This document shows, piece after piece, positions 1 through 64,000 of a stretch of 64,000 nt of DNA. Position numbers and translations under genes: made by a program. The stretch lies in the NCBI GenBank assembly GCA_002104945.1, contig MCFH01000002.1:992001-1056000 (forward strand), written 5' to 3'. Under the pieces are notes generated by a model. The model was not told where the DNA came from. It saw nothing but the letters and a program-made list of their open reading frames with translations, and did no database searches. Position 1 is the stretch's first letter. Each line of letters begins with the position of its first letter. The DNA is from Piromyces finnis finn (taxonomy: Eukaryota > Fungi > Neocallimastigomycota).

Positions 1-287
1 AATTTATGTTGTACCAAAAAATACAATGATCATAATTTAATTAAATATTAGATTAATGTATACATTATTATGTATTACAAAATCTTTCTATCCTAATCGT
101 AGGTGAAAGCAATTTCAAAACTATTTATATTTTTTAAAGTAATTAATAATACTATCTATATTAATGAAATAGTCTATATCATGACATAAAAGCATATATA
201 ATATATTAAAACGAGTTATTGTTAATAGAATTTATTTGAATATAATGATTATATATAATAAAATCATTTTGTGGATTATAAATAATG

Positions 288-345
288 TTAGAAAAAAAAA
301 AAGATAAAACTATATGTCATATAGTTTTATCTTTTTTTTTTCTAA
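288..345. repeat. Near-perfect palindrome (hairpin/cruciform-capable)
   Basis: 293-316 (A10 GATAAAACTATATG) is the exact reverse complement of 318-341 around a single central T at 317. TTAG (288-291) and CTAA (342-345) extend it after a 1-nt bulge. Confidence 0.85.
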
Positions 346-648
346 GTATATTTTATAAGATATATTTTGTATTTAACTTGTTATTTTCTGATTAATTCAT
401 ATCAATGTTTTAATGAATATGTGTGTGCTAATATTAAAATAAACTACACATATATTCTAATAATAATATTAAGATTATAAAATAATATCAATGATTTTGT
501 ATTTAAGTAATTGTATAAATAATTTCCTTTTTTACTTAAAATTAAATAATATAGTTTATAACAAAATTTAAAAATATTAATTAATTATTGCTTTTTAATT
601 CCATATTAAATAAAATGACTATTACTATATTTTACTTGGTATTTTAAA

Positions 649-791
649 GAATTAATATTTATCCTAGATTTTAGCCTGTTTTTTTACATTTTTTGAAATT
701 TTCCTGGCTAAAGTTCTTACTAAGGTTAAATTTCTTCTGGCTAAAAAATCTGGCTAAAATCTTCAAAAAAATCTAGGATAAATATTAATTC
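649..791. mobile_element. MITE-like non-autonomous element with 24-bp terminal inverted repeats
   Basis: GAATTAATATTTATCCTAGATTTT (649-672) and its exact reverse complement AAAATCTAGGATAAATATTAATTC (768-791). The interior has one TTAGCC on the left and three CTGGCTAAA copies (~704, 737, 750). No coding capacity and no clear target-site duplication. Confidence 0.55.
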
Positions 792-1129
792 ATAGAAAGT
801 ATAAAAATCTAATTTTTTAACCAGTGTAACATACTAACAATTGATTTTTATCTAAAATTTATATTTGAATTATAAATTAAAAAAAATTATAATTTAATAC
901 TAAAAAGGAAACATATACTCTGAATAAAATGGTCATTGTAAATGTGTAATAACCAATTTAGTTCCAATTTTTTGAAACACCAACCAATAATATGACTGCA
1001 TTCATATATTTTATTTTAGAATATAGTTTTATAAATAGAAAGAATAATTCATTTTTTATGTTTTTATTTATTTATTTAATTAAATACTTATAAATATATT
1101 ATTTTAGGTAATACTGATAATAAAAAAAA

Positions 1130-2542
1130 ATGAATAATATTAAAAATTTGTCCAGTAAGCCAGAAAGATATAAGAGTAATAATGAAAATCTATTCTCTAA
1201 CGAAACTATTTTAACTGGAGAAGATTTTGAAATCAGTGAATCATCGATAAATCAAAAGGGTACATTAATTGAGAAAGGTTCTGGAATCAATAAACCAATG
1301 ATGAACCAAACAAATACATTAACAGAAGAAAAACATGATACTGAAGAAACTTTAAAACCGTTGATGAGCCAAACAAATACATTAACTGAAGAAAAACATG
1401 ATACAGAAGAAACTTTAAATTTAAAAAATCTAATAATTGAAGAAGAAATAGAAGATGTAAAGACCGAAACTGAAAGTTTTACCCAGGATTTAACTAGAGG
1501 AGAAAATTCAGATGATGAAAAAGATATAAAACAATGTAGTAAGGACACAAAAATTTTATGTAATGATCAAATAGACAAAAAAGAAATACAAGATGAAATA
1601 ATATATATTAAGGAAAACGAAGAAAATAAAGAACTACAAAATACTACTGTGTATATATCTTTATCTTGTTTAAAACTGAATAGATTAAATCGTGAAAATA
1701 TAGAATTTGTTTCAGAGACAAATAACAAAGTAATTGAAATTTTGAATGATGAAATTGTTAAAGTAGTATCCGGAAATAATGAATATAATAATAATAAAAA
1801 CATTTTATCTATTGAAAATGAATTCAAATATTTATATAATAAAGATAAAATATTATTATATATTTTAAATTTAAATTTAGAAAAAGATGAAGAAAGATTC
1901 AAAATTAAAGTTACATGTAATAATGAAAAAATTATTTCAAAATATAGTTTTTGTATTAAAAAATATCAACAACTTTTTATTTTTTCACCTTCTTTTAAGT
2001 TAATTAATAATAATGGTCATATAATTAAGAATAGAGAAAAAATTAAAAAATATATTTGTTCAAGGAATAATAAAAACATTGTATTTGATTTATTAAATGA
2101 AAAATATTTCTTGACAGATTTACAAAAATTTATTTTCTATAAATGTTATTTGACAAAAAATAATATAGATTATTTGTTAATTGATCTGTTAGAACAAACT
2201 AAAAAAATATTTAATAAATCAAAAAATTTATATTTAATTTTTATGTTGGAATTTATTATCGCATTAATTCAAAAAGAAGAAAACTTTGATAATCTATCTG
2301 AAAATATAAGATTAACGTTTGAAAATATTTTTATTGATTATGTAGAGAAAAAGGAAATTAAACTGCCTAAGAGATATGATAAAAATATGAAAAAGTATGA
2401 TACTGTAGTAAAAATTATTGAAAATTATAATATTTCCACTTTCAATGAAAAATCAATCATAGGATATTATCTTTTTCTATTAACATACTATCAATTTACT
2501 AAACAAGATAAATTTAATGAAATTTTTAATAAAATTCCATAA
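1130..2542 (+). CDS. N-terminal segment of the RNF213-like gene (470 aa ORF ending at a single in-frame TAA)
   Basis: Same frame as the 2573-15184 ORF. After TAA 2540-2542 the frame continues open (AAT TCT AAA TTA TCC ATC ATA AAA TAT ATT TTG...). Composition matches the downstream ORF, which lacks its own ATG (starts at TTG). Confidence 0.65.
   Translation: MNNIKNLSSKPERYKSNNENLFSNETILTGEDFEISESSINQKGTLIEKGSGINKPMMNQTNTLTEEKHDTEETLKPLMSQTNTLTEEKHDTEETLNLKNLIIEEEIEDVKTETESFTQDLTRGENSDDEKDIKQCSKDTKILCNDQIDKKEIQDEIIYIKENEENKELQNTTVYISLSCLKLNRLNRENIEFVSETNNKVIEILNDEIVKVVSGNNEYNNNKNILSIENEFKYLYNKDKILLYILNLNLEKDEERFKIKVTCNNEKIISKYSFCIKKYQQLFIFSPSFKLINNNGHIIKNREKIKKYICSRNNKNIVFDLLNEKYFLTDLQKFIFYKCYLTKNNIDYLLIDLLEQTKKIFNKSKNLYLIFMLEFIIALIQKEENFDNLSENIRLTFENIFIDYVEKKEIKLPKRYDKNMKKYDTVVKIIENYNISTFNEKSIIGYYLFLLTYYQFTKQDKFNEIFNKIP
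1292..1419 (+). repeat. 63-bp in-frame tandem duplication (2 copies)
   Basis: KP(M/L)M(N/S)QTNTLTEEKHDTEETL occurs twice; the ATG of the M(N/S)Q unit is at 1301 and 1364. Confidence 0.9.
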
Positions 2543-2572
2543 AATTCTAAATTATCCATCATAAAATATATT

Positions 2573-5500
2573 TTGAAAAAGAAAGATATTTTTAACTATT
2601 TAAAATCAGATAATTTACAATTGATATTTGAAAGAACGGATAGAACAAAAATTTCCTTCAATAACATATTAAACCTTGTATCTGATTATAATGAATATTT
2701 GAAATTATTTATTAATAACGAAGAATATATTATGAAACAAACACCAACAATAAACTATAAATATATTCCTTCACCCGATAGCTTCATTGATATTGAGTTA
2801 TTCATTAGATATTTTAAAATAATAGTAAAATTAGAAATAAATGAAGTGGATTTTAATTTTATAAAAGAAAAAATCAACATAATAATTGATATACTAAAAA
2901 ATAAAGATTATGAAAAATTAATTATATTAAAAAAATTATTTAATAATTGTGAAAATATTCCAAATAAAGTTAGAAAGTCGCTAATTGATAAAATCAACTA
3001 TTCCATACATATTACTGGAAAAGAGTTTATTCTAGAAAATAAATTAAACAATAATGATATTATAAACTTTATTATAATGGATGCACCTATATATTCAAAA
3101 GACTACAAGAATAACAAGGTGTATGCTTCTCTTATAAAATTTGTTGATATTAATAATATCGATGAAGAATTTTGTAAGAAATTTAATGATAATTCAAAGA
3201 TTTCATCATACGAAAAGATATTTGGTAAAGAAAATTATAATATTTTTCTTGATTCGTTAATTAATAATGTTAAAAGTTTTAGACATATAAATATCCTTTT
3301 TGGACTTTTCAATATGAAAGATGAACAAAATTCTAATAAGGTAGACATAGATATTATAAAAAAAATAATTAATTTAATTTCCAAAAAGGATTTAGAAAAG
3401 GATGAGATAAGTCTATCGGAATTAAAGTCAACAATATTTTTATTATATAAATTAACTTCTAAATGCAATGATAACAATTTAATTAATCAATTAATTAGAG
3501 GAACAAAAAATACCTTTAATAACAAAAATGAAATTAATGATATTTTTATATTTATTTTAAATAAATATGAGATATTAAATAGACAATTAGTTGGTAAACT
3601 GATAGAAAATATAACAGATTTTTCGAATATTGATAAGATATTTGATATTATAGATTATTTAGATAATAAAGAAATAAAATTAAAATTTATTGAAACACTA
3701 AGACATAGTATTGTAAATGAAAATGACTTTTTTGGTTTACATTTCTCGAATAATTTAAATATACTTAACCATTTAATTAAAAGAAATTATTTCAAATATA
3801 ATGATAGAAAATTTAAAAAATTGTATTATGTTAAAAGAACATATGAAATTGTTAATAACACTATCAAAAAATTAAATGATCATCAATATAAAATGGATCA
3901 AGTTAAAATAATGAAACAATTATATCAAACAAAAGTTGAAAATGAACATGGAAATAGTCTTAAAGAAAGGTTTTCTATTTTATCACTAGGTAATATTGAT
4001 ATTAATAAGACATACCAATCAACAATAGAAAAAATTAATAGTTGCTTAGAGATTTTAAATAAAATAGAAAAAATAATATCTGTTTTTAGAAACTATTATC
4101 CAAATGATAGGGGGAAAATTATAGTAACGTATGAAGGGATCAGAGAAGAAGTCATTAAAAATCCAATTCACAACTTTCCAACATTAGGAAAGTTACTTAA
4201 TTTTGAAATATTTTATACTGAAGCGCTTGAAATATCCAAGTTAATGGAATCTAAATTTTTCATTGGAATATATCAATATGAAAAGGATTCTAATTATGAA
4301 ATTTTATGTAATAATAAAGAAAAAGATAAAATTTTATTAGATCTTTCAAAAAATAGATTTAATATGTTGAAAAACATGTTCGTCGGGAAAGAAGATGAAA
4401 TAAATTTATCTTTCTTAAAAGAAATTATTTCACCAATAGCTCATAATGAAATGAAAAAAGAATTCAATTATTTGAAAAAAATATTTAATATTGATAATAA
4501 TAAAAATTCTAAAATTATATATAATAAAATAATGTTATTGAAAAATAGAGAAAAAAACATTAAAACAATTAATAATTTAATTGCCTTATTGAATCTTTTT
4601 CAATTAAATAGTAATATAATTATTAATAAACTTAATGATTATAATAAAAATATTATGAATAGCAAAACTCTAAATGATCTTTTTATTTTTGATGAAAAAA
4701 TTAAAAATTTGAAATTAGAAGTATTAAATATGAAATATACAAAAGTAATAAATAATATGTTTGAAAAGCCAGAATTAATTAATTTCATTAATAAAAATAG
4801 CACAAGTGATATTCAAATGATGGGCGAATTTATTGATGAAACAGAACATATTTTTATAACACAGTCAGATATTGATATATTGGAAGCATGTAAGGCTTTT
4901 ATAGATGAATTAAGAAATAAAAGTCTGAACTTGAATGAAAACGAATTTTTTATTGTATTTATGAATCACATAAATAATAATGAGAACTACAGTAATATTC
5001 ATGAAAAATTCCGTAATTCATATGAAAAACTAAACCATTTTTATGAACTCAATAATATATATTTAAATCCAAATGAATTAAATAAAATGCATATTAAAAA
5101 TATATATAAGAAAAGTAAATTTTATATAATTTATGATGACAAGGATGCTGAATACAAATGTACCGTTTCTTATCTCAATAATAATGATAAAGAAATAGAA
5201 AAAAATTTTGATGAAATAATGGAATTACGAGTGGTAGCATTATTAAGAAAAAAAGATCAAAAGGATAATGAATACTTTAAAATATGCTACAATTTTGCAA
5301 ATATTATCAACAATATTAAAGATATTTTAGGTTTATTAAATATTATATCAATAAAAGGATATTATGAAAGTATTAAATATGAAATAAATCTTGAAAATGG
5401 AAATGTTATTGGTTATAAAATTAGATCAAATTCAATACATAATAATTATGAAGACCAAGGAAAGGATTTAGAAGGTGTTCTAAAAGAATTACACTATATC

Positions 5501-8500
5501 AGTGATTGTCAAAATAAAGAATATATGTCAATATACTCAGATAAGCCATTTATTAGAATGATACATGGAAGACTCTTTAGTAAAATATATAATTTAATGT
5601 ATACATTAAATAAAAATTCAGAGAATGATTTAAATCCCAATTTAATTATTTCAAATGAATTGTATAATATTATAAAGTATATAATATTTAATATTTTAGA
5701 TAAAAATGAAAACATGAATATCGATAAATTAAAACTTTTGAAAATATTAATGGATGCTAGAATCGATGTTGAGTTTAATGCTGAAAATCAACTGAAGCAA
5801 ATGTTATTAGATATTAATCACTATATATACAAAATTCATAAAAATTATAATATTGGTATTGATAATATATATCAAAAATCTAAAATATTAAATAATAAAA
5901 ATAAAAAAGGTATTTATTGTCTTTTTTGTGAATTAGAAAATATTGAGAAAAATATAATATACTATTCTATAGATTTAACAAATAAACTTCCATTGGCGCA
6001 ATGTGTTTTATATTGTAATAACGAAACATCTGAAGGAGAAATAACATCTTTTATATATAATAGTGTTAAATGCAACCAAAACGCCTTATTTATTTTAATA
6101 AAACCAGAATATTTAAATATTAATCAAAAGAATGTATTAATTGAATTACTTAAGGATCTCTATGCTTCTTCGCCACAAAATATGGAATCCGTTTTACTTA
6201 TTATTTATTCAGACCAAGGGAAAACAAAGGAAATTATAATAGAAATTGAGAAATTACCATATATACAGCATTTAGTAAATGATAATGAAAATGAAAAGGA
6301 AGATGAAATTAAAAATAAAAGTAATAATAGTAATAATGGTAATAATATTATGAATGGTATTAAAAATAAATATACCAATGATAGTGATAATATACAAGAT
6401 AAAATGAATGATATTATAAAGGAAGTAGAAAACCATCTAGATATTGAAGTTTATTGTAGTGAATCTACTGGTCTAGGAAAATCATCATTAATAAAAAGTT
6501 TATTTGAAAAAGAATATCCTGATTATATTTATATTTATTTCAGAATTGGCGATGATTTTGATAAACAAAAAATCATTAAAAGATTATTAGAGTTTACCGG
6601 TAAAAAAATTGCATTGCATTTAGATATATATCCATCTAATCATATTGACCAAATGAATGAATTTTTATTTTCATTCTTAATTTTAAGATTTTACAATCAA
6701 AATGATAATATATTTTATTATGGAGATGAAATGAAAATTAAGATTGAAATTCAAAATCACTTCATTGACCTAAAAATTGTATTTCCTATATTAACGGTTT
6801 TCAAAAATGTTCATTTAGATCATAATAATAAACCATTATTAAATATTTCAAAAAATATTAATTCAGATATTCAAATCGTTTGTAATTTTTTGAAAAACAT
6901 AAAAGAAATTTCTCAAAAGAATATATATGAAATAATTCAACCATTAGATGATAGAACATGTAGAGATTTAATCAGGGAATATTTAGAAGTCCCAAATCCT
7001 AACTTTTATCAAATAGAATCTTATATCAAAATTATTGCTGAACAACTAAAACTATTTTCTAATTCAGTTTATTTAAGTATTGAATTACTAAGAGAATATG
7101 ATATGTTATATTTAAGATCTTTCTTTGTAAATGCATTGGCTACAGCCACAAAATACTTCATTACGTCTTCATATGAGCATATTTACAAAGGACAAAATAT
7201 AACTTATAATCAACAAAAAGAAAAAGTTGATTTAGAAAAAGCAAATAAAGAAGCAATAAATGCTTTATCTAAAGTGAAACCATTTTCATTTAAAAAAATC
7301 AAACCAAGTTTAATTTTAATTAATGAAGATGAACAATCACTTTCTATGATTATGACATGTAAGAAAAATACTAATGAATATAAATCTATAAATAATTTTG
7401 TAAAATTAGGATCATACTCTGAAGTATTGAATTATAATAAATTAACAACGAAAGATTTCTTAATTGAAATTAAAAAAGTTTTTAATTTATATAATTATAT
7501 TGAAGAAAACGACGGTACGGGTTCAATGGAAAAGGATGGAAAAAAATTGGAACCTTTATGTAATATTGTAAAGTCATACGTATTTACTGCTGACAACTTT
7601 ACAAAATTAATATTTATTTCGCAAAAATTAAGAAACAATATTCCAGTAATATTAATGGGTGAAACAGGATGCGGCAAAACATCATTAATAAGAATTATTG
7701 CAAAATTAAAAGGTATCACTATGTATATATTAAATATTCATGCAGGTACAGAAGAAAATGATATTATTGAATTTATTAATGATAAGGATTTATTAATAGA
7801 TTTAAATAATGAAAATAGTATAAATGAACCTATATGGGTATTTTTAGATGAAATAAATACATGTAATTTATTAGGTTTAATTTCTGAATTAATTTTGAAA
7901 CATTCCTGTAATGGTAAAAAAATAAAAAAAGAAGTGGTATTTATTGCTGCTTGTAATCCTTATAGATTAAATTCAAGTAAAAGGGAAATTGTTGGATTGT
8001 ATGATGAAAATAAAAATGTTGTAAGACAATTAGTATATAATGTTAATCCATTACCTCCTTCTCTTCTTCATTATGTAATTGATTTTAGTACACCCAGCAA
8101 AGATGATATTAGAAAATATATTTCAACTATGATTAATGAAATACTTCAAAAATTAAATTTAAAAAATTATATTTATGAAAAAATTAAAGTTATTGCCGAA
8201 GCTGCTATTTATAATGCTAATGAATTCATTAAAAATAACTATGATATTTCATCTGTAAGTTTAAGAGAAATAAGAAGGTGGGGAATTTTATTTAAATGGT
8301 TTAGTAATATTTTATTGGAGAATTCATATTTAAAAAGTAAAATAAAATTTAATGAGGAGCAAAAATACCTTTATTCTTTAAATTTAAGTATATATTTTAG
8401 TTACTATGCTAGAATATTCAACAAGGAAAAAAGAAAACTCTTCCATGATGAAATGAAAAAATCATTTGAAGAAAATTTTGATTTTGATGAATTTCCCAAA

Positions 8501-11500
8501 AGAATTCAATTATTAATTGCTAATGCTGTAGATTTAGAAAAAGGTATTGCAAAAAATAAGGCATTACTTGAAAATTTGTTTGCTATTTTTGTATGCTTAA
8601 ATACAAAAATCCCATTATTTATTATTGGTAAACCGGGTTGTAGTAAATCATTAAGTACCCAATTAATATTTAATTCTATGAGAGGACAGGAATCCTCTCA
8701 TGAATTTTTCAAAGGTTTTCCAAAAGTTTACACTAAATCTTATCAAGGTTCACCTACTAGTACTTCTAAAGGTATATTAAATATATTTAAAAAGGCAAGA
8801 GATTCTCTAAAAAACAAATCAAAAGATATAATTTCTGCTATATATTTTGATGAAATGGGTCTCGCTGAAAATTCAGAAAACAATCCATTAAAGGTTCTTC
8901 ACTCTCAATTAGAATATGATGATAATGAAAAGAAAGTTGCGTTCATTGGTATATCAAATTGGCCATTTGATGCTTCAAAAATGAATAGAGGAATTCATCT
9001 TTCAATACCTGAACCAGATAATGAAGATTTAACTGAAACAGCCTTATCTATAGCCGAATCTTACGATCCAAAATTAATATTAGACTATTCGGAATATTTT
9101 AAATATTTGTCTTATACATATTATAATTACAAAAATCTATTAAAAGAAGATCCATCTAAATTTGAAAACACAAATCCTGCCGATCAAAAAATTGAATCAT
9201 CTAAGAATAATATTAAAGAATTTCATGGAACGAGAGATTTCTATCATTTAATCAAAATTGCATCAAGATTATTAATAGAAAGTGATTTCACAAAAGATAC
9301 CCAAGAAATTGAAAGCATTTTAAATGAAAGTATTGAAAGAAATTTTGGAGGTTTAGATAATTCTGTTAAGATTTTTAAAACTTTATTAAAAGATTATTAC
9401 AGTAGTATTCAAGAACCTAAAGAATACAATGTAATGAAATGTATTATTAATAATATTCAAGATAATAATAGCAGATATCTTCTCATTGAAACTAAAAATT
9501 CTATTAATCAACTATTAATTACACTATTTCTTAATAAATTAGGAAAAAATTATGAATTTTATTATGGAAGTAAATTTGAAGAAGATGTAACTCAAGGATA
9601 TTACAGTGCAAAAGTATTGCATAAAGTTCAAGTAACAATGGAACAAGATTGTGCCATGATATTGATGTATTTAACAAGTATGTATCCATCTTTATATGAT
9701 TTATTTAATCAAAATTTCAGAAAAGAAGGTGACAGGTATGCACGAATCGCATTAGGAAACGCTAATTCACAGAACTATAAAGTACACAATAATTTTAGAT
9801 GCATTGTTCTTTTAAATCGTGATGAAATAAATGAGCAAGATCCTCCATTTATCAATAGATTTGAAAAACATATTATTATAACAGAAGATTTATTAAATGA
9901 AAAGCAAATTGATTTTTCTAAACAAATCTATTCTATATTTTCAGAATTGATTGAAGAAAATAACGAATCGGGATATCATATACAGATTAATTTTGATTTA
10001 GAAGAAATTCAAGCCATCGTTTTCCAAATTTTAATTAATAATTCAAAGCCAATAATAAAAAGAGAAAATCAATTAAATATTGAGTTAAATAACGAAGACA
10101 CTAATGTTGACGATGATATATTCGAAAAAAGTAGTAATAACAATAAAGTAATTTTAAAACTGGAAGATTTAAATAATTATGATATACTAAAAAAGAAAGT
10201 TTATAATAAAATTGTTCCTACATTATCACAGGATGTATTATTCTACTTTAAAAATTCAAATTCTGGAAGACTTAATAGAAGCGAATTTCAGACTATCTTA
10301 AATATTTATTCATCAGAAGAAAGTCAACATCAAAATATTAAGAACTACTTAAAGAATATGACTTCTAATAGACACATAATATTAACATATTCAAATATTT
10401 TAGTACCAATTTTTGAAAATGATAATGATAATGGAGGAATAACAAATAAAAAATATGGCATTTTCAATAAAAGCTCAACATTAAATGAATTTATTAGTCG
10501 TTACAATTCTGAAAGAGATATAGAAGATATAATTACTAATTATTTCACTAATGATAATTATAATTTATGTATATATCATTTCAATCAAGAAGATTGTATT
10601 CATTTAAATCATGTTAAATATTTAATAGAAAATTATGGAAATTCAATGGATAATTTAAATGAAAATAAAAACATTAAAAAATCTATAATCTTTATTATTC
10701 ATTTAAAAAGAGTAATTGATAATGAAGAGAATAAAATAAACGGTGATAATTCTAATTTAATTAGTAAGGAACACTTTATATCTCGTTTATCGGAGTGGAA
10801 ACAATTCTTTATTGATAATTTAAATGGAAAAGAAATTGATACTAGAAAAGTTTTAAATTCCACAAATTTTGAATTATTCCAAAATGAAGAATTATTTAAT
10901 ATTGATAATGAATTAGCTAATTCATTATATAATTCATTCTCTTATATTAAATATAATTATCAAATTAATTTAAGTAAAATTGAAATCAATAATCATATTA
11001 GTGAACTCTGTAAATATATCTTAAATAATAATAATTTAAAAGAAAAAATAATTAATTCGATTTACAAAAAAATTAAAAGTTATAAAGAAAATATTATTAT
11101 TTCTATATTCGAGAAATATAACTTTGAAGAAACTGATATTGACTTTATATCAATTATTATAAAATATATGAAAAGCATTTTTAAAGATAGTTTAATTAGT
11201 ACATTAATTCAATTTGAACAAAACCACATTATTTCTTCTAAAGCATCTAATTTATATGAAAATGAAATTGAATATTTTGAAACTATTTATGATAAAAAAA
11301 TTAATAGTTTTGATTCAACATTACAAAAATATTCGGGATTTTCAAGACAACAAATTAATATATATTTAGGTATTTCTTTTCCATTTATTATTCCAAAATT
11401 AAAAAATATACAAAAATACATTAAAAATAATATAATTAAAGATTATATTAAAAATGAAATTGACTATGATCCAATTAATATAGAAAAGTATAAAAATAAA

Positions 11501-14500
11501 ATGAAAATTTTTGAGAAGAATATTCATAAAGAATTTATTAATTCAAATATCATAAGTATATTCCAGGAAATAAATATTGATGGTGATATAGATATTAACA
11601 AGCTAATTAAAATATTATTTAATGATTATATTGTAATATATTTATCAAAAGACAATACTAATAGAAATAATCTAGATTGTTTAACATTTAAAAGAGAAAT
11701 TATAAATTTATTTTATAAATTATTCAATTTATATATTTTTGACGATAATGATGATATTATAATGACCTTTGAAAATTTAGAAAGATATGTTTTATTTATT
11801 GAATCATATAAAGAATATATTATAATGTTAGCTCAATTTATTTGTACTATGGATTCATATGTTCAAGACTTTTTAAATAATTATATTTCCAAAATTTCAG
11901 AAAGAATGTTTAAAATAAAGAAAGGCAAAACATCAAATATTTATAAATTATTTTTCAATTTATATGAAACTATTGTATATTGCATTCTTAATACTTATAA
12001 TGATAAAAGTATGAATGATATGTCTAATGAAAATTTCGAAGAGCTCTTGAATGAAATTAAACTTTTTTCAGATAATTTAATAAAAATTAATATAAATTTG
12101 AATTTAAATTTAAAACAATACTTATATTTATTAGATTTTATAAATATTAAGGAAACCTTTAGTAAAAACGGAATTCCACTAAAGGAGAATCTAATAAAAA
12201 TATTAAAGCTCATATATGAAGAAAATTCAATATATTTTAATGATAATTTAAAAAGTGATAATTATACTATCGAGCCCATTTCAAAAGAATTTGAATTCAT
12301 TAAAAGAAAATTAAATAATGAGGAGTTCTCAATACTAGGAGGAAAATTATTGAATAATAAAATAAGGATGTCTATAAGCGATGAATATAGAGTAAAATTA
12401 TTAAAAATTCTTTGTTCAAACAATCAAATTATAAATAAAACCAAAATATTTTTTGAACTCATTTTTAAAAATTATTGTATATGTCCAATTAATTTAATAA
12501 ATGATGCACAAAATAATAATAGTAAAGCCCAAAAGCGTTATGAAAAATATAGTAAAGATGAAGATTTAACTGAAAATAATTATAGTGATTACGAAACTAA
12601 AGACGATGAAAGTGAAAATGAAGGAACTAGTGAAAGAAGCTTTAGTGATTATGAAGTTGAAGATGAGGATGAAAGTGAAAATGAAGGAACTAGTGAAAGA
12701 ACCTTTAGTGATTATGAAGTTGAAGATGAGGATGAAAGTGGAAATGAAGAAATAAGTGAAATAAGTCTTAGTGATTATGAAGACGATGTCTATAAATATA
12801 CTGAATATGAAAATAAAAATATTATTTACGATTATACTAGTATTAGATTTTTAAATCAATTAAAACATAATGAAAGTAATAAAGTTATAATATTCTTAAA
12901 TAAAACTGAAAATAAGCATTTAGACGAAGTTTTACTGTCCTTTTATGATGGAAAAATTTCAAAATATTTTGAGGATATGAACAATAATGTTAACAATATT
13001 TTATTTAATCAATCATTACAAATATTTAAAGATACTATTATTTATATTGAAAATGAATTAAGCAAAGGAACTAGAAAGAATAAACTAGGAATACTTTATT
13101 GTATATCCTACATAAAACTATATTGCTATTATTTATGTATACTCATAAAGGATAGAGAAGATATGAAAGATTTAATTAATGATAATATACTCAAGTTTTT
13201 AAATGATACAAATAAATTTAGAAAAGTTATTAAGATATACATTCTTAAAGTATTAAATAGAATTATCTTTGATAATTATGATAAATTAATAGAATTTATA
13301 AACAAATATGAGTTGTTTATTTATGATTTCGATTTTAGTGAGAATATTAAATATTCCTTAAATTATTTATTCCTTCAAAACAACACATTTGATATCTACA
13401 AAAATATGAGAAAAATATATATGTCAAATAAAATGATACATTTTAATACACATGATGATATGCTAAACGCTATTAAAAATAATAATATCCTAAATTTCTA
13501 TGACTTGATTATTAATGAGAAAATATCAAGTCTACCCAAAAATATTAATAATATCTATGCTAGTAATTACAAAGAATTATTTAGATATACTTCAAATATT
13601 ATAAATGAAATTAGTCTACCTGAAGTTACAAAAAATATTATTTCAGTTTACCTTGATATCCATTCAATTATAGAACAAAAAGAGTTTATTCAAACAATTT
13701 CACCTTTTGAATATGAAATTCTTTTATATGCCCATAAATTTTCTTTAATTTGTTCTCTTTCAAAACCAAATACAGTATATTACAATATTTTGTCGCCGAA
13801 TATAAAAAATACTATTCAAAATATATATATTCCAGGAGGAGAACCAAAGTATAATTTATTTATAGAATCTGTTGATGAAATAAATAAATATTTTAAAAAT
13901 GGAGGAAGTGAAGAGGTTTATATGTGTAGTTGTGGTTACTGGTATAATATTAAAGACTGTGGAAGACCATGGATAACACATAAATGCCCTGTTTGTATGG
14001 AATATATAGGAGGATCAAATCATGTTCTTTTTCAAAGATCTGGTCATGTTAGAATTTGTACTAATGAAATTCACCGTATGAAATTTAGTGAAAATATTCC
14101 ATATAAAATGTTAAGCAATATAATATATGAAGCTGAAGAGCAAAAAGCAATTCAAATTATTGGATTTAAAAAAGTATTAAAAAAATACTTTTTAAGTAAA
14201 GCCAAAAAAGTTAGAAATATGAATAATATAACCTACAGAATATTAAGTTTTATATTTTACTCATGTATTTTCTATAACGAAAAAATTAAAAATATTAATT
14301 TTAATTATTTAAGTAATTTCTATTATGAAGACTCGAAAGAAGATTGTTCTATATTAAAAATATTAATTGATTCATGGAATATTTTATCTGAAGAATTATT
14401 TAAAAGAGATATTGACAATATTCAAATATTCATAAATATGATTATCCCAGATATTAGTAAATTAATTATTGAAAATAGCAATGCTATGACTGAATCAGAA

Positions 14501-15184
14501 GTAAGAAATAATTTTGAAGAATTATGTAATCAAATAATTGAAAGGGCAATTAATAATTATACTAATTATTATCCTGTCTATATTAATAATAACAAAGAAA
14601 TATTACAAATAAATGATGATACAATTAAATCTATTCTACAAGAAACCACTAACTTTAATAATTTATCAAAAGATGACTACCCATTAATTCAATATTTCTA
14701 TGCAGCCAGTTATCCATCCTATGAAGGCTTCTATAAAGAATTTTATTCATTACAAGATAATTTAAAGTATCCAGTCTTAGCAAATTATCTTAAATCCACA
14801 CAAGAAAATAGTGAAAAAATTAAATTGTTACAAAATTTCCATTTAATAAATCCTCTTATTACCTATTCATTAGAAAAGTATTCAAATAAGATTTCAAGAA
14901 AAGAAGCTAAAGAAATAATAATTAAAAATGAATTAGAAAATGATAAATATATGAAAAAATTATTTATAAACTTTAAAAAAGGATGGAAAAATATATATCA
15001 AAAACTGTCTAACTATGACTGTAGTGGAAAATTACCTGAAATGTTTATTGAAGAAAATAAATGTTTATCCTATATCTTAAATGATTATCATGAAAATAAT
15101 TATGGAAAGTACATTTCTACCGTCTATAAAGATTTTATTACATATCAAAATGAAATATACTATTTCAAGATATCTCGTAAATAG
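2573..15184 (+). CDS. RNF213 (mysterin)-like giant AAA+ ATPase / RZ-finger E3 ubiquitin ligase, main ORF (4203 aa)
   Basis: Collinear RNF213-type motifs: degenerate Walker A STGLGKS (~6464), GETGCGKT (7658-7681), WVFLDEINT, FIAACNPYR, RQLVYNVNPLPPSL, SVSLREIRR, AKNKALLENLF, PLFIIGKPGCSKS (8627-8650), YQGSPTST, YFDEMGLAENSENNPLKVLH, FIGISNWPFDASKMNRG, GTRDFYHLIK, LYDLFNQ, PPFINRFEKH. RZ finger YMCSCGYWYNIKDCGRPWITHKCPVCMEYIGGSNH at ~13918-14023. Confidence 0.92.
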   Translation: MKKKDIFNYLKSDNLQLIFERTDRTKISFNNILNLVSDYNEYLKLFINNEEYIMKQTPTINYKYIPSPDSFIDIELFIRYFKIIVKLEINEVDFNFIKEKINIIIDILKNKDYEKLIILKKLFNNCENIPNKVRKSLIDKINYSIHITGKEFILENKLNNNDIINFIIMDAPIYSKDYKNNKVYASLIKFVDINNIDEEFCKKFNDNSKISSYEKIFGKENYNIFLDSLINNVKSFRHINILFGLFNMKDEQNSNKVDIDIIKKIINLISKKDLEKDEISLSELKSTIFLLYKLTSKCNDNNLINQLIRGTKNTFNNKNEINDIFIFILNKYEILNRQLVGKLIENITDFSNIDKIFDIIDYLDNKEIKLKFIETLRHSIVNENDFFGLHFSNNLNILNHLIKRNYFKYNDRKFKKLYYVKRTYEIVNNTIKKLNDHQYKMDQVKIMKQLYQTKVENEHGNSLKERFSILSLGNIDINKTYQSTIEKINSCLEILNKIEKIISVFRNYYPNDRGKIIVTYEGIREEVIKNPIHNFPTLGKLLNFEIFYTEALEISKLMESKFFIGIYQYEKDSNYEILCNNKEKDKILLDLSKNRFNMLKNMFVGKEDEINLSFLKEIISPIAHNEMKKEFNYLKKIFNIDNNKNSKIIYNKIMLLKNREKNIKTINNLIALLNLFQLNSNIIINKLNDYNKNIMNSKTLNDLFIFDEKIKNLKLEVLNMKYTKVINNMFEKPELINFINKNSTSDIQMMGEFIDETEHIFITQSDIDILEACKAFIDELRNKSLNLNENEFFIVFMNHINNNENYSNIHEKFRNSYEKLNHFYELNNIYLNPNELNKMHIKNIYKKSKFYIIYDDKDAEYKCTVSYLNNNDKEIEKNFDEIMELRVVALLRKKDQKDNEYFKICYNFANIINNIKDILGLLNIISIKGYYESIKYEINLENGNVIGYKIRSNSIHNNYEDQGKDLEGVLKELHYISDCQNKEYMSIYSDKPFIRMIHGRLFSKIYNLMYTLNKNSENDLNPNLIISNELYNIIKYIIFNILDKNENMNIDKLKLLKILMDARIDVEFNAENQLKQMLLDINHYIYKIHKNYNIGIDNIYQKSKILNNKNKKGIYCLFCELENIEKNIIYYSIDLTNKLPLAQCVLYCNNETSEGEITSFIYNSVKCNQNALFILIKPEYLNINQKNVLIELLKDLYASSPQNMESVLLIIYSDQGKTKEIIIEIEKLPYIQHLVNDNENEKEDEIKNKSNNSNNGNNIMNGIKNKYTNDSDNIQDKMNDIIKEVENHLDIEVYCSESTGLGKSSLIKSLFEKEYPDYIYIYFRIGDDFDKQKIIKRLLEFTGKKIALHLDIYPSNHIDQMNEFLFSFLILRFYNQNDNIFYYGDEMKIKIEIQNHFIDLKIVFPILTVFKNVHLDHNNKPLLNISKNINSDIQIVCNFLKNIKEISQKNIYEIIQPLDDRTCRDLIREYLEVPNPNFYQIESYIKIIAEQLKLFSNSVYLSIELLREYDMLYLRSFFVNALATATKYFITSSYEHIYKGQNITYNQQKEKVDLEKANKEAINALSKVKPFSFKKIKPSLILINEDEQSLSMIMTCKKNTNEYKSINNFVKLGSYSEVLNYNKLTTKDFLIEIKKVFNLYNYIEENDGTGSMEKDGKKLEPLCNIVKSYVFTADNFTKLIFISQKLRNNIPVILMGETGCGKTSLIRIIAKLKGITMYILNIHAGTEENDIIEFINDKDLLIDLNNENSINEPIWVFLDEINTCNLLGLISELILKHSCNGKKIKKEVVFIAACNPYRLNSSKREIVGLYDENKNVVRQLVYNVNPLPPSLLHYVIDFSTPSKDDIRKYISTMINEILQKLNLKNYIYEKIKVIAEAAIYNANEFIKNNYDISSVSLREIRRWGILFKWFSNILLENSYLKSKIKFNEEQKYLYSLNLSIYFSYYARIFNKEKRKLFHDEMKKSFEENFDFDEFPKRIQLLIANAVDLEKGIAKNKALLENLFAIFVCLNTKIPLFIIGKPGCSKSLSTQLIFNSMRGQESSHEFFKGFPKVYTKSYQGSPTSTSKGILNIFKKARDSLKNKSKDIISAIYFDEMGLAENSENNPLKVLHSQLEYDDNEKKVAFIGISNWPFDASKMNRGIHLSIPEPDNEDLTETALSIAESYDPKLILDYSEYFKYLSYTYYNYKNLLKEDPSKFENTNPADQKIESSKNNIKEFHGTRDFYHLIKIASRLLIESDFTKDTQEIESILNESIERNFGGLDNSVKIFKTLLKDYYSSIQEPKEYNVMKCIINNIQDNNSRYLLIETKNSINQLLITLFLNKLGKNYEFYYGSKFEEDVTQGYYSAKVLHKVQVTMEQDCAMILMYLTSMYPSLYDLFNQNFRKEGDRYARIALGNANSQNYKVHNNFRCIVLLNRDEINEQDPPFINRFEKHIIITEDLLNEKQIDFSKQIYSIFSELIEENNESGYHIQINFDLEEIQAIVFQILINNSKPIIKRENQLNIELNNEDTNVDDDIFEKSSNNNKVILKLEDLNNYDILKKKVYNKIVPTLSQDVLFYFKNSNSGRLNRSEFQTILNIYSSEESQHQNIKNYLKNMTSNRHIILTYSNILVPIFENDNDNGGITNKKYGIFNKSSTLNEFISRYNSERDIEDIITNYFTNDNYNLCIYHFNQEDCIHLNHVKYLIENYGNSMDNLNENKNIKKSIIFIIHLKRVIDNEENKINGDNSNLISKEHFISRLSEWKQFFIDNLNGKEIDTRKVLNSTNFELFQNEELFNIDNELANSLYNSFSYIKYNYQINLSKIEINNHISELCKYILNNNNLKEKIINSIYKKIKSYKENIIISIFEKYNFEETDIDFISIIIKYMKSIFKDSLISTLIQFEQNHIISSKASNLYENEIEYFETIYDKKINSFDSTLQKYSGFSRQQINIYLGISFPFIIPKLKNIQKYIKNNIIKDYIKNEIDYDPINIEKYKNKMKIFEKNIHKEFINSNIISIFQEINIDGDIDINKLIKILFNDYIVIYLSKDNTNRNNLDCLTFKREIINLFYKLFNLYIFDDNDDIIMTFENLERYVLFIESYKEYIIMLAQFICTMDSYVQDFLNNYISKISERMFKIKKGKTSNIYKLFFNLYETIVYCILNTYNDKSMNDMSNENFEELLNEIKLFSDNLIKININLNLNLKQYLYLLDFINIKETFSKNGIPLKENLIKILKLIYEENSIYFNDNLKSDNYTIEPISKEFEFIKRKLNNEEFSILGGKLLNNKIRMSISDEYRVKLLKILCSNNQIINKTKIFFELIFKNYCICPINLINDAQNNNSKAQKRYEKYSKDEDLTENNYSDYETKDDESENEGTSERSFSDYEVEDEDESENEGTSERTFSDYEVEDEDESGNEEISEISLSDYEDDVYKYTEYENKNIIYDYTSIRFLNQLKHNESNKVIIFLNKTENKHLDEVLLSFYDGKISKYFEDMNNNVNNILFNQSLQIFKDTIIYIENELSKGTRKNKLGILYCISYIKLYCYYLCILIKDREDMKDLINDNILKFLNDTNKFRKVIKIYILKVLNRIIFDNYDKLIEFINKYELFIYDFDFSENIKYSLNYLFLQNNTFDIYKNMRKIYMSNKMIHFNTHDDMLNAIKNNNILNFYDLIINEKISSLPKNINNIYASNYKELFRYTSNIINEISLPEVTKNIISVYLDIHSIIEQKEFIQTISPFEYEILLYAHKFSLICSLSKPNTVYYNILSPNIKNTIQNIYIPGGEPKYNLFIESVDEINKYFKNGGSEEVYMCSCGYWYNIKDCGRPWITHKCPVCMEYIGGSNHVLFQRSGHVRICTNEIHRMKFSENIPYKMLSNIIYEAEEQKAIQIIGFKKVLKKYFLSKAKKVRNMNNITYRILSFIFYSCIFYNEKIKNINFNYLSNFYYEDSKEDCSILKILIDSWNILSEELFKRDIDNIQIFINMIIPDISKLIIENSNAMTESEVRNNFEELCNQIIERAINNYTNYYPVYINNNKEILQINDDTIKSILQETTNFNNLSKDDYPLIQYFYAASYPSYEGFYKEFYSLQDNLKYPVLANYLKSTQENSEKIKLLQNFHLINPLITYSLEKYSNKISRKEAKEIIIKNELENDKYMKKLFINFKKGWKNIYQKLSNYDCSGKLPEMFIEENKCLSYILNDYHENNYGKYISTVYKDFITYQNEIYYFKISRK
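12584..12784 (+). repeat. Acidic in-frame tandem repeat (SDYE...E-rich; units of 60, 63, 63 bp)
   Basis: AGTGATTA(C/T)GAA starts at 12584, 12644, 12707 and 12770. Translated unit is roughly SDYEVEDEDESENEGTSERSF. Confidence 0.9.
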
Positions 15185-15467
15185 TATATTTAATCATTAT
15201 GACTGGAATATATTTGATTTTTTGGATAAAGACTACAGACCAGAATTATGGAACAAAAGTATAATTTCAGAAGACTATGAAACTTTATTTAATGAAGAAT
15301 TCAATGAATTAAAAAATATAAATATAAAAATTGGGCAATCCCTTCAATTTTATAAAAATTTAAGTGTGGAGAAAAAAACAAAAGATAAACAATCTTCTAA
15401 ATCAAATAATAACAAAATAAAGAATTCAACAAAGGTAAAGAAACCCAAAAGGTTTTTGGATTATTAA
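15157..15467 (+). CDS. Frame-shifted C-terminal segment of the RNF213-like gene
   Basis: A different frame overlapping the end of the main ORF reads TISRYLVNS...ELWNKSII...FNEEFNELKNINIKIGQSLQFYKNL. This resembles the extreme C-terminal helical segment of RNF213-like proteins (recalled, not aligned). Confidence 0.6.
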
Positions 15468-16525
15468 CTTTTTATTTTATGAAAAAAATACATTAGAAAC
15501 GAAATTATAAAATGTAGTTATAAAATAATTTTTCATATTTTTATTATAGTTTAATTAAACAAACTTATTTCTAATAAAAAAATAAAAATATATAGAAATT
15601 ACTATATAATCCTATAAAATATATAAAAAATAAATATATAAAATATTATAAATTATTATCAATTTTCATATTTTTTAAAGGATAATCCTTAATGATTTTA
15701 AATGTAGTATTAACAAAAAAATTAATATTAAATAAAAAATATATATAATAAATTTAATATTAGTTACACAAAGAAATATTTTATTTTACTATAATACAAC
15801 TATTTTATTTTATTTTATTTAATATTATTAAAAAATAATTATATTTATACTTGAATTTTTTTAAAAAAAAAAATTAATAACAATTATGGTTGATATCAAA
15901 AATAAAAATAAAAAAAAAAAAAAGCACTTTATTAATCAAGTTAGAAATAAATCAAATATTTGGTATGATGTTAAAAAATAATTGTATATTGCATAATTGT
16001 TGTATCTTCAATTTCAATTTCATCCATGTATTTTATTTTCTTTTACAATAATTAAAATGATATGAATATATTACATGATATAAATATTTTCCTTTTTTCA
16101 ATTATTAAATTAAAATTAATGAAAAAACGTGCATTAAAAAGTTTTAATATAACTATATCAAATTTAATTTTTTTTTTTTTTTTTTTTTTTTTTTGAAATT
16201 CCAAAAATAAAATAAAGTAGAATTTGTAATAAATTAAAAAAGGAAAGATATATAATTAAAAAAAGAAAGAAGAAATTATTAAAAAAAATAAGAAGAAATA
16301 AATAAATATTAATAAAACTAAAAAAATAATAATCCAAGTGTTTTAAAATTTAATTTATTAAATAAGAAAAAATATAAATATACAAATATACAAATAAACT
16401 AAAGATATAAAATAAAAATAAAATAAAAAGCAAAAAAAAAAAAAACAACTATAATAATTAATGATAATTAATAAATGAAAGAAAAGAAATACAAAAATTA
16501 AAATAAAGAAGAAAGTAATAATAAA

Positions 16526-19352
16526 ATGAGTGAAGTTTATAGATTCAATAAACATGAAAATAATGAAAAAAATCGAAAAAATGCAGCATTTAGTTTTTTA
16601 AAAAATATTAAACTAGGGAATGAACCATTAATAAATAAAGAAAAAAAATCTTTAATTAATGAAAAAAGGGGGTTTTCAAGAGAAAATAGTTTTAATAATT
16701 CAAGAGATAATGAATATGAGAAAGATGAAACAAAAAGTACTAATTCTAAACCTAAATTTTTCATTGATGATGGTAGTGATAATGAATCAAATTCTTCAAA
16801 TTCCAAAGAACATGTGTCTTTTTCTTTGAGTTCCATCACAGAAAATCAATCACAATCAGAATTTAATAAAGAAGCATGTTTTATTAATCATTCCAATTAT
16901 ACTGAAATTAATAGAATGGCAGATAAACCAAGAAGAAATATGTCAAGTATTATCAATAGACCAAAAATTAATGATATTAGTGCAGGACATAATTTTAAGA
17001 CTTTATGGTCTAATCGTAGAAATACATATGATTCCCAAGTTTTTGGAAGAATTCATTCACTTTCCGATTTAACAGAACTTTCAAAACAAGATAAATCTAA
17101 TACATTGTCAATGTGTGGTAAATCAAATTCAGGTGATAATATGATAAGAAAGAGACAATCTTCAATAAATATTCATCCAGCACCTGTTACAAAAGATAAA
17201 CGTCAAAGAGCAGCAAAAAAATTCTTATCAAATATACAATTAGTTCCTCCACAAACAAATAAAATTGCCTTTAAAGAAAAAGAAATAAGAAAATTAAATT
17301 TCAACGGATATAACAGAGAAAGTAAGATGAAATTTCATATATTGTTTAGATTATTTTAGTAATGAAATTTTAAAAAAAAAAAAAAAAGTTTAAATTTATA
17401 AATAATCTTATAACTTTTATTATCAAATAGTTTTTTATTAACTTATTTATTCTAATCTAAAACTTTTAATTAATTATTATATTTAAACATCAAACATTAT
17501 TATTAATATAATATATTTTTTTTATTAATATTATAATGTTTTAATAATGAAAAACAAATTTTAAAATTACAATTATTTTACGAATGAATCTTTAAATGTA
17601 TTTTCAAATTAAATAACATTTAGCATCATTGACATCAAATTATCTATCGATTAAAGGTTCACAATTAAAAAATTATGAAAATGAAAATAAAGATGATCAC
17701 GAAAAAGAATTATTCAACACAGTTTTAAATAATATTCAAGTTTACACATCGCCAAATGTAATATACTATAACTATTATTGAAAAACAATTATATATACAT
17801 ATATATAATAATAATAATTTTGTTTATCATATTATTACATTATTATTATATTAATAAAGGGTAATATCATAGGGACTTTTTCAGTACTTAATCCTAGAAA
17901 TTTTAGAGAAAATAGAACAAAAATTATGAGTATGAATAGAAATAGGAATTATAGTATTAGGTAAAAATTTAAAAGAATTAATTCAAAAATTAATATAAAA
18001 AATAATCCATTTTAAAATCTGTTATTAATCACACATAAAATATATAAATAGAAATAACAAAAAAGATATATCATTTAAGTTACCAAATATTCAAATAAGA
18101 AAAAGGGTAAAGATATAATATATATATATATATACTTCTTAATAATTAATTAATTGTTATTGATATATCATCTATACTCAATATTTCCTTTTTTTTTTAA
18201 ATATATATATGTTATAATTCACCACCATATTATATCATCATGTATAGACTGCAGAATCATATGCTAAATTATTAATGCCTTCACATTCACTAGAGAAAAA
18301 ACCGCCAGATAATTATCACATTACTGTATTAGATGATCCAACTTTAATTACAGGAAAACATAAAACTATTATTGCTCTTCCATATTTTATGGTAATTTTA
18401 ACTATTACTGCATTTATTTAACATATATATATAAATATTAATATGATATTAAATTATAATATCACAGAGTTCAATTATTCAATATTCAAGGCCATCAGAT
18501 CTTAAAAAAGAGTTAAATGAACAATTCCGACAACTTCATCCAGACTTAGATCCATCTTTAACTCTTACCCAAATTAGAAAAGTAAAAAAGAATATATATA
18601 TTGCTGCACAAGAAATGGTATTTATTTATTTCTGTTTTTTTTTTTTATCTTTTAATAAATTATCAATAAACTAAAAAAAAAAAAAAATATCTATAATATA
18701 AAATTTAATATATAAAAATATATGATAAATAGAATCTTGAATTGTCAAGTGTTGCAAAAGCTTATGTTTATTTTGAAAGATTAATATTAAAGGTTAGTAA
18801 TAATATTAATATTTAATAACATAAAAATGTAATATATATCATTAATTATATATATCACAAATAAACAGAAAGAAGTAAATAAAAATAATAGAAAATTAAT
18901 TGGAGGTATGTGTTTAAAAATAATAATATAGTTTTTATATATATATCTATTAAAAAAATTTAAATAAATATTGATTTAACTAAATATTATTTTTCTTTTC
19001 AGCAACATGCTTATTTTTAGCAACAAAAGTTAATGATCCAAAAGAAGTTTCATATTCAGATCTTCTAAGAGTAATATATGTTTTATTTTTAAAAAAAAAA
19101 AAAAATCTAATATATTATAATATTTACATATTTTTTATTTTTACTTTATATTAGGTTTTAAGTAAAATTATGGAAGTATCACCTAAAGAAATTAGAGAAA
19201 ATGAATTCAATGTTTTTGTAGCATTAGAATTTGTTCTTTATGTACCACTTTGGGATATAAGGCCTCATTTTGAAAGACTTATAACCTCTTCAGAATTCCC
19301 AAAAGTAGATATGAGCGAATACATTGGAGATAAAATGTTTTATTATAATTAA
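16526..19352 (+). CDS. CABLES: CABLES-like (CDK5 and ABL1 enzyme substrate) cyclin-fold protein, ~10 exons
   Basis: N-terminal RKNAAFSFLKNIKL resembles the CABLES RRxAALSFLTNISL motif. The spliced C-terminus LDDPTLITGKHKTII...SRPSDLKKELNEQFR...LTLTQIRKVK...VAKAYVYFERLILK...NKNNRKLIG.TCLFLATKVND...EFNVFVALEFVLYVP...PHFERL matches the CABLES cyclin box. Exons approx. 16526-17331, 17621-17755, 17860-17960, 18051-18113, 18249-18390, 18469-18616, 18733-18791, 18869-18905, 19002-19070, 19156-19352. Confidence 0.85.
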
Positions 19353-19987
19353 ATAACAATTTTCGGAATTATTATATCTGTATATATCTATCATTTATAT
19401 ATTATTTCATTATTCTTTATTTCTATATTGTTTTTTATTTCGATAAAACATAATATAGTATAATAAATAGAATTTTAAATGTTTTAACATACTTAATATA
19501 CCATATTCTTATAAAAGCTAAACAATTTAATTAAATAATAATAATAATAATAATAATAAAATTAAATAAGAAATTAACAATAAATTAATAAAACATAATA
19601 TCTCTTTATCTATTATAACATATTTATATACCAAAATTTATATGAATATATATATTTATAAATAAAGAATTCTAATATTTTTTATTATATTTTTTTATTA
19701 ATAGGATAAAAAAAAAAAAATAATTATTTGTTAAATGATAGATCGTTTTAAAAAGCCTTTATATATTATATAAAGTATAAAGAAATAAAAAAAAAAAAAA
19801 CTTATTACTATTTATCATTATAATAATTATGCTATATTATACTATATTATTTTTATGTCTTGATAATAATATTATTATCATTATTAGTTGTTTTTTTTTT
19901 TTTTATTATTTATTTTTTTGTATATTTTGTTTAATTTTAATACTATTAAGTTCAATAGATTTATGAATAAATAGTTAAATATTTATT

Positions 19988-21509
19988 TTAATCATATCTT
20001 CTAAAGTAAGTATTTAAAAGAGGTGAATTTTCCGAAACACTATTTTCTCTTTTAGCATCATACATTGATGAAGTTAAATTATTACTTCTTATTACATCTT
20101 CATTGTTATTTGAATATGAGGTATTAATAATTGTTGTTCTAGATGTTCTCTTTTCTCTACAAAGAGATAAAATCAATGCTGATATAATAAAAATAAATAT
20201 AAATACATTTTGCCATGAATGTTCATCAGAACTATATAAATTTTTCATCATCATTTATATATTTAGAAATAAAAATGAGTATATTTTTGAAATAATAACA
20301 ATATATATATATATATATGTTTAATATTTAAATGTAATAAAAATAAAAGATTATATATTACGTTTCCAATGGACAATTTTGATATTCAATTGATGGTCCT
20401 TCACAATATGGTATATTAGCTTCAATTAACTTTTCTTTTATATCTTTATGGTTTAAATTAGTTATATTCTTTGAATCAACAAAGTCAACCATAGTTTGTA
20501 AGCATTGTCTACTTCTTGTTCTTTTTCCCATTCCATTACGACTTGTATCTACATTTTCAATACATTCAGACCATTGACCCCATTCAGACCATTTTGGGTT
20601 TGAAGATTCATAATAGCCCATCATCTTTGCATCAAATTTACGACTATCTGAAATTGAATCAGTTACTTTATTATTATTCATAGCAGTAGAACGAGCAAAA
20701 ATAGAGAATTTACAGCCAATGTAATTATTATAACAATATACAGCAATTCTTGGGTTCTTCCAACGAACTGGAACACTAATTTGAGGATCACTACATCTAA
20801 CTTTATCTCTACGAGTACTTACAAGATAGAATAAACCGTCATTATTTTGAACTTCAATACGCATCTTATCTTTTTTATGACTTGAAACTAAAAAATCAAG
20901 ATATGTACCACCCTCATAACCATCATAGTATAAGTAATACCAAGAATGTACTGGAAGATAGATAGATTCAAAGCATGAACTATTTTCATCTCCTACACAT
21001 TCATTACAATCTGGAATTTTGGATTTACTGTCTTCTTGTTGAGGTTTTAAAAATGTGACATCAAACATAACTTCACAATCGTAATATATATTATTACAAT
21101 GTATAGCTATTTTTTCATTTTGCTTATATAATCTTAAATTTTTACGATAACTACAACTAACACGATTATCTCTTGACTCTAAAACATACTGATCTTTAAC
21201 ATTTTCCACTTGAACAGTTATAGAATCACCTTGAGTTGACACAACAATATAAGAAATATCTACAATTGTTCCTCTACCTCCATTTTCCTTTATTGAATCA
21301 TCAATATCATATAATTTCAAATCAATGTATTCAACACCACGACTTTTTATTGTTAATTTATTTGAAAGGGTATCATTAAAACAATTATCCTGATTTTCGA
21401 GACAAGCTTCACATTCTGGTAAATCATTTTGAGTTGAAAATGCAAAAATTAACTTGTTTAATAGTTGACACAGTAGAAGAAAAAATATTTTATTATTTAA
21501 TTTATTCAT
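19988..21509 (-). CDS. Type I membrane protein: signal peptide, two Cys-rich repeats, thrombospondin type 1 repeat, TM helix, short cytoplasmic tail
   Basis: Exon 1 is 21509-20362 and exon 2 is 20231-19988; a GTAAT...TAG intron (20361-20232) joins them in frame (…CPLET|SDEHSWQNVFIFIFIISALILSLCREKR…). Hydrophobic N-terminus. TSR signature WSEWGQWSEC…KRTRSRQC…CEGPSIEYQNC. Confidence 0.8.
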
Positions 21510-23680
21510 TTTGATTTTATTTTTATTTTATCTAGAATAAAATAAAATATATAATAGTAGTATTTAGATAAAAATTAATAATTGAAATATTTAAAAGTAT
21601 TGACTACTTTTTTAAATAATAATAATAAAAAATAAATAAATAAACTAAGAAGGGCATATAAATAGTAAAGTTACTCTTTCGTTATTAAATCAAAACTTTT
21701 TAACATTTTATAATATATATATATAACATTGAGTTTTTTTTTTTTTTTCTTCGTTTTATGTGAAAAAAACCTTTATTTTAATAAAAGTGAAAATATATAA
21801 TTTTTTATATATTATATATTATTGATATTTTATTTTCATTTCAAAACACTCTATACTATAAATATAATATTGATGTTTCTTAATAAATTAGCAATGATAT
21901 TGTTAAGTTTTATGAAATATGATATAAATATGATATATATATTATTATTGTTATTTTATACAATAAAAAATAAAAGACGTGAGAGAACTGTATTAACTGA
22001 ATTAATATTCTTTTTTTCCTTATATATTACTATTTTTTCTCTATCTGCTATAAATATTGTTCTTTTGTATATGTATATATATATATATAATATATTTTCA
22101 TTCATAGTCTTATTTTATTCTGAAAACTTTGATTTTTTTAAAAATAAAAAATATTATATATATACCTTATAATACTTTATTTAAATTTTGATTATTATAT
22201 TTTAAAAAACTTTTTATTGATATTATGAAACAGTATAAGTGATAAAGCAATTGATATAATAATTTTTATTATTTTTTAAATATAAAAAAATAAAATTCTA
22301 ATTTTAATTTAAATGACTAAATTGTTCGTATTATCAATGTCCAATTTTAAAAATATTTTATTTATATATACATTATTTTCAATTATTTTATGTTTTTTTA
22401 TTTTATTATTAAATATTATTTCATTTGGATTTAAAATAATTATTAAAAACCTAATTCAATTTATTATAAGAAGAAGAAGAAAAAGAAGAAAAATAGGGAA
22501 GCAGTAATTAACAAGTTCAATTTTTTTTTTTTTTTTTTTTTTTTTTGTAAATATTAAATTAATTAATTATATATAGAATTAAATTTTATTTCTTAATAAA
22601 TTTTTATTAAATATTAAAATGTTATTTTTATCTTTATTAATTCATCCACATACATTCAACAATAAATAAAAAAATGATAGGGCAATTTAACTAAATTATA
22701 TGAATTATCAAAAATAAATTTAAAAGTAGTATATAATTATTAAGGAAAATTTTATTTATGATATTTCTTTTATTATTATTTCATCATGTCATTTTATTCT
22801 CTTTGTTATTATTCATTTAAAAAAAGTCATGTAGAACTATAATAATATTAATCTAAATAAAACAAATTGTTCTGATGACCTTTTTATATCTACTGTTTAA
22901 ATTTTTTATAAAGTCATTATTATGAAAAAAAAATTATTAAATTAATAAATATTTAGTATTAAATAAAGTTTTAAATTATTAATTATATTAAGGTTTATAG
23001 CATGACTATTTGATTAAATTTAATTAAAAAATATATATTTTATATATTTTATATTTTATATGTTATCAAATTATTAATAAACGATTAAGTTTATATAACT
23101 TTTTTTTTTTTGTAAAATATTTTAAAGCCTTTATCTATCAAAAGCATCATTTTTAATTCTTATATACTATATTATTAAAAATATCAAATTAATAAAATAA
23201 AAAAGAAAAAACAATTAATGTAATATAATCATTCATTCCTCTTTTTTTTTTTATAATTATTATAAATTATAATAATTTCAAATACTAATTTCATCAATGA
23301 AGCTTTCATTTATAACCTATAGTCAAAAAAAAAAGTTTTTTTTTACATATGTTTACTGTTGTTTATTTATTTACTTTTATTGTTTTAATTGGTTGTTTGT
23401 TTAAAAGGTTCATTATTGAGTTTATTTTGTTTTATTATTATTTTCTTATTAATAAATTGAGTATATTTTGAATATAAAGTTTCTAATTCTAAAAAGTTTT
23501 TTTGAAATGTTAATGAAAACTTTCTTAGTTTAATATTAAAAAAATATAAAAATAATTAAATTGTTAAGATTAAAAAAATAAAAATATTCATACAATTCAC
23601 ATTACTTTTTCCCCTATCGCAATTTCTTAAATCATTTTTCAAAAATATTTTAATGTTTTTTATTTTAATAAATAAAAGAT

Positions 23681-25646
23681 TTAATGATTAAACTCTGTCA
23701 TTTGCATAGCATCTCCGGGATGTAAACGATAATCTCTATTATTCCATTTATATTTGAGATAATCAATACCTTTATATAAAATTATTAATAATAATTTAAA
23801 TTAATTTGTCTCTTTACTTGTTTATATATTATACACATTAAATACATTATAAACTTGTCATAGTATATTACCTTTCTTAAACATCTTCTTTTCCATCATA
23901 ATATATACGGGTATACCTGTAATGACAAATAATATACCTAATATAGATTCTACAGTAGCATCCATAAAACTAAAGAAAACTAAAAAGATTACAACACAAA
24001 CAAAAATTAATGGAGTTGTAAACCATACACGATATGGTCTATCCATATGTGGTTGTGTAAATCTTAAAATAATAAGACCCAAGACACAAAGACCATAGAA
24101 AATCCATGTTGATGTTGAATATAAATTTACTAATGTATTGTAGGAACCAGTAATTACATAGAAAATTGAAAAGAAAGTTTGTAAAATAATTCCATTTATA
24201 GGGGTTTCAAAACGTGAGGATATTTTTGAGAAGGTTCTTGGTAATTGACCTTGAGATGCTGTTACTTGAATTAACCTTGATCCAGTATACATTGAAGCAT
24301 TGGCAGCACCGAATGTACTTAATATAACTGTTGATATAAGAAGACGGCCTATAAATGGACCAAAAAGTGTTCTTCCAAAATCCTATTATTGTTTTTACAG
24401 TTAAAATTGTTATAAATGATGATAATTGTTGTAAATATTTTCATTCATATTTAATTAAAATGATTATTATTGTAGTAGTAAATAATGTAAATGCACATAA
24501 TAATAAATAATATATAATATAATAATAGTTAATTTAATTAGTGCTCATTATTAAAAAAAATTCAATATATTGAATACATACTAATACAATAGTTTTTGAA
24601 GTTTTTGCAACTTCTGCACTAAGAACTGCATAATAGGCTATATTAGCAATAAGATAGGATAAAATAACTGAAAAACAACCAATTTTTAATGCTTTTGGTA
24701 AATTTCTTTTTGGATTTTTAAGTTCCCCAGTAACTAAATTTAAATTATTCCTATCATATAATAATAGTAAATAATAAATGTTAATTTATTATTTATAATC
24801 CATTTATATTTGTGATGATTCTACTTACCATCCATCATATGCCCATAATGCTGAATATAAAGCTAAGGCATAGCTTCCTGGATTTTTTGAAGAGCCCTTA
24901 AATATATCGTTAAAATTATCTGTCATTGGTCCAGTAAGTAAGACACCGAATCCAAGAATTCCTATTACAGCTAATGCTACTAATTTTAACATGGTAAATA
25001 TATTTTGAATCCATCTACTCAATTTTGAGCTTATGCAATTTATGAAGGTTAGAATAATTAAGCAAAGAACGGCAACAAGTTTAGACGTAAAATCACTCAC
25101 TTCTTTATCATTATATATTAATTTACAAAAATAATCAGCAAATACTACACAAATAATCGAAAGTGAGCCTGGTTTTTGAACTAATATTGCAGTCCAACTA
25201 AACAAAAATGAAATCAATTTACCATATGCCAAAGCTAAATATGGGTGTTCACCACCAGATGCTGGTATCATAGTACCTAATTCTGCATAACATAAAGCAC
25301 CAGTTAAGGCTAAAAGACCAGCTAAAAGCCATATTAATAAAGATGCCCCAATACTTCCTGAAAATTGTAATACCGGTCCTGGAGAAGCAAAAATACCACT
25401 ACCAATCATTAAACCTATTATAAGACTTACACCTTGGAATAAAGTAACGTGACGTTCAACTTCTTGATTTGATTGTTTAACTTGTGAAAGTGATAAAGGT
25501 ATACTATGAATTTCAAAATCAAATCCATTATAAAAACTATCATCATCATTTTCATCATTTAGTACGTTATTCAATAAACCTATTTCATCATCATCTTGAC
25601 CGTTATAAAAGTTTTGACTACTATATATTTCATCTGATGAACTCAT
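23681..25646 (-). CDS. APC-superfamily L-type amino acid transporter (SLC7/LAT, MUP1-like permease), 4 exons
   Basis: Motifs GVSLIIGLMIGSGIFASPG, GALCYAELGTMIPASGGEHPYL, ALYSALWAYDGW, RPYRVW. Exons 25646-24829, 24750-24582, 24382-23872 and 23769-23681; the last exon reads GIDYLKYKWNNRDYRLHPGDAMQMTEFNH*. Confidence 0.93.
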
Positions 25647-28600
25647 TTTTATTTTTTCTCTTTAATTAATTTTAATATTAATATTATATATAATTTTTTA
25701 TTATTGATATTTCAATTTGTTTTAATGTTTTTAATTTTCCATAAATACAAATTTATTTTGGTTATAATTATTAAATTTATTATTGAAATTAATAAAAAAT
25801 TTCTAATGTTTAGTGTGAGAATTGTAATAATATACTTATTTAAAAAGTTTTATCGAAATAATCAAATACTAAAAATATATATTATTTGAAAAACGTTGAT
25901 AATAAACAAAATACTGTTGGTATATATATTTTAATTAATGTATTATAACTTTTAATGTTTGCTTATGTTTCATATACTTTAATTATAATATCTAAAATTT
26001 CAAATTCATGAAATTATCTATTTTTTTTTTCTTTCTTTTTTTTACTATTTTTATTAAATTAAAATGATATATAATAGTTTATATATTTTTTGCGATTGTA
26101 TTATTGCTAGAGTTAATTTATAATATATTTTTTTTGAGAGTTATGTTATTATTTATTATGATTTATTTTAATTTTTTTTCGTTTAGTTTATAATGCTTTT
26201 TATTATTTTTTTTTTATTTTAGTTTTTTTTTTTAATAATTTGTCCAGTATTCCAGGAAAATGTTTTTTAACTTTATTATTAACATATCTATGATAAAATA
26301 CTATCGTTTATTTTTTATTAATAAAATAAGCAAATATTCCTGTAAAATTATATTTATAAAAAATTAAAAATTATATAAATTCTATAAATAATTTATTTAT
26401 TTAATTGATAATACTGAAAAATAACATTCTATATATAAAATATGAATTTCATTTATTTTTATTATCATACATTAAGAAGGTCTTAAGCTTCTCTATTAAT
26501 AAATTATGTCTACGAAACAATATTATTGACTTTTTTTTATAAGATAAAATGACATATATTATTGTATTTTTGTATTATTGAAATATTTATTTATATACAC
26601 AATTAATTATATTAATTTAAACTTTTTATGTATATTAATAAATATAACTTTTAAAAGTATGTATATTTATTATATTTATATGTGTGTTTAAGTGAATGTT
26701 CAATATAATCTTTTATTTTTATTTAAAAGAAGAAATAAAATATATTTAAAAATTTTTATAGAATTTATTTTACTAGCTTATAAAAACTTTGTATATAAAA
26801 ATTTTATAAAATTAAATTTTGGTTTATATTAACAAATTCTTTTTGCGGATTTGTGGATTATTAAAGTTAAATATGAATTATAAAAAACTATAATAAAAAT
26901 ACTTTTAAATATAAAAAATAATACATTATAAAATATAATTAATAACAATATTTCAGTAAAAAAAAAAAAAAAAAAATAAACAATTAAAAGTATAAATGAT
27001 ATATCCTAAGATTAATATCTATCTTTATTGAACATTGAAATAATATAATCAATAAATTATATCATTAAAGAAGAAAAAATATACCTATTTGAAAAAATAA
27101 AAAAAAACATGATTAAATAATAATTACTTTTAGACTTGCAATTCATTTTGCCACTTGTTGTATAGAAAAAAAAAAAACCTAGGTAAAAAGATTCACTTTT
27201 CTCATTATAAATTATATGAATTATTAGTGAAAAGTATCTTTTATAAATATATTAATTTTAATTAATTCCTCCAATAATATAAATGATTGTAATATATAAA
27301 TTATTATAAATTATTATAAATTATATTTAGTTTATAGAATTTATTATTATGTTATTTATTTATTTGTTCATTTATTTATTTACTTTTATTATTTAAATAT
27401 CATTGAAAATAATATTATTATAGAAAGACTAAAAAAAAGAAAAAAGAAAATACAATAATTAATAACAGTTATAATTACAAAAGTTATTATTATTATTAAA
27501 ATTATAAAATATTACTCTAAAAATTACTTTAAAAAATTAAATCTATATCTCGTAATTCAATAAATTATTTTTTTATTGAAATTGGGGATAAAATGTAAAC
27601 CTTAATAATGTAAATGGAATCAAAAGAAAAAAAAAACATTAATTGTATGACTATTCTTTGTTTTTTTTTCATACTGGATGTAACTTTAATTGATTGTATG
27701 ACTAGTCTTTGTTTTTTTTTATATTGTGTGTATCTTTAAAGTATAAATATATAAAATAATACTTATATTTGTTAGTAGAGTCTTAATAAAGGATTGTAGG
27801 TTGTTCTTCATTTTTAATAATATTTTATTAAAATATTCAATACAAAAAAAAAAAAAAAAGATGATTTTTATATAATGTTATAATGTAAATTACTTTTTTT
27901 TATTTTTTTAGTCTATAATTATTGTAAAATATTTATATATTTCTTTATATTCAGGATTTTATAGAATTAATAGTTTAGTATAGAGAAATGTACTTTCTAT
28001 TAAACATTTTATTTACAGCTTTCTTTATTAATGATAATATTTTATATCAATAAATTTAAAAAATAATTAATACATTATTTATACTATATTATTATTAAAA
28101 AAAATGCCTTATTAAAGTAGTATTTTTTTTAGATTTAAAGCAATGAATAATATAAGCAAAGAAAAATTTCATAGCAAGTATACATTTTTTTAAAAGTGAT
28201 AAATAAATATACATAAATATAAAATCTCTATAATAAAATTATTATATATAATAATAATATATATATTAAAATTGATGGTTTCTATTATAATTATAATTGT
28301 TGCTGTTGTTGTTATGTTTATTATTTATTCATTCATTCATTTATTTATTTATCACATATAGTAACCATCTTTTTTAATTTATTTACCAAACATTTATTCT
28401 CATTTTTTTTAATTAAATAAAGAAATATTTTTAAAATGTGGTATAAATTATTTTTTTTTTTTTTGAAAATTTTTTTGAATAAAAAAGAAAAAAAATTTAG
28501 AAAAATAAAAACCTAAAAACCTATTTATTTATATAAATCTTTATCCAAAAAAAAAAAAAAAATATTCATTTGTTTATACTCATTTAATAGTATTATTAAA

Positions 28601-29339
28601 GAATTAAGAAAAAAATAATAAATATTTATCTTTTTTTTTTTTTTGATTTCTGGAAAATTAAAAAAAAAATAATAATAATATAAATAATTTAAAAATAAAT
28701 CCTAGAGAAATTATAGATGAAATTTTAAAATTATAATTACTTAAAATTTTAAAATTCGAATACTATATTCGAGATATCAATGTATTTTATATATTTCAAT
28801 ACAAAAATTGCAAAATTCTAATATATTTTAATAGACTATTCCATGATATTATCATTATATTGAATATATATTTGTTTGAAATAAAAAGTTTTTTTTTTTT
28901 TTTTTTTACATTATAAATTCTATGGATAACAATTAATATTTTTAATTTCCTTGTCATTACATTTAATTCCATTTATACTTTTTTTAAAAACAAAAAAAAT
29001 AAGAATCCAATAATAAAAAAGTAAATAACTATCAATCGCTATTATATATAACAAGCATACAAAAAAAAAATAGGCAATAAATAATAGTATATCTTTATCA
29101 TAATAATTTTTATTTTTAAATAAAAATAGTTTATTTAAATTCAATCAAAAATTTAATAAAAAAAAAAAATAAAGCCAATATACTTTTTAATTTTCTAATT
29201 ATTAATAGTATCAACTCTTTAAAAAAAAAGTTTGAATATGAGTAATTATCAATAAATAATAAATTTACTCAAATAAAATAAAATAATTATTTTAAAAATA
29301 ATTAATATATACTATTTTTATTGTTATTGATAAATTTAG

Positions 29340-29971
29340 GTGCACAAGAAAATCAAGATATTAATCCATCTACCCCGGATAATAATAATGAAATCCCTTC
29401 ACATTGGGGAAGAGGTTTATATTTTTTTTATTTAATATTATTTTAGAAATATACTGTTTTATTATTCTATTATTATTTATGATTAAATAAAATTTATTTT
29501 ATTTATAATATAAAATTTATGATGTTTATTTATTATCAATATAATCTAGGTTTTGTTGTTTTATTGTTAGCATTTATTGGTATTTTCATATTATACATTT
29601 ATTTAAGAAAAAGAAGACAAAATCGTGCAAATCAATATATGGGAATTGGAGCAGCTATGCCATTATATGACCCACTCCATCCATTCTCAGCAGATGATGA
29701 CTTTGAACTTAATGCCTATGACTTTGAAGGCAATATACCATCTGGAATCGGTGATTTAAAATTGCATAGTCTTGAAGATAGACAAACAGATGAAAGCTTA
29801 AACGAAAATGCAGATGACATACTAAAATGGTAAGTTTCAAATTCTTTGATAAAAAAATATTATTTAAAAAAAAAAAAAAAGCATATTAATAGAAACCTAT
29901 TAAATTAATATATTATTTTTAATATTTTAATTTTAATTATCATAAAAAAAAGGGCCGAAGAGCACGTTTAA
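29340..29971 (+). CDS. Small single-pass membrane protein, 5' end not located
   Basis: In-frame spliced exons 29340-29414, 29550-29829 and 29953-29971. TM segment FVVLLLAFIGIFILYIYL is followed by a basic stop-transfer RKRR and an acidic tail. Confidence 0.65.
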
Positions 29972-30649
29972 ATAAAAAACATGTAATATTGTTTTTATTT
30001 AAAGCAATATGTTTTACATACTATTCTTAAATGTATTATATTTGATAATCGTAAATATTAATTCAATATAATTATTATTACCAAGAAAATACTATGTTTT
30101 TAATAATTAAAATCATTATTTGAATATAATGAAAAGTTTAAAAAAAAAAGAAATAAAAGAATTAATGATAAGGAGTAATAAATAAAATAAAAAAAAATAA
30201 TGAAAATATATGTTAATATAATTTAAGCAAATAAAAAAATATTCAGAAAAAAGTAGAGGAAAAGTAATGTTTACTAAAGCAAATGTATGAAGAGATAATA
30301 AAATGATTAAAAAAGGGTAAAAAAAACATATATACTGTACATAGAAATGAAGTAGACAAGGTATTTAGGATATAAGGAAAAAGGATTCCATTAATCAAAA
30401 ATTTAAATGAATAAGAATAAAAGTAAAGATTGTACGGCCTTCAACATTTTATTATTGCTTGTTTTTTTTTTTTTTTTTTTTTTTTTGCCATTAACAAATA
30501 ATTTTAATTACTATAAAAAATATATAAATTTTCCGTAAAATAAAAAAAGTAAAATTTATACTAAATTTTAATTTATATTAAAAAAAATCAATTATTTTCT
30601 TATGGATGAAAAATTTAAATTAAAATTAACATTTAATTTATTTCTATTC

Positions 30650-30880
<231 letters not shown>

Positions 30881-31222
30881 TTATTAATGTTTTAAATAAA
30901 TGAATTTCTTTTTTTATCTTTCTATTAACGTAATTAATTGTAAAGCTTAAAAATTAATAAAAAATTCTTTTCTTCGTATAACTATCTTCTATTTATAAAA
31001 TAAAGTATTTTCTATATATCACTATTAATGATGTTATAACAAAAAGTAACTGTTATTGTTTAACTGAAAATTAAAAAAAATAATAATAATAATAAATAAT
31101 ATCAACTTGTGCACTATAAAACATTTTTTTTAAATAAAAATATTTCGAAATAATAGAAAAAGAAAAAAAGGGTTTTTTAATGAAGAAATAATAAATACAT
31201 TTATATCATTAATTAAAACTAA

Positions 31223-34200
31223 ATGGATTCAATTAATAATGGTAATTATAGTAATTAAATTCATAATAATATATAACATGTAGTTATATTAAAATAATAA
31301 TCAATTCTATTATGGTAAACTGACACTATATTTTAATTTATTTTTTTAAAAAAAAAAAGAATTAAATAAATCATTAATATCTTCCATATCATCTGAATCG
31401 CTCTCTCAACCTTTATCATCTTCTTCATCATCATCCTCACTCGATATAATTTCCAAGGATTTTACATTATCACCAAAAATAAGTTTTCAAAAATGTATAA
31501 TTCCCGAGAGTTTTAATACTACCATTTTAGAAGAGGATAACACTTCTACATTATCTTCTACTTACTCCTACATTAAAAATTTATCATCTGAAGAAATAAA
31601 TAAAAATAATAATTCTGAAAATGGTAGACCTGTTGATAAAATAATTTCTTCATTACAATCAATTTATTCACCACTATTAAAAAATGAAATTCCAGAAAAT
31701 TCTAATACTAATTTTCAAAAAGTACCTTTCCAAAATATGGACGAAAATTTGAAAGATAATGATAATGAAAATATCAAATATAATGAAATATCAGAGATGG
31801 AATCAAAGAATAGGAATGAAAAAGACAATCATATTATAGAAAAAAATATAAATGAAAATAATTATAGATCTAATGATAAAAAATATGAAAATCAAGAAAA
31901 TATTGATAAAAATATAAATATAATAATTACAGACTACAGAAATTTTAAGGATATTCATAATATAAATATAAATGGTATATTTAAATATATAAATAAAAAT
32001 ATAATTTGTTTTATTTTTCATAATATCATAATATCTATTAAAATAATGATGATTTATAAAATTAGGAAAAAATATTTATATATTTATTTTTAAAAATATA
32101 ATCAGGAAAGAAATCAGAGGAAACGCAAAAATGTAACTTTATAAAAAATTTTATTGATGTATGTAATATTGTCTTAATATGTAGATAATTGTTTTGTTTA
32201 AAATAATAATAATAATAATAATAATTGAAAAAGAAAGAAAAAAAACCATTAGAATGAGTGAATAATATTGAAACTGTGTTTATATATTATAATAATAGTG
32301 TACTTTAGATGAATATGGATCCTGTAATTCTTTTGAGAAAAAGATAATTGAAAAAATGTTATCCAAACAAATACCGTTGTTGAAAAATTATGAAAAAATT
32401 ATTATAAATATAGAATCCTTTATTGAAAATATAATCAATGATTTAAATAAAAATAATGCAAAAGAACAAGTAATTATCATATAAAAATGATTATATAATA
32501 TAATTTTTTATCCTTCTAAACTATTACGGTTTTTATTACTAATTATTATTTATTTCAATAATAATCTCTAGAACCTTATTACTAATATCGAACAATTAAA
32601 GGTTTATTTTTTTTTTATATATTAATCAATTTATAATTATTTCTTTTTTTAATATCTACAATAAATAATAATTTTTATCAATATTTATTTGAAATTATAA
32701 ATATTTACTTAGAATGAATTGAAAAAATCAAAAGATACCATAAAACAATTAAATGTAAAATATCAAAAAAAAAAAAAAAAAAAAAAAAAGAAAATCAATA
32801 TCTATTAATTATTCTTACTAATAACAAATAATATTATTTTATTATATTATCAATTTATTTATTGGTCTCTAAAATAACAATATATCAAAGCAATATTCAA
32901 TTAATGTTACTGAAGAAAATAAAGGTTTAAAAATGTATTCCATAAAAATAGAAAATGAAAATAATAATTTAAAAGAGCATATTAAAACAGTAGAAAAAGA
33001 AATATGCTATCTAAAGGAACATGTAAACACAATTGAAAAAGAAAATAGTAATTTAAAGCAATATTCTCAAAAAATGGAAAAGGATAATATAGACCTGGAA
33101 CATGGCATTGATAAATACAAAAAATACATAAAACAATTGTGTAAAAATGAACAAAAAGAAGTGGAAAAGCGTCAAAAAGAAGAAGAATTAAAAAAAATAT
33201 TAATGAAGGAAAAAGAAAAAATAAGAGAAGAAGAGCGAAAGCAGATGATGAAAGAAATCGAAAATGTTAAAATTAATGAAAGAAAAAAAAGGATGAATGA
33301 AATTGAAAGAATAAGTAATAAAAAGGATGAATACTTAAAAAGTGAATTAGAAAAATTAAAACAAGAAGGAAACTTAAAATTAAAAAATGAAATTAAAAGA
33401 ATACAAGAAGAAGCGGGAGAAAAATTAAGAAAAGAAAGTATAAAAATAAAAGAAGAAGAAAGAGAGAAAATAAAATTAGAAATTGAAAAAATGAGAGAAG
33501 AAGAATGGGAAAAATATAGAGTGGAATTAAAAAAAATAAAAGATGAAGCTGAAAATAGAAATAGAATCAATCCTGGAACAGAAAAAAATGATAATAGCAA
33601 TGATAATAATGATAATGATAAATTAAAACAAGAAAATATAGATACTAGTTCAAGTTCACCCGGTGAAGCTTCTACTACAATTAAAATAAAAATAAAGAAA
33701 GCATCATCAAAAACCGTTTTACCCGACTCTAAAAAGGCTTCGTTTTATGATATAAATTTTATAGAAACTAGAAATAATATTGAAAGTATAGAAAATGCTA
33801 TCATTAGAATTAACAATTCTACCACTGACATCATTAAAAAAGCCATATTAATCTATGACTATTTATTTAAGGAAAACTTAAAGTATGAAAATAATAATAA
33901 ATTAGGTCAGGCTGAAGAAGATAATGAAATTAAAAGATTAAGACATATCTACAAGAGTATTGTCAAAAAGTTCCAGATTTCCTTAGAAGATGAAATCAAA
34001 AGGATTTCCACAATACGAGAAACTTATACAGAAAAAGTAAACGAACAACAATATCAATTATTAAAAATGCAACAAAAAGAACATGAATTATTGTCAATAT
34101 GTCATTCAGAACAGTATAAGGAAAACCAACAACAAGTACAACAAATTATTCAACAACTAAAACAAGAATTTATTAGCATTCAAAATAGTTCACCAAAAAA

Positions 34201-35201
34201 ATGGACAGAAATTGAATTTTTTACCAATCTAGAAGATACTCTTAAAAAATATTTTAGAAAGAAAAATTACGGATCAGAAGAAATGGTTATTTCATATGAA
34301 TTGAAATTACCTGAAAAGAATTATTACATAATTAAAAAGGATAATAAAGATGATTTGCAAAGGTAATATATATATAAATATTTATTTCTTTATAATGGTG
34401 ATAATTATATTTTTTATAAAAGTGAAAAAGTATAAATGATGATTTTTTTTTTCATTTTCTTTGAATTCCTATTTAAATTAATACTATAATGTAATACTCT
34501 TTATTTTAGTTGTATATTATTTCTTAATTCTGTAAATGAATCAGACACCATTCAAAATATAAATACTGTTTTTCCATCATTAAAACAATTTTATCAAGAA
34601 GTTAAAAGTAAATATATATTTATATTGAATCTTTTTTTATTTTAACAATTATACAATAATATATTAATTATCTAATTAAAAAAATGTAAATATATTAAAT
34701 AGGTTTAAGTAATATATTAAAAATTAAAGAGGATTTATTTAAAAATGATAAATTAGATGATCAGCAAACTATTGATAATAATATTCAATCTATAAATAAG
34801 CTAAAAGAGGAGTTAATGCATACTAAAAACACATTAGAAGAAACAGAACAAAAAGTAAGAAAAATATAAATGATTTTCGATATAGATTTTAATCAAAATT
34901 TTTTTTAAATTTATAAATCCTTTATATATAAATATTATTTTTGAATGTTCCACTATTTTTATAGTGTAATGAATTAATAAATGAGAAAGAAAGGATAATG
35001 GAAGAATTAAAAAATACTACTTCTCACATAAAAGTATTAGAAAATGATGTCAATAAAAAAAAAGAAGATCTACGAGAATTTTTATCAGAGCATAATACCT
35101 TAGTTAATTTATATAATACAGTAGTAGATGAAGAAAAGAGAAAATATAGTACATTAGAAGAAGATTATAACCAGTTGCAAAATCATCAAATAGAATATGA
35201 G
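31223..35201 (+). CDS. Multi-exon Ser-rich / long coiled-coil protein of unknown function (3' end uncertain, possibly to ~35540)
   Basis: ATG at 31223 (MDSINN) splices in frame to 31360 (ELNKSLISSISSES…). Further GT-AG exons at ~32103, 32285, 32572, 32713, 32872-34362, 34510, 34703 and 34965-35201. E/K-rich heptad-like sequence. Confidence 0.65.
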
Positions 35202-37282
35202 GTATAAATTAATAAAAAAAATCATTAATTATTAAAAAAAATAATAGAAAGTAAAAAAATTCAATGATTAAAATATATATTAATAATTTTTTTTTAATAC
35301 TTTTAAATAAATAAACCAATTATATTAAAAAAAAAGAAAAAATTAAAAATTTTAGAAAATGAAAATTGGTAAAATGAAATATATATTAATTATACACTAT
35401 AACTTGATTTTTTTTCATGTTTATTTATATTATTTAATAATTATTTCATAATATTTTTATATAATTAAGCTCACTATTATATGAACTTGACAACTATAAA
35501 AAAAGATCAAACCAAATGAAAAATTACAATAGCCAATTCTACGATTTTTAATGTCTCATTTCATTTACTATTATAAAATCATATAAAAGCATTGTTAAAT
35601 TACTATTATGATTACATAGAAAGATTTAAACATAATTATTTATTAATATATAATACATTTTTCTATATTATCTTTACAACGCCTGTTAAATTTTTTTTTT
35701 AACATAAACTTTATGTATAATTTCCAATCAATGATTCAACTGTAAAATAAAAATAATAAAAATAAGCTTTGAATAAAAAATATATAAGTAGATAGATAAG
35801 AATACTAATAATAGTAATATATTGTGATAATAATTACATTTAACAATACATTTAAATCAAAGTGTTCATCTAACTCTTACTATTATTATTCATATTAAAT
35901 ACTAATAAAACAAAGTAACTATATATGTAATAATTTATTGTGGAAGGACCATTGATACTTATATTTGTATAACAATAATGTAACAATATCCTTTCATCAT
36001 TACATTTATAATTTTTAGAAAAAAAAAGAAAAAAAAGGATACTACTACGAAATATACGTTGATTAAAATATATTTTTAATTACACTTTGCAATATTTATG
36101 TTTTTTTTTATTATTATTTGTCTTGTTTTGTTTTCATCTTTTTTTTTTTTTTTTTGTTAAAAAAGTTATAAAAAACTCACTAATCTTTTATAAATAATAA
36201 TTAAATGAATTATATTCAAAAATATTTTATATTAAATAAAATCTATATTTAAAATATTAACAACTATTCATAACCTAACCTTAAATAAATTATTTAAATG
36301 GTATGGTATTTTAAAAATTATAAAATATCTTAAAATATATCACAAATTAATCGTAAAATTTTGTTTATTATTATTATTCAATACCTGGCCTTATTGAAAA
36401 TAATATATTATAGTAATATATTATATTATACTCAATTGTATAAAAGATACAACATTTTTTCTAAAATTGTATTTTTTTCAATATTAAACCTTATTACTTA
36501 AAAAAAAGCTGATTTACTAACTATTAAACTTTATTTATAGTATTATGTTATTTTGTTGTTACACAAAACATTAGATAATTTTATTAGTAATACCAAGATA
36601 TGAAAAATTTTCCACATAATTCTGATTTTTGCTAAAACATAATGTATAAAACCTATTATGACAAAAAATAAGGAAATAAACCTTTAGTGATATGTATTTA
36701 TGAATAAGAAGTAAAAGTTTTAGAATTTGTATCCAATATTTTTAATATCATTAAAAATATTAGGAAAATATTATTTTAAAATGCAACTCTATCTTCCCTG
36801 TTAAAATGTGCATCCTACAAATGATAAACTATTTTTTCGAAAATAAATAAAAATTATAGTTAGTTATAAAAATTTTTATATTCATAAAAACTATTGTTGA
36901 TATATATAGTTTATTTAAACTAATAAATCATTAAAACATTGGTTTTAGGGTTGATAATCCATTTTATATAAACAAAAGAAAATCTTAAGCCTCTATTGTT
37001 AGCTTCCATAATAAAATTTTCTTATTTCTTAAATTACAAATAATTTATGATATTTTGTTCATCATAGTTTATTATTACATATATAATCAAATTAAAAGCC
37101 AATACACAACCCATAATTTATAATCTAAATTAGTTAAAAGTCAAACTATGGAATTAATTAATTTGTTTAAAACAAGGTTTTAGCCCTCATTAATACAAAA
37201 TTACTTATAAATTTAACATTTTAAAAAAATATAGTTCAAATTTATTAATTAAAAGTATTGTAGTACAAAATAATAATAATAA

Positions 37283-37314
<32 letters not shown>

Positions 37315-39205
37315 GATTATTAATTAGAAGTTTAACATAATATAAAGTGTGGTTATAAATTAATCAAATAAAAGATAAAACTTTTAATAAATATTGACAA
37401 TATAAATTAAAAATGTATAATGATAACATTAACAGTTTATTGTTAAACAATTTGAAAAGTAATTGTTAAAATATAAAGACAATATGTCTCATTAACCTTT
37501 AAAAATAAAAATAAATATATATATTTTTAATAATTTAATTATTTTTTTTTGTTCAATCCTTTGTTATATTTCAGCAGAATAATAAGAAAATACATTGCTA
37601 TAATAATGAATAAATCTTTTATTGTATTATATGTTTCAGTTATTAATATTTTTTAAATTAAAAATCTATGATAATTCTAACCCTTTACCATAAAAAGTTA
37701 TATTAAAAATAAACATTTAAAAAATTAAATAAAAAATTTGAAATAATAAATGAGACTAAAATTATAAATATATTATAATTAGAATAATTAAATAAAGTGT
37801 TTTATGTTGTTTCATTATATATTATTTTTTTTTAATAGTGCATAACTTACTAGGTTAGTATAATAATAAGTAATAGTAGGTATAGTTATTATTAAAGTAA
37901 ATTAAAATTAAAAGTAATAAATATTAAATAAAAATATTTTATTATTATGATGAATATATTTGATATTGATCTATTTTACATTATTTTTATTCTCGTTTTT
38001 TAAATTGTCTATAATAGAAAAATTATAAATAATATTTAATATTTTTATTGATGAATAAATCCTTTTTTTTTTTTCCAATATAAATATATAAATTAATTAA
38101 AAAAAAAGGAAAAAAGAAGTCCCTAATAGAAATAAACATTTCTAAAATAGGTAGAATAAACAACATACTATAATTTTATAATTTAGGGTACAAAAAAGGA
38201 ACAAGCCCAAAATTAATTGTAAAATTGATAAAAGTCAATAAAAAATGAGATGCTCATCAGTTAATAAACATTTTTTATTTATTCTATTTAATATTATTGT
38301 TAAGAATTGACGCCGCATTTATATTAAAAACTAAAATAAAAACATATTAAAATAACATTTTATAATAAATTGATCATTCACTTTTTTCTAATGATATAAT
38401 TTAACATTTTTATTTTTATTTTTTTTTTTTAATTTTAAATTGATATAAATGTATCCATTTTAATTATTTTCATTATTGAATTTTTATATATGAAATACTA
38501 TTATTACCTTTTTTTTTTAATATATAACTGTAACCATTTTATAAAAATAAAAATAATTAATTTTAAAGGTATGTTTCAGTGTGCCTTTTTTCCCTTTGTT
38601 TTTAACCCTGAAATTATTATTTATAATTTTAAATAGATAATATTATTTATTGGCAATTATTTTTAAATATTAAAAATAATCTGTCGTTTCAGATTCTAAG
38701 TATAAAAGTCAATCATGATCTGTAATTAATTAAATTTTTTGGTCACATTTTTTATCTATTTTAGTATAATAATAAACTTTAATAAATAATTTACAGTGTA
38801 GAGACATTAATATTATTAAATTAATTAAAATTTACGATAAAAATATTAATAAAAAAGGACCATAAACCTGATAATTATAATACTTTTATTAATGTGTTTA
38901 AAAATGGAGAGCAAAATATTATCTATTATTATCCTAAAAAAAATTTTATATGAAGTTAAACCTTATTTTCTGCCATATTTTTTAAGAATTAATAGGAGTA
39001 GTTTTTCATATACATATTTTTAATATTACAAAAAATGATCGCCATTATATTTATCATTTTAATTTTAAATTATCCCTCTTTCATATTTAGGAATGCTAAA
39101 GGATATTAATATCTTTTTTTTCAAAAAATATTAATAATATTTAAAATGGATAACCTTTTTTAACACTATTATTACAATATTACATTCATGATAATCATGT
39201 TGTTA

Positions 39206-39245
39206 TTATATTATATTATATTATATTATATTATATTATATTATA
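39206..39245. repeat. (TTATA)8 microsatellite
   Basis: Directly visible pentanucleotide array. Confidence 0.9.
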
Positions 39246-42200
39246 TTAATTTTTATATTATATTTCTAGTTCTAGTTATTATATACAAATACTATTTATT
39301 TTATTAAGATAGTTTTATGATATTGATATATTGTTTTTTATTATATGAAAGTTATTTATAGGTAGAAATTCATGATAGAAAAAACAAAAGGATTATATAA
39401 AATCAATTATGACTTTTTTGTTAAAAAAAAAATTCCTATTTGCATAATTTTTATTAAATTAAAATGTATAAAAAAAAAATACTATTTTTATTATTGGTGT
39501 AAAATGAGAATTTAAATATATTTACCTATTTTCAAATCTTAATTTCTAATTTATTATTTGTCTTTTTGTCCCTAAAATTTATTAAATTATTATCATAAAA
39601 AAATATTTTTGTATTCCTCAAAATAAAAAATTATTAATTAAAATAAATAAAAGATTAAGGATTTTAAAAATTTCTTAATATTTTTTTGTACATAAATAAA
39701 AAGGTATTTCAGAGTATACTTATTTAATATATAAATAACAAATTAAATGCATTACTGGAAAACTCTACAAAATTCTAATAGTTATGAATTCTTATATTTT
39801 ATTCAATTTAGTTCGATATATAAAACAAACAATATTTCGTTTTTTTAAATATATTCCTTAATTAAAATACAATTTTTTTTAAGACAGAGAGTTTAGTCAT
39901 ATTAATAATGAATATGAATAAAATTTAATTTTTAAAATAATCAATATATAATAAAAAATAATTATAATTGCATTATTAATATCATTATCAACTGAAAGTT
40001 GGTGACATAATGATTATTAAAATTTTTTAATTTATTTTTAAATTAAAAATAAATTATATAATATCATCATGTTTCATGTTTATATTATTTATTTTTTAAT
40101 ATTCTTATATATTCATGGTAATAAATGAAACATATTTCATAATTAAATAAAGTGATATATTAATTTATATATAAATCATATAAATTATGAAATAAAGAAA
40201 ACATTTTATTTCACTCTTTATGCTTTTTTTTACTAGGTAGTTATTCATTATGCTTTACTTTGATGTAGTTTTTATACATATTTCATAATAATATAAAATT
40301 TTTATTAATTTATTATATATATCTTTATAAATATTAGAAGTTATTCAATTGTAAAGAAATCTATATAAGATATTAAAAGTTGTAAAATATATATATAAAT
40401 TATATATACTATAATAAACAAAGTGAAGTGTGTTAATAGTTTTTTTTATTTTCGAAATATTCCTTAAACTTTATAAATTAAATTAATATTAAAACTTTTA
40501 TTTAAATTAAATTAAAACGCCGTATAATTATATAGAATTTAAATTAAAATTAACTTTATTAATTTATATTATATTAACATTAATTATAATTATTATTATT
40601 ATGTATGTTTGACAAAAAAGTGATATGTTAATAATCTATTTAAATCAAAATAATAGTATTGAAAATATATTATTAGATATATTATAGTAATATAATTTTT
40701 TTTTTTTTTAGTGATCACTAAATTTAATTTTTTAATATTTTGTTTATTATCATTATTACCAATGTGATTTTTTTTTCTTAATATCATTAATAAGGTAACA
40801 TTAATGCTAATTTTATAAATGTCTCTAAAGTAATAATTATTAAATATCATCCCTTATAATAATGATTCATTATTATCTGCTACTAACTCATATTTTTATT
40901 ATTGTCAATGTTTCATGTTTTAATAACTAAATTTTCAACCTTTTTTTTTTTTTAGTTTTTTTCAAAAAAAATATATTCGTATTTAATTATTTAATAATAG
41001 TTATCTTAATAATAAGAAATAAATTAATAACTAACTATTACTTTTTTAATTTTTGAAATAAACCCAGTATATTAAAGTATTAATAAAAAAAACATGCTTA
41101 ATCAAAAGGCATAGAATTATCAATATATCATGATTAATTTTAAAATGAACTTTATAAATAAAAAACCAAAATGAATAATATTAATATTTATATATTAAAT
41201 TATATATTAAAAATTTTCTGTACTTCTATTAATATTAAATTAAAAATTAATTTTAATTTTTTTTTTTTTTTATACTTTTAATTTATTCATTGTTCAGGAA
41301 AATCAAATTATAAATTCAATAATATTCTCCTAAAAACAATATACTCTTGCATAAACATTAAATTTTAATAAAGTATTTTCTTGTTGATTTTCATATATAT
41401 ATTTTTTTTAAAAAAAAAAAAATTGAAAATCAAAGCCTCATTATATTTTAATTAAAAATTTCCAAAGTTTATGTATACCATTAAATTAATGGAGAATATA
41501 ATTTTCTTTAATAATATTAATAAGTTATCCTTTTTTTAAAGAAACTAATTGCTTGAGCTCAACATATTAATATATATTATATTTATTTTGAAGCATATAT
41601 CATTATTGTATTTTTTTCCCTTTATATTTTTATATTTTTTTTTGAGAGATAATTTAATCCTGATATTTTAATTTTATTTAAATCTATCAATTTAACTTTA
41701 AAGAAATATAGCATTAAATTTTTTCTTTTTTCCATGTTTGGTTTTTTATACTTAAAGTTTAATAGTAAATAGAATTCCGTTAGATAAAATCTAAAATAAA
41801 GGTTATTTCATTTTTCTAACTCTATTTCATAAAAGATGGACAATTTTAATTTATTGAAATATAATAAGATTTATTAAATAACGTTTTCAATCTAATTTTT
41901 TAATTTATATATTTTATTAATAGGTGAATAAAAGTAAATAATGAAGTTTAAAATATATTAATTATTTAAAAAATAGTTTTTATACCCAATTTTTTTTTTA
42001 TTTTTTTTGTAATCAAAATTTTTAAGTTTTTTAAGTTGACACAAACAAATTAAAAATATATTGGAATATCTCTAATTAATATATAGTCATTGTTAGTTAA
42101 GGATTTTAATATTACACAAGCTTACTTTTACTTTTTTTTTGGTTAAATTCTTTTTCTTTTTTTTTTCAATTTTTTAACTATTTCTTATAATTATTTTTAA

Positions 42201-44072
42201 AAAAAATATGATGATGAAATTAAAATTTATAGGAAATTTATGATACAGATGCTATTATATTATAAAAACAATAATATAATAATTATTTTAAATTATTAAT
42301 GAAATATATATTAAATAACTTCATTTTAAATTATAAAAAATTTAACAATAGTAATTTATATCACTTAATATCATAACTTATATTATAATGTGTATTATTA
42401 ATAAATTATTTAAATTTTTTATATTATATTTATTAGTTATAATATATATAAATAATAAAAATGTAAAACAAATAAAATTTATATTTTAAAAAAAGGATTT
42501 TATTATATGTGGTACAAATTTTTTTTTTAAAAAAATAAACGAATAAAAGTACTTATATTCTAATATATTACAATTATTAATCCAAATATATTAATTAATA
42601 AATTATTTATATTTAAATAGATTCCTAATTTATAAATTAGTTAAGATATTAATAAAAAAATTAATTTATTATTTTTTATCCATAATTCCTATTTTGTTAA
42701 AAATCAGTAAGAGAATTAAGGTGTAGATGATTAATATATTAAATTAAAGTCTATATTTAATATATTAATTTTTTATTTAATATAAACAATTATTTATAAG
42801 ATATTAATTAATAAATTATTTAGTATTACTATATATATTTTGACAAAAAATAAAACAAGAAAAAAGTAATTTTCATTTAAGATAATATAAATAAATGCAT
42901 ATTTTTATTGTAAAATATATTTTATATACGGTCAGTAAATTATATTTAATATATTAAAATATAATATATTATATAAATAGATTTTAATAAATTATGCAAT
43001 ATAATTTACTATACGAAAAGTTTAAAATACTAAATAATAAACCAAATATATAAAATTACTATATAACATTATATATTAGAATTTTATAGGATTATCGTTT
43101 TTAAATATAAAAAAATAATATTATGCAATATGGAATATAGAATATTTATACTCAAAACTCTTTTTATTAATAAATTGTGATATATATTTAATATATTTAA
43201 TAATTACACCAACTTTAATTTTTTTCATTTTATATAATTTAAATTATTAAAATAAATTAATATATTATTTATATAAAATATAACACATAGTAAAATATAT
43301 TAGAGTAAACTATTATATACATTATAACGCTATTCGATAAATTTATATTATATTTCCTTTTTGCTAATTAAAATATAAACTTTAATAGATAATGAATTGA
43401 GAAATTGTATTAATTAAAATACTACTTAATATAATGATAAAGTTACATAATAAAAAAGTGTTTAATAATTTTTTTGAGATTATATTAATTTTTTTTCATA
43501 TATAATATTTAAATTCTTCTTCTTTTTTTTTTCTTTAAACATCTTATTTATATTAAAAAATAAAAAAATTATAAAGTAGTTTAAATAAAAATAAATTTTT
43601 TTCTTTGTAAATATTATATTTTTTTATAAATATTTTTCTTTTGTATAATTAATTAGAGCAATATAAATAAATATTGTATATATAGTAAAAAGTTCATTTT
43701 AAAAACTTAATAGCAGGTTTAAACATAGTTTTTTAAATAGAACTTTACTTTAGAAATATAAATATTAAAAAAAAAGAACATATTTAAAAAAGATAAAAAA
43801 TATTATTTTATAAAGAACATTATATATACTGTTTTAAGCGAGTGAATAAAAAGAAAAAATTTTTCATTTTTATGTTTATTGTATAATAATTTATTTATTA
43901 CTTTAATAATTTATTCACTTTGATAGTGTATATAATATATAATATATCAGTAAAATTTAAAAATAAATTAAATCTATTAAAAATTATTGTAAATATAAAT
44001 AAGAATTAAAATAATAATAATAAAAAAGAATAAATAAAAATATAACCGAAAAAATAAATAAAAACATTAAAA

Positions 44073-45671
44073 ATGCAATATCAAGGTCAAGAAAATATAA
44101 ACTTTGTAGTTCAAAATAATCAAAATCAAATGATTATTGATGGAGGCAATTCTGTTCCAATGCAACAACAAACCACCTCTGACTTTGAATGGTTAAATCT
44201 TATGAATCAAGATTCTCAACAACCACAACACTGGCAACAACCAGCTATCCAAAGAAGACAAAGAGCTAATACTATTGCTACCGCACCTTCTCAAACTCAA
44301 TATCAAGTTATAAATCAACCAGTAATGAATCAACAACAACAAATGTTAAATCAACAACAAATAATAAATCAACAACAACAACAAATAATGGGTCAACAGC
44401 AACAAATAATGGGTCAACAACCAATGGAAATCGTTAACCAACCAACTACTTTAATAATTAATCAAACACAAGCAACTACTCAACAACCAATATTGGTACA
44501 GCAAACTCAACCATCTACTCCACAACAAATATTAGTACAACAAACTCAACCATCAACCCCACAACCAATATTAGTACAACAACAAACCCAACCTACTCAA
44601 ATTATTGTTCAACAACAACCAATTTTAGTTCAACAAACTTCTCCACAAACCCCAACTCAACAAATAATTGTTCAAGAAGCTGTTCCAGTGACTACTCAAA
44701 ATTCTCAATTTATGATTGCACAACAAGGTCGTCAAAGAGCAAATACTATTCCAGGTTCTACTGCCCCTCCATATCCACCACAAAGTACTACTTCTTCTCC
44801 ATACTCTTCTTCAAGTGTTAAATCTACTGTATCTACTCCACCTGTTGGTAAAATCGCTATTAGTAGCAATCCAACAAAGAGTATTCCAGCAACCTCTAGT
44901 CCATTACCTGGAATGATTCCAATGATGGGATTCCAAAGTAAATTAAGTAGAGATTTATTTACTCAAAGTGAACATCTTAGAAAATTGGATGAAGAATTAG
45001 ACAAGGTTGATTTTGATGATGTTACAGTATATGAATTAAAAGATCTTTTAAGAAAAAGAGGTTTACCATCTTCAGGAAAGAAGGCTATCTTAACTGAAAG
45101 ACTTTTAGATGAAAAAAGAAATGCCGAAACTAGAAAGAGAAATTATTTAGAAGCTGAAGAATTAAGAAAGAAGGGCCAATTAAATATAAATGGTATTTGT
45201 GGTTCAAATCAAATAATGGACCTTTACGGCGGTATCACCGCGTTAACAACTCAAGAACTTCCAATGCCAAATCCAGTAATTGCTTCTCCATCTAGTGTAA
45301 CATTACAACCAATAATGCCAATGGGCGTTAATCAAGTCAAAACTCGTCAACGTTCCTATTCTGATTCAAGATTAACTCGTCCAAATATAATGGAAGGTTC
45401 TATTAAGACTTCACCAAATATCAACAGTAATTTAAAGAATCAAATATCTTTTCAAGATGTTATGCAAACTGATGCTGTTGTAACTAATGCAAGCCCAAAT
45501 GTTGTCTATGCTCAAAATCAAAACTTCCAACAAGTAAATATGCAACCACAACAAAGTGTTATATACACACAACCACAACAAAATTATATGCAAATACAAA
45601 GTATGTCTACTGATGCTACATGGAATCAAAATAATAATATGAGTAAGTATAGTAGCTCATTAATGATTTAA
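44073..45671 (+). CDS. Gln/Pro/Thr-rich protein with a SAP DNA-binding domain
   Basis: 532 aa ORF with SAP motif DFDDVTVYELKDLLRKRGLPSSGKKAILTERL (~45009-45104), polyQ-like tracts and QxILVQQTQPSTP repeats. Confidence 0.85.
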   Translation: MQYQGQENINFVVQNNQNQMIIDGGNSVPMQQQTTSDFEWLNLMNQDSQQPQHWQQPAIQRRQRANTIATAPSQTQYQVINQPVMNQQQQMLNQQQIINQQQQQIMGQQQQIMGQQPMEIVNQPTTLIINQTQATTQQPILVQQTQPSTPQQILVQQTQPSTPQPILVQQQTQPTQIIVQQQPILVQQTSPQTPTQQIIVQEAVPVTTQNSQFMIAQQGRQRANTIPGSTAPPYPPQSTTSSPYSSSSVKSTVSTPPVGKIAISSNPTKSIPATSSPLPGMIPMMGFQSKLSRDLFTQSEHLRKLDEELDKVDFDDVTVYELKDLLRKRGLPSSGKKAILTERLLDEKRNAETRKRNYLEAEELRKKGQLNINGICGSNQIMDLYGGITALTTQELPMPNPVIASPSSVTLQPIMPMGVNQVKTRQRSYSDSRLTRPNIMEGSIKTSPNINSNLKNQISFQDVMQTDAVVTNASPNVVYAQNQNFQQVNMQPQQSVIYTQPQQNYMQIQSMSTDATWNQNNNMSKYSSSLMI

Positions 45672-47679
45672 AATAAAAGAAATTAAAATTTCTTTTATTT
45701 TTTAATGTTACCCCCCCAAAATTCATAAATTAAAAAATTGTTTTGTTAATTTAAATAATTTTTACCACTGATTAAATAATTTATTTTTTTAAATAATATT
45801 GAAATTAAATACTATCGTTATTAAATTTAAATATTTATTATTTGAAACATTTAATATAAAAATTTTTATAATGGAAAAATTTGTAAAAAAAATAATTATA
45901 AATAATTTTTATTAAAAAATAATAAAAAAATATAAAAATTTTCATTAAAATATATGTAAATATTTATTTTATATGAAAATTTGTAATTTTATAGTATTAA
46001 ATTCTAAAAACGTTATAAAAATTTTATATTAAATTTTGAGGGAACATGATATTTTTTTAAAATATATATTAAATTATTTTGAAACTTATTAGATAGAAAG
46101 TACTAATTAGTTAAATTTTAATTTCTATAATTATTTTTTAGTACCAGTCCAAAATGTTATCAATTATCAAAAACCAATTGCAAATGCATACTAAATGTAA
46201 TTAAATAGTAATAATATTAGGCATTATATTTAATGCTATATTTATCACTGAAATAAAACAAAACAAACAAACAAACAAAAAAAAAAACACAAAAAAAAAA
46301 CACAAAAAAAAATAATATTCGCTGCAAATATTTATTAAAATATTAATCAAATATGATACAAACAATATTAAAAAAAAAACAAAAAAAAAAAAACAAACCC
46401 GAAGCCCTAAATGACGATTAGGTATATTATGCAGTCAGCATTAAATATTAACATCAATAATGAAAAATGTTATTTACTTCCATATCTTAACAATTAAACT
46501 TTTGCATCAATTATTCTTTTAAAATCCTTTTTTTATTTTTAAATTAATATTTTTATATTATTGAATAATTTATTAATTTTAAAATAGTATTAAAAATATA
46601 TAAATTTAAAAAAAAAAACATATTTATAGGAAAAGTTAAGAAATAACATTATTTTTTTTAAAAATATATATTTATATTTTAAAATAATAATGCTTAGGTA
46701 ATTTAATAATACTCGTTATAATTTATTTTTTTAAAATTTTTTTCTTATTAAATTATTCAATGATAATCATAATATTTAAAGATCAAAATTATTTTAAAAA
46801 GATATAACAATATTCAAAGAATGACAAGCGAAGAAAATAATAATTAAAAAAAAAAAAACAATAACAAAAAGCAACAACAAAGAAACAAGCAAACAAACAA
46901 ATATAAAAACTAACATAAAAAAGCAATAATGAAAATTAGTTATATTAAAAATATATAGAATTAATATATATTTTTAAAGTATAGAAATAAAAAAAATAGT
47001 ATAATTATTATTTTTTGGACAAAATAGATTATTTTCTTATAAGAAAATATGATGTTTTGTATGCTTTATAATTATACACGAATTAATGATTTTTAGTATA
47101 TTCTATACTGTTTAATGATAATTAATTGTATAACTAATATTAATGATCAAAAAAGATATATATATATATTATATATGGTATAATGAAACCTTTTATATTT
47201 ATATATATCATCTTTAAAGCATAAATAGATAAGTGGATCAGTAGGTTATAAAAAAAGAAAGAAAAGGGTGATTATTATTAAAATATAAAAAATGGTATTT
47301 CTCAAATACCAATAATTCATCCAAAAATTAAGTGATCAAGAAGAGTTAAAGGTCAGAAAAAAGTGAATTTATAATATGCAATGCAAGTCATAAAAAATTA
47401 TATTCAATAAAGTATTCTTTGAAAAAATACGATTAAGCAAATAAACAAATGAAAAAAGTCAAAAATTAATATTCATACTAATGAACATTTAGCAATAAAA
47501 ATTATAATTATCAATATTTTTTTTATTTATTTTATTTTTATTAATTATTTTATAAATTTTAAATTTTATATAATTTTAAACAATTAAAATTCTTTTAATG
47601 TTTTTTTTAATCTTTAGAAAATTTACTTTTTTATTTTATTAAAAAGATAAAATACATAAATATAAAATTTCAATTTAAT

Positions 47680-47706
47680 AAACAAACAAACAAACAAACA
47701 AACAAA

Positions 47707-47747
<41 letters not shown>
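47680..47747. repeat. Compound (AAAC)n(AAAT)n microsatellite
   Basis: Directly visible. Confidence 0.9.
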
Positions 47748-47749
<2 letters not shown>

Positions 47750-48529
47750 AAAAATAAAATTTTTAATAATAATTTTTTGTTTCATTATAGTATCAATACG
47801 TTACATTACGTTAAGAAAATTTTTTTGTTATAATTAACTTTAATTAATATTAAATAATAAAATAATTTTTGTAGAAGAATCTTAATTATTAATAAATTAG
47901 TTATTAGTAATAAATAGAAAAATTTAGAAGAATAAATAGTTTAGTTTAGTAAAAGAATTTTAACACCTTCTCGAAGTAATATTAATTTTATAATCTTTAT
48001 TATTAATTATTTTTATGTAATTAGTAATTATTAGTAATTATTATTAATAAAAAATTAAAATAATTGTAAAGCCTCAATTGAAGCTTTAGTATAAATAGTT
48101 AAAGAAAAAATAATTAGTTAAGCTTCAATTGAGAATTATTTTCAAATTCTATAAAAACCTTTTTATTATTCTGACTTATAAAAAGTCCACTTTTCAATGT
48201 TAATAAAAGATCAAATATAATTTTAAACTTAAATTATTAATAAAAGAGTCTTGTGTAAAATTTTTAAATAAATTTCTATTATTGTCTTTTCTAAATTTTT
48301 ATCAAACCTTATTTAATAATAAAATAATTCAACCTATTCGCCAAACCCCTGATATTTTTTGTTTCATTATAGTTGTACATCTTCCATTATCAATTTATTT
48401 TTAATAAACTTTTTTCTTTATATCATTTTTCAGTTTTCATTAAGATGTAACTAATTTCTTTTTCTTTTTTTTTTTATTTTAGTTTTTGAGGTAATAAAAC
48501 AGGATGTATAATGAAGAATTATTATTAAT

Positions 48530-49030
48530 AGGAATAGTAACAATAGTAGTAATAATAATTACAATAGTAATAGTAACAATAGTAATAATAACAATAATAG
48601 TAGTAGAAATAATAATATTAGTAATGATAGCAATAGTGAAGATAATAATTCTAATTTAGATAGTAATTTAGTTAATGATAGTAATAGTTCTAATAATCCG
48701 GTGAATATTAATGTGTATGATTATTCTAGTGTGTGCAGTAAAATATTTAAATTCCTTCTTGGGGGAAGAAGTTTTAACAATATCAATTACAATTCAAGGG
48801 AATGGAAAGAACTTTGCAAGTGTCAGATTCAATCTGGCACTAACGAAGGAACACCATTCTTGACGGTAACCACGGAACTTCTAACCAAAATCATGCCTTT
48901 TGCTATTGGCCAGCAATGGTCAATGTTCAAAAGGTTTGAAGCAACATCCAAGAGCGTCAATGCTGAAGAAACAGTAAGACAGGCCAGGAGGGCCAGCGCA
49001 ACCAATGGAGATCATAATTTTGTTCCATGA
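48530..49030 (+). other. Unidentified open frame: Asn/Ser-rich low-complexity stretch followed by a GC-richer segment; possible mobile-element or gene relic
   Basis: Frame is open from ~48530 to TGA 49028-49030 with no ATG start (track start is GTG). 48800-49065 is visibly more GC-rich than its flanks. No motif recognised. Confidence 0.3.
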
Positions 49031-49974
49031 CAAAATTTTGATCTTTGGCTCGGTGTCCCATTAGAAGTCAAATACAATTATTATATTTTAGTATAATAGT
49101 GGCTTTCTTACTTTAATTAAAATTACTAGAATACATTATACCCAATTTTTATTCATTTGTGTTTATTTAAACATATTTTTTTTATTTTTATTTTATTTTT
49201 TAATTTTTATATTACATGTATTATAATTTTAATTAAATTAATAATAAAGTTTAAAATATTTGATGCTGTTAAAAAAAAAAAAAAAAAAAATGAAGAATTA
49301 TTAATGAAACTATATAAACAAATTAATATTCTATTTTTTTTTTTAATCTTAATAAATATTTTAATATTAAACTTAGGTTTTTTCATATATATTTAAAAAA
49401 TTATGAATAAAAGAGATTGATACAAATTTCATTTTAATTATTTTATAATAAAATAAAATAGAATTAATTATATGAAAAATTGGGTTAAAATTGTAATATT
49501 TAAAAATAAATATTAAATTTTTGATAATCAATACTTAAACTTGATATTTGAAATGCTAATGAAAAAAATTTACTTCGAATAAGTTTAATTAAATAAATAA
49601 AAAAGTTTATTCCATTAAAGTAGTTTTTTTTTTTTTTTAATTCCTGTCTTCAAATACCAGAGTATTGAATATTGACATTACTTTAAATCAATATTGAAAT
49701 TTTAAAAAATCTCTAAAATTCTTTTATATGATTGGCTTGAATAAAATAATATATTTAAATTCCATTGGTTATAATAATAAAATATATTATAATATATTAT
49801 TTAATTATATGTTTATTAAATAACATTTTTTTTTTAATTTTTTTTTTTAAATATTTTAAAATATATAGTCTTAACTTGTTAAGAAACGTTTTAGCAAATT
49901 AGAATTTGTTATAATTAATAAGTTTTGACAATTTATTTATTAATATATTATTTATATAAAAGAAGAAAAGAAAA

Positions 49975-52900
49975 ATGGCAAAGAGAAAGTCACAGGTTTA
50001 TAATTATATATATATATATATAATTGATAAAAATAATTTTTTCTTTAATATCAATGGAAATATTAATTTAAATGTGAATGATATATATTATATACAAATA
50101 AATAGAATAATTCTAAACATGATACAAAAAGAGTTAAATTTGAAGATGAAAATATTGAAAATGAAGAAGTAGAAGAAACTTTTGAAGGTATATTTTAAAT
50201 GCAAAATCTTTAATTAAAATATAAAATATAATTTAAATTTCCCAATTTAAAATTAGGAATTTTAAAATTTTTATTCGAAATAATATCAATTCTTATATTT
50301 ATAAAACAATTTAATTTAATATGTGAATGATAATATAAATGAAATTTGAATATTAAATATACGTGTATTTCAAATCTAAAGATTTTGAAGATATAGAAGA
50401 TGAAGATAAAATAGAAGAAATTGAAGAAGAAGAAGATGAAGAAGATGATGATGAAGACGAAGACGATGAAGACGATGAAGACGAAGATGAAGATGAAGAA
50501 ATGGACAATGAAGGTGTTCCTGTAGAAAGAAAGAAATCAAAATCATTATCAGATAATTCAAAATATTATAAAGCTCCAACAAATGAAGAAATTCAACAAC
50601 TTCGTGAAACAACAGAATTATTCAATACAAATATATTTAGACTTCAAGTAATTATTGAAATAAAAAATTTTTTTATATTGTTTATGAATTTTTCTATTTT
50701 AAAGTAATTTCATGTAAAAATTATTTCATTAATTTCTATTCATTTTTATAAATCCAATTAAATTTCAAAATCATTAAAGATTGATGAATTATTATCTGAA
50801 GTTAAAATAGGCCCAAAGAAGACAGTTGTTTTAGAAAAAGCTTTACACAAGTTAAAGAATATTTTAGATAACATGAAATCAATTCCAGAAAAAAGTGTAA
50901 GTTTCGAGTTTTTTAAATTTTTTACTCGTATAAGAACATTTCTTTTTAAATTAAAATACATTATATTTTAAATATGTTGTTGTAGTTATCTGAAATTCAA
51001 AAATTAATGAAAAAGAAAAATATAAAAATTCCATTCCCTAATACTCCACCAAAAGATATTCAATATAAATTTTCTTTCAAAGCACCATCATCCGTAAATT
51101 TAGTTGGTTCATATTTACTTCAAACTGCATGTAAAAGCCCAACTATAAATAATATTGATTTAGCTGTCGAAATGCCAAAAGTAAATATTTTACAATAACA
51201 ATTGAATTATTGATGAATTAATAAAATAATAACATTGATAAATTATTTGTAATATTAATTTTAATATATTATATAATTTTTTAAAAAGGAATTATTTCAA
51301 GAAAAAGACCATATGAACTATCGTTACTTTTATAAGCGTGCTTATTATTTAGCCAATATTGCTGCTAATATTCAAGATCATAAAAAAGATTTTAAAGTTA
51401 AAATGGAATTTGATTTATTCCAAGATGATCAAAGGCAACCAGTTCTTGTATTGTATGGTGCTGGTGGTAATTATTGCATTTATTATTTTTGAATTTTTTT
51501 AATTTTATATTGACTCTTTATAATAATATTTAAAATATATTTTATTTTAAAAAATTACATTGATTAAATATTTATTCAAATATCTAAATTATAACATATA
51601 TATATTTCTTTTATATTTATTTATTATCCCTAATTATATAAAATTATTACAATATTTTGGTAAATTTGCAATGAATTATGATAAATTATAAATATAAATA
51701 TTAAATTAATGTAAAATGTGATGGCTTTAAAATCATCTTTACAATATAGATGGTTCAGAATTTGATTTCTCAAAATCATCATTTTGTATTCGTATATTAC
51801 CATCAATATCACCATCTGTTTTCCCAATTCAAAGATTAGCACCAACCAGAAATAATGTTAGACCAACAGTTGAAATGAAAACATTACCACCAACTCCATT
51901 ATATAATAATATAATTTTAACTGAAACAGCCTATGTTTCTCATTTAAACACTTTACATAGATATGTTAAATCAAGTACTTCATTTAAGGATGCTTGTATA
52001 TTGGCTAAAGTATGGTTAAATCAAAGAGATTTTAATAGTAAAAATGGTAGATTAAATGGATTTATTTTTGCTATGATAATGGCTTGGTTAATGAAGTGTG
52101 GTGGTCCAGATGGTAGTAGAAAATTAGGTGTTAGTTACAGTTCTTTCCAACTTTTCAAAATCACCATGGAATTTATTGCTAATCATGATTTTGTTAATAA
52201 ACCAATTATTATGACTGATAATCAAGAACCAATTTCACCAGAATTCACTACTGATTCATATTCAAGTACTAATGAAATTGTAATTATTGATATGACTGGA
52301 AGAGTTAATCTTGCTGCCAATATCACAAAATTTTCAATGCTTGAAGTTCAAAATGAAGCCAAGTTAACTATTCAAAATTTAACCGGTGAAGATTCAGCAG
52401 ATAAATTTGATACCCTTTTCTTACAAAAAATTAACTCATCCTTGAAGTATGATAATATTTTACGTATACCACCATTGTCTGTACCAGCTCCATTATATAC
52501 TGTTTCTGCTTCATTAGATAATCCATCTGCTTGTTTACATTTAAAGCGTAAGCTTCCAAATTTATTATCTAAGGCTTTAACTGATCGTATTATTCATATT
52601 TGTTCTTTCAATCCTGTATTACCAAAAGGTCAATATTCAATTAATAATTGGAAGATTAATGAAAAAATGCCAGAAAATAATAGTGTTATAATGATTGGTA
52701 TTAATCTTGAAGCTAACCAATCTACTAGACTTGTCGATTTTGGTCCAAGTGCTGAAGATGAAGTAGCTTCTAAAGCATTCAGAGAACTTTGGGGTGAAAA
52801 GTCTGAACTTCGTAGATTTAAGGATGGAAGTATTAAGGAAAGTGTTGTTTGGGATCTTAATCCAAATAATAATGAAAATGTCGAACGTTCCTTAATTTTA

Positions 52901-54962
52901 TCTAAAATGATTTCATTTATTCTTGAAAGACATATTGGTATTAAAACTATTTCAAGTATTCGTGATGATGAAGAAACTGATCAATCAGAAGGTAAATAAT
53001 ATATAAGATTTGATTTGAATTATTTTAATTTAATAATTTTAATATATTAAATAAATAATAATGAATTACCTCTTTATATATATATAATAATAATAGAAAC
53101 TTATGCCCATTTATTCTCTACTCAATTAAATTCATTTTTAATTCCATTTGATTCTGAATCTAGTTACACCTTTAAGGATGCTATGAATGCTTTCCATGAA
53201 TTTTCAAGAACATTACAAGGTTTAGATTCATTACCATTAGATATTGTATCTGTTCAAGCTTGTGATCCAGCATTACGTTATACTTCTGTTTTTGAACCAC
53301 AACCAATAAAAAATTCACCAGCAATTGAAATTATTATTACATTTGAACAAACTACTCGTTGGCCAGATGATTTAAAGGCTATCCAAATTATGAAATCTGC
53401 TTTCCTTATTGAACTTTCAAAGGTTTTATTAAAGAAAGAAATAATTAAGGATGCTATTATTAATGTTGGTAATAGTCAACATAAAATCGAAGCTGTAGGC
53501 TATGTTGATTTTGTTTTAGAAAGTGGATACACTTTCCGTTGTAGAATTCATCAAGAACGTGAAGAAGTTCTTTTAAAACGTATTACAGACTCCAATGCTC
53601 CACAAGCTATTGCAAAATCAAATGAATATCAAGAATGTGTTCGTGCACTTACAATTATAGATCATCATTTCAATCATGGTCCAATCCTTTCTGTTAAGAT
53701 TCAAAACCTTTGTTTGAAATTCCCATCTCTTTCCTACACCATTAGATTAGTAAAGCGTTGGCTTGCTGCTCACTTATTTAGTAAATATCATATTTCCGAT
53801 TCTATTATCGAATTAATTTGTGCTAAGGTTTACACAAATCCAAATCCATGGGATATCCCAAATAGTGGATGGGCTGGTTTCATTCATGTACTTTATCTTT
53901 TTGCTAATTGGAACTGGTCAGAAGAACCATTAATTGTTCCAATTGAATTAGAATCATTAGAACCAGGAGCTGAAGCTAAACAAACTCAAAATGAATTATT
54001 ATATGGTGAAAAGAAATGCTTTAATAGAGCTGAACTTTATCAACGTTCAAGACAAGCTTTACTTGAAATGAGAGAAGCTAAATCCAATTCAGCTATAAAA
54101 ATGAGCAAAAAGGATAAAAAGACTGTTAATACAACATCCCCAAGTATTCCACTTGTAATTGCTACTGAACTTGATCCAGAAGGCAATTATTGGACTGGTA
54201 AATCCCAAGATAGACCAACAAAAATGGTTATGAAGCGTCTTAAGTATCTTAGTCAAGCTGCTTTAACTGAAATTGAAAATATTATTTTAAAGGGTCACGA
54301 TTCAGATTTAAAGAAATTATTTGTCACACCAAAGAATAACTTTGATGTTATAATTAAATTAGATACATCAAAAATCATTAACTATAAAGAAAATCTTTAT
54401 TACGATGCTGATCACAAAGATTCCAAGAAAATAAAATACAAGAACTTAGAAATTGATCAAGAAGAAAATTATGAATTTGATCAATTTAATCCAATGGATT
54501 ATTATTTATATAATCTAAAGGTAAATTAAAAATAAATAAATGAATAAATTATTATTATTTGGATAATATTATTTCAGAAAACTAATAATTTTAATTTTTA
54601 TAAAAAAAAAAAAAAAAAAAAAAAATAGAAAACATATGGTAATATTGCTTACTTCTTCTATGATCAATATGGTGGTGACAGTATTTATGTTTTATGGAAT
54701 AGAAAAGCATTTGGTGATGTTCCACAAAATTGGAAGATTAACCTTAAATATTCTACTATGCCAATAAGCAAGGTTAGTTTAATTTTGAATATTTCATTTA
54801 AAAATTATTATATATAAAAAAAAATCATTTTATTAATTAAATTACTATTTCTTTTTATAGGATTCTGAAGATGTTAAACCAAATACCAATGCTATTTTAG
54901 GTGAAATGCAAAGACTTGGACAAGGATTTGTTAAGGGCTTTGTTATTAATAGAGAAATTTAA
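49975..54962 (+). CDS. UTP22: U3 snoRNA-associated protein 22 / nucleolar protein 6 (Nrap family), ~10 exons
   Basis: Nrap motifs APTNEEIQQLRETTELFNTNIFRLQ, VNLVGSYLL, IDLAVEMP, KDHMNYRYFYKRAYYLA, PTPLYNNIIL, FKDACILAKVWLNQR, LVDFGPSAED…FRELWGEKSELRRFKDGSIKESVVW, TIRLVKRWLAAH. Stop TAA at 54960-54962. Confidence 0.95.
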
Positions 54963-55328
54963 TTTTTATTTTAAAAAAATAGTTTTTTTTTTATCAAAGA
55001 TATATAATAGATCATAAAATAAATAAATATATTTTTTCTTCTTTTTAAATAGTTTTTATTTTAAATGTTATTACTATTTTAATTTAGTCTTTACAAAAGT
55101 TTAGTTAGATAATTCTATAAATTATAATAATTAATTTCTTTTTATTTTTAATATCATATAAATTTATTTAAATGTTTCATTCCTGTTTGTTATCCTTTTT
55201 ATTCAATAATTAAAAAATAATAAGGAATTTAATAGATTCATAAATTTGAATATAAATATAAAAATAAAAGCATCATGATTTATAATATATATTTTGGCTA
55301 TTTATTTTATTTGTTTTTTTTCTCTTTC

Positions 55329-55362
<34 letters not shown>

Positions 55363-55693
55363 GTATTTGCATTATTATACATCAAAAGTATTTAAAAAAT
55401 TTAATTTAAATTTTTCTAAAAAAGTTAAAAATATAATCAAAATTATTTTACTTTCCATATAGATTATTTAAAAATTATTAAAAAAAAAATAATAAAAACA
55501 AAGGGGATAATAAAATCTAATAATTAAGTATAATTATTAGATTATATTATTAATATAATAATTAAATACAAGACTTTTAAAAAGGAATAGTAAAAATAAA
55601 AAGAATAAATAAATAATAAAAGAGGCATAATAATAATAATAATAATATATATAAATAAATAAAAAATAAAAGTTTTAAAAATAAATAATTAAA

Positions 55694-61937
<6,244 letters not shown>

Positions 61938-63762
61938 GCACACTACATTAACACTATTTCTACTAGTAAAAAACCATAATGATTTAAAATAAAAAGAAAG
62001 AAAAGAAGTAAAGAAAATAAAAAAAAATATATATATATATATTAATAATAATAAAATTAAAATAAAAGTAAGAAATATATATTATTCATTTAAATAAGGA
62101 TTGCAATATTTTTATAAAGATAATAAAAGTAATGCATTTACATAAGTAATAATTATTAAAAACAAAAAAAAAGGAAAAGGAAAGAAAAATTAATTATTAA
62201 CATGAAATATTATAAAATAAAAAAAAAAAATAAATATTTCTTAAAATGGATCTTTTTTTTTTATTAAAAAATATTTTAATTATTTTAATTTTTTGTGTTT
62301 TTGCAACTTTAGAAGAAAGTTTAACTCATTTATATGGAACCAAAATATTTGAAAGGGTTAAAATATTAATCTACAGTTTAATAATCAAATTTTAAAATAA
62401 AAAAGCTTTTGAGTTAAAATTATTGATTTTTATATATATATTTATATATATATATAATAGCAATATTTATTGTATATGTTTCATATTCCTGATATAATGA
62501 GATAAAATAACAAAAAAGAAATAATTAAAAAAACTTGAACTATCTATAAATAGGTAAACTCTTCAATATATCAATTTATGAATAAATAAAAAAAACAAGT
62601 TCTAAAACTTTATAACTGTTTACTATCAAATCATATATATTACTATTAAAATTAAATTCAAGTATATAAATATTTATTTTTTTAAAAAAAAAATATGTAA
62701 CTATGTTAAACAATTATAATATATAGCGTAGAAATAACTTTCAAAATTAAAAAGATCATTGATAAGCATAAATATATATAGTTTATATTTCTTTATTACA
62801 TCAAACAATCAATATATTTTAATAATACGAATTTTATACCTATATATAGTTTGAAAGTAATGGTTTTTATATTATATAAGAAACAAAAGATATAATTATA
62901 TAAAAATTATTTCAATTTAAATATCACTGTTAAGTAAAAATAATAATAAATAGAGTTTATATAATTTGGTATTCATTGAAATATTTTACACAATATTCTT
63001 TTTTTTTTTTTTTGATACAGCTATTTTACATAAAAATACTTTTTATTAAACTTTAAAGGCAAATTCTACAACATTATATATTATACCAATTAATGTAATT
63101 TATAAATATATTAAATATATTAATTATATACTCTTTATTAGTAATGCTATTATTATAATATGATTATAATACTCTATTATGGAAATACTTTTTTGAATCT
63201 TATAAATTATTTAGATTATAGAAAATAGAAATAGTTACTGTACATTATTTATTGAATTAATGTATACATTGAACTTTGTATAAAAACTTTAAAAAAATTG
63301 CTTATTTATTTACTTTTATTTCTGGTAATTATTAGGCTAAGTAATTTTAAAATTACTTTTTTATCCATGATTAAATAATATATGTATTTATATATTATAA
63401 AATTAATTTATTTTAAATAGAAAGTAATAAATAAATTATTGGTTATATATAAATAAATGAATATTAATTATCTAAATAAATTATGTTTTTATGAAAATTT
63501 ATCCACAGATTTAATTAAAAAATCAAATAAATTAATATAAAAGGAAATTAAAAAATGTACATTAAAATGTACTACATATCGTAGATGCCAAATGTATAAT
63601 TTCAATAATAAACTTTGTAGAAATTAGTTTATGTTTATAGTAAAATGAAAATAATGAGAGTGATTAATAACTAATATTATATATATAAAATTAAAAATTA
63701 ATAAATAACAATATCATAACTATTACTACTATTACTACTACTATTAATAATAAAAATATTAA

Positions 63763-63763
<1 letters not shown>

Positions 63764-63848
<85 letters not shown>
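63764..63848. repeat. (AAAT)n microsatellite
   Basis: Directly visible. Confidence 0.93.
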
Positions 63849-63849
<1 letters not shown>

Positions 63850-64000
63850 AAAACATGTTTTTTATGGCTATGGCTAGATACATTTTTGAATTTTTAGTTT
63901 GTTTACCTTTAAAAAATATATTAATATTTTTATTATATTAATTATATATTCATAATAATTTTTTAAGATAATTTTTCCTTTTTTGTATAAAGAAATCGTT

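Follow-up and report, generated by a model that had tools for sequence, protein, structure and literature searches.

The closest described system is RNF213 (mysterin), for which human and mouse structures have been solved (PDB 6TAX, 8S24, 9JW1, 9JWG). AAA3 and AAA4 are its two active ATPase sites and are required for pathogen coating, with K2426 and E2488 of human AAA3 being required for coat formation, and its RING is dispensable for the ubiquitylation of LPS and of pathogens (PMC11549300). In primates, positive selection on RNF213 is concentrated in the N-terminus (PMC11549300). A second protein, ZNFX1, shares the same type of RZ finger (PMC11549300).

The locus described here occupies 14.3 kb (1130-15467, + strand) of the window, a 64,000-nucleotide stretch of the Piromyces finnis genome in which all positions are given. 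Its coding content is about 4,780 codons and is colinear with RNF213 from a P-loop ahead of AAA3 to the C-terminal domain, with the same order of P-loop, AAA3-AAA4, following AAA region, E3 shell, RZ finger, and C-terminal domain. The RZ finger retains its catalytic Cys and His and, as in RNF213, the N-terminal arm evolves rapidly, being the fastest-evolving part of the fungal family. In contrast to RNF213, the fungal proteins are without a RING and carry an acidic repeat linker at about the RING position, their RZ finger has a CxC motif in place of the Zn-ligand His4509, and their N-terminal approximately 1,700 residues are without a detectable sequence match to it, no CBM20 domain being detected by Pfam. 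The fungal gene also differs in being intronless and multi-copy, and the window copy is broken. Unlike for ZNFX1, neither a helicase core nor NFX1-type fingers were detected by Pfam, which finds AAA-type and RZ domains only. Judged by its sequence and predicted fold, the locus is a true RING-less RNF213 relative, and the copy in the window is fairly likely to be a paralogue that has been hit twice, i.e. a pseudogene of recent origin or, in the sequenced strain, a null or truncated allele.

Locus layout and the AAA3-AAA4 core

The window is extremely AT-rich (G+C 12-29%), and three + strand reading-frame pieces span the locus (Table 1). Across the DNA of ORF2, the other two + frames contain 96 and 189 stops per 1,000 codons, an off-frame density that identifies ORF2 as real, selected coding sequence. 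The giant gene has no introns. By tblastn, five homologues give an unbroken, one-frame match from about 1631 to 15151, and homologue alignment to the N-terminal piece begins at approximately 1616. The pieces were searched separately and were joined, with an X at each break, only for alignments and trees. The flanking genes (an amino-acid permease, a SAP-domain protein, Nrap/UTP22, and a Gryzun/TRAPPC11-like gene) contain introns and are ordinary housekeeping genes. The public annotation is wrong at this locus, which it presents as two models, a 470-aa "gene", called as such on MCFH01000002.1 (assembly GCA_002104945.1), and a partial 2,070-aa model (window 4655-10863). A paralogue named P. finnis by NCBI sits on a different contig (MCFH01000005.1) of the same assembly.

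Table 1. Positions of the coding pieces, domains, motifs, repeats, and lesions of the locus in the window
Feature	Position	Strand	Remarks
Piece 1 (ORF1)	1130-2542	+	470 codons
N-terminal piece	1130-2539	+	Codons 1-470; separate 470-aa protein in the public annotation (NCBI/UniRef)
63-nt coding tandem repeat	1292-1419	+	In the N-terminal piece
In-frame TAA	2540-2542	+	Codon 471; conserved Leu in homologues
Main body	2543-15154	+	Frame of the N-terminal piece, open up to the deletion junction
ORF2	2573-15184	+	4,203 codons; same frame as piece 1
Upstream AAA-type P-loop SESTGLGKSS	6458-6487	+	Ahead of AAA3
AAA3-AAA4 ATPase core	7571-9919	+	ORF2 residues 1667-2449
AAA3 Walker A GETGCGKT	7658-7681	+	Aligned with human GETGCGKT
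AAA3 Walker B FLDEIN	7841-7858	+	Aligned with human FFDEAN
AAA4 Walker A GKPGCSKS	8627-8650	+	Aligned with human GKPGSSKS
AAA4 Walker B YFDEMG	8843-8860	+	Aligned with human VLDEVG
Acidic 63-nt coding tandem repeat	12605-12782	+	2.8 copies (TRF); just upstream of the E3 shell, at about the RING position
E3 shell, RZ finger, and first part of C-terminal domain	12836-15181	+	ORF2 residues 3422-4203 (782 residues)
RZ finger	13898-14035	+	Pfam ZnF_RZ-type PF20173, ORF2 residues 3776-3821, E 5.8e-11
Piece 3	15081-15467	+	Next frame
Deletion junction	15150-15160	+	~0.78 kb (~260-270 codons) lost, frame shifted
C-terminal tail remnant	15153-15467	+	Next frame, open, ~105 codons; 40-47% identity to homologue tails (tblastn, translation)
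Premature TAG	15182-15184	+	9 codons past the deletion junction

A phmmer search of PDB sequences matched the ATPase core to RNF213 over 783 residues (E 3.9e-96), equivalent to about 2391-3188 of the human protein, the human numbering being anchored on K2426 and C4505. At E ≤ 0.01 human and mouse RNF213 were the sole matches in the PDB sequence search, and no dynein or midasin chain was matched at this threshold. A profile of 21 family members extended the match to human residue 3424 or thereabouts (E 6.7e-175) and also aligned the stretch with the upstream P-loop to the equivalent RNF213 P-loop, weakly but colinearly, at about human 1855-2094 (i-E 6e-4); in the AAA region, colinearity with the human sequence thus covers about 1855-2094 (weak) and 2390-3424. 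Both Walker A/B pairs are intact and align residue for residue with those of human RNF213 AAA3 and AAA4, the human counterparts of the AAA4 Walker residues being K2775 and E2845. The earlier note had described a locus of more than 4,600 codons with RNF213-type AAA motifs and intact Walker pairs, a description borne out by the codon count and by the alignment to human AAA3 and AAA4. The Pfam AAA, AAA_5, and AAA_7 families match ORF2 residues 1661-1798. ORF1 and the first 1,600 residues of ORF2 gave no Pfam hit, including to CBM20, and no PDB sequence match, and for the first ~1,700 residues no match outside the family was found by Pfam or the PDB sequence search.

The E3 module and the absent RING

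The RZ finger, the C-terminal position of which had likewise been proposed from the DNA sequence and is supported by the Pfam match (Table 1), aligns with human C4505 to H4537. C3796, at the position of the nucleophile, aligns with human C4516, and H3817, at the position of the general base, with human H4537, the roles of the RNF213 residues being taken from published work (PMC11549300). Residues C3785, C3787, C3805, and C3808 form a putative Zn site. Three of the RZ Zn ligands are retained relative to the human protein; the window copy has a Tyr at the position of human H4509, which is variable across the family, and the CxC motif, in which an extra Cys lies two residues past the first Cys, is invariant in the family and replaces this human ligand. 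A profile built from the last 780 residues picked up the RZ finger of RNF213 (E 7e-7), and its match to the C-terminal domain was weak but colinear.

An AlphaFold2 model of ORF2 residues 3422-4203 has a mean pLDDT of 83.6, with the RZ finger modelled with high confidence. For this model, Foldseek placed RNF213 entries in the first nine ranks (best E 2.7e-7), followed by another family at E 0.3, and dynein entries scored above E 3. Alignment to the RNF213 structure 9JWG by VIA-align gave Z 20.3 (rmsd 17.2, 590 residues aligned, human 4141-4902), as compared with Z 5.9 for the next entry. Sequence and predicted fold agree with the earlier description of the locus as a fungal E3 ligase of RNF213-like type with AAA+ modules and an RZ finger, and the solved-structure matches are to RNF213 only, with none to midasin or dynein. 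Although Pfam AAA_5 and AAA_7 are "dynein-related" models and ZNFX1 also carries RZ fingers (PMC11549300), it is extremely improbable that the locus is of a dynein, midasin, or ZNFX1 type with an incidental Cys/His cluster, an identity refuted by PDB phmmer, Foldseek, VIA-align, and the family profile, since RNF213 chains alone match in the PDB at E ≤ 0.01, the fold search likewise returns RNF213 only, and no helicase domain is found by Pfam.

No RING-type (C3HC4) Cys/His pattern is present in ORF2, nor in any of the 120 relatives checked (a set to which two unrelated window proteins were added), and a Pfam RING hit is likewise absent. Upstream of the E3 shell, Cys and His residues are too sparse for a RING, with three Cys in ORF2 residues 3201-3420. 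The first residue of the model (ORF2 residue 3422) aligns to human 4141, which is past the human RING.

Two lesions and their age

As assembled, the locus cannot encode a full-length protein, because it carries both a nonsense codon and a frame-shifting deletion. The family features of a giant ligase described in the earlier note are present, but the copy itself is interrupted, at TAA 2540-2542 and again near 15150-15160. At the first lesion, the window sequence FNKIP*NSK (where the asterisk is the stop) corresponds to FN(Q/K)IPLK in the homologues, and the alignment across the boundary of pieces 1 and 2 is free of gaps. The substituted codon may have arisen by a single base change, from TTA to TAA. 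An intron was considered as an explanation for the TAA and rejected, since the 60 nt ahead of it contain no GT donor and the homologues align without a gap.

At the second lesion, the motifs "DFITYQNE" and "ISRYL", which are separated by 256-275 residues in five homologues, abut in different frames in the window. In 69 homologues the spacing between them is 196-298 aa (median 271), as compared with about 0 in the window copy, to which the deletion is unique within this set. The lost segment has not been relocated within the window, where it is absent elsewhere. In a model of an intact homologue (P0001:4240-4998, pLDDT 80.4) this segment is well folded (pLDDT about 85) and begins within the region that aligns to the human C-terminal domain (4578-4979; Z 13.6). 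The deletion cuts the C-terminal domain of the window copy short at about human residue 4900.

The remainder of the copy appears to be under the constraint of an intact gene. Of all single-base changes in the ORF, 6.4% would create a stop, yet the 14.3 kb contain a single one, which suggests that neutral divergence since the loss of constraint is well under about 0.5%, as an estimate. The out-of-frame tail has likewise stayed open. The window copy departs from the family at 19 of 465 otherwise invariant columns (4.1%), within the 0.4-6.3% seen for those intact paralogues that have no close partner in the set. Identity by domain (N-terminal arm 36-43%, AAA3-4 67-71%, E3 part 47-61%) follows the same gradient as in intact pairs, and the terminal branch of the window copy is not unusually long in the trees. 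Since the rest of the gene is open and normally conserved and its branch is unremarkable, the lesions are very recent, if they are not assembly errors. Among proteins of 1,138-7,355 aa there is no near-identical intact twin, none exceeding 69% core identity (best 67-69%). When JGI metagenome contigs were scanned for an exact pattern spanning the stop site, in which the variable base was set to N, no independent copy was matched.

On the reading that we favour, i.e. a RING-less RNF213-like paralogue of gut fungi hit twice, Leu codon 471 would have become TAA, the C-terminal domain would have lost about 0.78 kb with a frameshift, and the damage would be very recent, the rest of the copy remaining pristine and selected-looking. 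We infer that both lesions are real in the organism and abolish function. Alternatively, a shortened protein could still be made and used, with translation from an internal ATG, of which the one at 2732 comes first, to TAG 15182, and with truncated members forming part of the family repertoire. Such a product would be without about 520 N-terminal and the last about 360 residues, and would keep the RZ finger and all of the ATPase core, consistent with the perfectly open 4,203-codon ORF and with the intact state of both Walker pairs and of the catalytic Cys and His. We nevertheless consider it unlikely: the first in-frame ATG comes 190 nt after the stop, which itself falls within a region that the homologues translate, the frameshift cuts inside a folded domain rather than at a domain border, and the out-of-frame tail is still conserved, which argues for a recent accident and not for an old, selected architecture. 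Databases do contain many shorter relatives, as this alternative would have it, but many of these short entries are contig fragments.

It is also conceivable, though distinctly unlikely, that the organism has an intact gene and that both lesions are long-read assembly errors, such as a wrong base call or a collapse, or variants that arose somatically or in culture in the DNA that was sequenced. The absence of any decay in the remainder of the locus would fit with this, as would the unreliability of the public annotation for these giant genes in the P. finnis genome. The errors of a long-read consensus tend, however, to be short indels within homopolymers. Of the lesions observed here, one is a clean T/A substitution outside any homopolymer and the other removes ~780 bp cleanly from between two conserved motifs. 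It is, moreover, unlikely that a single gene would have acquired two independent artefacts.

Relatives in gut fungi and the rumen

A word search identified 2,325 relatives of comparable length and 982 shorter ones. The named relatives are all from Neocallimastigomycota except for one mollusc protein (36% identity). The family itself is not new, as had been noted earlier, and UniRef names its members "RZ-type domain-containing protein". Gut fungi carry many copies of this RING-less RNF213 relative. The AAA-core look-alikes returned by an Atlas look-up are labelled Rotifera, Foraminifera, and Mollusca, which implies that the broader family is widespread in eukaryotes. Among the papers searched, none links RNF213 with Neocallimastigomycota or ciliates.

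The relatives from Neocallimastigomycota (e.g. P. finnis BCR36DRAFT_318513, Piromyces sp. E2 PIROE2DRAFT_13322, and Neocallimastix homologues) have the same full-length architecture as the locus, with identities of 46-50% overall and 66-69% in the core. They differ from it in being open models of 4,700-5,400 aa with the ~270-aa C-terminal segment, which the window copy is without, in addition to carrying the nonsense codon. In the trees, the window copy lies inside the fungal clade, beside a group of Neocallimastix and metagenome sequences.

RNF213-like proteins from rumen metagenomes (ENA; more than 2,000 entries) share 40-49% core identity with the locus and are similar to it in length, in their RING-less layout, and in the CxC RZ finger. 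In contrast to the fungal genome, however, they are encoded on compact or gene-sized AT-rich contigs. A Sec6 gene that neighbours one rumen relative gave hits of which 0 of 78 were named gut-fungal relatives, and telomere repeats are absent at the contig ends of the rumen relatives. These rumen-metagenome relatives are probably from rumen ciliates. In a FastTree phylogeny rooted on one mollusc sequence, a long-branch outgroup, the fungal clade nests in the unnamed rumen-metagenome sequences; with this one-mollusc rooting, its position among rumen-protist sequences raises the possibility that the gene was acquired from rumen protists.

By comparison with RNF213, an intact member of the family would be a giant protein whose AAA+ core would resemble that of dynein, with ATP being bound and hydrolysed by AAA3 and AAA4. 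The RZ finger of its C-terminal E3 module would take ubiquitin from an E2 onto a Cys (here C3796) and pass it on with the aid of a His (here H3817), the RING not being involved. By homology, such a protein is expected to be a ubiquitin ligase that is gated by ATP, works by transthiolation through its RZ finger, and has no need of a RING. The family may have an immune role, and its divergent paralogues, fast N-terminal arm, and freshly broken copy may recall genes in conflict. We regard as rather unlikely the more inclusive view that the fresh gene death, in a large and fast-diverging family with a variable N-terminus, is the footprint of the birth and death that typifies immune or conflict genes, and that the gut-fungal proteins form a RING-less, all-cysteine-RZ, cell-autonomous defence, maybe acquired from rumen protists, the copy in the window being either a used shortened variant or a polymorphic null allele.

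The locus is unsuited to serve as a "complete machine" for expression or assays. If its lesions are real, it documents a very recent gene loss in an RNF213-like family. The RING-less RNF213 relatives of gut fungi, with intact ATPase and RZ catalytic residues, provide a natural test of the RZ/AAA machine without a RING outside animals.

Gene structure and public annotation

The RNF213-like gene extends over 14.3 kb with zero introns, in contrast to the permease and Nrap/UTP22 genes of the same window, each of which is split by introns (see the table). Its two in-frame 63-nt tandem repeats both code for low-complexity stretches. In the public annotation of GCA_002104945.1 the locus is cut into two models, of 470 aa and a partial 2,070 aa, and both the start and the end of the latter fall within the open 4,203-codon ORF that forms the main body of the gene. 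The 2,070-aa model was missing from the matches of the protein-database word search, despite an expected 100% match.

Features in and around the RNF213-like gene
Feature	Window position	Strand	Description
Inverted-repeat element	642-798		157 bp; 31-nt terminal inverted repeats, internal CTGGCTAAA repeats
470-aa public model	1130-2542		
63-nt tandem repeat	1292-1419		In-frame; 2.0 copies; 92% matches; Thr/Glu-rich product
Partial 2,070-aa public model	4655-10863		
63-nt tandem repeat	12605-12782		In-frame; 2.8 copies; 92% matches; acidic Ser/Glu/Asp-rich product
Amino-acid permease gene	23858-25646	-	Two ORFs (introns)
Nrap/UTP22 gene	51875-54529	+	Two ORFs (introns)

An upstream inverted-repeat element

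Approximately 330 bp upstream of the ATG lies what looks like a miniature inverted-repeat element, the 31-nt termini of which are 90% complementary; no further copy was found within the window.

Mollusc and rumen relatives

A 2,662-aa AAA+ protein from the mollusc Potamilus streckersoni (P0337) shares 36% identity with the AAA3-AAA4 core and scores about as high (568 bits) as the more distant rumen metagenome relatives listed near it. The distance from the fungal genes to the rumen relatives is not dramatically smaller than that to some animal genes.

The rumen scaffolds L003 and L004 are each ~15 kb, and for several rumen relatives a single 14.8-kb gene fills the scaffold, with flanks of just 60-240 bp. 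The contigs that carry Sec6 homologues from the same type of organism measure 2.6-2.9 kb. The one-gene scaffolds, together with the short Sec6 contigs, suggest that the source organisms of the rumen relatives have gene-sized chromosomes, but telomere repeats were not observed at the sequence ends.
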